A stretch of DNA of 64,000 nucleotides from Candidatus Methylomirabilota bacterium (GTDB taxonomy: Bacteria > Methylomirabilota > Methylomirabilia > Rokubacteriales > DASRDR01), in contig DASZOL010000068.1 in NCBI GenBank assembly GCA_035550795.1, forward strand, positions 16,202 to 80,201, read 5' to 3'. Below, piece after piece: positions 1 to 64,000 of the stretch. Every line of letters begins with the position of its first letter. Within the stretch, counting starts at the first letter, position 1. The notes below the pieces were generated by a model. It was not told the origin of the DNA. It did not search any database and saw nothing but the letters and a program-made list of their open reading frames with translations. Both the position numbers and the translations under genes were made by a program.

Positions 1-279
1 CGCGTGCTGGGTCCCGGAGGTGACGAGGACGTGCTCGGGCGCGACCTCGTAGCGCTGCGACTCGACGATGCGCTGGCGGAGCGGCGGATAGCCGTAGCGG
101 CTGCCCGACTTCTCGAGCCGGAGGTCGAGCGGAATGCCGTCGAGGACGTCGCCGAGCGTGAGCACGCGGCCCTCGGGATCCACGAGCGAGTGCACGGTCC
201 AGACCTGGCGCGCGACGTCCCAGCCGCGGTCCCGCCCGATGTTGAAGAACTCCCCGAGCTTCCGGGACGCCATCTGCAT
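1..279 (-). CDS. PLP-dependent aminotransferase (class I/II-like), first 93 codons only; gene runs off the left edge
   Basis: Not in the ORF track because it is open at the window edge. The reverse complement of 1-279 reads MQMASRKLGEFFNIGRDRGW...SRYGYPPLRQRIVESQRYEVAPEHVLVTSGTQHA, an aminotransferase-type N-terminus. ATG at 279. GGAGG (complement of 287-291) lies 7 nt upstream. Confidence 0.55.
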   Translation of the reverse strand, partial: MQMASRKLGEFFNIGRDRGWDVARQVWTVHSLVDPEGRVLTLGDVLDGIPLDLRLEKSGSRYGYPPLRQRIVESQRYEVAPEHVLVTSGTQHA

Positions 280-291
280 CGCGATGCCTCC

Positions 292-1320
292 TCAGGCGGG
301 GCGGACGAACGGCTCGGTCGCCGGGAAGGGCGGCGCCGGCTCCGTGACCCAGCACTTCAGCAGGGCGTCCCCCGAGTTGACGACCTTGCGGGTCCAGACC
401 AGACGCACCAGCCCGCGGGCCGGCGCCCGGAGCACCTCCACGACGTCGCCGAAGACGTTCCAGATCTCGCCCAGCGTCTCGCTCTCCGTGACCGTCTGGC
501 CGACCTCCGCCGACAGGCGCACGAGCCCGCCCCGCCGCGCGTGCACCACGAACTGGCCGGTGCCGAGGAGCTGGCGGGCCGGCACCTCCGGATGCCCGGG
601 CACCATCCCCAGGTACCGCATGACGTTCGTGATCCCGCGAAGGTGGGTCCGCACGTCGGCGGGGTCGAGACCGTTGTCGCTGCCGCATTCCCCGAGGATG
701 GACGCGATCCCCCGCTTGGCCGCTTCCGTGGTCACCGTGCCCGTCGGGATCATCGGCGTGCCGTCCCGGAAGAGCGCGATGACGCCGGGGCTCCAGCAGC
801 GGGCCATGGCCTCGCCGGTCCGGTCGAGCTCGGCGTCGCCCGTCATGCGATAGGCGGCGTACGGCCAGAGCGCCTCGCCGAGGTCTCCTCCATGGCAGTC
901 GATGTGGTGGGTCGCCAGGCTCAGGATCTCGGTGAACAGCGTGTGGGCGATCAGCTCGGTGATCGTTCCGTCGGGCCGTCCGGGGGCGACGCGGTTGAGG
1001 TTCAGCCCGTCGATCGGCGAGACGAACCCCGAGCGGGCGGCGAACATCGGCAGGTTGGCGACGGGGACCGCGATCACTGTGCCGGTGAGGGCCGTCGGGT
1101 CGAGCTGGCGCGTGAGCTCGCGGACCGCGGTCTGCCCGGGATACTCAGTGGCGTGAACGCCACCGGTCAGGCAGAGCGTTGGCCCGGGCCGGGCGCCGTG
1201 GACGACGACCACGGGCAACTCGACCGGCCCGGCCCCCGTCTCGCCCACCTTGAGGAAGCCACGGCCCGTGGCGCCGCGCGCGACGACCAGGTCACGGATC
1301 CGGATGGCGTCGCGCGTCAT
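292..1320 (-). CDS. succinylglutamate desuccinylase/aspartoacylase family Zn hydrolase (AstE/AspA-like)
   Basis: 342-aa ORF. Has GGVHATEYPG (HxxE) and IDCHGG motifs typical of the family. ATGA overlap with the upstream amidohydrolase at 1317-1320. Confidence 0.75.
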   Translation of the reverse strand: MTRDAIRIRDLVVARGATGRGFLKVGETGAGPVELPVVVVHGARPGPTLCLTGGVHATEYPGQTAVRELTRQLDPTALTGTVIAVPVANLPMFAARSGFVSPIDGLNLNRVAPGRPDGTITELIAHTLFTEILSLATHHIDCHGGDLGEALWPYAAYRMTGDAELDRTGEAMARCWSPGVIALFRDGTPMIPTGTVTTEAAKRGIASILGECGSDNGLDPADVRTHLRGITNVMRYLGMVPGHPEVPARQLLGTGQFVVHARRGGLVRLSAEVGQTVTESETLGEIWNVFGDVVEVLRAPARGLVRLVWTRKVVNSGDALLKCWVTEPAPPFPATEPFVRPA

Positions 1321-2711
1321 GCGCCACCTCCTGCGGGCGGTCGGCCACCCCCGCCGAGGTCACTACCATGGGGCTCGGGACCGGTCAAGCAGCCGTCCAC
1401 TCCGGCGCCGTCGGCGTGACCCCGCGCGCGCCGGTCGACGGCGATGCGTCCCTCCTGCATCACGAGGAGGAGGCGCGCGGGGTCCTGCAGGACGCGGACG
1501 TCACGGTCCGGCTCGCCATCGACGATGAGGAGATCCGCGAGCTTGCCCGGCTCGAGGGTGCCCAGGCGGTCCCCCGCGCCCAGCGCCTCGGCGGCGTTCC
1601 GCGTCGCGCAGAGGAGCGCCTGCTCTGCCGACAGGCCGCGGTCGACCATCAGCTCGAGCTCGTAGGCGTTCTGCCCCCAGTAGTCGCGGAGGGATCGGTA
1701 CGTGTCCGTCCCGAGCGCCATCCTCACGCCGGCCTCGGACGCCCGCCGGAACCACTCGTCGCCCACCGCTGCGACGTGCTGGTACTTGCGGACGACGTCC
1801 GCAGGCGCCCGGCCGGCGGCGCGCCCCGTTCGCGCCCGCTCCGAGCGGATCGAGATGGTGGGCACCAGGAATGCGCCCGTCTCCAGGAACAGATCGAGGC
1901 ATTCCTCGTCGAGCTCGGTGCCGTGCTCGATGGTGTCGACGCCGGCCCGGAGCGCGCGCTTCGTGGCCTCCGCGGTGTGGCTGTGGACGGCCACCCGCTT
2001 GCCGACCGCGTGCGCCTCGTCGACGAGGGCGGCGAGCTCCTCGGCCGTGTAGTTCCGCCACCAGAGCTCCTCCTTGAGGCCGGCGGCCCCGCCGGACGCG
2101 GACGTCTTGAAGAGGTCGACGCCCAGCCGGATCTCGGCGCGGACCAGCCGGCGCACTGCCCAGGGCCCGTCCGCGTACACCGATTCGTCCCGCGGCCACG
2201 CGTCCGGGAGGGGGAGGTCGGAATGCCCGCCCGTCTGCCCGACCCAGCCGGCCGCGAAGATGCGGGGACCCGGCACGAGCCCGATCGCGACGGCCCGCCG
2301 GAGGGCCAGCACCTCGAGGTTGAGGGGATTGATGGGGCCGGCCAGGTCCCGCACGGTGGTGAAGCCCGCCCCGAGCATGAGCCGCGCGTTCTTCGCCGCG
2401 TGAAGCGTGAGGAGCTGGGTCCGGGCGGCCACCTCGGCCCAGATCGCGCTCGGCTCGTCGGGGTCGACCACACTGACGAGGTGGACGTGGAGGTCCATGA
2501 GCCCGGGCATGACCGTGGCTCTGCCCGCGTCAAGGCGCGGCCCGTCCCAGCCGGCGCACTCGGCCGCAGGCGCCACGCGCTCCACGCGGCCCTGCAGGAT
2601 CACGAGCGCCGTGTCTCGCCGGGCGCCGGCCCCGGTTCCGTCCCAGAGGCGGCCGGCCACCAGGAGGAGGCCGTCGCGTCGCGTCGTCTCGTGAGGGGCG
2701 GGGTCGGGCAT
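1317..2711 (-). CDS. amidohydrolase family protein (metal-dependent hydrolase)
   Basis: 464-aa ORF. Has PGLMDLHVHL (HxH), an internal AVHSHT motif and a C-terminal GTLEPGKLADLLIV signature of the amidohydrolase superfamily. Confidence 0.8.
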   Translation of the reverse strand: MPDPAPHETTRRDGLLLVAGRLWDGTGAGARRDTALVILQGRVERVAPAAECAGWDGPRLDAGRATVMPGLMDLHVHLVSVVDPDEPSAIWAEVAARTQLLTLHAAKNARLMLGAGFTTVRDLAGPINPLNLEVLALRRAVAIGLVPGPRIFAAGWVGQTGGHSDLPLPDAWPRDESVYADGPWAVRRLVRAEIRLGVDLFKTSASGGAAGLKEELWWRNYTAEELAALVDEAHAVGKRVAVHSHTAEATKRALRAGVDTIEHGTELDEECLDLFLETGAFLVPTISIRSERARTGRAAGRAPADVVRKYQHVAAVGDEWFRRASEAGVRMALGTDTYRSLRDYWGQNAYELELMVDRGLSAEQALLCATRNAAEALGAGDRLGTLEPGKLADLLIVDGEPDRDVRVLQDPARLLLVMQEGRIAVDRRARGHADGAGVDGCLTGPEPHGSDLGGGGRPPAGGGA

Positions 2712-2746
2712 CAGCCGCTAGCTTGCGGTGACCTGGTACACCCTGG

Positions 2747-3394
2747 TCAAGGACCGGTCCAGTCGAACGGGATGTGCTTGCTCGAGCTCGTCGTCCACTG
2801 AAACTTGTAGTCGAACGCATCCACGGAGCAGACCGTCGACCTCCCCCAGGTCACGAGCTGCGGGCCGGGTCCTGTCTCGCAGCCGGGCGCGTTCATGAGC
2901 TGCGGATACCTTCCCGGCAGGCTCGTCGGCCCCGTCAGCGCCTTCGCCCAGGCCTTCACCTTTCCGGCGATCTCCGCGCCCCAGTGGGCTCGGTCGGGCG
3001 CGATCTCGAAGGCAATCCGCGCGCGTTCCACTCCACGAACCCGACGGCCTTCGGCGAACAGGCCAGCGACCTGGGCGGGGAAGCCTCCGGCGCGGCCCCC
3101 GAAGATGATCGGAAGCGCGTCCGCCTGGCGCTCGTCGGCGCGCTCGTCGATGAAGAGACCGGCCGTTCCCATGGCCTTCCCCGCCCAGAGATCGCCCTCC
3201 CATCGGCCTACCCGGACGAAGCTGAGGCCGTCGAGGTTGACGTCCCCGTAGTGGCCACGCTCGATGTGCCAGAAGAGGACCGACTCGCAGAAGCCATTGT
3301 CCGGGGGCTGAGCGAACGTGCACGGGCACGCGACGGCACAGCTACAGTTATCGAACCAGTCTCCCGCGACGTGCCACCTGGGAATCTCGGTCAT
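2747..3394 (-). CDS. DUF1326 domain protein
   Basis: The ORF is 2747-3463. The internal Met at 3394 gives MTEIPRWHVAGDWFDNCSCAVACPCTF..., the Cys-rich N-terminal signature I recognise from DUF1326. The upstream 23 codons are Arg/Ala-rich. Confidence 0.7.
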   Translation of the reverse strand: MTEIPRWHVAGDWFDNCSCAVACPCTFAQPPDNGFCESVLFWHIERGHYGDVNLDGLSFVRVGRWEGDLWAGKAMGTAGLFIDERADERQADALPIIFGGRAGGFPAQVAGLFAEGRRVRGVERARIAFEIAPDRAHWGAEIAGKVKAWAKALTGPTSLPGRYPQLMNAPGCETGPGPQLVTWGRSTVCSVDAFDYKFQWTTSSSKHIPFDWTGP

Positions 3395-3697
3395 GCCGAC
3401 CTCCGTTCGTGGGCGAGCTATCCCTCGACGAGCCGCCCGCGCCGCAGGGGACCGGCGGCACATCGGGTCGATGTCCTCTCGATCGGAGGGCGCGCGCCAC
3501 GATGTGACGGTGCCGATTCAAGGACTCGCCGGCCCGGACTGCCGGTTCACGGGCCGGCCGGTTCTCGGGAGCCCCGCCGACGTCCGGGGGAACCGGGTGC
3601 TTGGCCATCCGGTTCACGCGGCCTTGGCCCGGCACCGGCGCGGCGGGCGGACCCCCCGAAACCCGGTCGAAGACGATTGAGGCGCCACCTCTCGGTT

Positions 3698-4687
3698 TCA
3701 GTGGATCAGCTCCGTCGCCCGGAGGAGGACGGACTGCGGGATGGTCAGTCCGAGGGCCTTGGCGGCCTTCAGGTTGATGACCAGATCGAACTTGGCCGGG
3801 CGCTCGACGGGCAGGTCGGCCGGCTTCGCGCCTTTGAGGATGCGGTCGACGAAGTAGGCGGCCCGCCGGTGCATGTCCGCGTAGCTGGGTCCGAAGGACA
3901 TGAGCCCGCCGGCCTCGACCAGCTCCCGGTAGGCGTGCACGCCGGGGAGGCGCTGCTGGGCGGCGAAGTCCATGATGAGCGTGCGGTGCTGCAAGAAGAG
4001 CCGATCCGCCAGCACCAGCAGCGCGCCTGGTCGCTCCTTGACGATCGCGGCGAAGGCGCCGAGGATCTCTTCCAAGCTCCGCACCCCGAGGGACAATACT
4101 TTCACTTGCAGCATGCCGGCGGCGGCCTGGGTCTGTTTCTCCGCCAGCACTTGCAGCGGGCTGGCCGCGTTCCAGAGCACGGCGACGTGCGAGACGTTGG
4201 GGACCACTTCGCCCAGCAGCTCTAACCGCTTCCCGTCCATTTCCGTCGAGATCGAGGTTAACCCGGTGATGTTCCCCCCCGGATGACTGAGGGACGGCAC
4301 GATGCCCGTCCCGACGGGATCGCCGACGGCGATCATGACGAGGGGGACCGATGTGGTCGCCTTCTTGACGGCCAGGGTGGCGGGCGTCCCAGCGGTCACG
4401 ATTACGTCGACCTTCGCAACGAGCAGCTCACCGATGAGCGCAGGAAGGCGGTCGTATCGACCTTCGAGCCACCGATATTCGATCACGATGTCTCGACCCT
4501 CGACGTGCCCGAGGGCCCGCAACCCCTCGCGGAAGGGCCCGACGAGATTGGCCTCCAGGGCCTCGGTGGTGTTTCCCAGGAATCCGATCCGATACGGCTT
4601 TCCCGCCGGCTGCCCGCGCGCGGCGGACGGCGCGGCGGCGAGGACGAAGGTCAGGATCGTGGCGAGCGCGGGGAGCCGCAGCGTCAT
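3698..4687 (-). CDS. ABC transporter substrate-binding protein (ABC_sub_bind/PF04392-like)
   Basis: The internal Met at 4687 gives the signal peptide MTLRLPALATILTFVLAAAPSAARG. It is followed by YRIGFLGN...GNITGL...VINLKAAKALGLTIP, typical of this family. Confidence 0.75.
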   Translation of the reverse strand: MTLRLPALATILTFVLAAAPSAARGQPAGKPYRIGFLGNTTEALEANLVGPFREGLRALGHVEGRDIVIEYRWLEGRYDRLPALIGELLVAKVDVIVTAGTPATLAVKKATTSVPLVMIAVGDPVGTGIVPSLSHPGGNITGLTSISTEMDGKRLELLGEVVPNVSHVAVLWNAASPLQVLAEKQTQAAAGMLQVKVLSLGVRSLEEILGAFAAIVKERPGALLVLADRLFLQHRTLIMDFAAQQRLPGVHAYRELVEAGGLMSFGPSYADMHRRAAYFVDRILKGAKPADLPVERPAKFDLVINLKAAKALGLTIPQSVLLRATELIH

Positions 4688-5067
4688 GGGTACCTCTTCC
4701 GGGCATCTGCTCGCGTTCGTGGGGTCGAGCTCCCGGCGCGCGGGGAGCAGGTCCGCCTCCAGGTTGTCCTTCGTCACTGCGATCAGCCGCCCAGCGACAG
4801 CCCGACCACATCGACCCGATCGAGCTCGGGCGCGTCCAGCACGACAGCGTGGCGCCTACGATACCATGGCGTCCGCACGCGGCTGGGACCACCGGCGCGC
4901 GGGCAGGCAGCGCGGGGCGGGCGTCGCCCGCACGCCGCCCCCCGGCTATACTGCGCCCAAGGTCGGGACCACGGACTCGCGCCCCTGGCTGAGAGCCGGT
5001 CGGAGTGGGGCGCGAAGCGCGCTCGAGCGGGTCCCGGGCGAAACGGACGCCAGACATCGGAGCGGCG

Positions 5068-6096
5068 ATGCTCTTCCCGACGACGCTCGTTGGCAGCTAC
5101 CCGCAGCCTGAATGGCTGATCGACCGCCAGCGACTGGCCGGACGGTTCCCGCCCCGCGTGCGGGCCCGGGAGCTGTGGCGGGTGGGAGAGGCGTGGCTCC
5201 GGGAGGCGCAGGACGACGCCACCCTGCTGGCGATCCAAGCGCAGGAGGCGGCGGGGCTCGACATCCTCACCGACGGCGAGATCCGGCGGGAGAGCTACTC
5301 GAACCGCTTCGCCACGGCTCTCGACGGCGTCGACGTCGACAACCCGGGCACGGCGCTGGATCGTTCGGGCCACCCGAACCCGGTGCCGAGGATCGTGGGG
5401 CCGGTCCGGCGCCGGCATCCGGTCGAGGTGGAGGACGTGCGCTTTCTGCGCGCGCACACGACCAGGCCGATCAAGATGACCGTGCCGGGCCCCTTCACCA
5501 TGAGCCAGCAGGCGCAGAACGACTTCTACCCGAGCGAGGAGGCGGCGGCGATGGACTACGCCGCCGCCGTGAACGAGGAGATCCGTGACCTCTTCGCCGC
5601 CGGCGCCGACGTCGTGCAGGTCGACGAGCCGTACCTGCAGGCGCGACCCGAGAAGGCGCGACAGTACGGGCTGAGCGCTCTGAACCGCGCCCTAGAGGGC
5701 GCGGGGGGCACGACGGCCGTCCACATCTGCTTCGGCTACGCCGCGATCATCCACCAGCGGCCTTCGGCCTACTCGTTCCTGCCGGAGCTGGCCGGCTGCA
5801 GCTGTGGTCAGGTGTCGGTCGAGACCGCCCAATCCGGGCTCGACTGCGCGGTGCTGGAGAAGCTCGCCGGGAAGCAGATCCTGCTGGGGTGTCTCGACCT
5901 GAGGGACCCGGCGGTCGAGACGCCGGAGACGGTGGCGGCCCGCGTCCGGCGGGCGCTGCCCCACGTCGCCGCGGAGAACGTGATCCTGGCCCCAGACTGC
6001 GGGATGAAGTACCTGCCGCGCGGCGTGGCGCTCGGCAAGATGCAGGCGATGGTGGCGGCAGCGAGGATCCTGCGGGCGGAGCACGGCTCCAGGTGA
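5068..6096 (+). CDS. cobalamin-independent methionine synthase catalytic-domain family protein (MetE C-terminal-like, single domain)
   Basis: MLFPTTLVGSYPQPEWL start at the Met at 5068. Zn-ligand-like motifs VHICFG (HxC) and APDCGMK (DCG) are retained. Confidence 0.75.
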   Translation: MLFPTTLVGSYPQPEWLIDRQRLAGRFPPRVRARELWRVGEAWLREAQDDATLLAIQAQEAAGLDILTDGEIRRESYSNRFATALDGVDVDNPGTALDRSGHPNPVPRIVGPVRRRHPVEVEDVRFLRAHTTRPIKMTVPGPFTMSQQAQNDFYPSEEAAAMDYAAAVNEEIRDLFAAGADVVQVDEPYLQARPEKARQYGLSALNRALEGAGGTTAVHICFGYAAIIHQRPSAYSFLPELAGCSCGQVSVETAQSGLDCAVLEKLAGKQILLGCLDLRDPAVETPETVAARVRRALPHVAAENVILAPDCGMKYLPRGVALGKMQAMVAAARILRAEHGSR

Positions 6097-6169
6097 GGGG
6101 TCTCGGGCGACGCGACGTCGCGCCGCGCGCAGGCGCGCGAGCGGCGCCGGGGTCGGGGAGGCACTGACC

Positions 6170-7204
6170 ATGACAGCGGTCATGCGCGCGCGGCGAAGCG
6201 TGGCGATCCTGGGGGCGGTGGCGCTCGGTGCGCTCGGGTTCGGCCTCGGCCGGGCCGCGACGGCGCCCGCCGCCAGCATCGGCGCCAATCCGCCGGGAAC
6301 GGTCTTCTACGCGGTGGCGAGCGGCCTGGCCAAGGTCGTCACCGAGGCGGGAGCGGCGCGCCTCACCGTGCAGCCCTACACGGGATCCAGCACGTTCATG
6401 CCGCTCATGGAGACTGGCGAGCTCGAGTTCGGGGTGGTCAACGCGGTCGACATGGGCCTGGCTTTCCGGGCGCCCGGGTTCAAGATCGGCGGTCGGAACC
6501 CGTATTCCCCCACGCCCGGAATCCGGCTCGTCATGCGCGGCTCCCCGCTCCTAATTGCGCTCCTGGTCAAGAAGGACTCGCCGATCCGGACCGTCCAGGA
6601 CGTCAGGGGCAAGCGCGTGACCGGCGAGTACCCGGCCCACCTGGCGGTCTGGTACAACGTGTTCGGGCTCCTGGCGAGCGGCGGTCTGACCTGGAGCGAC
6701 GTCAAGGTCGTGCCGGTGCCGGCGGTCAACGACGGGCTCGAGGCTCTCGTGCAGGGTCGGGCCGACGTGAGCGCGTTCGCCCTCGGCGGCGCGAAGGTCA
6801 AGGAGGCCGATGCCTCCGTCGGCATCCGGTTCCTCTCCACCGACTGCTCGCCGGACGGCGAGGCTCGGCTCCGCAAGGCGGTGCCCGGGTACTATCCGCG
6901 CTGGGCCAAGGCAGGGAGCTCGACGGGGATCGTCGAGGAGACGTGCCTCGTCGCCTACGACCTCTACCTCGGGACCGGGCGAGGGGTCCCCGATGCGGCG
7001 GTCGAGGCGGTCCTCAAGGGCGTCTGGGAGAACGTCGACAAGCTCGCCCCGGTTCATCCCGTGCTCAAGGAATGGACGCGCGAGCGGGCCGTGGATCCCG
7101 ACGTGACGATTCCCTACCACCCGGGCGCCGTCCGCTTCTATCGCGAGCGGGGCGTGTGGAAGCCCGCGATGGACCAGATCCAGCAGCGGCTCCTCGGATC
7201 GTAA
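6170..7204 (+). CDS. TAXI-family TRAP transporter solute-binding subunit
   Basis: Signal peptide, then GTVFYAVASGLAKVV...VQPYTGSSTFMPLMETGELEFGVVNAVD and a C-terminal HPGAVRFYRERG, all typical TAXI features. Confidence 0.8.
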   Translation: MTAVMRARRSVAILGAVALGALGFGLGRAATAPAASIGANPPGTVFYAVASGLAKVVTEAGAARLTVQPYTGSSTFMPLMETGELEFGVVNAVDMGLAFRAPGFKIGGRNPYSPTPGIRLVMRGSPLLIALLVKKDSPIRTVQDVRGKRVTGEYPAHLAVWYNVFGLLASGGLTWSDVKVVPVPAVNDGLEALVQGRADVSAFALGGAKVKEADASVGIRFLSTDCSPDGEARLRKAVPGYYPRWAKAGSSTGIVEETCLVAYDLYLGTGRGVPDAAVEAVLKGVWENVDKLAPVHPVLKEWTRERAVDPDVTIPYHPGAVRFYRERGVWKPAMDQIQQRLLGS

Positions 7205-7244
7205 GACCGGGCCATTCACGACGCGTTGCTGCCCTGGGCGGGTC

Positions 7245-9316
7245 ATGACGCAGCGAGGAGCTCCGCGGCCTCCGCGCGGCCCGGAGCGCGGACGCCGGTG
7301 CGGCCGGGCTAAACGCATGCATCCTCGCCCGCCCCCGATTGCGCCTCCGGCGACCCTCGAGGGCTCGACGCGCTTCCGAACGCTCACCGGCCCGGCGCGC
7401 CATGTCGAGCGCGTGCTGCTCGGCGCGCTCACCCTGGTGGGCGTCGGCTGGGCCCTCGAGGTCCAGCACTGGGTGGGTGTCGCCGTGTTCAAGGAGCAGT
7501 ACCTCGGGCTCTTCCTCGCCCTCGTGCTGGCCGGGGTCTTCGTGGCGACGCGGGCGCATCCGCGGGCTTCCGGCGCGCGTGTGCCCTGGTATGACTGGCT
7601 CCTGGCCACGGGCGGGCTGGCCGTCGGCCTGTACGTGGCCCTCCGCTACCCGACGGTCGCCTACACGCTGGGCGCCATTACGCCGGACAAGGTCGTGCTG
7701 GGCGCCCTCGCGATCCTGCTCGTGCTGGAGGCGACGCGCCGGCTCTGCGGCTGGGCGCTCGTGTGGGTCGCGCTCGTCTGTCTTGGCTACGCGAAGTTCG
7801 CGACGCTCCTGCCGGAGCCCCTCGCCGCCAAGAGCGCCGGCTGGGCGCGGCTCGCCGTTTACCTCTACCTCGACGCGAACGGGCTCTTCGGCATCGCCCT
7901 CACGGTGGCGGCGAGCGTCGTCGTCGCGTTCGTGCTCTTCGGACAGGCATTGAGCGCGGTCGGCGGGGACCGCTTCCTCACGGACCTGGCGCTGGTCGCG
8001 ATGGGCCGCTACCGGGGCGGCCCCGCCAAGGTGGCCGTCGTCTCGTCGACGCTCTTCGGCACGGTGTCGGGCAGCGCGGTGTCGAACGTCGTGATCGACG
8101 GCGCGCTCACGATCCCGATGATGAAGCGGGCCGGGTACCCGCCGCATCTCGCGGCGGCGATCGAGGCGGTGGCGTCGAACGGGGGCCAGATCATGCCGCC
8201 GGTGATGGGGGCGGCGGCGTTCCTCATCGCCGAGTTCCTGGGTCTCTCGTACGGCGAGGTGGCGCTCGCGGCCGCGATCCCGGCCTTCTCTACTACCTGG
8301 CGCTGTTCGTCCAGGTCGACCTGGAGGCGGCCAAGCGGGGCCTGTCAGGGCTGCCCGCCGCCGAGCTTCCCCGGCTTGGCCGCGTCCTCCGGATGGGCGG
8401 GGCGTTCGTGGTGCCGCTCGGCGTCCTCGTCTACACGCTCATGGTCGCCGCGTGGGAGCCCGGCCAGGCGGGACTGGCTGCGGTCGCCGTGACGTTCGGG
8501 GTGGGCGCGCTTGGGGCCGGCGGGACGCGGCGACCGAGCCTCCAGGGCGTCGTGACGGCCGCGGTGGAGGCGGGCCGCACGATGCTCGACCTCACGGTCG
8601 TCACCGCGCTGGCGGGGCTGGTCATCGGAGCCCTCCAGCTGTCGGGCTTCACGTCGAAGCTGCCGCTCCTGCTGATCGGCGTCGCCGGTGAGCACGTCCT
8701 CGCGCTGCTGGTCCTGACGGCCGTCGTCAGCATCGTTCTCGGGATGTCGCTGCCGACCACCGTGGTGTACATCACGCTCGCGGTCCTGGTCGGCCCGGGG
8801 CTCACGCAGCTCGGGATCCTGCCCCTCGCGGCTCATCTCTTCCTCTTCTACTTCGGCATGCTCTCGCTCATCACACCACCCGATTGTCTCGCCACCTACA
8901 CGGCGGCTGCCATCGCGCGGGCCGACTTCTGGAAGACGGGCTGGGCCGGCATGCGGCTCGGCATCGTGGCGTACGTTGTCCCGTTCGCCTTTGTCTTCCA
9001 GCCGGCCCTGCTCGGGAGGGCGCCGGCGGCCGAGGTCGTCGCGGCGGTCTTGGCGGCGGCAGCCGGCGTGGTGGTGCTGTCCGCAGGCTGCGTGGGCCAC
9101 CTCGTCCGTCCGCTCGGACGGGCCACGCGCAGCGTGCTGGTCCTGGCGGGGCTCCTCGCGCTCGTGTGCGCCGGCGGACCGGTCCGCCTCCTCGGGCTCG
9201 CCGGTCTCGCTGTCGGCCTGTTCCTCGTCCTGTGGGAATCGGTTGCGGCTCGGTTCCCCCGCCGCACCTACGCTCAACCGGGGCACGAGCGCCCCGCCAC
9301 CCGGGAGATCCGATGA
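7245..9316 (+). pseudogene. TRAP transporter fused (4TM/12TM) permease, interrupted by a 1-nt frameshift near 8285
   Basis: The permease sequence runs in ORF 7245-8492 up to ...EVALAAAIPA. It continues without loss of similarity in ORF 7763-9316 from LLYYLALFVQVDLEAAK. The junction GGCC|TTCTC at 8282-8290 fits one missing C. The start could also be the ATG at 7317. Confidence 0.7.
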
Positions 9317-10326
9317 AGATCGACGTCTTTCCCCACATCTTCCCCGCGCGCTTCTTCGAGCGGATGTGCGAGATCGTGTCGCCGTCCCACTACATGCAGA
9401 AGCGCACGCGCGCGATCCCGGTGCTGACCGACCTCGACCTGCGCTTCCGGATCATGGACCGCTACGAGGGCTACGTGCAGGTGCTGACGCTGTGCTCCCC
9501 ACCGATCGAGGCGGTCGCCGGCCCGGAGCTGGCGGCGGAGCTGGCGCGCCTCGCCAACGACGGCATGGCCGAGCTCGTCGAGCGCCACCCCGACCGGTTT
9601 CCGGGGTTCGTGGCGTCGCTTCCGATGAACAATCCCGACGCCTCGCTTCGCGAGATCGATCGGGCCATCAACGACCTCCGGGCGACCGGCGTGCAGATCT
9701 TCTCGAACGTCAACGGCGAGCCGCTCGACGCGCCCGCCTACCGGCCGATCTTCGAGCGCATGGCCGCGCACCGCCTCCCGATCTGGATGCACCCGGCCCG
9801 CCCGGCCGCGTTTCCCGACTACCAGGGAGAGTCGCGGTCCAGGTTCGACATCTGGTGGGCCTTCGGCTGGCCCTACGAGACGAGCGCCGCCATGGCCCGG
9901 CTGGTGTTCGACGGGGTCTTCGAGCGCTTCCCCGACCTCGTGATCATCACGCATCACATGGGCGCGATGATCCCCCACTTCGAGGGACGGGTGGGCTACG
10001 GGCTCGACCAGCTCGGCACCCGGACCGACGATCCCGACGACCTCGGGGCGGCGCGCCGCCTCACCGGGCGGCCGGTCGACCACTTCCGGAAGTTCTACGG
10101 CGACACCGCGCTGTTTGGCGCCGCGCACGCCATGGAGTGCGGCCTGGCCTTCTTCGGCGCGGACCGCGTCCTCTTCGGCACCGACATGCCCTTCGATCCC
10201 GAGCGGGGTCCCGGGTTCATCCGGGAGACCATTGCCGCGATGGAGCGCATGCGGGCGACGCCGGCGGAGAAGGCGAAGATCTACGAGGGGAATGCCCGCC
10301 GCATGCTGCGGCTGCGGCTTCCCTGA
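9313..10326 (+). CDS. amidohydrolase 2 (ACMSD-like decarboxylase/hydrolase) family protein
   Basis: MKIDVFPHIFP start and a C-terminal VLFGTDMPFD motif. ATGA overlap with the permease stop at 9313-9316. Confidence 0.8.
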   Translation: MKIDVFPHIFPARFFERMCEIVSPSHYMQKRTRAIPVLTDLDLRFRIMDRYEGYVQVLTLCSPPIEAVAGPELAAELARLANDGMAELVERHPDRFPGFVASLPMNNPDASLREIDRAINDLRATGVQIFSNVNGEPLDAPAYRPIFERMAAHRLPIWMHPARPAAFPDYQGESRSRFDIWWAFGWPYETSAAMARLVFDGVFERFPDLVIITHHMGAMIPHFEGRVGYGLDQLGTRTDDPDDLGAARRLTGRPVDHFRKFYGDTALFGAAHAMECGLAFFGADRVLFGTDMPFDPERGPGFIRETIAAMERMRATPAEKAKIYEGNARRMLRLRLP

Positions 10327-10512
10327 GGGGGTGGCGGACCGGGCCGCGCAGCACTGGTATGATCGTCCCATCCGAGCGAGCCGCCCGGCCGCGTTGAGAG
10401 AGAGCCACGAGGGAGTGAGATCGGTCGCACGGCCGGACGCGTCGGTCGATCCGCCAGTCCGGAGCCGGCGCGCCGCGACCGGATGCGCGACCAGATGGAT
10501 GGAGGACGCCCC

Positions 10513-11424
10513 ATGCCCGTTAGAGCCCTGCTCCACTATGCGCTCGAGGTGCCCGACCAGACGGTCGGGGAGACGTTCTACCGGACGTTCGGGCTCGTCG
10601 ACCGGCCCGCGCGGGACCACGCAGTGCACCTCCACCCCGGCGGCATCGGGCGGGAGTGCACCCTCCTCTACGAGGGCCCGAAAAAGCGCCTTCACCACCT
10701 TGCCTTCGGCGCGCCCGGCGGTGAGCTCGACGCCGTGCGGGAGGCCATGCGCCGGGTGGGCGTGCCCGAGGTCGACCCTCCGCGGGGAGCCCCCGACGGG
10801 GGCCTGTGGCTCCGCGACCCCGACGGGCACTACGTGAACGTCCGCCCGGAGGGAGCCCCCGAGCCTCCGCCCGATCCGCCGCTCGCGGTGAACAGCCCCG
10901 GCCACATCCAGCGCCAGGTGGTGCGCGGCAGCCCCGAGCGGAGTGTCCACGCCGCGCCCCGGAAGCTCGGCCACGTCCTCCTCTTCACCCCGGACGTCGA
11001 TCGCCAGATCGACTTCTACTCGCGGGTCCTCGGCCTCCGGTTGTCCGATCGGGTCAAGAGCCTCATCGCCTTCATGCGCTGCACGACCGACCACCACAAC
11101 CTGGCGTTCCTGACCTCCAAGGGGCCCGGCTTTCACCACGCCTCGTTCCAGGTCGGCTCGGTCGACGAGATCGCGATCGGGGGCGCGCGGATGCGCGATT
11201 CGGGCTGGCAGATGGGCTGGGGGCTCGGGCGTCACGTCATCGGATCGAACTACTTCTACTACACGCGCGATCCCTGGGGGAGCTTCGCCGAGTACTACCA
11301 CGACCTGGACTTCATTCCGGAGGGGTGCGCCTGGGTCCCGCGCGACTTTCCCGAGGAGGACTCCCTCTACGTGTGGGGCCCGCCGCTGCCTCCCGAGTTC
11401 GTCGAGAACACCGAGCTGGCCTGA
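10513..11424 (+). CDS. VOC-family (two-domain, extradiol dioxygenase/glyoxalase-like) protein
   Basis: Two tandem VOC-like halves (LLHYALEVPD...LHHLAF and KLGHVLLFTPD...FHHASF). GGAGGA at 10501-10506 lies 6 nt before the ATG at 10513. Confidence 0.7.
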   Translation: MPVRALLHYALEVPDQTVGETFYRTFGLVDRPARDHAVHLHPGGIGRECTLLYEGPKKRLHHLAFGAPGGELDAVREAMRRVGVPEVDPPRGAPDGGLWLRDPDGHYVNVRPEGAPEPPPDPPLAVNSPGHIQRQVVRGSPERSVHAAPRKLGHVLLFTPDVDRQIDFYSRVLGLRLSDRVKSLIAFMRCTTDHHNLAFLTSKGPGFHHASFQVGSVDEIAIGGARMRDSGWQMGWGLGRHVIGSNYFYYTRDPWGSFAEYYHDLDFIPEGCAWVPRDFPEEDSLYVWGPPLPPEFVENTELA

Positions 11425-11488
11425 GGCGACGGCCGGCTCAGGGCGATCAGGGAGACTGATCCGCGCTCCGCGCGCGTCGGGCGCGACG

Positions 11489-12697
11489 TCACGCGGGAGT
11501 CCGTTCGCGCCGCCCGCGCACAGCTCTTCCGGCCAGCCCCTCCAAGCTCAGCACCTCTTCGTAGACGGCCTCCGTCGCCCGGGCCATGCGCTCCGCCGAG
11601 AACGCCTCCATCACACGCCGACGGCCTGCCTCGCCCATCTGGTAGCGGCGCTTTGGATCGGCGAGCAATCGCAGGATCGCCTCCGCCAGCCCGGCACAAT
11701 CTCCGGGCGGTACGAGCGACCCGGTCTGGTCGTCGAGCACGACTTCGGGAATCGTGCTGACCCTGGAGGCCACGACGCAGGTTCCGGCAGCCATCGCTTC
11801 CAGGATTGCGAGCCCGAAACCCTCCCACAGCGAGGGTTGCACGTAGAGGTCCGCTGCCGCCAGGATGGCGGGCACGTCGAATCGCCAGCCGGCGAACACC
11901 ACGTGATCCGAGACGCCCAGCGCTTTCGCCTCGGCGGCCAATCGGGCTCGCCATGGCCCCTCGCCCACCACCAGCAACCTGGCGTGCGGCATGGCTCGGG
12001 CGATGGCGGGCCAGGCCCGGAGCAGGTGAGAGTGTCCCTTCTGCTTCACGAGGCGCCCCACGCTGACCACCAGAGGAACCTCGCACGAGAGCCCGAGCTC
12101 CTCCCGCACCCGATACCCGTCGCTGGTCGGCTCGGGCGGCTCCATCCCGTACGGGACGGTCCGGATCAGCCCAGGATCCACGCCCTCGACGTGGCGTATG
12201 AAGTCGGCCAGATACCGGGAGAGCGCGATCACTCGGCTCCAGCCCAGGCCGGCGAGGCGAGTGACAGCTCTGACATCGGCCCGGCGGCGGAACGCGTCGT
12301 CATTGTGTCTGGTCGAGACGACTCGCCGGATGCCGGCCAGGCGCGAGGCGAGCAGGCCGTAGAGGTCGGCATGGATCAGATGCGTGTGCACCAGGTCAAC
12401 CGGCTCCTGGCGAAGCCGCCGGTACAGCGCAAGAAGACAGCTCGGGTCCAGATCGCTCCGGATCGTGGCGTGATCGACACAGATGCCCATGCCCCGAAAG
12501 TACGCGATGTAGTCGGTGACCGGACGCCGAGGCTCCGTCAGGAGGAAGAGGGACACGTCGAACCGTCGCCGATCCAGTCGCGGGAGCAGGATCTGCAGAT
12601 GGCGCTCCGAGCCGCCGAGCCCGGCGACCTTGTGAACGTGGAGGATGCGCGCTCTCGCGGCGGGGAGCGGCGCCACCGGGAGCCTGTCCTCGCTCAC
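11489..12697 (-). CDS. glycosyltransferase family 4 (GT-B)
   Basis: ILHVHKVAGLGGSERH N-terminal domain and an EGFGLAILEAMAAGTCVVAS C-terminal EX7E-type motif. GTG at 12697 is chosen as the start; the 103 codons upstream are low-complexity. Confidence 0.75.
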   Translation of the reverse strand: MSEDRLPVAPLPAARARILHVHKVAGLGGSERHLQILLPRLDRRRFDVSLFLLTEPRRPVTDYIAYFRGMGICVDHATIRSDLDPSCLLALYRRLRQEPVDLVHTHLIHADLYGLLASRLAGIRRVVSTRHNDDAFRRRADVRAVTRLAGLGWSRVIALSRYLADFIRHVEGVDPGLIRTVPYGMEPPEPTSDGYRVREELGLSCEVPLVVSVGRLVKQKGHSHLLRAWPAIARAMPHARLLVVGEGPWRARLAAEAKALGVSDHVVFAGWRFDVPAILAAADLYVQPSLWEGFGLAILEAMAAGTCVVASRVSTIPEVVLDDQTGSLVPPGDCAGLAEAILRLLADPKRRYQMGEAGRRRVMEAFSAERMARATEAVYEEVLSLEGLAGRAVRGRRERTPA

Positions 12698-12779
12698 CGT
12701 TCTGCCTTCGGCGCGCGGGTGCCTGCCGGACGGCCTCGACTGGGCGGTCTTCGGCGGCGGCTGGTGGCGCCCGGCCGGC

Positions 12780-13886
12780 TCATCGCCGCCGCCGCTCCAG
12801 GAGCCGCTCGTAGAGGGCCTCCCACTGCGGGGCGATTCGCTGCACGGCGAACCGCTCCTGCACGCGGGAGCGGGCGCGCCGGCCCATCTCGCGCATCCGC
12901 TCAGGGTCGTCGAGCAGCTCGAGAACCGACGCGGCGAGGCGAGCGGGGTCTCGCGGCGGAACCAGCAGCCCCGTGGCGCCGTCCTCGACGGCTTCGCGAA
13001 GCCCATCGACCGCCGTGGCGACGACCGGCCGTTCGGCCGCGCCGGCTTCGAGGACCGCCAGGCCCAGACCTTCGCGCAGCGACGCCATCACGGCGAGGTC
13101 GCTCGCCGCCAGGATCAGCGGAACATCGGAGCGCCAGCCGAGAAAGCGCACATGCGCCTGGACTCCGAGGGCCGCCGCTCGCTGCTCGATGGCGCGTCGC
13201 TCCGCCCCGTCGCCGACCAGGAGGAGGCGCACGCCGGGGCGCGCCGCGCGGATCGCCGGGAGCGCCTCGATGAGGTCCAGGTGACCCTTCACCGCCTTCA
13301 GGACCGCGACGCACGCCAGGATGGTGGCCTCCGGGGGCAGGCCCAGAGCCTCCCGAGCCGCGAGGCGCCCGGGCAGCTCCAGGAACCGGGCCGTGTCGAC
13401 CGGATTCAGCACGACCTCGACCGCCCGGTACCGGAGCCGCTGCTCACAGAAGCGCCGTACCGCCTCCGAGCAAGCCACCGCGCGGGTTGCGAATGCCGCC
13501 GTCAGCCGGTCGACGACACGGATCTTCCACCGCCAGTGCCAGTGGCAGCTCCGGACGTGCATCACGCGGATACCCACCCCCGCGCTCCAGGCTGCCGGGA
13601 GGCCCATCCAGGCGGCTTCCGGCAGCTGCGTGTGCACGATGTCGGGCTGCACGCTGCGGAGGTATTGCCACAGGCACCGTGCGTGTCCCGTCGCTACCCC
13701 CGGGCGCAGACCGAGCGCGTGCACGGGAATCCCGGCCGCGCGCAGGCCGTCGGCAAAATGACCTTCTCGGAACAGACACACGACCTGGATGTCAAAACGC
13801 GTCCGATCCAGTCGAGGCAGCAGGTCCAGCAGACCGCGGCCGGCGCCGCCGTCGAGTGCATTGATGATCTGAACGACGCGCGTCAA
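12780..13886 (-). CDS. glycosyltransferase family 4 (GT-B)
   Basis: The GT4 C-terminal motif is REGLGLAVLEAGAAERPVVAT. TTG at 13886 is preceded by AAGGAG with 6-nt spacing. Confidence 0.75.
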   Translation of the reverse strand: MTRVVQIINALDGGAGRGLLDLLPRLDRTRFDIQVVCLFREGHFADGLRAAGIPVHALGLRPGVATGHARCLWQYLRSVQPDIVHTQLPEAAWMGLPAAWSAGVGIRVMHVRSCHWHWRWKIRVVDRLTAAFATRAVACSEAVRRFCEQRLRYRAVEVVLNPVDTARFLELPGRLAAREALGLPPEATILACVAVLKAVKGHLDLIEALPAIRAARPGVRLLLVGDGAERRAIEQRAAALGVQAHVRFLGWRSDVPLILAASDLAVMASLREGLGLAVLEAGAAERPVVATAVDGLREAVEDGATGLLVPPRDPARLAASVLELLDDPERMREMGRRARSRVQERFAVQRIAPQWEALYERLLERRRR

Positions 13887-13983
13887 CCCGCGCTCCTTGG
13901 CCGGACGTCGACCGCAGGGGTTCGTACGTTCTCGCAGTTCGCGCGCGCGACAGAGGGTATCCTCTAACGGGGCGCGGCACAAT

Positions 13984-14016
13984 GATAAAATCTGGCGATA
14001 AAATAATCTGGTCTGG
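13984..14016. promoter_or_regulatory. AT-rich island with direct repeats in a divergent intergenic region (candidate promoter/operator)
   Basis: GATAAAATCTGG / GATAAAATAATCTGG / TCTGG. This is the most conspicuous AT-rich patch I noticed in the glycan island. It sits between the divergent genes starting at 13886 (-) and 14124 (+). TAAAAT resembles a -10 box. Confidence 0.4.
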
Positions 14017-14123
14017 TCGGACGCGGGGCGTGGCGCCCTGCTTGACCACCCTTCGAGAGCTTACCTAGAATTCGACCGTCTCCGGGGCCGGCGACGCTTG
14101 GGCGACAGGAGGGGGAAGCTGGG

Positions 14124-14918
14124 TTGATCGAGCAGGCTCGGAGTGCTCTGGTCGACCCGGACCGAGGGTACTTCCTGGTGCGTGGCCTCTTCTCGACGGA
14201 GGAGCTCGCCACGTACCGGACAGAGTGCGAGAGCTTCATGCGCCGGGCGCCGAGATTCCACATGCGCCTGAATACCGATTGGATGTTCGACTACGTCCAC
14301 CCGTACTCGCTCGATATCGTGGAGCGCAATCATCGGCTGTATCAGTACCTGCACAACCGGCACTCGCCGACCGCGGTATCGATCTTCGAGCGGACTCTCG
14401 CTCTCCGGAACCGCATCGAGGAGGCGTGGACGACCGACCGGGTCTACCGGGGTGAGCGGGAAAAGCAGCAGGACTACGTCATCGTCACGCGATACCTCCC
14501 CGGACGCGGGGAGCTGCCGCGTCACCGTGACTACCGCGGTCCGGCGAGCCTTCCGCTCCTTCAGTCGCTCGCCCTGCTCTCCAGGCCCGGCGAGGACTTC
14601 GCCGGCGGCGAGCTCGTGCTCTTCTCGAAGGCCGGTCGGCCCGTGAGGCTGATCGAGGAGCTCGGAGCGCAGCTGGGGGACCTGCTCCTTTTCGACAAGG
14701 CGCTGGAGCACGAAGTGCAGACCACGCTGCCGGGAAGGACCGGTATCAGCCGATGGTCCGTGAACGTCGGTGCCCGCTCGCCCCGTCACGGCTACGGGAA
14801 GTATGTCAAGATGCGGCTCTTCTACAACGCGGCGATGTTTCCGGCGTGGACGTCTCTGGTCCGCGGGGTGAGGGTCGCCCTGGGCAGGCCGCCCCTGCGG
14901 CAGCGCTACCCTTCCTGA
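14124..14918 (+). CDS. 2OG-Fe(II) oxygenase superfamily protein (prolyl-4-hydroxylase-like)
   Basis: HxD (LPRHRDY) plus a distal His (ALEHEV). TTG start with an AGGAGGGGG Shine-Dalgarno at 14107-14115. Confidence 0.65.
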   Translation: MIEQARSALVDPDRGYFLVRGLFSTEELATYRTECESFMRRAPRFHMRLNTDWMFDYVHPYSLDIVERNHRLYQYLHNRHSPTAVSIFERTLALRNRIEEAWTTDRVYRGEREKQQDYVIVTRYLPGRGELPRHRDYRGPASLPLLQSLALLSRPGEDFAGGELVLFSKAGRPVRLIEELGAQLGDLLLFDKALEHEVQTTLPGRTGISRWSVNVGARSPRHGYGKYVKMRLFYNAAMFPAWTSLVRGVRVALGRPPLRQRYPS

Positions 14919-15047
14919 GCCGTCGCCGGGCCCCCCGGGAGTACGGGGCGTCCTGACGACGCAGCTCGGAGGTGCCGCGGTGCACGGCGCTTCGGGCAAG
15001 GATCGAAACGGCGTGGCGTTTCTGTCGGATCGGGCGGGCGGGGTCTC

Positions 15048-16256
15048 GTGCGAGTGCTCATGATCGGTCTCGATCCGACGATCCTCGGGCGGGGGACGGG
15101 GCCCGGGGATACGCGGGAGCGCCACGTCAAGTACGCGGCGGCGCTGCGCCGCCACGTTCCCGGTGGTCGCCTCGACGTGATCGTCCGGGTGCCCCGGTCG
15201 TGGAGCGGCGGGGCCACCGAGATCGCGGATGGTCTCGTCGTGCACCCGGTCCCATGCGCCCGCGCCGGCTTCGCGCCGGGCGCCCTCCGAGCGTGCGCAA
15301 TGCTCACGGCTCGGGACCGGCCCGACGTCGTGACCACGCAGACTCCGTTCGACGACGGTCTGGTCGGCGCCTGGTTGAAGCGCCGGTGCCGTGCCGCGCT
15401 CAACGTGCAGATGCACTCGAGCTTCCTGGACTCGCCCCAGTGGATGCGGCACCGGCCTCTCGTCTACCGGGCTTTCAATCGGCTGGGGAAGTGGGTCGCG
15501 GGCCAGGCGGATACCATCCGCGTCGTGAGCCGGGGGGAGCAGCGGCGTCTGGAGCAGTGCCTTCCCTGGCTCAAACAGAAGCTCGTGTTCCTGCACGAGC
15601 TCGTGGATCGAGCGACGTTCGAGGCGCCGATGCGGCCGGAAGAACAGTCGGCCGCCGAGCTCGTGCTCCGGACGCACGGCCTCGCCGGATTCCCGCTCCT
15701 CCTGTTTGTCGGCCGCCTCTCGTGGGAGAAGAACGTCGCGATGCTCCTCGAGGCGTTCGCGCGGGCTGCCGGGCGTGTGCCGGGGAGCGCGCTGATCGTG
15801 GCCGGCGATGGGCCCCTGCGCGCGTCGCTCGAGAGGCGGGCGGGCGCCCTCGGCCTGGCGCGCCGCGTAGTGTGGCTGGGCGTGGTCCCGCTGCCCGCAC
15901 TGCGGCCCTGGTTTGCGGCGGCGGCCGGATTGCTGTTGCCGTCCGCGTACGAAGGCTTCGGGAAGGTGGTCGTCGAATCGTACCTGATGGGCACTCCCGC
16001 GATCGTGACGCCGTTCGTCAGTGCCGCCGAGCTCGTGCGCGACGGGGAGACGGGCTTCGTCGCCCCCGATTTCCACGGCGTGCCGTGGCTCGGCGAGCGC
16101 ATGGCGTACCTGCTGGGACACCCGGAGGAGGCGAGGGCAATGGGTCAGCGGGGGAGGACGCACGTGCAGTCGTACCTGCTGCCGGAGCGTGAGTACATGG
16201 ACAGACTGGTCGGGATCTGGCAAGACACGCTGGCGAGGGCTCGCCGGGAGGGTTGA
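15048..16256 (+). CDS. glycosyltransferase family 4
   Basis: MRVLMIGLDP N-terminus, GRLSWEKNV, and a YEGFGKVVVESYLMGTPAIV E-x7-E motif. Confidence 0.8.
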   Translation: MRVLMIGLDPTILGRGTGPGDTRERHVKYAAALRRHVPGGRLDVIVRVPRSWSGGATEIADGLVVHPVPCARAGFAPGALRACAMLTARDRPDVVTTQTPFDDGLVGAWLKRRCRAALNVQMHSSFLDSPQWMRHRPLVYRAFNRLGKWVAGQADTIRVVSRGEQRRLEQCLPWLKQKLVFLHELVDRATFEAPMRPEEQSAAELVLRTHGLAGFPLLLFVGRLSWEKNVAMLLEAFARAAGRVPGSALIVAGDGPLRASLERRAGALGLARRVVWLGVVPLPALRPWFAAAAGLLLPSAYEGFGKVVVESYLMGTPAIVTPFVSAAELVRDGETGFVAPDFHGVPWLGERMAYLLGHPEEARAMGQRGRTHVQSYLLPEREYMDRLVGIWQDTLARARREG

Positions 16257-16263
16257 GGGCCGG

Positions 16264-17355
16264 ATGCGCCTGCTCGTGCTGAACATGGCCATGGACCTGG
16301 ACAGTCCCGCGTACGAGTTCGTCGTCGCGTGGGTCCGGGCGCTGGCCGAGCGCATCGAGCGAGTGGAGGTGATCACGATGCGCCTCGGCCGTATCGACAC
16401 CCCCGAGAACGTGCGGGTGCACTCGCTTGGGAAGGAACGCGGATACAGCGAGCCGCGGAGGGTCCTGGAGTTCTACCGGCACGTCGGCCGTCTGCTCGAA
16501 GAAGGGCCGATCGACGTCTGCTTCTCCCACATGCTCCCGATCTTCACGCTCCTCGCCGCGCCGGTGCTCGGGCCTCGACGCGTCCCGATCGTCACGTGGT
16601 ACGCGCACCCGAGCCTCACGGCCACGCTGAAGCTCGCGCACCGCGTGTCGACGCGCATGGTCACGAGCGTTGCCTCCGCGTACCCCTACCGGCACGACAA
16701 GCTGCTGGTAGTCGGGCAAGGCATTGATACGGATCTGTTCGCGCCCGTGGCGGCCCCCCCGGAGAGGCCGCCGATGCTCCTGTGTGTGGCGCGGCTGTCC
16801 CCCGTGAAGGACCATCCGACCCTGCTCCGGGCAGTCTCTCTTCTCCGCAGGGGCTCCCCGCCGCCGTTTCGGGTGGCGGTCGTAGGAGGGCCCGCGCGCC
16901 CGACGGACGGCGCGTACGCGCGGCGCCTGCGCGCCCAGGTCGCCGACGAGGGGCTGGAGGACGTCGTGACTTTCCGGGGCGCTGTCCCGATGCGCGATCT
17001 GCCCGGATGGTACCGGCGCTGCACCGCCCATGTGAACCTGACGCCGACCGGGTTCGGGGACAAGGTCGCCTGGGAGGCGATGAGCTGCGGTCGGCCGAGC
17101 GTCGCCGCCAACGAGGGATTCCGGGAGACCCTGGGGCCGCACGCTGACTTCCTCCTGTTTCCTCACGGTGATGCCGAGGCGCTCGCGCGACGCCTGGAAG
17201 CCGTGCTGTCGCTGTCCGCCGACACGCTGATGCGGATCGGCTCGGATCTCCGCGAGAGCGTGGTGAGGCTCCACGGCCTCGCTGGGCTCGCAGCGAGGCT
17301 CGCGGATCTCTTTCGCGATCTCAGCGCGGGGCGGAAGATGGCGTGTCTGGAGTGA
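16264..17355 (+). CDS. glycosyltransferase family 4
   Basis: The internal ATG at 16264 gives MRLLVLNMAMDLD. The GT-B C-terminal half has ARLSPVKDH and GFGDKVAWEAMSCGRPSV. Confidence 0.75.
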   Translation: MRLLVLNMAMDLDSPAYEFVVAWVRALAERIERVEVITMRLGRIDTPENVRVHSLGKERGYSEPRRVLEFYRHVGRLLEEGPIDVCFSHMLPIFTLLAAPVLGPRRVPIVTWYAHPSLTATLKLAHRVSTRMVTSVASAYPYRHDKLLVVGQGIDTDLFAPVAAPPERPPMLLCVARLSPVKDHPTLLRAVSLLRRGSPPPFRVAVVGGPARPTDGAYARRLRAQVADEGLEDVVTFRGAVPMRDLPGWYRRCTAHVNLTPTGFGDKVAWEAMSCGRPSVAANEGFRETLGPHADFLLFPHGDAEALARRLEAVLSLSADTLMRIGSDLRESVVRLHGLAGLAARLADLFRDLSAGRKMACLE

Positions 17356-18469
17356 TTCGCGTGGTCAGGACGCCCCGCCGCCGTTCCAGGGCCGCCTGAC
17401 ACACCTCCATGACCCCGTCGAGCATGCGATCGACGGAGAACTGTCTCGCCTTGGCCCGGGCGTTGGTGACGATGACGTCGCGGAAGTCGCGGTCGCTCAC
17501 GATGCGGTTTATGGCGGCGCCGAGAGCGCGCTTGTCGTCGGGGCGAACCAGAATGCCCTCCTTCCCGTCCTCGATGAGCTCTGGAATGCCGCCGATCGTG
17601 GTCGCCACGACGGGCACGCCCCCGTGCATGGCCTCGAGCAGCATGTGGGGGAAGTTCTCGAAGGACGTGTTGAGGGCGAACACCGTGGCGCGGCGCACTT
17701 GGCGAGAGAGCTCGGCCTGCGGCAACGCGCCGGTGAACGAGACCGGCGCCTTGAGCATCCGGGCGCGCGCGCCGAGCTCGGCGGCCTGCGGGCCCCCCCC
17801 GATCACGACGAGCCTCCAGCCAGGGTGCTCGGCGACGAGCTCGATCAGAGAGGCGATGCCCTTCCAGGAGACGAGCCTCCCGGCCGTCACGATGACGACC
17901 CCGTCGTCGAGCGCAGGCGACGGCGCCGTCTCCTCCTCGAACCGGCTGCCGCCATAGACGACCCGCACGCGATCGGCGCGCCTGGTCCAACCCGAGACCA
18001 TCCTCCGGGCGTACTCGCTCGGCGTGATCACGGCGTCGGCGTTGCTCACGACCCAGCGCTGGACGCGCCGGAGGAGCTCGGTCCGGACGTCGTAGCGCCT
18101 TGACTGGAAGGCGTCGATCAGGTCCGTCACCCCGAAGCGCTGCACGGCCTGCTCCCACGCGTAGTCCCCGGGCACTCGCACGACGAAGGTCCGGCGGAGG
18201 AGCTTCGCGGCGAGCAGGGCGGGAAGGCCCGCGGAGACGGCGTCCTGTGCGTAGACGAGGTCCGCCCGGCGCGCCCGAACCAGGCACTGGAGGAGGTACA
18301 CCGCGTGCCGCACCCCTCTCGGAATCCGGCGAGAGACGCCGGCGGGCCCGTACGTCACGAGGTAGGCACGCCAGTTCCGGCGTCGAAGCTCTGTGATGAC
18401 CAGGCCGGAATGAGTGGCGGGCCCTCCGATGTCGGGGGCGAAGATGCCGGTGGCGACGAGGACGTCCAC
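17321..18469 (-). CDS. glycosyltransferase family 4
   Basis: MDVLVATGIFAPDIGGPATH N-terminus and an ENFPHMLLEAMHGGVPVVAT motif. It converges on, and overlaps, the previous gene by 35 nt. Confidence 0.8.
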   Translation of the reverse strand: MDVLVATGIFAPDIGGPATHSGLVITELRRRNWRAYLVTYGPAGVSRRIPRGVRHAVYLLQCLVRARRADLVYAQDAVSAGLPALLAAKLLRRTFVVRVPGDYAWEQAVQRFGVTDLIDAFQSRRYDVRTELLRRVQRWVVSNADAVITPSEYARRMVSGWTRRADRVRVVYGGSRFEEETAPSPALDDGVVIVTAGRLVSWKGIASLIELVAEHPGWRLVVIGGGPQAAELGARARMLKAPVSFTGALPQAELSRQVRRATVFALNTSFENFPHMLLEAMHGGVPVVATTIGGIPELIEDGKEGILVRPDDKRALGAAINRIVSDRDFRDVIVTNARAKARQFSVDRMLDGVMEVCQAALERRRGVLTTRITPDTPSSAPR

Positions 18470-18479
18470 GGTCCGGCCG

Positions 18480-20042
18480 CTACCGCAGGAGAAGCTTCAC
18501 GTGGTCCGCGAGGCGGATCGCGAGGGCGACGATCGTCAGGGTGGGATTGGCGTACCCGACGGAGGGGAAGGTCGAGCTCCCCGCGACGTACAGGTTGGAT
18601 ACGCCGTGGACGCGGCAGTGCCGGTCCACCACCCCATGCCTGGGATCGTCGTGCATGCGCGTCGTTCCCATGTGATGAGCGCCGCCCCGCACTGGCACGG
18701 GCCAGCTTGACGCGTCCGCGGTGAGTGCAAGCTCGAACCGGCCGATTCCGGCGTCGGCGATCTCCTGTCCGATGAGCTCGAGCGTGTGCCGGACGCTCCA
18801 CCGGTCGATGGGGCTCAGCCGCCAGTCCAGCCGAGCCCGTCGCCGGCCGAGCGCGTCTCGCTCGGGCCCCAGGGTCACCCGGCTCTCGGGATTGGGCGCC
18901 TGCTCCGCGCGGCTCAGGAGGCGCAGGGGCTCGGCGCTCACCCTTCGCGAGGCAAGGGAGGACGATCCGGCTCCCGATTGCCACCGGGCGAGGCCGGCCG
19001 TCCAGGCATCCAGCACGCGGTGCCAGTCGTGTTCGGAGACGACGCGCGAGCGGACGGCGCCGAAGACGCGCCTCAGCAGGGTGACCGCGCGCGGGACTCG
19101 ACGCTGCAGGAGCAAGCTCGAGCCGAGCAGGCTCTCGCGACGCAGCACGTCCGGCGCAACGGTCAGGGCGCCGCGGATCCGCGTGCCGCGCACGGTGTGC
19201 GTCGCGTACAGGCTGGTCGAGAGAGGCCGCGACGGGATGAAGTCTCCGCAGTCCGGGTGAGGGTGCTCCATGAAGAATCGCCCCACGAGGTCGTGGCGGT
19301 TGCCGAGGCCCGGGGGGTGGACGGCGCTGGACAGGAGGAGAAGTCTGGCGTTCTCGATGCCTCCCGCCGCCAGGATGAACAGGCGGCTCGCCACCGCGAA
19401 GGACGCCCCTCCGAGAGAGGCCACGCGAAGACGGGTGACGGTTGCGCCCGTCGCCTCGGTCTCCAGCTCCATCGCATTTCCATGCAGGTACGTCGCGACG
19501 TTCGGTGCTCGCGTCAGCTCGGCGCGATAGGCGCGGCCGAAGCGGGTCGGCGGGCTGAACTGGAAGATCGCGGTGGCGACCCGGCTTGCGGGCAGCGGCA
19601 GGGCGGGGCGCGTCGCCCCCTCCTGCCAGTCGCCGGCATCGTACGCGTACGGCCCAAGCTGGCAGACCGAGTGGGCCCGCTCATAGTAGGGGCGGAGGTG
19701 GTCGAGGCCGAACGGCCATCCGCTGTGCGGCACCCACGACCGCGTCTCGAAGTCCATCTCCTCGAGCGGCCGGCAGGTTCCGGTCCATCGGTCGGTGGTC
19801 CCTCCCAGGACACTCGAGCGGACGCGGTCGAGCGGCTGGTAAGGATCGCCGATATTCTTGCCGGCGAGGAGCGCGGTGGTGCCCGCGTCCGGCCGCAGCC
19901 CCGCGCCCTCGAGCAGGCAGACCCGGAACGGCTGAGCGATCAGTTCGCGGGCCAGCGTGATTCCTGCCGGACCTCCTCCGACGATGCAGACGTCGGTGTC
20001 GACGAGAGTGCCCGAGGGCACGGCTCGCGCGTCATGCAGCAT
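18480..20042 (-). CDS. GMC-family FAD-dependent oxidoreductase
   Basis: N-terminal DVCIVGGGPAGITLAREL (FAD GxGxxG). C-terminal GGAHHMGTTRM...VHGVSNLYVAGSSTFPSVGYANPTLTIVALAIR. Confidence 0.8.
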   Translation of the reverse strand: MLHDARAVPSGTLVDTDVCIVGGGPAGITLARELIAQPFRVCLLEGAGLRPDAGTTALLAGKNIGDPYQPLDRVRSSVLGGTTDRWTGTCRPLEEMDFETRSWVPHSGWPFGLDHLRPYYERAHSVCQLGPYAYDAGDWQEGATRPALPLPASRVATAIFQFSPPTRFGRAYRAELTRAPNVATYLHGNAMELETEATGATVTRLRVASLGGASFAVASRLFILAAGGIENARLLLLSSAVHPPGLGNRHDLVGRFFMEHPHPDCGDFIPSRPLSTSLYATHTVRGTRIRGALTVAPDVLRRESLLGSSLLLQRRVPRAVTLLRRVFGAVRSRVVSEHDWHRVLDAWTAGLARWQSGAGSSSLASRRVSAEPLRLLSRAEQAPNPESRVTLGPERDALGRRRARLDWRLSPIDRWSVRHTLELIGQEIADAGIGRFELALTADASSWPVPVRGGAHHMGTTRMHDDPRHGVVDRHCRVHGVSNLYVAGSSTFPSVGYANPTLTIVALAIRLADHVKLLLR

Positions 20043-20155
20043 GCGACCGTCGGGGCAGCCGCCTCAGGCGTCGGGACCGCGAGGCCACCGGCTGGCCAGG
20101 GGTGCGTGGCGGATCACCTGCCGCTGTCCTGACGCACGTTCCCGGCATCGGATCG

Positions 20156-20848
20156 TCAGGACCGGAGGTCATCCGTGCCAAGTTCGGCGCCGGACTCCTT
20201 CGCGTAGCGGAACCACACGTCGCCGTAGGGATGCGCCCGCCGGTTGGGGAGCCACGGGCCCCCGTCCGTGTAGTGGATGAGCTTGGTGTCGGCGTCGTAG
20301 CGGTCCAGGACGTTCCACTGAGGGGGAAGCTCTCCGATGCGCTCGTCGGGAATCGGCTCGAACCGGTGGAGCCACTGCGGGCTCCGAGTCTCCACGTTCT
20401 CCACCGACCACATGGTCAGCTTGCTGCAGTCCAGCAGCATGACGCTCGACCAGTTCTTGCGCGGGTACGCCGTCTGGACCCGCCCGTCCATCTTGACGGT
20501 CGAGGTCGGACGATGGTCGTGGTGGACGACCCGGAGCCAGTGGTCGCGGAGATCGAGGTCGAGGACCTCGGTGACGTCGGCCAGGCAGAGCATGTCACAG
20601 TCCATGTAGAGGGCGCGCCCGGCAAAGCCGCACAGCGCCGGCACGAGGAAGCGCGTGTAGGTGAACTCGGTGGAGGCAAGCGGGTCGAAGGGCCGCCGGA
20701 GGCCGAGGGCGGCGAGCTCCAGCGGGCGGATGTCGAGCGGCCGGGACGCGTGCTTGCGAAGCGAGTAGACGAGGACCTGGTAGGCGAGGTCCTGCTTCCG
20801 CTCGTAGCCCACGAAGATGCGATCGACCGATCCGAGCCCCGCGGTCAT
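20156..20848 (-). CDS. GT8-like nucleotide-diphospho-sugar glycosyltransferase (GT-A fold)
   Basis: FLVPALCGFAGRALYMDCDMLCLADV contains a DxD motif, in a protein of about 230 aa. ATGA overlap with the upstream gene at 20845-20848. Confidence 0.6.
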   Translation of the reverse strand: MTAGLGSVDRIFVGYERKQDLAYQVLVYSLRKHASRPLDIRPLELAALGLRRPFDPLASTEFTYTRFLVPALCGFAGRALYMDCDMLCLADVTEVLDLDLRDHWLRVVHHDHRPTSTVKMDGRVQTAYPRKNWSSVMLLDCSKLTMWSVENVETRSPQWLHRFEPIPDERIGELPPQWNVLDRYDADTKLIHYTDGGPWLPNRRAHPYGDVWFRYAKESGAELGTDDLRS

Positions 20849-22179
20849 GCGGCCGTGGGCGCGGATGCCGGCACGGGGTCCGGCGGGTCCCCCCTGGGAT
20901 GGTCGACGTGCCGTCGGATCTCCCGGTAGTAGTGGGCGAGGACGTCAAAGGGCTCCCGCCCACCGTAGACGACCGTGCGCAGCACCCGGTCCACCTCCGC
21001 CGCGTCCACGGCCGGCGGCGCGCTGGCGGCGACGGCATCGAGCAACCGATGGACCTCGGCCGCGCTTCCGGCGCGGAGGCAGCCTCCGAGCTCGTCGAAG
21101 ACGAGGCGGTTCCCGTGGAGATACCCCGCGTAGATCAGCGGCTTTCGCTGGAGCAGCGCGTCGAGGGCAATGCTGGAGTTGACCGCGATCACCGCGTCGG
21201 CGGCGCCGATCAGCGCCGGGGAGTGGGCCTGGGTCAGGATGACGTCAGGCCGATGGCGGAGGTCGTCGAGGACCGGGGCGGGAAGATCCGACCGACCGGG
21301 GCGCGCGTGGGTCCGCAGGACGAGCTGGATGTCAGAGCGCGCACCGATGCTGCGGAGCAGGTCGAATGTCCCCTGTTCGTCCGCCCGTCGGTGCCACTTG
21401 GGGAGGAAGAAGACGACGCGCGCCTGACCCTCGCGGCAGGCGGGCAGCTGCGCCGGTGGGCAGATCTCCCGCAGGACGTGAGACCACTCCGGGCTGAAGC
21501 GCAGGCTGCCCCACACGTGGGCCCGCGCCGGGTCCAGCCCGAAGCGCCGGACCTGGATCTCGCGGTCGTACTCGGCCGGGAACACGCACGCGGCGAAGAC
21601 GCGCCGCCCGTCATCGTACGGCGCACCGCCGGGGCCGCGCCCGAGCACCCGCGAGCCGTCCGGGTTCATCCGCAGCTGCACGCCGTGGGGGAGGCAGAAG
21701 ACGGGTAGGCCGCGCGCACGAGCGGCGGCGATCAGCGCCGCCCGGAAGGGCGGCACGACGTGGTCTCCCAGCAAGCGGATGCGGGTCATCGGCCGCTGCA
21801 AGGCGCGCCACCAGAACCGGCGGTCCGCCAGCCGCGGCAGGCGCTCTTCGATCCGGGACCAGTTCTTCACCGCGTAGCCCCAGTCGAGGACGACAGCCTC
21901 GATCCGCCAGGCCTCGAGCAGCCGGTGCAGGCGTCGGCCGCGCCAGCGCAGCCGGGCCGCCAGCGCCGCCGGATAGGAGGGGGACGCGATGCCGGGCAGC
22001 TCGACCAGCTCGAACCCCGGGGACCTCGACAGGAACTGCAGGCGGTAATCGTCGCGGGCCGGGAAGGGGCGCTCGAAGAGCATCACCACGTGGTCCCCTT
22101 GCTCGAGCATCTTCCAGGCGAGGGGCACCAGGTGATCCACGTCCGGGTAGGCCCGCAACAGGAAGAGGGACGCGCTCAC
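20845..22179 (-). CDS. hypothetical GT-B-like protein (TagF/KpsS/surface-carbohydrate-biosynthesis-like), paralog A
   Basis: 444 aa. Clearly paralogous to 30779-32083 at both ends (MSASLFLLRAYPDVDHLVPLAWK vs MSNFLFLLRTYAEVDHIAPLIWK; VVYGGREPFDVLAHYY vs LVYGGREPFDIPEHYY). GTG start. Confidence 0.65.
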   Translation of the reverse strand: MSASLFLLRAYPDVDHLVPLAWKMLEQGDHVVMLFERPFPARDDYRLQFLSRSPGFELVELPGIASPSYPAALAARLRWRGRRLHRLLEAWRIEAVVLDWGYAVKNWSRIEERLPRLADRRFWWRALQRPMTRIRLLGDHVVPPFRAALIAAARARGLPVFCLPHGVQLRMNPDGSRVLGRGPGGAPYDDGRRVFAACVFPAEYDREIQVRRFGLDPARAHVWGSLRFSPEWSHVLREICPPAQLPACREGQARVVFFLPKWHRRADEQGTFDLLRSIGARSDIQLVLRTHARPGRSDLPAPVLDDLRHRPDVILTQAHSPALIGAADAVIAVNSSIALDALLQRKPLIYAGYLHGNRLVFDELGGCLRAGSAAEVHRLLDAVAASAPPAVDAAEVDRVLRTVVYGGREPFDVLAHYYREIRRHVDHPRGDPPDPVPASAPTAA

Positions 22180-22651
22180 GGGCGTCGTGGCGCCAATCTT
22201 CGTGCGGAGGCAGGTCGGTGGGGCATGGGCTCCTCAGATGACTCGCGGTCGTCCGATGCGCCGCTGATCACGCGCGTCCAGAGTGCGAATTGCGTCGACA
22301 ACTGTCCACCTCGCGGCAGCGAGCGGTCCGCTCATGACGTCGAGGCGGGCTCGCCGCCGGGCCGCGCCTTTGTCCGCACCGGTCGGCAGTATGGGGAAGG
22401 CGCACTCCGATCGTCAAGAGTCTAGTGATTCCGGACCGTGAAGGTCTCGGGGCGGGTCCCTCGCTGCACGATCGTCCCCCGGCGTGCTGCCGCGGAGTGG
22501 GCAGCCCCAAGGATGGATCCTCGCCTTGCCCCGTTCGCCGATTGCTGCTAGCGTGCCGGGGGCCGCCCCAGTGTATCCGCAGGTACGGTGCTCCGGCGCC
22601 GACATCCTGTCCGGCCGCCGATCGAGTCCATCTTCGATCGAGAGGAAAGCC

Positions 22652-23650
22652 GTGCGCATCAGTTCTCAGTTGAGGCGGGTGAAGCGATGGGCCACCGGTA
22701 CTTTGCTCGATGTGCTCCATCGACGCGGGTTCGCCGGGGTCCGCGTGAACCATCGCTTCCTGGCTGCCTGTCAGCAGGGGGTCTTCCTCTACGACCGTGG
22801 CCGGATCACTCGCTTGCTCCGCGGCCGCTACTTCGGAATGACGAGGGCGGGCACTCCTCATACCTACTACATCACCGAGTACACGCGTAAGGGGAGACGA
22901 CGCGGCGACAGTCCCGACGAGCGCAGTCACATCTATCGATGCCGGATGGAAGGGGGGAAGCTCCAGATTGCCGAGGAAGTTCGATTCCACCGGGACGGTC
23001 GGCGCGAGTGGCCGATCAAGGTTCACCAGGTGCGGTGGCATGAGGGCTTGCTCTGGGTCATCAACACCCGGCAGAACGTCGTGTGGAAGGCAGGGCCTAC
23101 GGGGGAGATCTTGGCCGAGTGGACGGGGAGCCGCCGGTTCGCGTACGTTCCGGAGAGCCCCCGCGAGTTCATGTCCCGCCTCCGCGCCTCGGCCGAGTAC
23201 CACCACTACAATTCCATCGCGTTCCGCGACGGGCTGATCTACGTGCTGGCGCACAACGGCACCATCAAGGGCCAGACGAGGCGGAGCTTCATGGTGACGC
23301 TCGACGCCGGGCTGCGCGAAGTGGACCGTCGCCGGGACATCGGACTGGCGTGTCACGACCTCTTCTTCCACGGCGACGATCTCTACATCTGCAATTCGGG
23401 TGAGGGCACGCTGTTGAGGAACTTCCAGCCGGTCGCCCATACCGGGTACTTCGTCCGAGGCCTTGCGCGTCTCGGGTCGATCCTGGTCATGGGCGGCTCG
23501 ATCCCGCGCTCGGACCCCGAGAAACGTGTCACGTCGCGGAGCCGGCTGTTCTTCGTAGATGTGAGGACGCACCGGGTGATCCACACCCTGGCCCTGGGGC
23601 ATGTCGGAGACGTTCACGACATCCTGGCGCTGGAGGACGACGGCGAATAG
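22652..23650 (+). CDS. hypothetical protein with beta-propeller-like repeats (possibly DUF4915/TIGR03032-like)
   Basis: GTG at 22652 follows AGAGGAAAG. There is a recurring blade-like motif: VRWHEGLLWVINT, IAFRDGLIYVLAHNG, LFFHGDDLYICNSGEG. GC is lower than in neighbours; one 60-nt line counts 58%. Confidence 0.55.
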   Translation: MRISSQLRRVKRWATGTLLDVLHRRGFAGVRVNHRFLAACQQGVFLYDRGRITRLLRGRYFGMTRAGTPHTYYITEYTRKGRRRGDSPDERSHIYRCRMEGGKLQIAEEVRFHRDGRREWPIKVHQVRWHEGLLWVINTRQNVVWKAGPTGEILAEWTGSRRFAYVPESPREFMSRLRASAEYHHYNSIAFRDGLIYVLAHNGTIKGQTRRSFMVTLDAGLREVDRRRDIGLACHDLFFHGDDLYICNSGEGTLLRNFQPVAHTGYFVRGLARLGSILVMGGSIPRSDPEKRVTSRSRLFFVDVRTHRVIHTLALGHVGDVHDILALEDDGE

Positions 23651-23880
23651 TGAGCGCATTCCTCGAGGAGGATGCGATCGTGCTGGCATGCCCAGCCGAG
23701 TGCACCGCGTGGCAAGGTCACGACGGTCCGCCCGCGGGCAGCCGGTGCCCCTACCCGCCAGGCGACGAGTCGTGAACGAGGCGACGTCCCGGCGGATCCT
23801 CGGTCCTTGCGACGGCCCGTGCCCGCCCGGACGCCTGCGGTGAGGGTCGGGCGCCTCGCGCGCGCGGGCCGCGCCCCCTG

Positions 23881-25392
23881 ATGGAGAGCCTTTCCCGACG
23901 CGCCATCCACGGTGCCCTGTGGGTCGTGGCCAGGAACCTCACGGGGCAATTCTTGGGGCTCGTGCGCGTCCTGGTTCTCGCCCGGCTGCTGACCCCGCAC
24001 GATTTCGGCCTGTTCGCAGTCGGCTTCACGTTGCTGGCGCTGTACGGCGGCTTCTCGGGCGTCGGCACCCAGCTGACCCTGATACGACGACAGGATCGCG
24101 CACCGGAGATGTTCGACACGGCGTGGACGCTGGGGCTTATCCGAGGGGGGCTCGGGGCGGCCATTCAGCTCGCGCTCGCGCCCGTCATGGCGGCCTTCTA
24201 CGCCACGCCCGACGCCCTCGGCATCATCCGAGCGCTCGCGCTCATGCCGATCTTGCGAGCGCTCGACAACATCGCGGTGGTGGAGTTCCGTGGGGACCTG
24301 GTGTTCCGGCCCCAGTACGTGATCGCCTCGGCGGGAGCCCTGGCCGAGGTCGCCGTCAGCGTCCCCCTGGCCATCGTGCTCAGAAGCGCGTGGGCACTGG
24401 TGGGAGGAGTCCTCGCCGCCCAGGTCGTGCGGGTGCTCCTCTCGTACCTGCTTCACCCGTATCGTCCCCGCTTCCGGCTGGATCGCGCGCAGGTGCGGGA
24501 GCTGGCCGGCTACGGCCGCTGGATCCTGGGGACCAGGGTGCTGACGAAGCTCCTGAACGGCGGTCTGCCGGCCGTCGTCGGCCGCGTGCTCGGGATCGAG
24601 GCCGTCGGGCTGTTCGGCGTGGCGTCGCGCTGGGCGAGCCTCCCCGCGAGCCAGGTGACCGTCATCCTGACCCCGGTGAGCGTCGTGGCCTATGCCAAGC
24701 TCGACCCGTCCCCGGAGCGCCTTCGAAGCGCGTACGTCAGGACGCTCCGGCTCGTCGCCCTGGTGGCGACCCCCCTGGCCGCCTGCATCGTGGTCTACGG
24801 CGTCGACCTGGTCGAGGTGGTCCTCGGGACGCAGTGGCGAGTGGCCGGTTCGATGGTCCAGGTGATGGGACTATACGGTTTCGTGCGCGCAGTGGGGAAC
24901 ACGACCGATCCACTCTTCTCGGGCACCGGCCGGCCCTGGGTGCGGACCCGCGTCCAGGCGGTGGAGCTCGGACTGGTGGCGGCGCTCTTCGGCGCCCTGG
25001 TGGCGTGGGGCGGGATCATGGGGCTCGCCTGGACCGTGACCCTGGCCGCGGTCGGCGCCGAGGGCGTGGCGTTCGTTTCTGCCATTCGGCTCCTCCGCCT
25101 GTCGGCCCAGGAGCTCTTCGACGCCCTTGCCTGGCCGGCCGGGGTTTGCCTTCTGGTCGCAGCGCTCAGGCTGGGGCTGCCGCCGAGCTTGAACACGCCC
25201 GTTCCGCTGGCAGGAGCCCTGGCGCTGTCCGCGAGCGCCTACGGGGTCGCGATGCTCCTGCTCGATCGTTTGAGGCTCTACCCCCTCGACCCCGAGCTCC
25301 ATCCCAAGTACTGGCGATCCGGCGTGGCGCGACTGTGGGAAGGGACCGCGGGGCGGCGGCGACGCCCCCGACAGGGCGATGGTGCTTCATGA
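23881..25392 (+). CDS. wzx: oligosaccharide/polysaccharide flippase (Wzx, MOP superfamily)
   Basis: 503 aa and polytopic. N-terminus MESLSRRAIHGALWVVARNLTGQFLGLVRVLVLARLLTPHDFGLF is typical of polysaccharide biosynthesis (Wzx) proteins. Confidence 0.75.
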   Translation: MESLSRRAIHGALWVVARNLTGQFLGLVRVLVLARLLTPHDFGLFAVGFTLLALYGGFSGVGTQLTLIRRQDRAPEMFDTAWTLGLIRGGLGAAIQLALAPVMAAFYATPDALGIIRALALMPILRALDNIAVVEFRGDLVFRPQYVIASAGALAEVAVSVPLAIVLRSAWALVGGVLAAQVVRVLLSYLLHPYRPRFRLDRAQVRELAGYGRWILGTRVLTKLLNGGLPAVVGRVLGIEAVGLFGVASRWASLPASQVTVILTPVSVVAYAKLDPSPERLRSAYVRTLRLVALVATPLAACIVVYGVDLVEVVLGTQWRVAGSMVQVMGLYGFVRAVGNTTDPLFSGTGRPWVRTRVQAVELGLVAALFGALVAWGGIMGLAWTVTLAAVGAEGVAFVSAIRLLRLSAQELFDALAWPAGVCLLVAALRLGLPPSLNTPVPLAGALALSASAYGVAMLLLDRLRLYPLDPELHPKYWRSGVARLWEGTAGRRRRPRQGDGAS

Positions 25393-25611
25393 GGTCAGCT
25401 GGCCGGGATCGGCCCGGTCACGAGTGCCGATCATGAGTAGCTTGACGGCTCGCCCGAAGACGTGCGATCTTCCGCCCGGGCCGTGAGTCCCGGACTCCGG
25501 ATCGCTGGCCAGGCAGGGCGGGCCTCCGGCCCTGTCCATGCAGGGGTGCTGGCGCCGGACGACCTCTTCGGCCTCCTATCGAGGGTGATGAGTTGAGTCT
25601 CGACCTGACCG

Positions 25612-26760
25612 ATGTCGACTAGACGCGCGGCGACCGGCGGCTCATCCACGACCGGCCCCACGACCATCGATCGGCTGCTGGGGGCGATCTGCGACCCCGT
25701 GCACGAGTGCCCGCTGTGCGGTTCGACGCGCTACACCGTCGAGTCCAGGCACCAGCCCAATCGCTACAGCGAGGAGCTCTCGATTCTCGTCGGGATCCCG
25801 CAGGCGGATCTTCTCGACAACCTCCTGCACCTCAGGTGCGACAACTGTCGCGCGGGCTTCAAGAACTGGTGGTACAAGCCGAGCATCTACAGTCAGCTGT
25901 TCCTGGACGCCGTGCCGGTGCATCCGCAGGGGTGGGACAGCGTGTCCGGCAAGTTCACGTCGTCGTCGTTCGTGAAGGAAGTTCAGGCGCTCGAGAGAGC
26001 CTTGCTGGCGCAAGACAACCGGGAGACCAACAAGCAGCGACGGACGGTCCAGTCCTACGTGGACAACATCCCCGGCTCGAGCCTCCGGTCCGCCGAGGCT
26101 AGGCGCGCGGTTGCGCGTGCCAAGGCCATGGACCTGGACCACATGACGGCGGGGGAGAGGGACCTCCTGGTCGATGAGGTGGCCCCCCTGATCCACACGC
26201 CGAAGGCGTTCGGGCGCTTTGCGGGATACGGCGGAGAGGCGGTCGGGAAGTTCATCGCGGACCACGTGCCTGGTCTCCGCAGGTACGGCGAGGTGGGATG
26301 CCCCTTGTGGGGAATGATCCCCTGGTACGCGCGGAGTCAGAGGGTGGAGACCGTCCACTTCAGGGACGAGGAGAAGGTCTTCTGGGGACCGGGATGCACG
26401 GGGGCCGGCAGGAGCTGCGGCGCCCTCGCCCGCGAGCGGTACTCCGCGGCGTCGGCCACGCTGAGCGGGGCGATCGCCGCGGGGATCCGAGTCGACCTGC
26501 TCTCCGTCATCCACTACATCGACCACCTGCGCTTCCCGGGGGACTTCCTGCGCGCGGCGATGAGCGTCGCGGATCGTCTCCTGCCGATCTGTCACAAGGA
26601 CATTCCCAAGCATCGCGGCGTGGTGCAGCACCACGTGGTCTTCAACCGCTCCGCCTTCGAGTGCCTGGGCGAGCGGCTGGGCCTCGAGATCGTCGACGTG
26701 CTGACGTGTCCTCCCGACTCGAACGACGAGGAGCTGGTCATCCTGCTGAGAAGGAAGTGA
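25612..26760 (+). CDS. hypothetical protein: N-terminal Cys4 zinc ribbon plus a divergent methyltransferase-like body
   Basis: CPLCGS...(44 aa)...CDNC. Downstream, GEVGCPLWGM occupies the position of a SAM Gly-rich motif. VDLLSVIHYIDHLRFPGDFL resembles the MTase post-III region. The function call is weak. Confidence 0.5.
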   Translation: MSTRRAATGGSSTTGPTTIDRLLGAICDPVHECPLCGSTRYTVESRHQPNRYSEELSILVGIPQADLLDNLLHLRCDNCRAGFKNWWYKPSIYSQLFLDAVPVHPQGWDSVSGKFTSSSFVKEVQALERALLAQDNRETNKQRRTVQSYVDNIPGSSLRSAEARRAVARAKAMDLDHMTAGERDLLVDEVAPLIHTPKAFGRFAGYGGEAVGKFIADHVPGLRRYGEVGCPLWGMIPWYARSQRVETVHFRDEEKVFWGPGCTGAGRSCGALARERYSAASATLSGAIAAGIRVDLLSVIHYIDHLRFPGDFLRAAMSVADRLLPICHKDIPKHRGVVQHHVVFNRSAFECLGERLGLEIVDVLTCPPDSNDEELVILLRRK

Positions 26761-26860
26761 GACCGCGCGGCATGAGGCCAGGGCCGGCGGCCCGCCGGGT
26801 GCCGGGCTGGCCGTCCCGCCGGCGGACCAAGCTTCGAGCCCGGCGCGGCGCTCGAGGGAC

Positions 26861-27607
26861 ATGAGGAACCTCATCCTGATTCCAGCCAGATCGGGATCGA
26901 CCCGGGTTCCGAACAAGAATCTGCGGCTGCTCGGAGACAAGCCCCTCGTGGCCCACATCACGGAGAGCGCGGTGAAGAGCGGCGCCGCGCGTGTCGTCGT
27001 GTCCACGAACGACGACGCGATCGCGGAAGTGGCCGTGGCGTGCGGAGCCGAGGCGCCCTTTCGGCGCCCGCCGGACCTCGCGACCGCGACGGCCTCCTCC
27101 CTCTCGGCGATCCTGCACGCCCTCGACTGGCTCGCGCGCCACGAAGGATGGCGGCCGGAGCTCGTGGCATTCTGTCCTCCGACCAACCCGTTCACCACGC
27201 CCCGCACCTTGGCCGCGATGTTCGAGGGTCTCGAGCGCGAGGCCCGGGTGAACTCGATGGTCACGGTCACTCAGCCGAGGACGCATCCGTTCCGGATCGT
27301 CTGCGAGCGGGCGGACGGCACCCTCCGGAACGACTGCGTGACGATGGGCGGCAAGACGATCAACGACTTCGAGCGCAGCCAGGACTTCCCGGTCGTGTGG
27401 GAGGGCTCGCCCGCCTGCCGCATGACCCGCGGGCGCTTCTTCGAGGCGCTCCTGAGCGCCGGTGGCGACATGGCGCGCACCCCCGGGAAGACCTACGACC
27501 CGACCAGCTTCGTCGGCTACCGGATCTCGCGGCTGGAGGCGACGGACATCGACGACGCGGAGGACTTCGAGCTGGCCGCCGACCTATACCGGAGGCTGAA
27601 GCAGTGA
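26861..27607 (+). CDS. acylneuraminate cytidylyltransferase family (CMP-ulosonic/nonulosonic acid synthetase; CTP_transf_3-like)
   Basis: MRNLILIPARSGSTRVPNKNLRLLGDKPLV, PFRRPPDLATATAS and ERSQDFP are typical of NeuA/KdsB-type enzymes. Confidence 0.8.
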   Translation: MRNLILIPARSGSTRVPNKNLRLLGDKPLVAHITESAVKSGAARVVVSTNDDAIAEVAVACGAEAPFRRPPDLATATASSLSAILHALDWLARHEGWRPELVAFCPPTNPFTTPRTLAAMFEGLEREARVNSMVTVTQPRTHPFRIVCERADGTLRNDCVTMGGKTINDFERSQDFPVVWEGSPACRMTRGRFFEALLSAGGDMARTPGKTYDPTSFVGYRISRLEATDIDDAEDFELAADLYRRLKQ

Positions 27608-28662
27608 AGGCGCTGAGGGTCGGTCTCCTGGGCTGTGGCCGGATCGCCCAGCGCTACGTCGAGGTGTTCCGGGACGAGGTGAAGGGCGCGGTCGTGACGG
27701 CGGTGTGTGACCGTGTCACGGAGAGAGCCGACCGCCGCGCGGGGGAGCTGGGGGCGCGGGCCGTCTACGATCTGGCGGACCTTCTCGGGGCGGCCGATGT
27801 CGACGTGGTGGCGATCCTCACGGAGTCGGGACGGCATGCGGAGCACGCGGAGCAGGTGCTCGGCGCGGGCAAGCACGCGATCGTCGAGAAGCCGCCCGCG
27901 ATGTTCCCGCACCAGGTGGTGCGATGCGAGAGGATCGCGGCGGAGGCGCGGCTCATGTATGCCGTCATCCTGCAGAACCGCTTCAATCCGGCCATGCGGG
28001 CTCTCAGGGCGGCTCATGAGGCCAGGCGGTTCGGACGGCCGGTCCTCGCCACCGTGCGGCTGCGCTGGTGCCGGTTCCAGGACTACTACGAGGACGGCTG
28101 GCACGGTACCTGGCGGCTGGACGGGGGCGTGCTCAGCCAGCAGGCGATTCATCATCTCGACGCGCTGCAGTGGATCTGCGGCCCCGTCGAGGAGGTGGTC
28201 TGCGCGCAGGCGAACGCGCTGAACCGTCTCGAGGCGGAGGACACGGCCGTGGCGACGCTTCGCTTCCGCAATGGCTTCCTGGGCGCGATCGAGGCGACGA
28301 CGGCGGCCCGCCCCGAGGATCTGGAGGCCTCGATCTCGGTCCTCGGCGAGACGGGGTTCGCCGTCGTGGGGGGGATCGCGCTGAACGAGGTCCAGGCCTG
28401 GCGGTTCCAGCAGCCGCGACCCGAGGACGAGACGGCCAGCGTGATGTTTTCGCAGAAGGTTCCCACGGGCTACGGTCTCTCGCATGGCCCGCTCCTGCAG
28501 GAGATCGTTGACCGCATTCGAGCCGGCCGGCTGGATCCGCCCATCAGAGGGGAGGATTCGCTGGATGCCCTGCGCCTGATCCACGCCCTCTACGCGAGCG
28601 CCGAGCGGGGAGGGTGGGTCAAGGTGAATGACCAGACGTCGTCGACGCGCCTCGGCCGGTGA
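27604..28662 (+). CDS. Gfo/Idh/MocA family NAD(P)-dependent oxidoreductase
   Basis: VKALRVGLLGCGRIAQRY Rossmann N-terminus and an EKPPA motif. GTGA overlap with the cytidylyltransferase at 27604-27607. Confidence 0.8.
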   Translation: MKALRVGLLGCGRIAQRYVEVFRDEVKGAVVTAVCDRVTERADRRAGELGARAVYDLADLLGAADVDVVAILTESGRHAEHAEQVLGAGKHAIVEKPPAMFPHQVVRCERIAAEARLMYAVILQNRFNPAMRALRAAHEARRFGRPVLATVRLRWCRFQDYYEDGWHGTWRLDGGVLSQQAIHHLDALQWICGPVEEVVCAQANALNRLEAEDTAVATLRFRNGFLGAIEATTAARPEDLEASISVLGETGFAVVGGIALNEVQAWRFQQPRPEDETASVMFSQKVPTGYGLSHGPLLQEIVDRIRAGRLDPPIRGEDSLDALRLIHALYASAERGGWVKVNDQTSSTRLGR

Positions 28663-28690
28663 CCGGGTCGAGCCCTGACGAGAGGAGCCC

Positions 28691-29590
28691 ATGGCGATCG
28701 AGAACAAGGTTCCCGGCAAGGACATCTCGGACAGCGATCTGATCGACAAGTTCCCACTCGCGGCCCGGAAGCATCCCGGCCACCGGAGCGTGATCGAGGC
28801 GGCCGGCGTCCTCTTCGGGGGCAAGCTGATTCCGGTCATGGCGGGGCCGAACACCGTCGAGAACGAGGAGATGATTGTCAAGACGGCGAAAGCGGTGAAG
28901 GCTTCGGGCGCACACTTCCTGAGAGGCGGTGCGTTCAAGCCGCTCACGTTCCCGTACCGGGGGCCAAAGTACTTCGAGCTCCGCGAGAAGGGTCTGGAGC
29001 TCCTCGCCAAGGCGCGGCAGGAGGCGGGGATCCCGATCATCACCGAGGTCATGCACGAGAGCCGGATGAGCGCGGTGGCTGAGGTGGCGGACATCCTGCA
29101 GATCGGCGCCCGGAACATGCAGAACTACCCGCTGCTGGAGGCGGCCGCGGCGACCCGCAAGCCCATCATGCTGAAGCGCCATTTCGGGTGCTCGCTTCGC
29201 GACTGGCTCGGAGCCGCCGAGTACATCCTGAAGGGGGGAAACAGTCGAGTGATCCTCTGTGAGCGCGGCGTGACGGCTCCGCACACCCATCGCGCCACGT
29301 CCCGGTTCGTGCTGGACCTGCAGGTCGTTCCGGCGGCGCAGGAGATGACCCACCTGCCGGTGATGACGGATCCCTCCCATGCGACGTTCTGGCGCCACTG
29401 GGTGAAGCCGATGAGCCTCGCCTCGATCGGGGCGGGAGCGGATGGCGTGATGCTGGAGGTCCATCCGGACCCCGACAACGCCGCCGTCGACCCTCTCCAG
29501 GCGATCGACTTCGCCGCCTTCGACGCGCTGATGAAGGACATGGAGCGTGTGGCGCGCGCCGTGGATCGGACGGTCGGCATCCGGCTGTGA
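28691..29590 (+). CDS. DAHP synthase type I-beta / KDO8P synthase family aldolase, atypical (Asn replaces the metal Cys; KPLT replaces KPRT)
   Basis: Collinear by eye with archaeal/Thermotoga-type DAHPS: LRGGAFKP, ILQIGARNMQN, LKR, ILCERG, DPSH, GADGVMLEVHPDP. However, it has AGPNTVENE (Asn codon at 28850-28852) where GPCS(V/I)E is expected. It also has KPLTFP (Leu codon at 28943-28945) where KPRT is expected. Confidence 0.8.
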   Translation: MAIENKVPGKDISDSDLIDKFPLAARKHPGHRSVIEAAGVLFGGKLIPVMAGPNTVENEEMIVKTAKAVKASGAHFLRGGAFKPLTFPYRGPKYFELREKGLELLAKARQEAGIPIITEVMHESRMSAVAEVADILQIGARNMQNYPLLEAAAATRKPIMLKRHFGCSLRDWLGAAEYILKGGNSRVILCERGVTAPHTHRATSRFVLDLQVVPAAQEMTHLPVMTDPSHATFWRHWVKPMSLASIGAGADGVMLEVHPDPDNAAVDPLQAIDFAAFDALMKDMERVARAVDRTVGIRL

Positions 29591-30612
29591 TCGAGAACCG
29601 GGCCGGCCTCGACCTCGGAGCGACCGAGCGCTTCGCGGCGATCGTCGGCGAGGCCCCGTCGAGGGGCGCTCGATCGCCGTCGCTGTGGAATGCGGCGTTC
29701 CGCTCGCTCGGGATCTCCGCGACGATGCATCCGCTCGACGTGCGCCCGGAGAACCTGGCGGTGGCCATCGCGACGCTGCGCGACGATGCGCGGTTCATCG
29801 GGGGCGCCGTCGCGGTGCCGTACAAGCAGACGGTGGCGTCTTTGCTCGACGAGATCGAGCCGGAAGCGCGCGCCATCGGCGCGGTGAACTGCCTCTATCG
29901 CCGGGGACACGCCCTGGTGGGCGCGAACACCGACGGCGCCGGCTTTCTCTCCGTGCTCGCGGCGGAGCTCGGCGAGGGCTTTCTTCGCGGCCGGAGCGGC
30001 GTCGTGCTCGGAGCCGGCGGAGCGGGCCGCGCAGTGGCCACGTACGTCGGCGCGGCGATCGGAAGGGACGGCCGGCTCGTGCTTGCCAACCGCACGATTG
30101 ACCGGGCGGAGAGCCTCGCCGGACAGCTGCGGGGGACCACGAAGGTGGAGGTTTCGGGCCTCCCGGTCGAGCCCGGGGTCCTCGCCGAGGCCGACGTCGT
30201 GGTGAACTGCACCTCGATCGGCTTCGAGGCGGTGCGCAGCGACGGCGCCGGCGCGTACACGCTGAGACCGTACACGCCCCTCGCGGAGGTCGACGCGGAG
30301 CTGCGCGTGCCTGCCGGGGAGCGAGCGGGTCGACGCTACATGATCGCAGCTCGCGGCGCTGTCCTTCGCAACGCGCACGGCACCTTCGAGGCGCTCGCTC
30401 GCGCCTGCGAGCGCGCGGTTGTCTGCGACATCGTCTATCAGCCCCTGCAAACCGCGCTCTTGAACGCCGCCGCCTGCTTTGGATTGAGGACCATCGACGG
30501 GCTCCGGATGAACTTCGAGCAGGCCGTGATCGCGTTCCGCAAGGCCGCCGAAGGGTCTGCCCTTGGCCCGTGTGAGGCGGAGCGTGTGCGCGCGGCGATG
30601 CGGTCGGCGTAG
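29587..30612 (+). CDS. shikimate dehydrogenase family (AroE-like) NAD(P)-dependent dehydrogenase
   Basis: SPSLWNAAF, AVPYK (catalytic Lys), GANTDGAGF (Asp) and VVLGAGGAGRAVA (NADP motif). GTGA overlap with the preceding gene at 29587-29590. Confidence 0.75.
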   Translation: MIENRAGLDLGATERFAAIVGEAPSRGARSPSLWNAAFRSLGISATMHPLDVRPENLAVAIATLRDDARFIGGAVAVPYKQTVASLLDEIEPEARAIGAVNCLYRRGHALVGANTDGAGFLSVLAAELGEGFLRGRSGVVLGAGGAGRAVATYVGAAIGRDGRLVLANRTIDRAESLAGQLRGTTKVEVSGLPVEPGVLAEADVVVNCTSIGFEAVRSDGAGAYTLRPYTPLAEVDAELRVPAGERAGRRYMIAARGAVLRNAHGTFEALARACERAVVCDIVYQPLQTALLNAAACFGLRTIDGLRMNFEQAVIAFRKAAEGSALGPCEAERVRAAMRSA

Positions 30613-30778
30613 GCGTCGGAGCGCGAAGGCCGCCGCGTTGAGGTCGGTTCTCGATCGTCGCTAGGCCGAGGCTTCATCGCGCCGAGCCTCTCACCGGGAG
30701 ACCTGGAGGCGCGGGTGCACGCTTTTCGAGCGGGAGGGTCATGGCCGGACGCATCCGCGCCGATGACTCGACTGTTCC

Positions 30779-32083
30779 GTGAGTAACTTCCTCTTTCTCC
30801 TCCGGACCTACGCCGAGGTCGACCACATCGCGCCGCTGATCTGGAAGTGCCTCGAGAAGGGCGACCGCGCGCTGGTCGTGCTTCACCACTCGCTGGGGTC
30901 CCGCGACGACTTCCGGATGAGGTTTCTGGCGACGTATCCGGGCTTCCGGCGCCTGAGCATCCCCGGTGCCGGGTCGACGCAGCCAGTCCTGCGGCTGGCC
31001 GGCCGCCTCTTCTGGTCGCGCGCCCGCGCGCGCGCGCTCCTGGAGCGCCACCGAATCTCGGCGTGCTTCGTCGGATCGGGCTCCGGACTCGGCCCCCGGA
31101 GTCGACGGCCGACCCCTAGGGAGGTCGAGCAGGGGCGGATGGCAAGGGTCTACGTCCCCGGGCGTCGAGACCTGACCAGACTCCTCGGTCGTGCTCTGCG
31201 GCCCTTCAGTGCATCGGTGCTGCTCGCGGCCCGTCAGAGCGCGATTCCGACGTTCTGTCTCCCGAGCGGCATCGGCACCAGGGTGCAGAGGGACTTCCGG
31301 CGCCGACGGCTCGACGTGATGCGGCAGGCGGCGCGAGGGAGGGTGCCGCCGGACTGGCGGAGCCAGTACACCCTCTACGTCTACGCGTCCGAGCTCCAGC
31401 GGCGGCGGGAGATCGAGGACGATGGCCTCGACCCGCGTAGCGCCGAGGCCTGGGGCAGCTTGCGATTCTGCCCGCAGTGGCTGGCCGTGCAGGACCGCAT
31501 CCTCGGCGACGCGGGATGGCCCGCGCCCGCGCTGGAGCCCCGCACCGGGGTCCTGTTTCTCGTGCCCAAGTGGGGCCGGTTCGTGGACAGGGCGGCGACG
31601 GAAGCCCTGCTGCTCGGGCTGGCGGCACGCCGCGACATCCGGCTGGTTCTCAAGCCCCATCCGACCAAGGGGGGCCTCGGCGAGGAGCTGGCGAGAAAGC
31701 TCCGGCCGCATCCGACCGTAACTCTCGCCGGCGACACGCACTCCTCGGTGCTGGTCCGAGCCACGGACGTCACCGTGGTCGAGAGCTCCAGCGTCGCCAT
31801 CGAAGCCCTCATGCGGGGCAAGCATCTCATCTACGCGTCGTATCTCCACTCCGTCCCCGAAGACTTCGACGAGCACGGTGGCTGCTCGATCGCCCATGCA
31901 CCGGCCGACGTGCACCGAGCCCTTGACATGATTGCTCGGGGCATCCCGCCTCCGGTTGACGCGGACGCGCGGGCCCGGCTCCTGCGCATGCTCGTGTACG
32001 GAGGGCGGGAGCCGTTCGACATCCCGGAGCACTACTACGGGCGAATCCAGCGCTACATCGGCGCGGCAGGCTCTGGGCCCTGA
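30779..32083 (+). CDS. hypothetical GT-B-like protein (TagF/KpsS/surface-carbohydrate-biosynthesis-like), paralog B
   Basis: 434 aa. Paralog of 20845-22179. Contains LVLKPHPTKG (an HP motif) and VVESSSVAIEALMRGKHLIY. GTG start. Confidence 0.65.
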   Translation: MSNFLFLLRTYAEVDHIAPLIWKCLEKGDRALVVLHHSLGSRDDFRMRFLATYPGFRRLSIPGAGSTQPVLRLAGRLFWSRARARALLERHRISACFVGSGSGLGPRSRRPTPREVEQGRMARVYVPGRRDLTRLLGRALRPFSASVLLAARQSAIPTFCLPSGIGTRVQRDFRRRRLDVMRQAARGRVPPDWRSQYTLYVYASELQRRREIEDDGLDPRSAEAWGSLRFCPQWLAVQDRILGDAGWPAPALEPRTGVLFLVPKWGRFVDRAATEALLLGLAARRDIRLVLKPHPTKGGLGEELARKLRPHPTVTLAGDTHSSVLVRATDVTVVESSSVAIEALMRGKHLIYASYLHSVPEDFDEHGGCSIAHAPADVHRALDMIARGIPPPVDADARARLLRMLVYGGREPFDIPEHYYGRIQRYIGAAGSGP

Positions 32084-32166
32084 TACGCGCCTCCCGCGCA
32101 CGTGGAAGCGTCGTCGTACTTGACGCGCACGCGGCGAGCGGGCTCGGGACGGCAGGAGCCGGGCGG

Positions 32167-33096
32167 TCAATAGCCGTAGAGCTTGTTCAGCCACCCGCCG
32201 ACGACCTCGAACGCGGCGCGCCGGGCGACGGACATCTCGGTCCGCCACCGCTCGTCGAGCCGGATGGCCTGCTCGGCAGTGCTCCGGACCGTGGGACTGC
32301 CCCGCACGCCGAGATACGGGTGGCTGCGGAACTGGAGCATGGCCGGCTCGTAGTCGAGGCCGACGAAGGCGCACACCTTGGCGAGGCTTCGAGCCGGGTC
32401 CTGCGCGAGGTCCTCGTAGCGAAGCTGCAGCCAGCGGTCGCGCCCGACCAGGCTGCGAAGCACCGGCGCCGAGAGCGACGCGACCATCCACGTGCGGAGG
32501 CCGCCGGCGAAGTTATCGTAGCGTCGCACGTACGACTGCGTCACGGCGCGACCATCCCGTAGGAGGTGCAGGACGCGTAGCTGGAAGCGACCCGACCGCG
32601 CCAGGAGAACGAGGCGGGGAGGGGCCTTCGAGCTGTCGGTCACGACCTGCGCGCGCGCGGAGCGATGGGCGCAGTCGATCACTAGCTGGTTGCGCCGAGC
32701 CCAGGCGTCGACCCGGGACGGAGACCAGCGCACCGCCTGGCGTAGCCGCGGATGGGTGAGGTCAATACTGGTCCACGACTGGCCGCCGGCTTCGCAGCAT
32801 CCGCGAACGAGCTCCCAGAACCGTCGCACTTCGGCCGGGAACGCGTCGCTGGGGAGACCCGTCGCCGCGAGAGGGTCGAAGCGAGTCACCAGGGTCGAGA
32901 GCTCGCCCAGGGCCAGCACCCGGGGGTGGCCGCTGAGCAGGAGGTCGAGAAGCGTGGAGCCGGATCGGCCGCTCCCGAACACGTAGAGCAGAGTGTACTC
33001 GCGAGCCACGTCGCCGGGCGCGCGCGATCTCACGCGGTCACGACCTCGGTCGGCCCGAGGGCGAGCCGCCGGCGACGCCGCGAGCGCCTTCCTCAC
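32167..33096 (-). CDS. sulfotransferase family protein
   Basis: FGSGRSGSTLL (5'-PSB loop) and LLRDGRAV (3'-PB-like). The start is set at GTG 33096, which forms a GTGA overlap with the upstream gene's stop. The ORF extends to 33171. Confidence 0.7.
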   Translation of the reverse strand: MRKALAASPAARPRADRGRDRVRSRAPGDVAREYTLLYVFGSGRSGSTLLDLLLSGHPRVLALGELSTLVTRFDPLAATGLPSDAFPAEVRRFWELVRGCCEAGGQSWTSIDLTHPRLRQAVRWSPSRVDAWARRNQLVIDCAHRSARAQVVTDSSKAPPRLVLLARSGRFQLRVLHLLRDGRAVTQSYVRRYDNFAGGLRTWMVASLSAPVLRSLVGRDRWLQLRYEDLAQDPARSLAKVCAFVGLDYEPAMLQFRSHPYLGVRGSPTVRSTAEQAIRLDERWRTEMSVARRAAFEVVGGWLNKLYGY

Positions 33097-33965
33097 CGCG
33101 GAACGGGTCGCTGGCCGATCGGCAACGATCGTCGCAGGCGCGAGACCCCACGCCTCAGCCGCCTCAGCCACTCCCGTCGTAACGCGGCCGCTGTCTGGAA
33201 CGGGCTCACGTCGAACAGCGGGCCTTTCAGGTCACCCAGAACGTTCAGAAAGCATCTGGGCCTGGAAGTGACCGACCGTGGGGACACTCCGTGGAGGGAC
33301 TGGAGCGAGTTCACGAAGAGCACGAGGACGTTCGTGTCGTACCGGATCGTCCTGATCCGTTCCACGCGGGTCTGATCGGCGACCCTTCCGTCGAATCGCC
33401 AGCTGGGCGTCGTGAACCTGTAGAGCTCCAGGTCGCCCCCCTCCGAGTCGTCCTCCGGGTGGCGCAGGTAGAAGAGCCCGGCGAACAGCTCCTTGGGGAC
33501 ATCGAGGTGAACGGGCTGCACCGACGTCGGCCGATCGGTGACGGGTGTGTTGACGCAGATCTGGGCATCGAGCAGGACGTCCGGATCCGAGCCGTCGGGG
33601 GACCCTCTCAGGCCCACCTTCAACGATGCAAGGCCGCCGCCGGCCTGGCCAAGGGTGGGGTAGAGCGACCCAACGGACGGACCGAACAGGCCGATGAACT
33701 CCTCCCAGAAGCTGGGCGACACGTGGGCGGCGACGACCTCTCTCCACAGCGGGCTGATCCGGGCGTCCTGGAGCACGCGCGTGGCGGAGTAGCTGAACCG
33801 CTGATTGCTCTGGAATGGCCGACCTCTCGTGATGATGTCCAGGGAAGGGTACTCGGCGAGCAGCTGGGCGCACATCCGCGGGTCCAGCGGTTCACGGACC
33901 ACGACGTGAGGAAACGGCTCCACGATCACATCGTGGGCCTGGACCCCGGACAAGAGCGTCTTCAC
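33093..33965 (-). CDS. putative 2OG-Fe(II) oxygenase
   Basis: VHLDVP (HxD), a distal LHGVSP and RPRCFLN. GTG at 33965 is preceded by GGAGAGG. Confidence 0.55.
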   Translation of the reverse strand: MKTLLSGVQAHDVIVEPFPHVVVREPLDPRMCAQLLAEYPSLDIITRGRPFQSNQRFSYSATRVLQDARISPLWREVVAAHVSPSFWEEFIGLFGPSVGSLYPTLGQAGGGLASLKVGLRGSPDGSDPDVLLDAQICVNTPVTDRPTSVQPVHLDVPKELFAGLFYLRHPEDDSEGGDLELYRFTTPSWRFDGRVADQTRVERIRTIRYDTNVLVLFVNSLQSLHGVSPRSVTSRPRCFLNVLGDLKGPLFDVSPFQTAAALRREWLRRLRRGVSRLRRSLPIGQRPVPR

Positions 33966-34035
33966 GGCCCGGCACCTCTCCGCCCGGACGGATCCGGGGC
34001 AGCAGATGCCAGGAGGCCCGGCCGTACCGGGGCTT

Positions 34036-34950
34036 TCAACTTTCGCCGGGCCCGTCCCACCCGAGGTCTTGGTTGAGCAGGTCATAGAGACGCCGGTTGT
34101 GCGGCTTGAAGTACTCGATCAGCCGGGCGCGAATCGCAGGGTCCACGTCCCCGTACACGCCGGGGTTCTGCCGGGAATAGGAGGGCGGTTCCCACATCGG
34201 CAGACCGAGGAACTCGAGGATCGAGCGGTAGGTCTGCGCGGGATCTCGGAAGAGATGCTCAGCGGGGACCACGCAGATCTGCTCGCGGGGAAAGTGGCGC
34301 AGCCAGCGGCCGAGCTGCTCGGCGTATCTCCCGCGGGCTAGGTAGGAGTGGCGATGATGCTCGGAGCCCTGAAACAAGGGATCGGGCACCCTTGCTTCCG
34401 CCTCGGCCGCCAGCCGGCGTTCCTCGCACTCGATCGCCTCGACGAGGGAGAGCGGCTCGCGGCCCTTCATCCGCTCCCGGTGGTAGTGAGAGATCGCGCG
34501 GTCTGCGGGATTGCGGATCATGACGATGAGCTTCGCCCCCGGGAGCAACTCAGCCAGCCGCGCCGGAACGTGCGGGTGAAAGAGATAGTACGGACTCGCT
34601 TCGCCAGTCACGTAGCAGGAGCCTTTGAAGAATCGGTGCAAGGCCCGATCCATGATCGTCGGGAAGTGAGCGAGATACCAGTCCGGACCATTGTCGTACG
34701 CGAAGTCGAAGAAGTGCACCTCTTTGCGCAGCGGAGGCGCCACGCACGGGTGCTGGACGAGGTAGTGGTAAAGCGAGGTCGTGCCAGCACGCTGGGCGCC
34801 GATGATCACGAAGTCCGGAAGGACGCGGAACCGTGCGCTCCATCGACGGAGCGTGAACGCTCCCGACCTGAGGGCGGCTCGCGGAGCGCGCATGAGTCGG
34901 CGCCCGAGAGAGGGACGACGACTGCCGCTGCGAGGCGCCCGGTTCAGCAT
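34036..34950 (-). CDS. sulfotransferase domain protein
   Basis: IIGAQRAGTTSLYHYL (PAPS 5'-PSB loop) and MIRNPADRAISHY (3'-PB). ATG at 34950 is chosen as the start; the ORF extends to 35025. Confidence 0.75.
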   Translation of the reverse strand: MLNRAPRSGSRRPSLGRRLMRAPRAALRSGAFTLRRWSARFRVLPDFVIIGAQRAGTTSLYHYLVQHPCVAPPLRKEVHFFDFAYDNGPDWYLAHFPTIMDRALHRFFKGSCYVTGEASPYYLFHPHVPARLAELLPGAKLIVMIRNPADRAISHYHRERMKGREPLSLVEAIECEERRLAAEAEARVPDPLFQGSEHHRHSYLARGRYAEQLGRWLRHFPREQICVVPAEHLFRDPAQTYRSILEFLGLPMWEPPSYSRQNPGVYGDVDPAIRARLIEYFKPHNRRLYDLLNQDLGWDGPGES

Positions 34951-35335
34951 GCCCCGGCGGGCAGGACGGCCGCTCGTTGGGTGCGCGAGGGATGAATCGT
35001 CACCCGTCGACGCCTTCAGTGGCATCGCCCCGGATCGGTACCCGCGCGACCGCCCCGTGGCGCCCGAGCGGCGCCGACGAGGTTTCTCGGACCCTTCCGG
35101 CCGCCGTCCGTGCGGTCAGCCGGCGGTCCGGGAAATGCCTGGTCGAGCCCACCCTGCGCGCGTTCCACGGCTCCCTCCGCGCCGTCAGGATAGCCCGGGA
35201 CGCCGCTGGAGACACCAGGGATGCTCGCCGGCGGGCCGCCGGGGTCCGGGTACGCGCACGCGGTCGACCCGCCGGGCGCCCCGGCGCCCGGCGAGCTCAT
35301 GGTATCGCGCCGGGGGGAATCGTATACTCCGCGCC

Positions 35336-36574
35336 GTGCCCGGGTTCAGCTGGCTCCGCCTCATCGCGCTGATCGCGTTTGCGGGCACCTACCTCGGCCT
35401 TGCCCTCGGCCGCCTTCCCGGCTTCCGCGTGGACCGGACGGGCGTGGCCATCATCGGCGCGACCGTGATGGTGGTCGGGGGGGTGCTCCCCTGGGAGCAG
35501 GCCGTCGCGGCCGTCGACGCCCAAACGCTGGTGCTCCTCTTCGGCATGATGATCGTCGCAGCGTACCTCAGGCTGTCCGGCTTCTTTCACCTGGTGACGC
35601 ACTGGGCGGTCCGGCGCGCCCGTGGGCCGGTGGGACTCTTGGCGGTCGTCGTCCTGGCGTCCGGCGTTCTGTCGGCGCTCTTCGTCAACGACGTGATCTG
35701 CATCGTGCTCACGCCCGTCGTGCTGGCCCTGGTCCGGCAGTTCCGGCTGCCCCCGGTGCCCTACCTGCTGGCTCTCGCGACGGCGGCCAATGTGGGGAGC
35801 GTGGCCACCCTGACGGGGAACCCGCAGAACATGCTGATCGGCAGCTTCTCGGGCATCAGCTACCGCGCCTTCCTGGCGCACCAGGCGCCGGTCGCCGCGC
35901 TCGGCCTCGCGTGCGTCCTCGGGGTGCTCTGGCTCGCCTATCGCCGGCAGCTGCCCGCCGAGCTCCCTCCCGTGAACCTGGCCGCTCACTTCCCGGTGCA
36001 CGCCGCGATCATGACGAAGACGATCGTGGCGGTCTGCTTCATGCTGGTCGCGTTCTTCGCCGGCGTGCCCATCGCGCTGGTCGCGATCGGTGGCGCCGCC
36101 GCCTCGCTGCTCACGAGGCGCGTCAAGCCGGAGAAGGTCTACCGCGAGATTGACTGGCACCTGCTGGTCCTCTTCACCGGGCTCTTCGTCGTCATCGGTG
36201 GTGTCGAGGCGGCGCACCTGACCGACCATCTCTTCAGACTGGCCGGCCGGTTTGCCCTGTACCGGCCCGCCGTGCTCACCGCGGTCACGGCGGTGCTCTC
36301 CAACCTCGTCTCGAACGTGCCCGCCGTCCTGCTCTTCAAGACAGTCGTGCCGGAATTCGGCGAGCCGGCGCGGGCGTGGCTCGTCCTGGCCATGGCCTCC
36401 ACCCTGGCGGGCAACCTCACCATCCTGGGTTCGGTGGCGAACCTGATCGTCGTGGAGGCCGCACGGGAGGAGCGCGTGACGATCGGGTTCTGGGAGTACG
36501 CGCGGGTCGGCGTACCCCTCACGCTCGTGACGCTCGTGCTCGGCTGGGCCGTCCTGGTCCTGTTGCCGGCGTAG
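35336..36574 (+). CDS. ArsB/NhaD-superfamily (SLC13/CitMHS-like) anion permease
   Basis: Polytopic, with LATAANVGSVATLTGNPQNMLIG and STLAGNLTILGSVANLIVVE repeats typical of the superfamily. The GTG start lies 7 nt after a TATACT box. Confidence 0.7.
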   Translation: MPGFSWLRLIALIAFAGTYLGLALGRLPGFRVDRTGVAIIGATVMVVGGVLPWEQAVAAVDAQTLVLLFGMMIVAAYLRLSGFFHLVTHWAVRRARGPVGLLAVVVLASGVLSALFVNDVICIVLTPVVLALVRQFRLPPVPYLLALATAANVGSVATLTGNPQNMLIGSFSGISYRAFLAHQAPVAALGLACVLGVLWLAYRRQLPAELPPVNLAAHFPVHAAIMTKTIVAVCFMLVAFFAGVPIALVAIGGAAASLLTRRVKPEKVYREIDWHLLVLFTGLFVVIGGVEAAHLTDHLFRLAGRFALYRPAVLTAVTAVLSNLVSNVPAVLLFKTVVPEFGEPARAWLVLAMASTLAGNLTILGSVANLIVVEAAREERVTIGFWEYARVGVPLTLVTLVLGWAVLVLLPA

Positions 36575-36669
36575 CGCCCGCCGTCGGGGGGCCGAAGACG
36601 GCACGGGGGACGCCTCGCGCGGGCCGTCCTCGACGGCGGCTCGCGCCGGACCTGTGCTACCGTGGAGTC

Positions 36670-36978
36670 GTGGCGGCGATTCGCTGGCTGCTCGTGTTCC
36701 TCCTCTGGGCGGTGCTGGACCTGTCCGGCGCCATCTTTCTCGTGCCGGTCGAGGCGCTCGAGGAGTCGGAGGACGTCGCGCAGCGGCCCGTGCTCAGGCG
36801 ACGTGACCGCAGGCCCGACCTGCGTGCGACGCCGGCGGGGCGACAGGATGTCGACCGCGCGGCCCGCCTGTCGCGTCTCGTCGCCACCGCGGCGCCGCGA
36901 CGGGCCCCCGAGACCCGCGCCGCGCGCAAGCTTCCTCAGCCTGACGCCGATTCCGGCTCTCCAGCAGACGACCACTAG
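36670..36978 (+). CDS. small hypothetical membrane protein (weak)
   Basis: The GTG at 36670 opens a frame with one clear TM segment (AAIRWLLVFLLWAVLDLSGAIFLVPV), followed by an Arg-rich tail. No Shine-Dalgarno sequence seen. It may be a spurious ORF. Confidence 0.2.
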   Translation: MAAIRWLLVFLLWAVLDLSGAIFLVPVEALEESEDVAQRPVLRRRDRRPDLRATPAGRQDVDRAARLSRLVATAAPRRAPETRAARKLPQPDADSGSPADDH

Positions 36979-37096
36979 CCCTCCCCGGCCCTCGTCGCTC
37001 CTCGACTGAGTCGCCCCGCTCGCTGCGGCATGGCCAGCCCGTGCCGCGGGCGGGAGCGCGTCGCCTGTCCCTTGTCACGGGCAGAGGGGAAGAGCC

Positions 37097-37681
37097 ATGG
37101 AGATCCATCGTCAGGTCGATGACCGTTCCAGCGTTCCGGATACCGCCCGGCGCATCCTCGTCGCCGTCCACGGCCGCGAGCCGGCCAGATGGGAGGTGGA
37201 GGTAGGCCGCGCCCTCATGCTCTCGCCGCGGGCGACCGTCCAGGTGCTGGCCATCACGGACGTGCCATCACCACCGTTCGCGGCGCTCCTTCCATCGGCA
37301 CGCCGAGCCCGTGCCCGGGCGTTCGCCGAGTGGCGACGCATCGAGGCGGCCAACGTCGCGCAGCGCCTCGAGGCGTTGCTCGCGCGCCTGTCCGCCGTCC
37401 CGGACGTGGCGTGGGTCCACGTGCCCGACGCGGACCCCGGCCGGACGATCGTGGAGCGCGCCGCCGCCTGGGGCGCCGACCTGGTCGTCGTCGGCGTGGA
37501 CCCGGCGAGCTGGCTGCACCGGCGCCTCCTCGGCGCGCTGCACGAGCGGGTGGTGGCCCGGGCGAGCTGCGCCGTCCTGGTCCTGCCGCCGGTGGAGCGC
37601 GGCGTGGCGCGGGTGAGGGAAGAAAGCTCGCCCGCCGGGCGGGGCCGAGACGGGACGGTCGCCGCGAAGGGAGGCGCGTGA
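37097..37681 (+). CDS. universal stress protein (UspA family)
   Basis: RILVAVHG...TIVERAAAWGADLVVVG...HERVVARASCAVLVL pattern. Confidence 0.7.
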   Translation: MEIHRQVDDRSSVPDTARRILVAVHGREPARWEVEVGRALMLSPRATVQVLAITDVPSPPFAALLPSARRARARAFAEWRRIEAANVAQRLEALLARLSAVPDVAWVHVPDADPGRTIVERAAAWGADLVVVGVDPASWLHRRLLGALHERVVARASCAVLVLPPVERGVARVREESSPAGRGRDGTVAAKGGA

Positions 37682-37684
37682 CGG

Positions 37685-38725
37685 ATGGCGACGCTCTTCC
37701 CGTTCGGCGAGTACTGGTGGCTGTACGCGACCTTCAGCGGCGGCGTGCTGCTGCTCCTCCTCATCGACCTCTTCCTGCTACACCGCGACGCACACGAGGT
37801 GCGCTTCCGGGAGGCGGTCGGGTGGAGCGCGGCGTGGGTCAGCCTGGCCCTGGTCTTCAACGCGGCGCTGTATGCCTATGCGTCCTGGGCGTTTCCCCGG
37901 GATCCGCGGCTGACCGCGATCCCGGGGTTCGACTCGCAGGCGGCCGCCTGGCAGGTCGCACTCGAGTTCCTCACCGGCTACGTCGTCGAGTACTCCCTGT
38001 CCGTGGACAACATCTTCGTGTTCGTCCTGGTCCTCGGGTACTTCGGCGTCCCCGCGCGCTACCAGCACCGGGTGCTCTTCTACGGCATCCTGGGCGCTCT
38101 CGTCTTCCGGGGGATCTTCATCTCCCTGGGCGCCCTCCTCATGCAGTTCCACTGGGTGGTGTGGCTCTTCGGTTGCTTCCTGATCCTCACGGGGCTGCGG
38201 ATGCTGCGCGCCCCCGAGGGGGGCATGGATCCGGGGCGAAACCCGGTGATCCGGCTCGTTCGCCGCGCGCTCCCCGTCACGCACGAGCTGCACGGACAGC
38301 GCTTCCTCGTGCGCCAGGGTGGCCGGCTCTGGGCCACGCCGCTCCTCGTGGCGCTGCTCTGCCTGGAGGCAAGCGACGTGGTGTTCGCGATCGACTCCGT
38401 CCCCGCCATCTTCGCCCTGACGCGGGAGCCGTTCATCGTGTTCACGTCGAACGTGTTCGCCATCCTCGGGCTGCGGTCGATGTACTTCATGCTGGGAGGC
38501 GCCGTGGAGCGGTTCCACCTGCTACGCTACGGCCTGGCGGTGGTCCTGGTGTTCGTCGGGCTGAAGATGGTCTGGCTGGACGCGTGGTATGGCGGCAAGT
38601 TTCCGATCGGGATCTCGCTCGCCATCATCGGGGCCGTCCTCGGGAGCTCCATCGTCGCCTCGCTCATGTCGCGGCGTCGGGGCCCGGCCCTTGCGGGGAC
38701 GCGGTCGGAGGAGGTGTTGCGGTGA
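37685..38725 (+). CDS. TerC family integral membrane protein
   Basis: EYSLSVDNIFVFVLV and DSVPAIFALTREPFIVFTSNVFAILGLRS are duplicated TerC motifs. Confidence 0.85.
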   Translation: MATLFPFGEYWWLYATFSGGVLLLLLIDLFLLHRDAHEVRFREAVGWSAAWVSLALVFNAALYAYASWAFPRDPRLTAIPGFDSQAAAWQVALEFLTGYVVEYSLSVDNIFVFVLVLGYFGVPARYQHRVLFYGILGALVFRGIFISLGALLMQFHWVVWLFGCFLILTGLRMLRAPEGGMDPGRNPVIRLVRRALPVTHELHGQRFLVRQGGRLWATPLLVALLCLEASDVVFAIDSVPAIFALTREPFIVFTSNVFAILGLRSMYFMLGGAVERFHLLRYGLAVVLVFVGLKMVWLDAWYGGKFPIGISLAIIGAVLGSSIVASLMSRRRGPALAGTRSEEVLR

Positions 38726-39177
38726 CCGTGAGGGAGCTCATGAGCCAGCCCGCCGTCACCGTGGACGAGCGCACACCGGCACCGGAGGTCGCGCGCGTGA
38801 TGCAGGAGCACGACATCGGGGCGGTGGTGGTGGTGGACGCGAGCGGGCGGCTGTGCGGGATCGTGACGGAGTCGGACTTCACGGGCATCGGCCGGTGCGT
38901 GCCGTTCTCCCTGACGATGGCGCCCGTGGTGTTCGGTGCCCGGGCGGCGAGCATGGCCGAGCTGGAGCGGATCTATGCCATGGCGCGGAATCTCGCCGCT
39001 CGGCAGATCATGAGCGAGAGGGTGCACACCGCGGAGGAGTCCGAGGAGATCGGCGCCGTCGTGCACCGCATGCTCGCTCGCGATCTCAAGCACGTCCCCG
39101 TCGTGCGCGACGGCAAGCCGGTGGGGATGCTGGCGCGGCACGACCTGCTCAAGCTCATCGCGACACCGCCCCCCTGA
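38722..39177 (+). CDS. CBS domain pair protein
   Basis: VRELMSQPAVTVDE...DIGAVVVVD and IMSERVHTAEE...HVPVVRDGKPVGMLARHDLL. GTGA overlap with terC at 38722-38725, with GGAGGAGG upstream. Confidence 0.75.
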   Translation: MTVRELMSQPAVTVDERTPAPEVARVMQEHDIGAVVVVDASGRLCGIVTESDFTGIGRCVPFSLTMAPVVFGARAASMAELERIYAMARNLAARQIMSERVHTAEESEEIGAVVHRMLARDLKHVPVVRDGKPVGMLARHDLLKLIATPPP

Positions 39178-39245
39178 GACCGGGTCGCTGCGTCGGGTCG
39201 AGCGACGGACGCCGTCGGCGGTCGAGGCGGCCGGGTGGACGGCGA

Positions 39246-40616
39246 TCAGCCCGCCGGCCGCTTCGGGAGCCGGGCGATCCGCTCCGCCTGCGTGACGTAC
39301 CAGGCGAGGCCCGCGAGTGGATCGTCGCCGAGCGCGCGGAAGTACCAGTCATAGACTCGCCGCGGCGCCCTGTACGTGTCGCGGTACGCGCGGAGCCTCG
39401 CTCCGAGGCCCGGCGGCGGGCCGATGAGCCCGTCGTCCCGGTGCCACCCGAGCCGGCGGCGCCCCCAGTCGGCCAGGAACACGGCGAGCGAGAGCGCGTC
39501 CTCGACCGGGTTCAGGAACGTCAGCGGCTCCTCGCGCAAGGGCGGCGGAGCGACCGGCCCGCCGCGCTCGATCTCGATCGCGACGGCGGGGACGTCCAGC
39601 CCGGCCTCGATCTCGCACCAGACGCGGTACCCTAGCCGGCAGTTGATCTCAAGCAGCTTCGGGACGGCGTCCCGGGCATCGATCTTGAGCTGGGCCCGGG
39701 CGTGTCCGACATAGCCCACCGCCTGGAGCAGCGCAAGGATCTTCGAGGCGCTGGCCCGGTCCAGGTACGACGCGGTCGCGCACGATACGGAGGCGTAGGA
39801 CGGGAACACGGTGCGGAGCGTGCGACGCCCGTCGACGGCGAGGGGCCGCTGCGCGCGATCCAGGGTAACGTTGATGTTCACGCGCCGGTCCAGCCCGCCC
39901 GGGATCCACTCCTGCAGGACCGGCATCCCGAACGCCGGCTCCACGCGCCGGAGCGTGGCCTCCAGCTGCTTCGGGCCCGTCACCAGCTGGACGCCGCGCG
40001 AGCCCGAGGAGAAGCGCGGCTTCACGAAGAGCGGGAATCCCAGTTCGGCTGCCATCTCGGCGGCTTCCCCCCGCGCGGCGGGATGGTACGTGCGGGGACA
40101 CGGTACCCCCAGGTCGGACGCGAGCCGGGCGATGGCGTACTTGTCCATCGTCGCCCGCAGGACCGGCCACTCCGGCACCGGCACCGTGATTCCCTGCGCC
40201 GTGAAGCGCGCCTTGTTCCTCGACAGCAGGCAGACCTCCGGGTCCCACGTGGGGAAGACGACGTCGAGCCGCTCGCGCGCACAGATGTCGAGGACGCTCC
40301 GGACGAAGCGCTCCTCGACCGGGCTGTTCTCGTCGGCAACCTCGCCGCGCTGCCAGCCCCGCACCGCCAGCGGCACCGGGTACACGGCGTCCGTGAAGCG
40401 CGACACGGCGGCGGGCGCGAGCCGCCCGAGCAAGCCGTGGCCCTCGTACCGCGTCGCGACCAGCCGCGCCGCGCGCGGCCGGAGCGCGCGGACGGTGCAG
40501 TACGCCTGACCGTTCCACGGGTTCGTGACAAGGACGCGCAGGCGCCTCTCGGCGTGGCGGCCGCCGAGCGGCCGGGAAGCTGGGGCGGGCCACGGGCTCG
40601 CGGTATCATGGGCCAT
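39246..40616 (-). CDS. ATP-grasp domain protein
   Basis: Only the last 456 codons of the 1150-aa ORF look real (MAHDTASPW... start at 40616). LGVPCPRTY...GFPLFVKPRFSSGSRGV...LQEWIPG...LLEINCR matches ATP-grasp architecture. Confidence 0.7.
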   Translation of the reverse strand: MAHDTASPWPAPASRPLGGRHAERRLRVLVTNPWNGQAYCTVRALRPRAARLVATRYEGHGLLGRLAPAAVSRFTDAVYPVPLAVRGWQRGEVADENSPVEERFVRSVLDICARERLDVVFPTWDPEVCLLSRNKARFTAQGITVPVPEWPVLRATMDKYAIARLASDLGVPCPRTYHPAARGEAAEMAAELGFPLFVKPRFSSGSRGVQLVTGPKQLEATLRRVEPAFGMPVLQEWIPGGLDRRVNINVTLDRAQRPLAVDGRRTLRTVFPSYASVSCATASYLDRASASKILALLQAVGYVGHARAQLKIDARDAVPKLLEINCRLGYRVWCEIEAGLDVPAVAIEIERGGPVAPPPLREEPLTFLNPVEDALSLAVFLADWGRRRLGWHRDDGLIGPPPGLGARLRAYRDTYRAPRRVYDWYFRALGDDPLAGLAWYVTQAERIARLPKRPAG

Positions 40617-40721
40617 GCGATCTTCGGCGATGTCGGTGGAGGTGGCGGTGCGTGCCGACGGCGAGGTGCTGGGGAGCGCCTGGTCCGGCATGCGCGGCGG
40701 ATTATAGCAGAGCCGGATCCC

Positions 40722-43079
40722 GTGAACCCGCCCGCGCCGCGCGCGATCCCTCTCGTCGCCCTCGCGCTCAGCGCCCTCGCGGCCGTCGTGGGCGGGGGCG
40801 GCGTGTGGATCCTCTGGTGGCGGCTCGGCTACCCCGCGGGTGCGTTCGTCCCGGGCCTCGAGGGACACGGTCCCGACGCCCTCGCCTGGCCTCGCCTTCT
40901 CGCCGTGTGGACGCCCGCCGCGCACCTCCTGTTCACTACCCTCCACGCCTGGCTTGCGCGCCGCCCGGGTCAACGATCGCTCCGCCCGCACCTGGTGGCC
41001 GACCAGTTCGTGGCGCTCACCCTCGCACTCGTTCTGGTCGGGGCGCTGCTGGGGCTGCGGGGCCACCCGTCGTGGCGCTTCGGCCTGGGAGCCTGGTACG
41101 TCCTGTTCATCAGCGCAAGGACGGCCGTCCTGCTCCGGGCGCTCTGGGTGTGGCTGGCGGCGACGTCGCCAGGGGCGCCGCGGGCAGGGGTGACCGTGCT
41201 CGGGGCCGCGCTGGTTCCGTACCTCCTGCTCGGCGCCCACGTGACGACGACCATCTCGGCGACGAGCGACGAGCCGTACTACCTCCTGGTGGCGCACAGC
41301 CTCGTCCACGACGGCGACATCGATCTCGCCAACAACCTCGCCGAGCGCCATTATCGCCCGTTCTACTGGGACCGTCTGACCGCCGCTACCCCCGGAGTCC
41401 GCGCGACGGAGGACGGGAGGATCTACGCGTCCTCCTTCCAGGGAATGCAGGTCGCGCTGCTCGTGCCCGGCTACTGGCTGGCGGGGCGGCTTGGCGCGGT
41501 GGCCACGCTGAGTCTCGCCGGCGCCCTGGCCCTGTCGCTCACCTTCCGCCTGGCCTTGCGGGCGGGCGCGAGCTTGCGGGCCGCCTTCCTCGCGTGGCTC
41601 GGCGCGGCCTTCTCGGTTCCCGTCCTGAGCTACGTCGTGTCGCCATGGCCGGAGATGACGGGCGCCCTCTGCCTCACCGCGGCCGCCTTCTTCCTCTCCG
41701 GCGAGGGCCGCCGGCCGCGGGCCCTCGCGATGGCCGGCCTCTGCCTGGCGGGGGCGGTGCTCGTCAAGACGCGCCTGTTCGTGGCGGCGGTGCCGGTCGC
41801 GATCGCCTTCGTCCGACGGCTCAGCTGGCGCACCCTGGTGGGCGTGGGCGCGGCCCTGTCCGCTGGCTTCCTCGTCATGGCCGCTTACGACAGCCTCGCG
41901 CAGAACGCCCTGGTCGCGCGCCGCCTGGGCGTCCTGGGACCCCTCGGCACGCTTGCCTGGCTCGTGAACTGGATCGTCCGCGCGCCCACGGAGTACCGCG
42001 GGCATCTCGGTCTGCTCCTGGACCAGGAGTTCGGCGTGCTCTTCAGCGCCCCGGTGTTCGCGCTCGCCCTCGCGGGTGTGGTGGCCGCCGGGCGGGAGCG
42101 GCGGGGGCGACTCGTGCTGCTCCTGGCGGGCCCGTTCGTCCTCGCGTGGTACCTCCTCGGCGCCGTCGCGATCGCACGCACCACCGAGGCGCCCCACTGG
42201 AACGGCGGTTTCAGCCCGCCCGGCCGGTTCGTGGCCGTCGCCCTGCCCCTCCTCGCCGTGTGCACTGCGCTGCTGCTGGACCGCATCCGCGGGCGTGCCG
42301 CGTGGACGGTGGTCGGCGCCCTCTACGCGCTCACGCTGGGTCACGCGCTGCTCGTCTCGCTCTGGCCGGCCTGGCGGTTCCAGCACGGGATCGGGCGCGC
42401 CACCGGACTGGTCGAGCTCTTCCGGCTGACGGGCATCGACGCGGGGCGCCTGCTGCCCTCCTACATCGCCCCGGGGCCAGGATGGGTGGCGCCGGGTGTG
42501 GGCCTGCTGATGGCGATCGCCCTCGCGGGATGGATGGCGGCGGGCTGCGCCGGTGCGCCGCCGCCCCGTGGCGTCGGCCTCGCGGGCGGCGCCGTCGCCG
42601 GCGCCCTCGCGCTCCTCGTCGTGCTCGGGCCGGCGCTCGTCGCGGCGGGGCGCTACCCCGCGGTGCTGGGTCGCGGCCGGGGAGGTGTCAGCTTCCACGG
42701 CCGCATTCCTGTCGACGCGGGTGCGGGGAGTCAGCTGCGGGAGCGGCTCGTCTGGGCGGCGCAGCGTCCGGCGGTGCTCGAGCTGGCACCGCGCATCCCC
42801 CGGGGCGATTACCGGCTCGTGGTGCGCGCCGGCGCCCAGGGCGAGCCGGCGGGTGTCTCCCTCCGGATCCGCGCCGGCGACGGCGTGGACACGGTGCTGC
42901 CCATCGACGCCGGCGCGGCACCCGTCTGGCGCGAGCGGGAGTACGCCGCCGACGTGGTGTGGCCCGGGGGACGCCTTCCCATCCGGCTCGAGCTGACCGG
43001 CATCTCACGGACGGACCCGCAGCGCTTCGCGTATCTCGACGCGATCGAGGTGCGCCGGTCTGGCCACGGGCGACGATAG
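40722..43079 (+). CDS. GT-C fold membrane glycosyltransferase (ArnT/PMT, GT39/83-like) with a C-terminal soluble domain
   Basis: At least 12 hydrophobic segments. An SDEPYYLLVAHSL motif (DE in the first outer loop) is characteristic of GT-C enzymes. The last ~150 aa or so are non-membrane. The start is uncertain: GTG 40722 is preferred, but an in-frame ATG at 40608 would overlap the divergent gene. Confidence 0.6.
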   Translation: MNPPAPRAIPLVALALSALAAVVGGGGVWILWWRLGYPAGAFVPGLEGHGPDALAWPRLLAVWTPAAHLLFTTLHAWLARRPGQRSLRPHLVADQFVALTLALVLVGALLGLRGHPSWRFGLGAWYVLFISARTAVLLRALWVWLAATSPGAPRAGVTVLGAALVPYLLLGAHVTTTISATSDEPYYLLVAHSLVHDGDIDLANNLAERHYRPFYWDRLTAATPGVRATEDGRIYASSFQGMQVALLVPGYWLAGRLGAVATLSLAGALALSLTFRLALRAGASLRAAFLAWLGAAFSVPVLSYVVSPWPEMTGALCLTAAAFFLSGEGRRPRALAMAGLCLAGAVLVKTRLFVAAVPVAIAFVRRLSWRTLVGVGAALSAGFLVMAAYDSLAQNALVARRLGVLGPLGTLAWLVNWIVRAPTEYRGHLGLLLDQEFGVLFSAPVFALALAGVVAAGRERRGRLVLLLAGPFVLAWYLLGAVAIARTTEAPHWNGGFSPPGRFVAVALPLLAVCTALLLDRIRGRAAWTVVGALYALTLGHALLVSLWPAWRFQHGIGRATGLVELFRLTGIDAGRLLPSYIAPGPGWVAPGVGLLMAIALAGWMAAGCAGAPPPRGVGLAGGAVAGALALLVVLGPALVAAGRYPAVLGRGRGGVSFHGRIPVDAGAGSQLRERLVWAAQRPAVLELAPRIPRGDYRLVVRAGAQGEPAGVSLRIRAGDGVDTVLPIDAGAAPVWREREYAADVVWPGGRLPIRLELTGISRTDPQRFAYLDAIEVRRSGHGRR

Positions 43080-43086
43080 TCGGGCC

Positions 43087-43965
43087 ATGCCGGAGCCGAT
43101 CGAGCACGCGGACTGGATGCCGGCAGCGGACGGGCATGGGCCGGCCGACCCTGCCCACCGGCGACCGCGCCACCCGGGGCCGGTGGCGAGGCTCCTGGCG
43201 CGCCAGGGGCGCCTCCTCATCGGGTCCGCGTCGGTCGGCATGTTCCTGGCGGCGTGGGAGGCGGTCGGCAGGAGCGGCCTGGTGAGCCCGCTCTTCCTCA
43301 GCTCCCCCTCGGCCGTGGTCGCGGCCGGGGCGGCGATGTGGGCGAGCGGCGAGCTGATGGAGCACATCCGCGTGAGCGCGGGGGAGTTCGCCCTCGGCTA
43401 TCTCGCGGCCGCGGGCACCGCCATCCCGATCGGGCTGGCGATCGGATGGTATCGTCGCCTCGAGTACGCCGCCGACCCGTTCCTGTCCGCGCTCTACGCG
43501 ACGCCGCGGGTAGCGCTGATCCCGCTCGTCGTGCTCTGGCTCGGTATCGGCGTCTGGTCGAAGGCCGCGGTGGTGTTCCTGGGCGCGTTCTTTCCGATCT
43601 GCATCAACACCGTCGCGGGGGTGAAGACGGTGAGCCACGTGCACGTGAGGGTCGCGCGGAGCTTCCGGGCGAGCGACGCGCGCCTGTTCCGGACGATCGT
43701 GTTGCCGAGCTCGGTCCCGTTCGTGCTGGCCGGGCTGCGGCTGGGGATCGGGCGCGGCCTGGTGGGCGTGGTCGTGAGCGAGCTGTACGGCGCCTCGGCC
43801 GGGCTGGGATTCCTGATCGCGACCGCTGGCGCGACCTTCCAGACGGACAAGGTCTTCGTGGGCATCGCGCTGATCGCGGCGTTCGGCGTCGTCTGCAACG
43901 AGATCCTCGCTCGCGCGGAGGCCCGTGTCGAGGGTTGGCGCCCGCCGGTGGGACCCGCCCGGTGA
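43087..43965 (+). CDS. ABC transporter permease (NitT/TauT, SsuC-like family)
   Basis: FFPICINTVAGVKTV...RSFRASDARLFRTIVLPSSVPFVLAGLRLGIG matches the EAA-loop region of this family. Confidence 0.8.
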   Translation: MPEPIEHADWMPAADGHGPADPAHRRPRHPGPVARLLARQGRLLIGSASVGMFLAAWEAVGRSGLVSPLFLSSPSAVVAAGAAMWASGELMEHIRVSAGEFALGYLAAAGTAIPIGLAIGWYRRLEYAADPFLSALYATPRVALIPLVVLWLGIGVWSKAAVVFLGAFFPICINTVAGVKTVSHVHVRVARSFRASDARLFRTIVLPSSVPFVLAGLRLGIGRGLVGVVVSELYGASAGLGFLIATAGATFQTDKVFVGIALIAAFGVVCNEILARAEARVEGWRPPVGPAR

Positions 43966-44837
43966 CTGCGCCCGTCGACGGCGGCCCGCCGCCCCGTCTC
44001 CAGGCGGTGCACCTCGGCAAGGAGTTCGAGCAGCCTCGCCTCGGCCGGCGTATCACCGTCCTCGACGACCTCACGCTGGCGGTGGGGCGCGGGGAGTTCC
44101 TGGCGCTGGTCGGGCCCAGCGGATGCGGCAAGACGACCCTGCTTCACGTCCTCGACGGGCTCGTGCCGCCGACTCGCGGGCAGGTGCTGATCGACGGGCA
44201 GCGCGCCTCGGCCCTCGGCCGGGAGCGGGCCATGGTGTTCCAGGACGCGGCCCTCCTGCCCTGGCGGACGACCGTCGAGAACATCGCCTACGGGCTCGAG
44301 TGCCTGGACGTCCGGCGTCCGGATGCCCTGGCCGCGGCTCGGCGATGGCTCACCGCGGTGGGCCTCGAGGGCTTCGGGGAGCACTATCCCCACGAGCTGT
44401 CGGGCGGGATGCAGCAGCGCGTGAACCTCGCGCGGGCCCTCGCGGTCGAGCCGGCGATCCTCCTCATGGACGAACCCTTCGCGTCGCTGGACGCCCAGAC
44501 GCGGGAGACGATGCAGGCCGAGTTCCTGCGGATCTGGGCCCGGACCGCGAAGACGGTGGTCTTCGTGACCCACATGATCTCGGAGGCGCTGTACCTGGCC
44601 GATCGGGTCGTCGTCTTGACCGGCCGGCCGGCCAGGGTCCAGGAGACGATCGCGGTGGAGCTCCCGCGCCCGCGCGACCACTCCGTCCGCCGAACCGCCT
44701 GGTTCCGCGACTGCGAGGACCACGTGCGGGAGCTCCTGTCGGCGGTCGCGCCCCCGGACCGGGTCCGTGGCGCCGGCGCGGCCGAGCTCAGTTCGGGGGA
44801 CGGAGCCGGTCGAGCCAGCCCTCGCGGTCGAGCCTGA
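43962..44837 (+). CDS. ABC transporter ATP-binding protein (NitT/TauT family)
   Basis: Walker A GPSGCGKTT, signature LSGGMQQR, Walker B LLMDEP. GTGA overlap at 43962-43965. Confidence 0.85.
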   Translation: MTAPVDGGPPPRLQAVHLGKEFEQPRLGRRITVLDDLTLAVGRGEFLALVGPSGCGKTTLLHVLDGLVPPTRGQVLIDGQRASALGRERAMVFQDAALLPWRTTVENIAYGLECLDVRRPDALAAARRWLTAVGLEGFGEHYPHELSGGMQQRVNLARALAVEPAILLMDEPFASLDAQTRETMQAEFLRIWARTAKTVVFVTHMISEALYLADRVVVLTGRPARVQETIAVELPRPRDHSVRRTAWFRDCEDHVRELLSAVAPPDRVRGAGAAELSSGDGAGRASPRGRA

Positions 44838-45852
44838 GCATCGGACCGGGATCGATGATGTCGAGAGGCCCCAGTCGCTCCACCCCCGTGATGGTACCCA
44901 GCTCGGCCAGCGCCCGGAGGACCGACGCCGTCCCGGCCAGGGGCGGGATCGGCTTCCACGAGAGCTCGGTGAGCGCCTCTCGATAGGCGGTCTCGAGCAC
45001 CTCCCCCTCCGCGAGTCGCATGTGCTTGCCGATCACCTTCCGGACCGCCGATCCGTTACCGGGGTCGAGCACGAACGCGACCCCCTCGACGATCGCGCGC
45101 AGGGCGCCCTCGGCCAGCGTCGGGCTCGACCGCAGGAACGCGCGCGTGGTGGCGATCCCGGTGTGCAGCCACGAACCGCCGGCGGCCCGGAGATCGAGCA
45201 GGACGCGGTAGGGGGGCCTGGACATGCGGGCGACGCCATGCGGCGCCAGCATGGCGGCGTCGATGCTGCCCGCCATCAGGGCGGCCACCCGCTCGATCTC
45301 GGGGCCGATGGAGAGGAAGGTGATCCCGTCCCGCCGGGGCTCGAGGCCGAGCTGCCGGAGCGCAATGTGCGACGCGAGGTGAGAGGCGCCGCTCAGCGTC
45401 GTCACCCCGATTCGCTTGCCCCTGAGATCCGCTGGCGCCCCGATCCGCGGGCCGACGACGAGCATGTACGGCATCCTGTCGACCAGGCTGAGGACCATGA
45501 CCAGGTCGGCGCCGCGCGTGGCGGGGCCGACCACCTGAGTCACGCCCACCGACGCGAGCTTCACCTGGCCGCTCAGGAGGGCCGCCGTGGTCACGGTCCC
45601 GCCTCGGATCATCTGGAGGTCGGCATCGATGCCGTACTTGCCGAAGTAACCCTCGTCGGCCGCGGTCCAGAGCGGGACCGCGGACGCGCTCGGGGAGCCG
45701 ATGCCGATCACCACGCGGGTCCGGGCGTCGGTTTCTTGCGCCCAGAGGAGCAGGACCGTCAGCGCGGACACCGCGGCGCCCCGGAGGCCCCAGCGCCGGC
45801 CTCCCGCCGCCCCGGATGCCGCCGGCGCCCCCCCGGGGGCGCCGGCGGTCAC
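44788..45852 (-). CDS. ABC transporter substrate-binding protein (NMT1/SsuA-like); start uncertain
   Basis: The mature domain starts at TRVVIGIGSPSASAVPLW, after the RR-containing hydrophobic segment GGRRWGLRGAAVSALTVLLLWA. GTG 45852 is chosen as the start. The ORF continues to 46326, and GTG 46257 forms a GTGA overlap with the upstream stop. It overlaps the convergent ATPase gene by 50 nt. Confidence 0.6.
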   Translation of the reverse strand: MTAGAPGGAPAASGAAGGRRWGLRGAAVSALTVLLLWAQETDARTRVVIGIGSPSASAVPLWTAADEGYFGKYGIDADLQMIRGGTVTTAALLSGQVKLASVGVTQVVGPATRGADLVMVLSLVDRMPYMLVVGPRIGAPADLRGKRIGVTTLSGASHLASHIALRQLGLEPRRDGITFLSIGPEIERVAALMAGSIDAAMLAPHGVARMSRPPYRVLLDLRAAGGSWLHTGIATTRAFLRSSPTLAEGALRAIVEGVAFVLDPGNGSAVRKVIGKHMRLAEGEVLETAYREALTELSWKPIPPLAGTASVLRALAELGTITGVERLGPLDIIDPGPMLRLDREGWLDRLRPPN

Positions 45853-46253
45853 GGGAGGCTGCGGAAGGGGGGCACGAGCCACTCGATCAGCCGGGGCCGG
45901 AGGCTGCAGTGGTGCCGGGGCTCGTGGGCGACGTGTCGCGGCGTCCCTGAGGTCGTCGGCGAGCACGATGCCCCTTTTCGGCCAAGGGAGGCCTCGCGGG
46001 AGCGCGGCGGACGAGGCGGCGGCTTTGCCGGATGGGTGCGCGGTTGGCGCGGTCCATGTCAAGGGCGGCGTGCCAGCCGGCGACGCGCCCGGCGCCCCGT
46101 CCTGGCGAACGCTCGCGCCGCGTCGTGATCGCGGGGGGGCGTCGCCGCCGGGAGATCCCCCGGGGTGCGCTCGGTGAAGACCCCGCTGAGGGCTCCGACC
46201 GGAGGCCGCCTGGCCAGGCGGAGGTGGCACGTCCCCAGCAGTCAGGGCCGCGG

Positions 46254-47408
46254 TCACGAGAACTGCCGCCAGAACTCCCGCGAGGCCAGCCGGGCGCCCT
46301 CGGCGAGGCTGGCGAGCTTCGCCCACACGACGCCCGGGTCCACCGCGGCCTGGCCGACCCAGGTGCCGTAGCCGCAGTCGGTGCCGGCGATGACGTTCTC
46401 GCGGCCCACCAGCTTGGCGTACCGCCCGATGCGCTGGGCCACCAGCTCAGGGTGCTCGATGTAGTTCGTCTTCGACTCGAGCACCCCGGGAATGAGGACC
46501 TTCCCCTCGGGCAGGCGCACACGCTCGAACAGCTGCCACTCGTGCGCGTGCCGCGGGTTGGCAGCCTCGAACGAGATACCGCTGGGCCGGGCCGCGAACA
46601 CGATGTCGACGATGTCCCGGAGCGGCACGTCGTAGTGATGGGGTCCCTCGTAGTTGCCCCAGCACACGTGCATGCGGACGCGGTCCGGCGGCACGCCGGC
46701 GAGGGCGTGGTCGAGCGCCTCGACGTGGAGCCGCGCCATCCGGCGGAACTCCTCGAGGCTCAAGTCGGCGAACTGGATGTGCCGCCCCATCGCGAGGTCC
46801 GGACAGTCCACCTGGAGCAGCAGCCCCGCGCGGACCACGGCCTCGTACTCGTGCCGCATCGCGTCCGCGATGGCGAAGAGGTAGGCCTCGTGGCTCGGGT
46901 AGTGGTCGTTGCGGAAGAAGAGGGAGATGACGCCCGGCGAGGCCGCGGTCAGGAATGCCTCCTCCGCCTGGACCTCGGCCAGCGCCGCCTTGAGGTTCTC
47001 GGCGTCGGTCTCCGCGGCCCGGGCGTCCCGCACGGCGATCGGTCCGTTGCAGGCCGGGGTCCGGCGCCGGGCCCGCCCCGGATCGCCGAAGACTCGCCGC
47101 GCCAGCTCGGGGAAGTCCACCAGGTCCCGGTACTGCAGCGGCTGGCTCGTGCCGCCGAACCCGGCCAGGCGGTCCTTGACGTAGGTCGCGTAGCTCGGCT
47201 TGCTGAGCTCGCCGTCGTCGATCACGTCGAGTCCGGCGTCGGCCTGCTTCCGCACGACCTCGGCCACCGCCGAGCGGGTGCGGGCGGCCAGGGCGGCGCC
47301 ATCCACCGGGACCCCCTCCTCCCGGGCGAACATGGCGCGAACGAGGTCGTCGGGCCGGGGCAGGCTGCCGGTATGCGTGGTGAGGAACCGGCCGCTGCTG
47401 CGCTTCAT
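46254..47408 (-). CDS. cobalamin-independent methionine synthase family (MetE-like) protein
   Basis: MKRSSGRFLTTHTGSLPRP start at 47408. MHVCWGN (HxC) and GTDCGYG motifs. ATGA overlap with the upstream paralog at 47405-47408. Confidence 0.75.
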   Translation of the reverse strand: MKRSSGRFLTTHTGSLPRPDDLVRAMFAREEGVPVDGAALAARTRSAVAEVVRKQADAGLDVIDDGELSKPSYATYVKDRLAGFGGTSQPLQYRDLVDFPELARRVFGDPGRARRRTPACNGPIAVRDARAAETDAENLKAALAEVQAEEAFLTAASPGVISLFFRNDHYPSHEAYLFAIADAMRHEYEAVVRAGLLLQVDCPDLAMGRHIQFADLSLEEFRRMARLHVEALDHALAGVPPDRVRMHVCWGNYEGPHHYDVPLRDIVDIVFAARPSGISFEAANPRHAHEWQLFERVRLPEGKVLIPGVLESKTNYIEHPELVAQRIGRYAKLVGRENVIAGTDCGYGTWVGQAAVDPGVVWAKLASLAEGARLASREFWRQFS

Positions 47409-48553
47409 GCGAAGCGGGGATCGGCGGCCGGCACCGGCGCCTCGGGCAGCCGGAGCTCCCGGCGCACGATGTTGGCCCCGAGAGCGATGGCCACGCACTT
47501 GTAGAAGGCGATCCGGCGCGCGAGCCCCTCGCGGCCGAAGCCGCAATCCGTCGAGATGATGAGCCGCTCGGGCGCCACGTACTCGAGGGCTTTCCGGATG
47601 AGGTTCGCCACGACGTCCGGCGGCTCGACGGCGGTCGAGGTGTGGCTGACGACGCCGATCGCGATCTTCTTGTCGCTCCGGTGCTTGCCGAGGAGGGGCA
47701 GATCCCGCCCGCCGGTCGAAGCGCACTCAAGCGTCAGCACGTCCGCGTCGGTGGCGAGCAGGTACGGAAGCGCGCGCTCGTAGGAGGGACGCTCCCAGTA
47801 GAGCGGCTGCTGGTTCGGGTTCCCCCAGCACGTGTGGAGCCACACCTCGGTCTCGACGCCGCGGATCTCCCGGTTGATCGCGTCCGTGAAAAACTGGAGC
47901 TCGGCGTCCGAGGCGCTGCCGTCGGCGGCGGCGCTGTGGTGGCGAGGCTCCTCGACCTGGATCACCCGGCAGCCGGCCGCGGCGACCTGGCGCAGCTCGG
48001 CGTTGAACGCGTCGGCGACGTCGAGGATCAGTTCCTTCTCCGAGGCATAGTGCCGGTTGACGAGCATCTTGGCGAGCGTCTGGGCACTGATCGCGCCGAA
48101 CTTCACCGGCCGGTCGGTGAACCGCTGGGCGGTCCGCCAGAGCGCGGCGTACTGGAGGGGACCGCCCTCGATCCGCTCGCCCACGACGGCCGGCTGGTAG
48201 GCCTCCATGACCTCGTAGAGGATGTGGCCCGGGCGGAGGGTCCAGCCGGCCGCCCGCGTCCGGTCCACGTGGCCAACGATCCCGGAGAGTCGCTCGATGG
48301 GATAGTAGAACCACGACCGCCCGCCCACGGTGAGGTCGAAGCGCGAGTCGCCGTCGGTGACGATGTCGAGGCCCGCGCGCACCTGCTCGCCGATGACGCA
48401 GCTCACGGCGTCGAGGTACTGCTCGCGAAAGACGCTGTCGCCCAGCGCTTCCTTGAAGGAGCGGCGTCGCAGCCCCTCGGTGAACCAGGCCGGCCGCGGA
48501 TAGGACCCGGTGATCGTGGTGGGGAGCACCAGGTCGCGGGTCGCGTTCAGCAC
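47405..48553 (-). CDS. cobalamin-independent methionine synthase family (MetE-like) protein
   Basis: Only the last 382 codons of the 1066-aa ORF look real (GTG 48553: VLNATRDLVLPTTITGSYPRP). LHTCWGN and STDCGFG motifs. Confidence 0.7.
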   Translation of the reverse strand: MLNATRDLVLPTTITGSYPRPAWFTEGLRRRSFKEALGDSVFREQYLDAVSCVIGEQVRAGLDIVTDGDSRFDLTVGGRSWFYYPIERLSGIVGHVDRTRAAGWTLRPGHILYEVMEAYQPAVVGERIEGGPLQYAALWRTAQRFTDRPVKFGAISAQTLAKMLVNRHYASEKELILDVADAFNAELRQVAAAGCRVIQVEEPRHHSAAADGSASDAELQFFTDAINREIRGVETEVWLHTCWGNPNQQPLYWERPSYERALPYLLATDADVLTLECASTGGRDLPLLGKHRSDKKIAIGVVSHTSTAVEPPDVVANLIRKALEYVAPERLIISTDCGFGREGLARRIAFYKCVAIALGANIVRRELRLPEAPVPAADPRFA

Positions 48554-48690
48554 GGCGGCTAGGCTATCACGTCGAGGGCTTCCGCGGGGCACGGGCCTGG
48601 TATAGAGTCGTGCCGCACGAGCCTGACGCAGGTCGCGGCGTCCCGCACGGAGCTGGGGGCCGTCAGAGCCCCCGGGCGCGGGACGCGCCA

Positions 48691-48774
48691 GCCGAGACGA
48701 CCAGAGGCCGCCGCGTCGCCCGCGCCGGCCGAGACGACCAGAGGCCGCCGCGTCGCCCGCGCCGGCCGAGACGA
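48691..48774. repeat. perfect 37-bp tandem duplication plus a 10-bp third start, in the 5' leader of the livJ-like gene
   Basis: GCCGAGACGACCAGAGGCCGCCGCGTCGCCCGCGCCG occurs at 48691-48727 and again at 48728-48764. GCCGAGACGA recurs at 48765-48774 and runs into the GAGGAGG Shine-Dalgarno and the ATG at 48788. Confidence 0.9.
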
Positions 48775-48787
48775 GAGGAGGCCCATC

Positions 48788-49996
48788 ATGACGCTCTCGA
48801 TCCGAACGCTCGGCATGCTCGCCGTCGCCCTGGGGCTCGCCTTGGCGACGCCCGTCGCCGCGGTGGCTGCGCCGACCGGGCCGCCGGTTCGCATCGGGAG
48901 CTCGCTGGCCCTCACGGGGCCCCTGGCGGCGACCGCGCTGGTGCACAAGATCACGGGTGAGATCTACGTCGATGAGCTGAACCGGAAGAACGGCCTGCTC
49001 GGGCGGCCGGTCGAGTGGGCCCTGCTCGACGACCAGTCCAAGCCCGACCTCGCGCGCACGCTCTACGAGCGCCTGGTCACGGTGGACAAGGTCGACCTCC
49101 TCATCGGGCCGTACGCCACCGGGTCGATCCTCTCGGCCATGGGAGTGGCACAGCGCTACGACAAGCTCCTGGTCCACCACACCTTCGGCATCCCGCATCT
49201 CGCGAAGTACGAGCGCCAGTTCCCCACCTGGGCGATCGGCCCGGAGCCCGGCCGCACCTTTCCGAACCTCCTGCTCGACGCGCTGGCCGCGTCGAGCAAG
49301 CCGCCGCAGACGATCGCGATCGTGACCGACAAGTTCCCGTCGGTGCACTTCATGTCGACTGGCGCCCGTGAGGCCGCGCAGAAGCGGGGCCTGCGCGAGG
49401 CCCTCTACCTCGAGTTCGAGTTCGGCACCCGCGACTTCGGGCCGATCGCCGCGCGGGTCAAGGACGCGAACCCGGACTTCCTGTGGGTCGGCGCGATCGG
49501 GCTCGACGGGAACCAACTGCTGGAGGCTCTCAAGAAGATCGACTACACGCCGAAGAGCCACTTCTACCTCTATCCCGCGCCGGGCCCGCTGGCCAAGGCG
49601 CCGGAGGGCAACGGTGCGCTCTCCACGACGGTGTTCGAGGAGCACCCCCCGTTCACGAACGGGCCCGCGGCAGCCGAGTTCGTCAAGCTGTTCCGCGCGC
49701 GTGCGACCACGGCCGGGCTGCCCTACACCGCCGTCGACGTCCAGGCGGCCGCGTCGTACACGGCCTGGCAGCTGCTCGAGGCGGCGGTGACCGCCACGAA
49801 GAGCCTGGACGACAAGGTGCTGGCCCAGTGGCTCAAGACGAACCGGGTCGACACCATCATCGGCAAGCTGCGCTTCGACGGACCCAACAACTACGGCGAC
49901 GACCTGTCGAAGGTGAAGCAGGTGCAGGACGGAAAATGGCTGGTCGTGTGGCCGAAGGAGTACGCGGCGCCGGGAGCCCAGCTGCTCATCCGGTGA
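48788..49996 (+). CDS. ABC transporter substrate-binding protein (LivJ/Peripla_BP_6-like)
   Basis: Signal peptide, then VRIGSSLALTGPLA...GLLGRPVEWALLDDQSKPD... typical of branched-chain/aromatic-acid binding proteins. Confidence 0.8.
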   Translation: MTLSIRTLGMLAVALGLALATPVAAVAAPTGPPVRIGSSLALTGPLAATALVHKITGEIYVDELNRKNGLLGRPVEWALLDDQSKPDLARTLYERLVTVDKVDLLIGPYATGSILSAMGVAQRYDKLLVHHTFGIPHLAKYERQFPTWAIGPEPGRTFPNLLLDALAASSKPPQTIAIVTDKFPSVHFMSTGAREAAQKRGLREALYLEFEFGTRDFGPIAARVKDANPDFLWVGAIGLDGNQLLEALKKIDYTPKSHFYLYPAPGPLAKAPEGNGALSTTVFEEHPPFTNGPAAAEFVKLFRARATTAGLPYTAVDVQAAASYTAWQLLEAAVTATKSLDDKVLAQWLKTNRVDTIIGKLRFDGPNNYGDDLSKVKQVQDGKWLVVWPKEYAAPGAQLLIR

Positions 49997-50047
49997 CGAG
50001 CTCGATGCCCGCCGCGCCGGGTCGTCCGGTCTAGCCGGCGGCCGCGT

Positions 50048-50899
50048 GTGCCGAGCTTCACGCTCCTCGCGCAGTCGGTTCTCTCCGGGATCTTCGTCGG
50101 CGGGCTGTACGGCCTCCTCGGCCTCGGGCTCAGCCTGTCCTGGGGTCTCCTCCGCCTCATCAACCTCGCTCACTTCGCCCTCGCGTTTCTCGGCGCCTAC
50201 CTGACGTACACGCTCTCGACGGCGTTCGAGCTCGATCCCTTCTGGTGTCTCGCGCTCGTGCCGCCCGCGTTCTTCGGGATCGGGGTCCTCAGCCAGCTCG
50301 TCTTCGTCCGGTTCCGCGTGACCCAGTTCGGGTCGCTCCTCGTCACGTTCGGGCTGACCGTCATGATCGAGAGCCTGATCCAGTGGATCTGGACCGCTGA
50401 CTACCGGCGTCTCGAGACCGTCTACGGCACCGCCTCGTGGCGCGTCGGCCCCCTCTTCGTTCCCGTTGCAGAGCTGCTCGCCCTCCTGACCGCCGCGGCC
50501 CTGGCCGGCCTCACGTGGGCCTGGCTTCGCTACACCTGGGTGGGCAAGGGGCTCCGGGCCTGCGCGGAGGACCCGCACATCGCCGCGGCGTTCGGCGTGA
50601 ACCACCGCCGCCTGGCGCTGGTGCTCTCGGGTCTCAGCGCCGCGTTCGCGGGCGTGGCCGGCGCCTTCGTCGCACTCATCTACACGCTGGCGCCGGCTCA
50701 GATCTACGCGTGGATCGGGGTCGTCTTCGCCGCAGTGATCCTGGGCGGGCTCGGCAACCCCCTGGGCCCGTTGGTGGCGGGGGTCGTGATCGGCGTCAGC
50801 GAGGCGTTGACCATGGCGCTGACCGCCCCCGCCTGGGCCCCGCTCGTCTCGTTCACGCTGCTGATCCTGGTGCTCCTGCTGCGCCCGGGGCGCGTGTAG
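50048..50899 (+). CDS. branched-chain amino acid-type ABC permease (LivH-like)
   Basis: LSGIFVGGLYGLLGLGLSL...INLAHFA N-terminus and 283 aa of polytopic sequence. Confidence 0.8.
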   Translation: MPSFTLLAQSVLSGIFVGGLYGLLGLGLSLSWGLLRLINLAHFALAFLGAYLTYTLSTAFELDPFWCLALVPPAFFGIGVLSQLVFVRFRVTQFGSLLVTFGLTVMIESLIQWIWTADYRRLETVYGTASWRVGPLFVPVAELLALLTAAALAGLTWAWLRYTWVGKGLRACAEDPHIAAAFGVNHRRLALVLSGLSAAFAGVAGAFVALIYTLAPAQIYAWIGVVFAAVILGGLGNPLGPLVAGVVIGVSEALTMALTAPAWAPLVSFTLLILVLLLRPGRV

Positions 50900-50900
50900 G

Positions 50901-52640
50901 GTGCGTCGTCTCGCCGCGCCCGCGGCCTTCCTCGCGGTGGGTCTCGGGCTCCTCGTCCCGGCCGCCGCGACGCTGCCCGCGTTCTACGAGTCGTTCCTCT
51001 ACCTCGTTCTTCACTGGGTGGCGCTGGCGACCAGCTGGAGCATCCTGAGCGGGTTCTCCGGGTACTTCAGCTTCGGTCACGGCGCGTTTTTCGGGGCGGG
51101 GATGTACGCGACGGCGATGCTGGCGACCGGGGGACTTCCGTTCCTGCCGACCTTGCCGCTGGCCGGGCTGGCGGCCGCCGCGTTCGGGGTGGCGATGGGA
51201 GCGGTGGTCTTCCGGGTACCGCGACTCCGCGGCGAGCTGTTCGCGCTGCTCACGCTCGCCGTGACGTTCGTGCTCGCCACGGTCGTGCTCAACACGCGCA
51301 TCGACGGCGGCCCCGGCGTTTACCTGAGCGCGGTGCCGCTCCCGCGGCTCGGCGGCTCGGCGACCGGCACCCTCTACGTCCTCGGGCTCGCGGTCGCGCT
51401 CCTGACGGTCGCGACCGCCTACGCCGTCTACCACGCGCGCTGGGGCGCCGGACTCTTCGCCATTCACGACGACGAGGACGTGGCCGAGGTGCTCGGCGTG
51501 CCCACCTATCGCTACAAGCTCCTCGCGCTCGGCCTTTCCTCGGGCCTGGCCGGCGTCGCGGGAGGCATTCACGCGATGTTCGTGACCTACGTCACGGTGG
51601 CCGAGACGTTCTCCATCGTCGTGCCCCTCTACGTCATTCTGATGAGCGTGGTCGGCGGGGCCCGGCACTGGCTCGGTCCGGCGCTCGGCGCGGTGCTCGT
51701 CACGGTCCTGATGTACGGGGTCACCGGAGGCCAGACGGCGGTCGCCGGGCGCGCGGTGGTGGGCCTCACCCTCATGCTCGTGATCCTGTTCCTGCCCGAG
51801 GGGATCACCGGCTTCATGGTGCGGCGGCGCTCGAACCGGCCGGGCGCGCCCGCCCCCCGCCCGGTGTCCCCTCGGCCGGCGGTCGCACAGAGGCGTCCGT
51901 CGGACACAGGAGGCCCGCCGCTCCTCGTCTGCAGCGACGTCCGGAAGGCCTTTCGCGGCATCCAGGCGCTGCGCGGGGTGAGCCTCGAGGTCCGGGAAGG
52001 GGAGATCCTGGGCCTCGTCGGCCCGAACGGCTCCGGGAAGTCGACGCTGATCAACGTGGTCAGCGGCCATCACCGGGCGGACGGGGGCCGGGTCCTGGTC
52101 GGCGGTATGGACGTCACCGGCCGCGACGCCCACGAGATCGCGCGGCTCGGCGTCGCGCGAACGTACCAGATTCCTCGGCCTTTCGCCCACCTCACGCTCC
52201 GCGAGAACGTGGCCGTCGCGGGCATGTTCGGGCGCCTGGGCCACCGGCGGCGTACGGCCGAGCGCGAGGCGGGACGCTGGCTCGAGTTCGCGGGGCTCGC
52301 CGACCGCGCCGACCAGCTGCCCGCCGCCCTGAACCTCCACCAGCGGAAGTTTCTCGAGCTCGCTCGGGCCCTGGCCTCCGAGCCCCGGCTCGTCATGCTC
52401 GACGAGGTGCTCTCGGGCCTGACGCCCTCGGAGATGACCGATGCGACCCGGCTGGTCCGAGACATCCGGGACCGCGGGGCGACAGTCGTGTTCGTCGAGC
52501 ACATCATGCGAGCGGTGATGGAGCTCGCCGACCGCGTGGTCGTCCTTGACGTCGGCGAGCTCGTCACGAGCGGCGCGCCGCAGGACGTCATGCGGAATCC
52601 CGACGTCGTCCGGCGGTACCTGGGGACGGCGCATGCTTGA
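50901..52640 (+). CDS. fused LivM-like permease / LivG-like ATPase
   Basis: The N-terminal ~300 aa are polytopic (SGYFSFGHGAFFGAGMY). The C-terminal half carries Walker A GPNGSGKST and Walker B VMLDEV. Confidence 0.8.
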   Translation: MRRLAAPAAFLAVGLGLLVPAAATLPAFYESFLYLVLHWVALATSWSILSGFSGYFSFGHGAFFGAGMYATAMLATGGLPFLPTLPLAGLAAAAFGVAMGAVVFRVPRLRGELFALLTLAVTFVLATVVLNTRIDGGPGVYLSAVPLPRLGGSATGTLYVLGLAVALLTVATAYAVYHARWGAGLFAIHDDEDVAEVLGVPTYRYKLLALGLSSGLAGVAGGIHAMFVTYVTVAETFSIVVPLYVILMSVVGGARHWLGPALGAVLVTVLMYGVTGGQTAVAGRAVVGLTLMLVILFLPEGITGFMVRRRSNRPGAPAPRPVSPRPAVAQRRPSDTGGPPLLVCSDVRKAFRGIQALRGVSLEVREGEILGLVGPNGSGKSTLINVVSGHHRADGGRVLVGGMDVTGRDAHEIARLGVARTYQIPRPFAHLTLRENVAVAGMFGRLGHRRRTAEREAGRWLEFAGLADRADQLPAALNLHQRKFLELARALASEPRLVMLDEVLSGLTPSEMTDATRLVRDIRDRGATVVFVEHIMRAVMELADRVVVLDVGELVTSGAPQDVMRNPDVVRRYLGTAHA

Positions 52641-53346
52641 GGTCGAGGGCTTGCAGGTCGCGTACGGGGACGCCACCGCGCTCTGGGACGTCTCGCTCCA
52701 CGTGGGCGAGGGCGAGCTGGTGTCGGTGGTCGGACCCAACGGCAGCGGCAAGACCACGCTCATCAACACGATCGCGGGGCTGCTCCAGGCGCGCGCCGGC
52801 CGGCTCCGCTTCAGGGGTGGGGACCTGACCCGTGTTGCGCCGCATCAGGTCGCGAGCCGAGGCATCGCGATCGTGCCCGAGGGTCGCCGGCTCTTCACCG
52901 GCATGACGGTGGAGGAGAATCTCGAGCTCGGATGCTACACGCCCGGGCTCCGGGCGGGCCGAGCCGCCCGCCTCGAGCGCGTCTACGGGACCTTCCCGGT
53001 GCTCCGCGCGCGCCGCCGGCAAGCGGCGGGGACGCTTTCGGGCGGCGAGCAGCAAATGGTCGCGCTCGGCCGCGCGCTGATGGCCGGGCCGCGCCTGCTG
53101 CTCCTCGACGAGCCGTCCCTCGGACTGGCGCCGGCCGTCGTGGAGCACGTCTTCGACGTGGTCGAGGCCCTTCACCGGGAGGGCGTGGCGGTGCTCCTCG
53201 TCGAGCAGAACGTCAGGAAGGCGCTGGCCGTGGCGAGCCGGGCCTACGTCCTGGCGGAGGGCCGCGTCGTCTCGAGCGGGACGCCGGCCCTCCTCCTCGC
53301 CGAGCCTCAGATCCGGAGCGTCTACCTCGGCGACCCCGGGGGCTGA
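52633..53346 (+). CDS. LivF-like ABC ATP-binding protein
   Basis: MLEVEGLQVAYG, GPNGSGKTT, LSGGEQQM, LLLDEPS. It overlaps the previous gene by 8 nt. Confidence 0.85.
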   Translation: MLEVEGLQVAYGDATALWDVSLHVGEGELVSVVGPNGSGKTTLINTIAGLLQARAGRLRFRGGDLTRVAPHQVASRGIAIVPEGRRLFTGMTVEENLELGCYTPGLRAGRAARLERVYGTFPVLRARRRQAAGTLSGGEQQMVALGRALMAGPRLLLLDEPSLGLAPAVVEHVFDVVEALHREGVAVLLVEQNVRKALAVASRAYVLAEGRVVSSGTPALLLAEPQIRSVYLGDPGG

Positions 53347-53645
53347 TCGGACCGGGCGCCGGAGGCGACGCGCGTCGCAGCGCCACGGGAGCACGCCGGT
53401 GCCAGGAGGGACGCCTGGAGGCGCCGACGAAGGCGGCGAAAGAGCGATGCTTGTGGCACGTGTGGCCCGGGCGTCCCGGCCGGCCCCGACCTTGACACGT
53501 CCCGGGCGATCGGCCAGGCTTCCGGTATCGTTTCGGGCCGGCGTCGACCTGCCGCCGGAGGCTCGCCAACCCCGAGACCGACGGGCATGAGGCGCGCACT
53601 GATGCGAGCGACCGTTCCAGAGAGCGTGAGCGTCCGGACTCCGGA

Positions 53646-54581
53646 ATGACGGCGACGCTCGGCTTCGTGGGGCTCGGGGTGATGGGCGGTCGCATGGCGA
53701 AGCGGCTGCTCGACGCGGGCCATCCCGTCGTGGGGTACAACCGTACCCGGGCGAAGGCCCAGTGGCTGATCGACGCCGGGCTCAAGCCCGCAGCCTCCCC
53801 CCGCACGGCGGCGGCGGCCGCCGACGTGGTCTTCAGCATGGTAACCGACACGGCGGCGCTTGACGCGGTGGCACGGGGAGCCGACGGGCTCCTCGCCGGG
53901 CTGCGGCCAGGTGCGGTGTACGTGGAGATGAGCACGGTGGATCCGGGGCTGACGCGGGCCCTCGGGGTGGAGTCGGCGGCCGGGGGAGCAGCGATGCTCG
54001 ACGCGCCCGTCTCGGGGAGCGTCGCCACGCTCGACGCCGGACAGCTCTCATTCATGGTTGGCGGGGACGCGGCGGTTCTCGACCGGGTGCGGTTGTACCT
54101 CACCGCCATCGGCCCCACGATCACCCACGTCGGACCACTGGGGCTCGCCGTCACGATGAAAATCGCCGCCAACCTGGGGCTGGCCGTCCAGATGCTGGCC
54201 TTCAGCGAGGCGGTCTGTCTCGCGGAGAAGGCGGGGATTGCCCGCGAGCGCGCCGTCGAGGCGCTCCTCCGGAGCGTGATCGCGTCGCCCATGGTGAAGT
54301 ACCGCGGCCCGTTCGTCCTCGGCATGCCGGCGGAGGCGTGGTTCGACGTGAAGATGATGCAGAAGGACCTTCGGCTGGCCCTCGGCCTCGGGCGCTCGGT
54401 GGGCGTGACGCTGCCCAGCACCGCGCTCGCCCACGAGCTCCTGACGGCGGCCCGCGGGCTCGGGCTGGCCGATCACGACTTCGCGGTGGTATTCGACGTG
54501 CTGGCGGCGATGAGCGGCCTGCCGCCGAGCGCCAAGCCCGGCACCGCCCCGGCCGCCGTCGCCCGATCTGGAGGACCGTGA
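53646..54581 (+). CDS. NAD(P)-dependent beta-hydroxyacid dehydrogenase (3-hydroxyisobutyrate dehydrogenase family)
   Basis: LGFVGLGVMGGRMAKRL Rossmann motif, DAPVSGS, and a KDLRLAL motif. Confidence 0.8.
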   Translation: MTATLGFVGLGVMGGRMAKRLLDAGHPVVGYNRTRAKAQWLIDAGLKPAASPRTAAAAADVVFSMVTDTAALDAVARGADGLLAGLRPGAVYVEMSTVDPGLTRALGVESAAGGAAMLDAPVSGSVATLDAGQLSFMVGGDAAVLDRVRLYLTAIGPTITHVGPLGLAVTMKIAANLGLAVQMLAFSEAVCLAEKAGIARERAVEALLRSVIASPMVKYRGPFVLGMPAEAWFDVKMMQKDLRLALGLGRSVGVTLPSTALAHELLTAARGLGLADHDFAVVFDVLAAMSGLPPSAKPGTAPAAVARSGGP

Positions 54582-55897
54582 TGGGATTGCCGACCTACGG
54601 GACGATGGGCGTGGACTGGGAGGAGCGCGTCAACTTCGACCGCCTCCGCCACGACAGGCTCGCACGGGTGGCGGCGGCGCTGGCCGGGTCGGAACTGGGC
54701 GCGCTCCTCTGCTTCGACATGTACAACATCCGATATGTCACCAGCACCACCATCGGCGAGTGGGCGCGCGACAAGCTCTCGCGCTTCACGCTCCTCCCCC
54801 GGGGCGACCTGCCGATCATGTGGGACTTCGGGTCGGCCGCGCGCCACCACCAGCTCTACTGCCCGTGGCTCGGTGAGCGCTCGCGCGCCGGCATCTCGCT
54901 CCTCCGGGGCGCGATGACCCCGGAGATGGGCCGGGCGGAGGACCTCGCGCGGAAGGTCAAGGGCGAGCTGGAGGCACGGGGCCTGCACCGGGCGCCGCTC
55001 GGCGTCGACGTGATCGAGCTGCCCGTGCTGGCGGCGCTCCAGAAGGAGGGGCTCCAGGTCGTCGACGGCCAGCAGCTCATGCAGGCGGCGCGTCGCATCA
55101 AGACCCGCGACGAGATCGTCCTCCTCAACAGCGCGGCCATGATGGTGGATGCGGCCTACGAGGAGCTGTATCGGGCGCTGCGGCCCGGGATCCGCGAGAA
55201 CGAACTGGTCGGGATCGCCGCGAAGAAGCTTTACGACCTCGGGTCCGAGGACGTCGAGGCCGTCAACGCCATCGCGGGCGAGCGCTGCAACCCCCACCCG
55301 CACGTCTTCTCGGACCGGGTGCTGCGGCCGGGCGACCCCGCGTACTTCGACATCCTCCACTCGTACATGGGCTACCGGACGTGCTACTACCGGTCGTTCG
55401 CGGTGGGAAGCGCGTCGCCGGCCATGGTCGACGCCTACAAGCGCTGCCGGGAGCTGCTCGACGTCGCGATCTCGATGGTCAAGCCCGGTGTCACGACCGC
55501 CGACATCGTGGCCACGTGGCCGCGCGCGCGGGAGTTTGGCTTCCCCGACGAGGAGGCGTGCTTCGGCCTCCAGTACGGGCATGGCGTGGGACTCTCGATC
55601 TGGGAGCAGCCCGTCATGAGTCGCCTGGTCTCGCTCGACCACCCGGTGCCGCTCGAGCCCGGCATGGTCTTCGCCCTCGAGAACTTCTGGCCCGCAGCCG
55701 ACGGCTGGTCGGCGGCGCGGATCGAGGAGGAAGTCCTGGTCACCGAGACGGGCCACGAGGTGCTGACGCGCTTTCCCGCCGAGACCCTGCTGGTCGCCGG
55801 CACCCGATACTGGACCGCGACGGGGCCGCTGACCGGCACCCGCGAGGCGGATCCCAGGACGTGGCTCTCGCCGCACGGTGGCGGTCAGTCGTCCTGA
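54581..55897 (+). CDS. M24 family (creatinase/Xaa-Pro peptidase-like) metallohydrolase
   Basis: A creatinase-like N-domain followed by a pita-bread domain (IKTRDEIVLL..., YGHGVGLSIWE, EEEVLVTETG). GGAGGA lies 5 nt before the ATG. 1-nt overlap (TGATG) with the previous gene. Confidence 0.75.
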   Translation: MGLPTYGTMGVDWEERVNFDRLRHDRLARVAAALAGSELGALLCFDMYNIRYVTSTTIGEWARDKLSRFTLLPRGDLPIMWDFGSAARHHQLYCPWLGERSRAGISLLRGAMTPEMGRAEDLARKVKGELEARGLHRAPLGVDVIELPVLAALQKEGLQVVDGQQLMQAARRIKTRDEIVLLNSAAMMVDAAYEELYRALRPGIRENELVGIAAKKLYDLGSEDVEAVNAIAGERCNPHPHVFSDRVLRPGDPAYFDILHSYMGYRTCYYRSFAVGSASPAMVDAYKRCRELLDVAISMVKPGVTTADIVATWPRAREFGFPDEEACFGLQYGHGVGLSIWEQPVMSRLVSLDHPVPLEPGMVFALENFWPAADGWSAARIEEEVLVTETGHEVLTRFPAETLLVAGTRYWTATGPLTGTREADPRTWLSPHGGGQSS

Positions 55898-55913
55898 GCG
55901 CAATGGAGGAGTC

Positions 55914-56747
55914 ATGGCCGAGATCGTCGCCGCGGCGCTGACGTCCCACGCCCCGCTCATCACCGGCAAGCCCGAGATCGGGAAGCCCGAGCAGCGGGAC
56001 CGCCTGTATGCGGGCTTCCAGGAGGTCCGCCGGCGCCTCGTCTCCGCCCGCCCGGATCTGATCGTGATGTTCGTGAACGACCACATCCAGAACTTCCCGT
56101 ACAGCAACATGCCGGCCTTCTGTGTGGGCCTGGCGGGGAGCTACGAGGCCCCCAGCCCGGGCGGCGCGCGTCTGATGCGGCTCACCCCCCGCACGGTGCC
56201 GGGCGCGCCGGAGTGGGGCATGGCGCTTCTCGAGGGCGGGCTCGCCGCCGGCTTTGACTTCGCGTACTCCTACGAGATCGAGAGCTGGGACGAGCTGTCG
56301 GTGCCTCTGCACTTCCTCCTGCCGGAGGGCGACATCCCCATTGCGCCGGTCTACACCAACTGCGCGGCGCCGCCGCTCCCGACACTCAAGCGCTGTCACG
56401 ACGTGGGGGCGTTTGTGGGCAGCTTCGTCCATTCCCGGCCGACGTCGGAGCGCATCGCCGTGCTGGCCACCGGAGGCGTGTCGCACTGGGTGGGCATGCC
56501 GGAGACTGGCCGGATCAACCCGGAGTGGGACCAGTGGGTGCTGGACCACGTCGCCCGCGCCGACGTGGATGCGCTCCTCCGCCTCACCCCGGCGGAGATC
56601 GAGCGAGACGGCGGAAACGGGGGACAGGAGATCCGGAACTGGATCGCGCTGCTCGGGGCGGTGCCTGGCTGGAAGGGCGAGGTCCTCGCCTACGAGCCGG
56701 TCCCGGAGTGGATCACGGGGTGCGCGACCGTATGGTTGCACCGATGA
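55914..56747 (+). CDS. class III extradiol ring-cleavage dioxygenase, LigB-type catalytic subunit
   Basis: MAEIVAAALTSHAP...DLIVMFVNDHIQNF...VLATGGVSHW, typical of the protocatechuate 4,5-dioxygenase beta family. GGAGGA upstream of the ATG at 55914. Confidence 0.75.
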   Translation: MAEIVAAALTSHAPLITGKPEIGKPEQRDRLYAGFQEVRRRLVSARPDLIVMFVNDHIQNFPYSNMPAFCVGLAGSYEAPSPGGARLMRLTPRTVPGAPEWGMALLEGGLAAGFDFAYSYEIESWDELSVPLHFLLPEGDIPIAPVYTNCAAPPLPTLKRCHDVGAFVGSFVHSRPTSERIAVLATGGVSHWVGMPETGRINPEWDQWVLDHVARADVDALLRLTPAEIERDGGNGGQEIRNWIALLGAVPGWKGEVLAYEPVPEWITGCATVWLHR

Positions 56748-56962
56748 ACACGAGGACGTCGTACGGCCTCAACAAGCTCCTGACCGCTCTGGCCCGCCAG
56801 CACGCGACCCGGGAGCGGCTCACCGACGAGGAGCTCGCCGACCACGAGCTCAGCGCGGACGAGCGGGCAGCTCTCCGGGCCGGAGACATCACGGGTCTCT
56901 ACCATCTCGGCGCCAATCCCTACCTCATCCGCCGTGTCTTCCGCTCCCGCTTCAAGGTCTGA
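56744..56962 (+). CDS. LigA-type small subunit of aromatic ring-opening dioxygenase
   Basis: 72 aa with LSADERAALRAGDITGLYHLGANPYL, matching the LigA domain. ATGA overlap with the LigB-like gene at 56744-56747. Confidence 0.6.
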   Translation: MNTRTSYGLNKLLTALARQHATRERLTDEELADHELSADERAALRAGDITGLYHLGANPYLIRRVFRSRFKV

Positions 56963-56975
56963 CGGGGAGCGGCTC

Positions 56976-58082
56976 GTGGACCCGCGGGCCGTCGCGACGA
57001 CCGCTCCGGACCGCGCCGCAGAGGCGTTCTATCGGGAGCTCGAGCGCCACCACCTGGTGGCGCTCTGGAACGTCAACAAGAGCCTCCTGCCGACGGAGCC
57101 GAAGGGCCGCTGCGTCCCGCACCTCTGGCGGTGGGAGACCATGCTGCCGCTGGTGCGGGAAGGCGCGCAGGTCGCGCCGCTCAGCCGGGCGGCCGAGCGG
57201 CGCGTCCTCGGCTTCATCAATCCGGGGCTGCCCGACCGGTTCGGCGCGACCCACACGCTCTGGGCGGGCTTCCAGTACGTGCTTCCCGGCGAGGTGGCGC
57301 CCGCGCACCGGCATTCGCCAGCGGCGATCCGGTTCGTCATCGAGGGTCAGGGCGCCTTCACCACCGTCGAGGGCGACAAGTGCGTGATGGAGCGGGGCGA
57401 CCTCGTGCTGACGCCGCCGTGGACCTGGCACGACCACGGCAATGACAGCGACCGGCCGATGCTCTGGCTCGACGGCCTCGATCTCCCGATGGTCGCCGAG
57501 ATGGAGGGGCAGTTCTACGAGCCCTTCGGCGAGGAGGCCCAGCCGATCGGGAAGCCGGTGGGGGATTCCGAGCGCCGGTACGGCGTCGGCCACCTCCGGC
57601 CGACCTGGGACACGTGGACGGCCTCGTTCTCCCCGCTGCTAAACTACAGGTGGGACCGGACGGAGGAGGCGCTCCGCCGCCTCGCGTCAGTGGCGGGGAG
57701 CGCGAACCCCTTCGATGACGTGGCGATGGAATACGTCAATCCGCACACCGGCGGCCCGCTGATGCCGACCATCGCCTGCTGGATCCAGCTGCTCCGCCCC
57801 GGGACGCGTACCAAGGCCCACCGGCAGACCGGCAGCGCGGTGTACCTCGTGTTCGAGGGACAGGGGCAGAGCGTGATCGATGGGCAGCGCTTCGCCTGGC
57901 GGAAGGGCGACCTCTTCGTCGTCCCCACCTGGGCCTGGCACGAGCACGCGAGCGCCGATGGAGAGGCGATTCTCTTCTCGGTGCAGGACACGCCGGTCAT
58001 GAAGGCGCTCGGTCTCCATCGCGAGCAGGCCTACCGGGAGCACGACGGCCACCAGCCCGTCACGCGCATCTTCGAGGGATAG
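56976..58082 (+). CDS. gentisate 1,2-dioxygenase-like bicupin
   Basis: FYRELERHHLVALW, PGEVAPAHRHSPAAIRFVIEG, TWHDHGN. GTG at 56976 follows GGGGAG. The ORF opens at 56934. Confidence 0.75.
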   Translation: MDPRAVATTAPDRAAEAFYRELERHHLVALWNVNKSLLPTEPKGRCVPHLWRWETMLPLVREGAQVAPLSRAAERRVLGFINPGLPDRFGATHTLWAGFQYVLPGEVAPAHRHSPAAIRFVIEGQGAFTTVEGDKCVMERGDLVLTPPWTWHDHGNDSDRPMLWLDGLDLPMVAEMEGQFYEPFGEEAQPIGKPVGDSERRYGVGHLRPTWDTWTASFSPLLNYRWDRTEEALRRLASVAGSANPFDDVAMEYVNPHTGGPLMPTIACWIQLLRPGTRTKAHRQTGSAVYLVFEGQGQSVIDGQRFAWRKGDLFVVPTWAWHEHASADGEAILFSVQDTPVMKALGLHREQAYREHDGHQPVTRIFEG

Positions 58083-58217
58083 CCGTCTTGCAGGTCGTGG
58101 TCTTCGGTTCTTCTCCTGCGGGGAATCGCGGGCTTTCCCAGTGTGTGGAGCGCGATGCGCGATGCTTCCGGCGGGCGACGGTGCGGTGAGGCCGTGCGGG
58201 CCAGGCGCCGCCGCGTC

Positions 58218-58781
58218 ATGCCGGGAATCCAATGGCTGGTGACGGCCGCCGCGCTCGTGGCGGGGACGGCGCCGATCGCGCGCGCCGAGGAAGGAGTGTG
58301 GCAGGCTCTCCGCGCGCCCGGCGCCGTGCTGGTGGTGCGCCATAGCTTCGCGCCGGGCGGCTTCGATCCGCCCGACTCCCGGCTCGACGACTGCTCGACC
58401 CAGCGGAACCTCGACGAGAACGGCCAAGCGCAGGCCAGCCGGATGGGCGAGGCGTTCCGGCGGCATGGCATCGCCGTGGGCGCGGTGCTGTCGAGCCCGC
58501 GCTGCCGCTGCCTCGACACGGCCCGCCTGGCCTTCGGGCGCGTGGCGGCGTGGGAGCCCCTGCAGGGCTCGCTCAGCGATGCCGGGCGGCGGCAGCGGCA
58601 GGTGGCCGAGATCCGGGACCGGATCGCCCGGCACCGGAGCGGCCCCCCGCTCGTGCTGGTCACCCACGGAAGCGTCGTCACTGACCTGACCGGCGTCAGC
58701 ATCCGAATGGGCGAGTTCGTGGTCCTGGGGCTCGCGGCTGACGGCGGCCACGCGGTCGCGGGTCGCCTGTACGTCGACTGA
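58218..58781 (+). CDS. histidine phosphatase family protein, secreted
   Basis: Signal peptide MPGIQWLVTAAALVAGTAPIARA, then VLVVRHSFAPG (RH motif) and VLVTHGSV. Confidence 0.65.
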   Translation: MPGIQWLVTAAALVAGTAPIARAEEGVWQALRAPGAVLVVRHSFAPGGFDPPDSRLDDCSTQRNLDENGQAQASRMGEAFRRHGIAVGAVLSSPRCRCLDTARLAFGRVAAWEPLQGSLSDAGRRQRQVAEIRDRIARHRSGPPLVLVTHGSVVTDLTGVSIRMGEFVVLGLAADGGHAVAGRLYVD

Positions 58782-60139
58782 CGAACGGCCCGGCGATCGC
58801 CCTCGGCATCCTCGCCCAGGCCTGGCCGATCCTGCTCGGCCAGCTCGCCTCGATCGCGTACGGCGTCCTCGACACGATGATGACCGGGCACGCGTCGCCC
58901 GCCGACCTGGCGGCGATGGGCCTGGGCGCGAGCGTGTACTCCAGCGTCTTCATGGGTCTGATGGGCGTGATAACAGCGCTCAACCCCATCATCGCCCAGC
59001 ACTACGGCGCGCGCCGCGAGCGGGCGATCGGTCCGAGCTACGTGCAGGGGCTGTGGCTCGCACTGCTCCTGTCAGCGGCCGGCATGCCGCTGCTCGCGTA
59101 TCCGGAGCCCTGGCTCGCCTACATCGACGCCGAGGCGGACGTGAAGGCCCTGGTGACGCCGTACCTGCGGCTACTCAGCGCCGCGCTCCCGGCGGCACTG
59201 CTGTTCCGCGCCACCTATGCGTTCCACGTCGCGGTCTCGCGCCCGAAGGTGATGATGACGGTGCAGGTTGCGGGCCTCGTGCTGAAGGTCGTCCTGAACT
59301 ACGGGCTCATCTTCGGGCGCCTCGGGCTGCCCCGCCTGGGCGTGGTCGGCTGCGGCCTGGCGTCCCTGATCGTCTTCTGGACGCTCTTCCTGCTGGCATG
59401 GATCCACACGCATCTGGACGCGGGCTACCGGCGCTTCGCCATCGGACCGGCATGGCCGCGCTGGCCGCTCCTGGGAGAGCAGCTCCGCCTCGGGATACCG
59501 ATCGGGCTGTCGTATGGGATGGAGTCCACGTCGTTCACCTTCATGACGCTCCTGGCCGCGCGGCTGGGCACCACCGTGATGGGCGGGCATCAGATCATCT
59601 CGAACCTCGCGGCCGTCGCCTTCCAGGTCCCGGTAGCGCTGTCGGTGGCGACGGCGACCATGACCGCCCATGCGATCGGCGCCGGCGACCTCCTGCGGGC
59701 ACGCCGTGCCGCATTCACCGGGATCCGCGCTGCCGTGGCGGCGGCGGCCCTCACGTCGGTCACCGTCTGGGTGTTCCGTCGCGGGGTCATCGGACTGTAC
59801 ACGGATGATGTCACCGTGGCCGGCGTGGCGCTGTCCCTGCTCGGATTCCTGATCAGCTTCCACACCTTCGACGCTCTGCAGGGGATCACCGCCTTCGTGC
59901 TGCGCGCGTATCGCATCGCCGTGGCGCCGATGGTGATCTACGCCGTGGCGCTGTGGGGCCCGGGCCTGGTCGGCGGGTACCTCGTGGCGTTCCACCCGGT
60001 GCTCGGCGGGCCGCGCGGTGTCGCCGGGCTGTGGCTGATGCAGTCGGTCGCGCTGGGCCTGACCTCGGTGAGCCTGCTCGGGTTCTACGTCTGGGTGCTC
60101 AAGCGGCAGCGGCTCGCCGCGGATCCGGCGTTGCGGTGA
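58778..60139 (+). CDS. MATE family efflux transporter; no canonical start upstream of conserved TM1
   Basis: The track ORF starts at ATG 58877 (MMTGHASPADLAAMGLG). The same frame upstream reads LTNGPAIALGILAQAWPILLGQLASIAYGVLDT, which is conserved MATE TM1 sequence. No ATG, GTG or TTG is present there. CTG at 58778 forms a CTGA overlap with the upstream stop. Confidence 0.65.
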   Translation: MTNGPAIALGILAQAWPILLGQLASIAYGVLDTMMTGHASPADLAAMGLGASVYSSVFMGLMGVITALNPIIAQHYGARRERAIGPSYVQGLWLALLLSAAGMPLLAYPEPWLAYIDAEADVKALVTPYLRLLSAALPAALLFRATYAFHVAVSRPKVMMTVQVAGLVLKVVLNYGLIFGRLGLPRLGVVGCGLASLIVFWTLFLLAWIHTHLDAGYRRFAIGPAWPRWPLLGEQLRLGIPIGLSYGMESTSFTFMTLLAARLGTTVMGGHQIISNLAAVAFQVPVALSVATATMTAHAIGAGDLLRARRAAFTGIRAAVAAAALTSVTVWVFRRGVIGLYTDDVTVAGVALSLLGFLISFHTFDALQGITAFVLRAYRIAVAPMVIYAVALWGPGLVGGYLVAFHPVLGGPRGVAGLWLMQSVALGLTSVSLLGFYVWVLKRQRLAADPALR

Positions 60140-60351
60140 CGGGGCCGGCGGACCTGCGGAAGGAGGCGGGCGGGACGCGCTCTCCGCGGATCACGGCTCC
60201 GGTGCGGGCCTCCGCGTCGGGCCGGGACGGCCGAGCGCGTCGCGTTGTCAGACACCGCGGACACGTAGTCAGGGGCGGGCCATGATGCTGCGGGCCAAGT
60301 GTCGGTACAGAGGAACCACACGCGATACGGCCGCCCCCGGCCGGCGGGGTC

Positions 60352-60873
60352 TCAGCCATCCGTCCCGGCGCCCAGAAGCTTCTCGACGATGACGCAGTCG
60401 CGCCACTGCCCGTCGAGCTGACCGTGACGGCGATACACGCCGACGACGCGGAAGCCGGCACGCTCGTGAAGGGCCAGGCTGGCGGTGTTCTCCGGGAAGA
60501 TCCGGGAGACGAGCTTCCAGAATCCGCGCGCCTGGCACTCCGCGGCGAGCGCGTCGAGCGCGGCCCGCCCGGCCCCGACGCCCCGGGCGCGACGAGCCAC
60601 GTACACCGAGTGCTCGGCGACGCCCGCGTACGCCGGCCGTGCCCGGTAGGCGCCGGCGCTCGCCCACGCGACGACCTGGCCGTCCATCTCGACCACGACG
60701 GTCGGGTAGCGGTCGGCCTTGCTGGCCAGTTGGGCCTCCACGTCCCGGGCCGACCGCACCGCGGTCTCGAAGGTGGCGATCCGCTCCGCGATCCCCTGGT
60801 TGTAGATGTCCGCGATCGCGGGGGCGTCGGATCCCGTCGCGAGTCGCACGCGGAGCGCCGGCCGGTCGGCCAT
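60352..60873 (-). CDS. arsN1: GNAT N-acetyltransferase, phosphinothricin/arsinothricin acetyltransferase type (ArsN1-like)
   Basis: MADRPALRVRLATGSDAPAIADIYNQGIAERIATFET...RARGVGAG...NTASLALHERAGFRVVG. Located in an ars gene context. Confidence 0.7.
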   Translation of the reverse strand: MADRPALRVRLATGSDAPAIADIYNQGIAERIATFETAVRSARDVEAQLASKADRYPTVVVEMDGQVVAWASAGAYRARPAYAGVAEHSVYVARRARGVGAGRAALDALAAECQARGFWKLVSRIFPENTASLALHERAGFRVVGVYRRHGQLDGQWRDCVIVEKLLGAGTDG

Positions 60874-61104
60874 CAGTCGCTCGGCTGCGGATTGAGAGGG
60901 GCCCCCGGAGATCGGCCCGAGCGCGAGGATCAGCGCGACCAGAGCGGCCGTGGTCGCGGCGGTGTTGGCGAGCGGCGTCGGGGCGACGCGTCCGGCGGCG
61001 AGACGCTCGCCGATGATGCCGGAGCCCACCACCGCCGCCCGCAGGAGGGTGGTGCCGAGGCCCTCCGCGACCAAAGCTCGAGCACGGGTTCTCGGCACCC
61101 CGAC
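60874..61104 (-). pseudogene. remnant of an MIP/aquaglyceroporin gene (TM1-TM2 only), in frame with arsN1
   Basis: ALVAEGLGTTLLRAAVVGSGIIGERLAAG...LANTAATTAALVALILALGPISG matches the N-terminal ~70 aa of aquaporins. Similarity ends at the first NPA box. A +1 reading gives APLNPQPSD-stop. Confidence 0.55.
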
Positions 61105-61117
61105 GGCTGCCGAGCCG

Positions 61118-61942
61118 TCAGGCGCCCGGTTTCCGGGCGCGCACGAAGGCGCTCCGGAACTTGCCGTCCACCTGCGCGGCGATGGCGTCGACGTCCAGTC
61201 CGGCACCGGACAGGAACTCGCGGGCATCCTCCGCCCGGTAGACTCGCGTGGGCTCGATGTCGATCCCGTGGAAGCCGGCCCTGGCCAGCTTTTCCCGGTA
61301 CTCGCTCTCTTCCAGCGCGCCGGCGACGCAGCCGATCCAGAGCTCGACGCTCCGCCGGATGGCGGCCGGCACCTCGCCTCGTACCACCACGTCGGAGACG
61401 GCGAACCGCCCGCCGGGCTTGAGCACGCGGAAGGCTTCGGCGAGAACGCGGTCCTTGTCGGCCGAGAGGTTGATGACGCAGTTGGAGATGACCACGTCCA
61501 CGCTGTCGTCGGGCAGGGGGATCGCCTCGATCGCGCCCTTGAGGAACTCGACGTTCGACGCGCCGGCCTTTCGCTGGTTTTCGCGAGCCAGGGCGAGCAT
61601 CTCGTCAGTCATGTCGAGGCCGTAGGCTTTGCCCGCCGACCCGACCCGCTGGGCGGAGAGCAGGACGTCGATGCCGCCGCCGGAGCCGAGGTCCAGCACC
61701 ACCTCACCGGGGCGCAGCTCGGCCAGCGCCGTCGGGTTCCCGCAGCCGAGCGAGGCGCGCACGGCCTCCGCCGGCAGGGCCGTCGTCTCCTCCGCCGCGT
61801 ACAGGTTCCCCGTCACGGGATCGCAGCCGCTACGGGACGACACCGTCCCGCAGCACCCGCCCTCGCCCTTCACGACCCGGAGCGCCGCCTGGGCGTACTT
61901 GTCGCGGACGATCTCGGTGATGTTCGGCTCACTCACTGGCAT
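61118..61942 (-). CDS. arsM: arsenite S-adenosylmethionine methyltransferase
   Basis: The SAM motif is [11 protein letters not shown]. Conserved Cys positions are GGCCG, LGCGNP, SNCVINL and IGCVAGA. ATG at 61942 follows GGAGGGGG. Confidence 0.85.
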
Positions 61943-62023
61943 GTCCCCCTCCGTGCGGCTGTTGCGCGTCTTACGTCTTGTGGAGCGCACGGTATCAAGA
62001 TTGGTCGATGGGTCGTGGGCAAA

Positions 62024-62365
62024 TCACCCGCAGCACCGGGAGGCGATCCTGAGTCCACGGCCTCTCGGAGCCCCGATGGCTCCCACGACGTCGCGAAGCT
62101 CGTCGACCGCGTCCGGCCGGAGGGTGTAGTAGATCCATCTGCCCTGACGGCGGTCGGTCACCAGCCCGGCGTCCTTCAGCGTCTTCAGGTGGAAGGACAA
62201 CCGCGACTGGCCGGCCTCGAGAGCATCCGTTAGGTCACAGACGCACTGCTCGCCGTCGGCGAGTTGCTCCACGATCCTGAGCCGCGTCTCGTCGGCCAGG
62301 GCATGGAAGAGGCGGGCGATGCGCCGTCCGTCACGGGCGGTCGAGGTCCCCACGGCATTCATCAT
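62024..62365 (-). CDS. arsR: ArsR/SmtB family metalloregulator
   Basis: [22 protein letters not shown] (CVC As(III) site in the HTH) plus a C-terminal CC pair. The true start may be GTG 62353 (see findings). Confidence 0.85.
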
Positions 62366-62388
62366 ATCAAGGATGCTTGATCAGTCAA
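62361..62388 (-). promoter_or_regulatory. candidate arsR promoter with an operator palindrome in the spacer
   Basis: On the minus strand: TTGACT (62388-62383), a 16-nt spacer, then TATGAT (62366-62361). The perfect palindrome ATCAAG-GATG-CTTGAT at 62366-62381 fills the spacer. Confidence 0.45.
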
Positions 62389-62498
62389 CCGCTGCCCATG
62401 TCCACCGGGGACAGCGCCAGCGGGCGGACGGCAGCATTGGGGTGAGGCCCCCGGAGCCGGCCTGCCCGGCTCGCAGCAGCGCGTCGCGGTCGGACAGG

Positions 62499-63701
62499 TT
62501 AGACGACGTGGGCCTCGCGCAGCGCGGCGATCTCCGCGGCGGTGAGGCCCAGCTCGCCGAGCACCGCATCGGTGTCGGCGCCGAGGGGCCGCGGCGGAGT
62601 GTCGACGCGCGGCCCGCCGTCGGCGAAGCGGAAGCTGGCCACCGGCACAGTGAGCGGCCTGCCGACGTCCGGCATCGACTCGAACCGGTGGAGCAGGTTG
62701 CGCCGCGCTAGCTGCTCGAGCTCCAGCGCCTCGGCGACGCTCCGCATGCGCGCGCCCGGCACGTGAATGCCGGCCAGGAACTCCTCCCACTCGTCGGCGG
62801 TCCGCGTCAGCATGACCTCGCGGAGGGCTGCAGCAAGGGCCTCGCGGTGCTCCTCCTGGTCGGCCACCGAGCTGAGCTCCGCCAGGTCCGGGCGACCGAG
62901 CGCGCCCCAGAGTCGCCGGTGCTGACCCGCCCGGAACGAGCCGAGCATGAGGACGCCGTCCTTGGTCTGGTAGGCGCTCACCCCCGCGTACTCGAGGTCG
63001 TTCCCGCGGCGCTTCGGCGGCACCCCGCTCCACAGGCACGCCGTGAGGTGAGAGCTCATGAGCATCATCGCCGCGTCGAGCATCGCGCAGTCGACGTACT
63101 GCCCGCGCCCGGTGCGCTCGCGCTGGAACAGCGCGGACGAGACGGCGAAAGCGGCGCTAAGGCCGCTCGCGTAGTCGACCACCGGCGCCCCGGTCTTCAC
63201 CGAGGGCGTGTCCGGCCAGCCGGTCGTGCTCATGAGCCCCGATATGGCCTGGATGACGCAGTCGTACGCGTTGTGGTCCGCCTTCGGGCCTTCCTGGCCG
63301 AAGCCGGTCATCGAGCAGTAGATGAGCCGCGGGTTGATCGCCCTGAGGTCGTCGTAGCCGAGGCCGAGCGCCGCCATCGCCCCGGACCGGAAGTTCTCGA
63401 CCAGCACGTCGGCGCCGACCACCAGGCGCTTCAGGACGTCCCGGCCGCGTGGGTTCTTGAGATCGAGGGTGAGGCAGCGCTTGTTCGCGCCCTGGGTCAG
63501 GTAACCTGTTCCCATGAGGCGCCGGTTGAGCGCTCGGTCGCAGCCCGTCTGGCGCGCGATGTCACCCTGGCCGGGCTCCTCGATCTTGATCGTCTCGGCG
63601 CCGAGCACGGCGAGCTGGTACGTGCAGAACGGGCCCGCCAGCACGTGGGTGAGGTCAAGGACGCGGATGCCCTCGAAGGGGCGCGGGGCGCCTCCGGTCA
63701 T
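62499..63701 (-). CDS. CoA-transferase family III (CaiB/BaiF-like)
   Basis: FEGIRVLDLTHVLAGPFCTYQLAVLGAETIKIE...DVLVENFRSG...LIYCSMTGFGQEGP, with the typical Asp-containing DYASG region. Confidence 0.85.
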   Translation of the reverse strand: MTGGAPRPFEGIRVLDLTHVLAGPFCTYQLAVLGAETIKIEEPGQGDIARQTGCDRALNRRLMGTGYLTQGANKRCLTLDLKNPRGRDVLKRLVVGADVLVENFRSGAMAALGLGYDDLRAINPRLIYCSMTGFGQEGPKADHNAYDCVIQAISGLMSTTGWPDTPSVKTGAPVVDYASGLSAAFAVSSALFQRERTGRGQYVDCAMLDAAMMLMSSHLTACLWSGVPPKRRGNDLEYAGVSAYQTKDGVLMLGSFRAGQHRRLWGALGRPDLAELSSVADQEEHREALAAALREVMLTRTADEWEEFLAGIHVPGARMRSVAEALELEQLARRNLLHRFESMPDVGRPLTVPVASFRFADGGPRVDTPPRPLGADTDAVLGELGLTAAEIAALREAHVV

Positions 63702-63806
63702 GGTCGGGTCCTCCGGGACTCGTCACTCCGAGTCGGCTGGTGTCACCGGCGCCGCCCGCAGGCGCGCGAGCCGCGATCCGCGGGGATCGTAAGAAACGGG
63801 GCGGGA

Positions 63807-63874
63807 CTTGTCAATCGCGATCACGCCCGATCCACCCAACAGGTATTGACAAGGGAGTCAAGACCTCCTATCGT
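63807..63874 (+). promoter_or_regulatory. sigma70-like promoter bracketed by a 9-bp inverted repeat
   Basis: TTGACA (63846-63851), 17 nt, then TATCGT (63869-63874). CTTGTCAAT (63807-63815) and ATTGACAAG (63845-63853) are perfect reverse complements 29 nt apart. Confidence 0.35.
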
Positions 63875-63980
63875 CCGGCGCGAGGCCCACCCCCCGGGCT
63901 CCCGGCGGTCCGCACCGCCGCCCCGGGGTGACCGGCAGGCGGCGTTCGGCGCGCGATCGGCGTGCAGGAAGGAGCGGCGC

Positions 63981-64000
63981 GTGAAGCTTCAGAGGTTCCT
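63981..64000 (+). CDS. start of an unidentified CDS running off the right edge
   Basis: GTG at 63981 lies 6 nt after AGGAAGGAG. Only 20 nt are visible, so no function can be assigned. Confidence 0.3.

Follow-up and report, generated by a model that had tools for sequence, protein, structure and literature searches.

A four-gene cassette built on a DAHP-synthase-like enzyme that probably makes a CMP-activated 3-deoxy-2-ulosonic acid for surface glycans

Why should two genes that carry shikimate-enzyme labels lie side by side within a glycan locus? We addressed this question for a four-gene cassette in a 64-kb stretch of DNA (the window). The cassette occurs in numerous bacterial phyla, and its carriers include the most abundant bacteria of the ocean; no description of such a module was found in the literature searched. 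It most likely builds and activates an undescribed acidic sugar for the cell surface. Specifically, we consider it probable, if well short of assured, that the four genes form the core of a cassette spread by horizontal transfer, which makes a CMP-activated 3-deoxy-2-ulosonic acid unlike Kdo, DAH and the NeuB-derived nonulosonic acids.

Layout of the cassette and its glycan island

Four genes in the same direction span positions 26861 to 30612 of the + strand and encode, in order, a cytidylyltransferase, a Gfo/Idh/MocA oxidoreductase, a DAHPS I-beta-like aldolase and an SDH-like reductase (Table 1). The list of open reading frames and the Pfam matches agree with the initial annotation, which had placed four genes of these families head to tail, and the junctions that it described were all recovered in the DNA. 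The cytidylyltransferase stop overlaps the Gfo start in a GTGA at 27604 (cagTGAag / GTG), a 28-nt gap precedes the synthase gene, and the synthase stop overlaps the start of the SDH-like gene in a GTGA at 29587 (ctGTGAtc). Judged from these junctions, the cassette genes are translationally coupled.

Table 1. Features of the cassette and of its surroundings in the window
Feature	Positions	Strand	Details
Paralogue of the GT-B-fold protein at 30779..32083	20845..22179	-	39% identity, by alignment
Wzx-type polysaccharide flippase	23881..25392	+	PF13440 at 211 bits, PF01943
NeuA/PseF-like cytidylyltransferase, CMP-ulosonic-acid type (CTP_transf_3)	26861..27607	+	248 aa; PF02348
Gfo/Idh/MocA oxidoreductase, WlbA-like, sugar-nucleotide dehydrogenase type	27604..28662	+	352 aa; GTG start; PF01408, PF02894, PF22725
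Intergenic spacer, 28 nt, Shine-Dalgarno-like GAGAGGAG directly before ATG	28663..28690	+	from DNA letters
DAHPS type I-beta-like alpha-carboxyketose synthase, distinct clade	28691..29590	+	299 aa; PF00793
Shikimate-dehydrogenase-family NADP(H) oxidoreductase, substrate pocket altered	29587..30612	+	341 aa; GTG start; PF08501, PF01488
GT-B-fold protein, no Pfam family; outside the conserved core	30779..32083	+	AF2 model, pLDDT 81.6

A profile scan of the window ORFs likewise agreed that the module lies inside a glycosyltransferase/flippase island, with five GT4 genes, one GT8-like gene and a Wzx-type flippase, and added two sulfotransferases to that picture; two 2OG-oxygenase-like genes and one GMC oxidoreductase are encoded in the same island. 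The flippase points to a glycan built on a lipid carrier. The GT-B-fold protein that follows the cassette gave no match in the Pfam scan and matched the NCBIfam BFO_1060 glycosyltransferase family weakly (22.5 bits), and its AF2 model resembles GT-B 2-epimerases and glycosyltransferases (TM 0.5-0.65). One of its homologues occurs in a NeuB/CTP_transf_3 locus (L084) and another beside Glyphos_transf and an IspD-like gene (L083), and we regard it as a candidate for transfer of the module product, or alternatively as a candidate nucleotide-sugar hydrolase that acts on it. Its paralogue in the window had no significant family in Pfam or NCBIfam. The genes reported as missing were not recovered by the scan either: among the window ORFs scanned there was no KdsC-like or other HAD phosphatase and no aroB, aroD, aroK, aroA or aroC, and no NeuB-type synthase was found in the 64-kb window. 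The scanned ORFs also included no polyketide or NRPS gene, and a second DAHPS or SDH was likewise not found in the window.

A synthase with an intact PEP site and a rebuilt aldose site

By profile, the synthase is a DAHPS I-beta-like enzyme, scoring 192 bits on DAHP_synth_1 (PF00793) and 287 bits on TIGR01361, above the cutoff of 267.75, and databases label it 3-deoxy-7-phosphoheptulonate synthase. It reached 104 bits on the KDO8PS model (cutoff, 314) and 22.9 bits on the NeuB Pfam model, over a partial region only, and it has no SAF domain. The Pfam family and TIM-barrel are those of the T. maritima (1rzm), A. pernix (1vs1) and P. furiosus (1zco) enzymes, at 40-45% identity. The structure prediction for which the initial annotation had called gave an AF2 model (pLDDT 86.9) that matches the DAHPS I-beta fold, with Foldseek TM values of 0.81-0.90 against the solved structures.

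In DAHPS, erythrose 4-phosphate (E4P) is bound by the Arg and Thr of KPRT, and the metal ligands are Cys, His, Glu and Asp (PMC6362186). We placed the motifs of the synthase by HMMER alignment to the solved DAHPS I-beta structures 1vs1, 1rzm and 3pg8. Every PEP-binding residue is kept, and DPSH, the Glu of LEVHP and the Asp of AAVD align with the metal His, Glu and Asp, as previously proposed. The two reported substitutions also held, since this proper alignment puts neither Cys nor Arg at the critical positions: AGPNTVE aligns with AGPCSVE, with Asn for the metal Cys, and KPLT with KPRT, with Leu for Arg. GPN..E and KPL(T/S) were found in all 120 best database homologues of the synthase, so the two changes are not due to chance.

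Both distal Arg residues of the canonical enzymes are absent from the synthase clade. The Arg of KPRT and the Ser that follows it are replaced by the hydrophobic Leu and Phe in all members, and His takes the place of the Arg in IRTFE. The clade also has two insertions of three residues that carry new invariant basic residues, namely, R90 and K93 in the lengthened beta2-alpha2 loop, and H198-T-H200-R201 in the lengthened loop standing in for the canonical IRTFE. As far as alignment can tell, the aldose site is remodelled yet still basic, and these residues suggest that an anionic group may still be bound; they could bind a phosphate. The non-phosphorylated aldose proposed in the initial annotation is thus unproven, since the distal Arg residues are lost but new basic ones stand in the same loops. 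A synthase that binds a phosphate would require a phosphatase, and the cassette encodes none. The window's Asn-type synthase is probably metal-independent in its catalysis, like class I KDO8P synthase. This earlier proposal stands as a reasonable analogy, somewhat strengthened by the occurrence of both Cys and Asn forms in a single clade.

Gene neighbourhoods and partner enzymes

Phylogenetic placement and a neighbourhood survey had both been recommended for this locus. The synthase clade was monophyletic in 100/100 NJ bootstraps and branched within DAHPS I-beta, and the N-terminal 45 residues are conserved inside it. KPL(T/S)F occurs in every full-length member, whereas KPR(T/S) occurs in 47 of 49 canonical sequences, and it is this change, together with the two insertions, that marks the clade as a whole. 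The replacement of Cys by Asn does not define the module; it is limited to a nested subclade, and four deep-branching members retain Cys.

The survey found the synthase in glycan loci of 31 genomes from about 10 phyla, with SAR11, Prochlorococcus, SAR86 and SAR324 among the carriers. Across the 31 unique loci, the synteny is conserved to different degrees for each partner: 26 loci have the SDH-like gene, 25 have CTP_transf_3 and 20 have Gfo. Gfo and cytidylyltransferase partners were found in none of 50 canonical DAHPS I-beta loci. The genes around the module clade point to glycan synthesis rather than to the shikimate pathway. Loci without some partner genes still have glycosyltransferases. 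The partnership of synthase, cytidylyltransferase and glycosyltransferase is kept across phyla, but the full four-gene set described at first is not universal; because Gfo is missing in 11 of the 31 loci and the SDH-like gene in 5, the redox pair is not obligatory. A KdsC-like or HAD phosphatase is conserved in none of these loci, and their conserved core has no aminotransferase, dehydratase or hydrolysing epimerase. Among the contig matches listed, the cassette turns up in only a few genomes of SAR11 and in one of Prochlorococcus, suggesting a sporadic distribution in these lineages, as read from contig matches rather than from a systematic survey. Many other module loci have an extra gene, absent from the window, that fuses GT2 with a CTP_transf_3-like part, and NeuB-type loci sometimes accompany the cassette in SAR11.

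The cytidylyltransferase scored 77.7 bits on PF02348, 108.5 bits on the PseF equivalog (below the cutoff of 205.7) and less than 52 bits on the KdsB models, and its best solved relative is NeuA (9ftb, 82.6 bits). Its sequence has an N-terminal IPARSGSTRVPNKN loop and a C-terminal DIDD, and characterised members of its family activate ulosonic acids. The Gfo protein aligns over its full length with 3q2k (230.6 bits) and 3q2i (218.4 bits), and the match takes in both the EKP Lys and the His region further downstream. We take both structures to be WlbA, a UDP-GlcNAcA nucleotide-sugar 3-dehydrogenase. In contrast to WlbA/WbpB systems, there is no partner aminotransferase (WlbC/WbpE), and the nucleotide would presumably be CMP instead of UDP.

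The SDH-like protein falls under every AroE equivalog cutoff (best, 170 versus 295 bits) and under those of the YdiB models; it scored 113 bits with M. jannaschii AroE (1nvt) and 88 bits with 5-ketofructose reductase (7cok), a solved SDH-family enzyme whose substrate is a keto-sugar. With AroE, YdiB and 7cok it shares the two-domain architecture, Lys65/Asp102, Asn86, Tyr215, Gln244 and the NRT motif (numbering of E. coli AroE), and its GGAVAVPYK aligns with GFNVTIPHK / GANVTVPFK. Alignment of 26 orthologues agreed with the earlier view of a retained Lys/Asp dyad and NADP motif with substituted shikimate contacts: K65, N86, D102, Y215, Q244 and S16 are retained, as is Arg150 in the NRT NADP motif of 23 of the 26; S14 is Ala in all, position 59 has Ala, Ser or Cys but never Asn, and Ala is common in place of Thr61. 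By this alignment, the catalytic Lys/Asp and NADP Arg are kept and the substrate contacts are consistently changed. Unlike the SDH family at large, the orthologues are always linked to the DAHPS-like synthase within glycan loci.

A proposed pathway and its alternatives

ElaABC of A. baumannii KL49 and V. vulnificus is a CMP-5,7-di-N-acetyllegionaminic acid 8-epimerase cassette in which a CTP_transf_3 cytidylyltransferase, a WlbA-like Gfo oxidase and an NAD(P)H ketoreductase act together to invert a single carbinol centre in a CMP-ulosonic acid (PMC13656337). A cytidylyltransferase/Gfo/reductase trio is encoded together in both cassettes, a likeness at the level of the families described; the window reductase is of the SDH rather than the SDR family, and the ulosonic acid here would come from a DAHPS-like rather than a NeuB-type synthase. 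Since the trio matches the logic of ElaABC, the two dehydrogenases probably form a pair that oxidises and then re-reduces the CMP-sugar. They had been assigned to tailoring of the product; the Gfo relatives and the ElaABC match favour such a pair over generic tailoring.

In the pathway that we propose, the synthase would join PEP to an aldose other than E4P, because its PEP site is intact and its distal E4P-phosphate site is rebuilt. The cytidylyltransferase would then attach CMP to the anomeric C2-OH, the Gfo enzyme would oxidise the CMP-sugar at one hydroxyl, giving a ketone, and the SDH-like enzyme with NADPH would re-reduce that ketone from the opposite face for a net epimerisation, following ElaB/ElaA/ElaC. 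An island glycosyltransferase would transfer the sugar, with the flanking GT-B paralogues as candidates, into a Wzx-dependent, probably sulfated, surface glycan. The CMP-Kdo pathway (KdsA/KdsC/KdsB) shares the logic of PEP plus aldose, CMP activation of the 3-deoxy-2-ulosonic acid and transfer; KdsA is of the same synthase superfamily, and KDO8PS, like the module clade, has Cys and Asn forms. However, the window synthase lacks the KANRS motif, KdsC and KdsD are not encoded, the cytidylyltransferase is NeuA/PseF-like rather than KdsB-like, and two dehydrogenases are added. The NeuB pathways (Neu5Ac, Pse, Leg, Kdn) likewise give a PEP-derived ulosonic acid for surface glycans, activated by a NeuA/PseF-type enzyme, but use another synthase family and the enzymes missing from the cassette core.

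The step order might also be reversed, with the dehydrogenases making the aldose. They would turn a common sugar, alditol, aldonic or uronic acid into an unusual aldehyde for PEP condensation, for example, a carboxylated C4 aldehyde leading to a heptulosaric acid such as Dha, which would be CMP-activated with no further redox. We hold this order to be unlikely, though it deserves the most weight among the alternatives. R90, K93, H198, H200 and R201 would suit a carboxylate or other anion over a neutral end, a carboxylated polyol is a normal SDH-family ligand, the 31 loci have no conserved phosphatase, and dispensable Gfo and SDH-like genes would be expected if the aldehyde has other routes. 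On the other hand, the closest solved Gfo relatives are nucleotide-sugar dehydrogenases (230 bits), and ElaABC, the sole documented cassette with such a trio, acts on a CMP-sugar. To our knowledge, the Gfo and SDH families oxidise secondary ring hydroxyls and not primary alcohols to aldehydes, which also counts against it. Somewhat less likely still is a Kdo-like pathway of different chain length, in which the synthase still takes a phosphorylated aldose, such as an E4P stereoisomer or a phosphorylated pentose or hexose, and a housekeeping phosphatase removes the phosphate group. The archaeal type I-beta DAHPS of P. furiosus takes five-carbon sugar phosphates, deep members keep the metal Cys as canonical enzymes do, and the basic residues of the lengthened loops would bind the phosphate; the loss of the phosphate-site Arg and the following Ser in every member, and the lack of a KdsC-like/HAD gene conserved in the 31 loci or encoded among the window ORFs scanned, argue against it.

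The shikimate labels themselves raise a further reading, namely, precursor supply for a secondary metabolite through shikimate or aminoshikimate (cf. PhzC, BagF/FevY), or housekeeping aroF/aroE. The TIGR01361 score, the database name and the adjoining SDH-family gene fit it, but we consider it very improbable. The aro, polyketide and NRPS genes that it implies are missing among the window ORFs scanned, the synthase no longer has the Arg of the E4P site or the Cys of the metal site, and the SDH-like protein misses all AroE cutoffs with its shikimate contacts changed. SAR11 and Prochlorococcus lineages are aromatic prototrophs, and only a few of their genomes among the contig matches listed carry the cassette. 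Moreover, the conserved partner genes found from phylum to phylum encode a cytidylyltransferase, a sugar dehydrogenase and glycosyltransferases, and these, together with the clade-specific change of Arg to Leu, agree with the initial annotation in pointing to a glycan-sugar module rather than to housekeeping shikimate genes.

The cassette and its glycan island

Domain matches, ORF annotation and a reading of the DNA itself confirmed the gene families, junctions and glycan setting described in the initial annotation. Four co-directional genes, encoding a cytidylyltransferase, a Gfo/Idh/MocA oxidoreductase, a DAHP synthase (DAHPS)-like protein and a shikimate dehydrogenase (SDH)-like reductase, are closely coupled in a window of about 70% G+C. 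GTGA stop/start overlaps occur at 27604, where the first two genes share 4 nt, and at 29587, and the synthase ATG is preceded by a 28-nt spacer carrying a GAGAGGAG ribosome-binding site. Within the surrounding 11-35 kb, the island holds five GT4 glycosyltransferase genes, one GT8-like gene, a Wzx-type flippase and a GMC oxidoreductase, while two sulfotransferase genes and two weak 2OG-oxygenase-like genes flank the module. Sulfation or hydroxylation of the island glycan is therefore possible. The window yielded no further gene for a DAHPS, an SDH, a Gfo protein or a cytidylyltransferase and none for NeuB, and the window ORFs scanned included neither aro genes nor a HAD phosphatase.

The module region lies between the genes of two paralogous proteins that match no Pfam family; they belong to a rare family with 14 database matches. 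Their predicted GT-B fold best matches UDP-GlcNAc 2-epimerases and GT-B glycosyltransferases (TM 0.5-0.65), and they show a faint match to the BFO_1060 glycosyltransferase family. One homologue is encoded in a locus that also contains three NeuB genes and two cytidylyltransferase genes (L084), and another adjoins a glycerophosphotransferase (Glyphos_transf) and an IspD-like gene (L083). The two proteins are reasonable candidates for the CMP-sugar transferase or for a nucleotide-sugar hydrolase, and possibly form a new transferase family whose donors are activated with cytidine nucleotides. The paralogues were rejected as part of the module core because no homologue was found in the other module loci.

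Other features of the region include a DUF4915/TIGR03032-family protein encoded between the glycosyltransferase genes and the flippase, and a 382-aa protein whose gene immediately precedes that of the cytidylyltransferase and shares its strand. The latter carries an N-terminal CPLCG...CDNC zinc-ribbon-like motif and matched no Pfam or NCBIfam family. An overlapping pair of opposite-strand ORFs (about 1150-1250 aa) shows high third-position G+C in both members, the + strand translation matching no Pfam family. A sulfotransferase is also present in a proteobacterial locus (L002).

Coordinates of the cassette, its surroundings and related features in surveyed loci
Feature	Sequence	Position (strand)	Remark
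CTP_transf_3 cytidylyltransferase	window	26861-27607	co-directional with module; Pfam PF02348
Gfo/Idh/MocA oxidoreductase	window	27604-28662	co-directional with module; domain match
DAHP_synth_1 protein (synthase)	window	28691-29590	co-directional with module; Pfam PF00793
Synthase residues 1-45	window	28691-28825	clade N-terminal extension
SDH N-terminal + NAD-binding domain protein	window	29587-30612	co-directional with module; PF08501, PF01488
Paralogous proteins, 434-444 aa	window	20845-22179 (-), 30779-32083 (+)	no Pfam family; bracket module region
Sulfotransferase genes (two) and weak 2OG-Fe(II)-oxygenase-like genes (two)	window	32167-33171 (-), 33093-34085 (-), 34036-35025 (-), 14046-14918 (+)	flank module
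DUF4915/TIGR03032-family protein	window	22484-23650 (+)	
382-aa protein	window	25612-26760 (+)	
Overlapping ORF pair	window	39246-43004 (-), 39636-43079 (+)	
GT2/CTP_transf_3-like fusion	survey loci	L003:7460-8890, L009:7551-8921, L024:7523-8935, L029:10854-12194	
Accessory tailoring genes	survey loci	L032:10882-12696, L005:11830-13581, L003:6318-7202, L009:5804-7555	
DAHPS genes with KPST	survey loci	L034: about 3368-4441; L045: about 9758-10828	Dehalococcoidia MAGs

A distinct synthase clade on the DAHPS I-beta branch

The window synthase has the same sequence as a protein on record for a Methylomirabilota MAG. It carries a DAHP_synth_1 domain (192 bits) and scores 287 bits with the DAHPS model TIGR01361 (cutoff 267.75) and 334.9 with NF006421 (cutoff 335); because the TIGR01361 cutoff is exceeded, databases name it 3-deoxy-7-phosphoheptulonate synthase. 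An AlphaFold2 model (pLDDT 86.9, low only in two lengthened substrate loops) adopts a (beta/alpha)8 fold, with Foldseek TM values of 0.81-0.90 to DAHPS I-beta structures (1vs1, 1rzm) and 0.71-0.87 for the superposition with KDO8P synthases (KDO8PS).

The active site was analyzed from alignments. HMMER alignment to the solved I-beta DAHPS of A. pernix, T. maritima and P. furiosus (200-220 bits) bore out both substitutions proposed in the initial annotation: AGPNTVE stands opposite AGPCSVE, with Asn at the metal-binding Cys of GPCxxE, and KPLTFPYRGPKYF stands opposite the canonical KPRTSPY---SF. Further along, TAPHTHRATSR is found opposite R---TFEKATR. In the T. maritima enzyme, the metal ligands are Cys, His, Glu and Asp, and E4P is bound by two residues of KPRT, Arg and Thr (PMC6362186). 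The Arg of KPRT is replaced by Leu, and the next Ser by Phe, in every full-length member of the module clade, the monophyletic group of DAHPS-like synthases delimited below. The remaining metal ligands are matched in the window synthase by DPSH, the Glu of LEVHP and the Asp of AAVD. Retention of these ligands is uninformative either way on metal use; metal-independent KDO8P synthases also keep the His, Glu and Asp.

Scanning a single genome for each prokaryotic species yielded 80 loci. The window protein and the 31 unique loci scoring 293-486 bits were monophyletic in 100/100 neighbour-joining bootstraps (241 columns, 55 sequences, midpoint-rooted, without a KDO8PS outgroup). KPL(T/S)F is found in every full-length clade member, whereas among 49 aligned canonical I-beta enzymes 47 have KPR(T/S) and two have KPST. 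Furthermore, the 120 best homologues of the window synthase (69-100% identity) all carry GPN(T/M/A)(V/I)E and DPSH, together with KPL or KPM wherever such a motif was found. At the metal-Cys position, Asn occurs in 27 of the 31 clade members, and the four that keep Cys (AGPCxVE) are deep-branching sequences from Planctomycetia, Vicinamibacterales, Nitrospiraceae and Acidobacteriota. Since the Asn forms are a nested subclade (100/100 bootstraps), it is the substrate-site change that defines the clade, and the Cys-to-Asn change is a later event within it. The phylogenetic placement thus upheld a distinct clade within DAHPS I-beta, with Asn confined to a subclade; Asn fails as the hallmark of the module because Cys-type members exist.

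The clade is separated from canonical enzymes at nine positions (R85L, S87F, G96E, T168S, E171D, R198H, F200H, G233F and G268P) and by two 3-residue insertions, which carry R90 and K93, both invariant, and the H198-T-H-R201 run. The window protein and the clade consensus both conserve all the PEP-binding residues (LRGG Arg, FKP Lys, GxRN Arg, LKR Lys and CERG Arg). The distal aldose site thus seems to have been rebuilt rather than simply emptied, and to be still basic. A non-phosphorylated aldose, raised as a possibility in the initial annotation, does not follow from the loss of the KPRT Arg, because the loops concerned have gained invariant basic residues.

Known synthases of related chemistry were weighed against these observations. 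KDO8P synthases show the same Cys/Asn dichotomy as the module clade, but the window synthase falls far below the KdsA cutoffs (104 bits vs 314 and 101.6 vs 242; TIGR01362/NF003543), has KPLTF and lacks the KANRS motif, and branches inside DAHPS I-beta and not with KDO8PS (the tree was built without a KDO8PS outgroup). As for a NeuB-type synthase, the PF03102 match covers only residues 93-189 at 22.9 bits, and the protein is without a C-terminal SAF domain. The database name would place the synthase in the shikimate pathway; no aro genes were found among the window ORFs scanned, and the 31 loci lie in a glycan synthesis context, in agreement with the initial annotation. That the clade represents an alpha-carboxyketose synthase class of its own, the fourth by function after DAHPS, KDO8PS and NeuB, with a Cys-to-Asn metal switch independent of that of KDO8PS, is a tentative proposal that we place a little short of even chances. 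If true, the Asn enzymes of the module would be the first natural metal-independent enzymes on the DAHPS branch. Natural Cys/Asn pairs on a DAHPS scaffold, which the clade supplies, could help to explain why DAHPS have been regarded as obligately metal-dependent.

Several further features of the family were observed. The N-terminal residues 1-45 of the synthase are strongly conserved in the clade (N5, P8, G9, K10, D11, D16, K20, L23 and H31 invariant) and bear no relation to the N-terminal ends of canonical I-beta enzymes; this extension may cap or contribute to the active site. Two otherwise canonical I-beta DAHPS from Dehalococcoidia MAGs (L034 and L045) keep the metal Cys and have KPST in place of KPRT, another natural variant at the E4P phosphate site, with no glycan partners found near either gene. 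Two short MAG contigs with the cassette, labeled "archaeon" (L013, 3.4 kb) and "Bifidobacterium" (L021, 5.5 kb), encode synthases with 65-68% identity to the window protein that the tree places among marine bacterial members, and their taxonomic labels look like binning errors.

Partner enzymes and conserved neighbourhood

The cytidylyltransferase matches PF02348 at 77.7 bits, and its translation shows IPARSGSTRVPNKN, a PARxxSxRxxxKN-type N-terminal CTP loop, and a C-terminal DIDD (DxD). The Mg2+ role of the DxD is taken from ElaB, which makes CMP-legionaminic acid (PMC13656337). The protein scores 108.5 bits with the PseF model (cutoff 205.7) and at most 51 bits with KdsB models (cutoffs 155-281). 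It is nearest to NeuA (82 bits to 9ftb) and PseF and far from KdsB, and the scores assign it to no specific substrate class (PseF, KdsB or NeuA equivalog). The Gfo protein aligns end to end with PDB entries 3q2k (230 bits) and 3q2i (218 bits), which we take to be the WlbA UDP-GlcNAcA 3-dehydrogenases of Thoden and Holden (2011). A passage of a 2026 paper citing the work of Thoden and Holden describes WlbA as a sugar-nucleotide dehydrogenase.

The SDH-like protein matches both SDH domain families and falls below every AroE and YdiB cutoff (best AroE model 170 bits vs 295; TIGR00507 150 vs 200). In E. coli AroE numbering, its 26 orthologues keep the invariant Lys65/Asp102 dyad, Asn86, Tyr215, Gln244 and Ser16, and 23 of them the NADP-specifying Arg150. 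At the shikimate contacts, all orthologues have Ala in place of Ser14 and either Ala, Ser or Cys, never Asn, at position 59, while the window protein has Ala in place of Thr61. A precedent for the family is 5-ketofructose reductase (7cok), a solved SDH-family enzyme that reduces a keto-sugar.

To count partner genes, the four window proteins served as queries against the six-frame ORFs of every locus. The 31 module-clade loci yielded SDH-like genes in 26, Gfo genes in 20 and CTP_transf_3 genes in 25, usually abutting the synthase or within a few kilobases; the corresponding counts in 50 canonical DAHPS loci were about 10 (ordinary aroE), 0 and 0. The cassette is conserved, except that a third of the loci do without the Gfo gene. 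We agree with the initial annotation in expecting a CMP-activated ulosonic acid. Carriers include the Pelagibacter isolate HTCC9565 and several Pelagibacter single-cell genomes, one Prochlorococcus single-cell genome, SAR86, SAR324, Nisaea, Thalassobaculum, Azospirillum, Magnetovibrio, Ilumatobacteraceae and four Cys-type phyla. Partners are missing in Nisaea and Azospirillum, yet the synthase gene still lies among glycosyltransferases. Plasmid, phage and IMG/VR collections yielded no clade members, only canonical DAHPS of at most 50% identity.

Many module loci have a fifth gene, absent from the window, which encodes a fusion of about 450 aa between a GT2 glycosyltransferase and a divergent CTP_transf_3-like domain. 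It sits between the stand-alone cytidylyltransferase and the Gfo gene and is split into two genes in Azospirillum; its product may carry out a further activation step or act as a transferase whose donor site is built in. Some module loci add an FMN-dependent dehydrogenase, NeuB/DegT genes also occur in some SAR11 module loci, and no conserved phosphatase was found in the module loci.

A proposed route to a CMP-linked epimer

The closest documented logic for the trio of cytidylyltransferase, Gfo oxidase and reductase is that of ElaABC, the CMP-5,7-di-N-acetyllegionaminic acid 8-epimerase cassette of A. baumannii KL49 and V. vulnificus. There, the Gfo/Idh/MocA enzyme ElaA oxidizes the C8 hydroxyl of CMP-legionaminic acid, and the reductase ElaC then adds hydride from the opposite side, giving the 8-epimer (PMC13656337). 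Both cassettes co-encode a cytidylyltransferase and a WlbA-like Gfo/Idh/MocA oxidase. In contrast, ElaC is an SDR ketoreductase and the window reductase belongs to the SDH family, so that their resemblance is functional only, and the window trio is translationally fused to an ulosonic acid synthase of its own.

As the window encodes an ElaABC-like trio together with a synthase, we propose a four-step scheme, each chemical step of which we infer from the observed families, motifs, phylogeny and synteny. PEP and an aldose would be condensed to a 3-deoxy-2-ulosonic acid, which would then be CMP-activated; the CMP-sugar would be oxidized and subsequently reduced with NADPH to its epimer, and the epimer would be transferred to a Wzx-dependent glycan. 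The two dehydrogenases had been proposed to tailor the product; they are probably a defined oxidation/reduction pair acting on the nucleotide sugar, and the cassette as a whole would achieve net epimerization of a CMP-linked sugar. An ulosonic acid pyranose resembles quinate in having a ring carbon with COOH and OH, a neighbouring deoxy carbon and then carbinols, which would make recruitment of an SDH-type pocket chemically plausible. As to the product, Dha (3-deoxy-lyxo-heptulosaric acid), Kdn and bradyrhizose-type sugars are speculation, and the data do not discriminate between them.

The cassette appears to be a variant of CMP-ulosonic acid pathways built on a putative new functional clade of the DAHPS/KDO8PS family; as the initial annotation had supposed, no description of the module was found in the literature searched. 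The cassette is real, conserved and systematically mis-annotated. Since the clade passes the DAHPS cutoff and public names read DAHPS or shikimate dehydrogenase, reconstructions of metabolism for many MAGs probably over-call shikimate-pathway genes. From the cassette one would predict a new acidic sugar and a new way of making CMP-sugars, with an SDH-family enzyme recruited to sugar chemistry, and in marine bacterioplankton the cassette is located in hypervariable glycan islands governing phage and grazer recognition. Cultured carriers (Nisaea, Thalassobaculum, Azospirillum and Pelagibacter HTCC9565) make it directly tractable.

In marine loci, the tailoring genes abutting the cassette encode NodU/CmcH-type carbamoyltransferases, an FkbM methyltransferase and a cytidylyltransferase-methyltransferase fusion, which suggests O-carbamoyl or O-methyl variants of the sugar.
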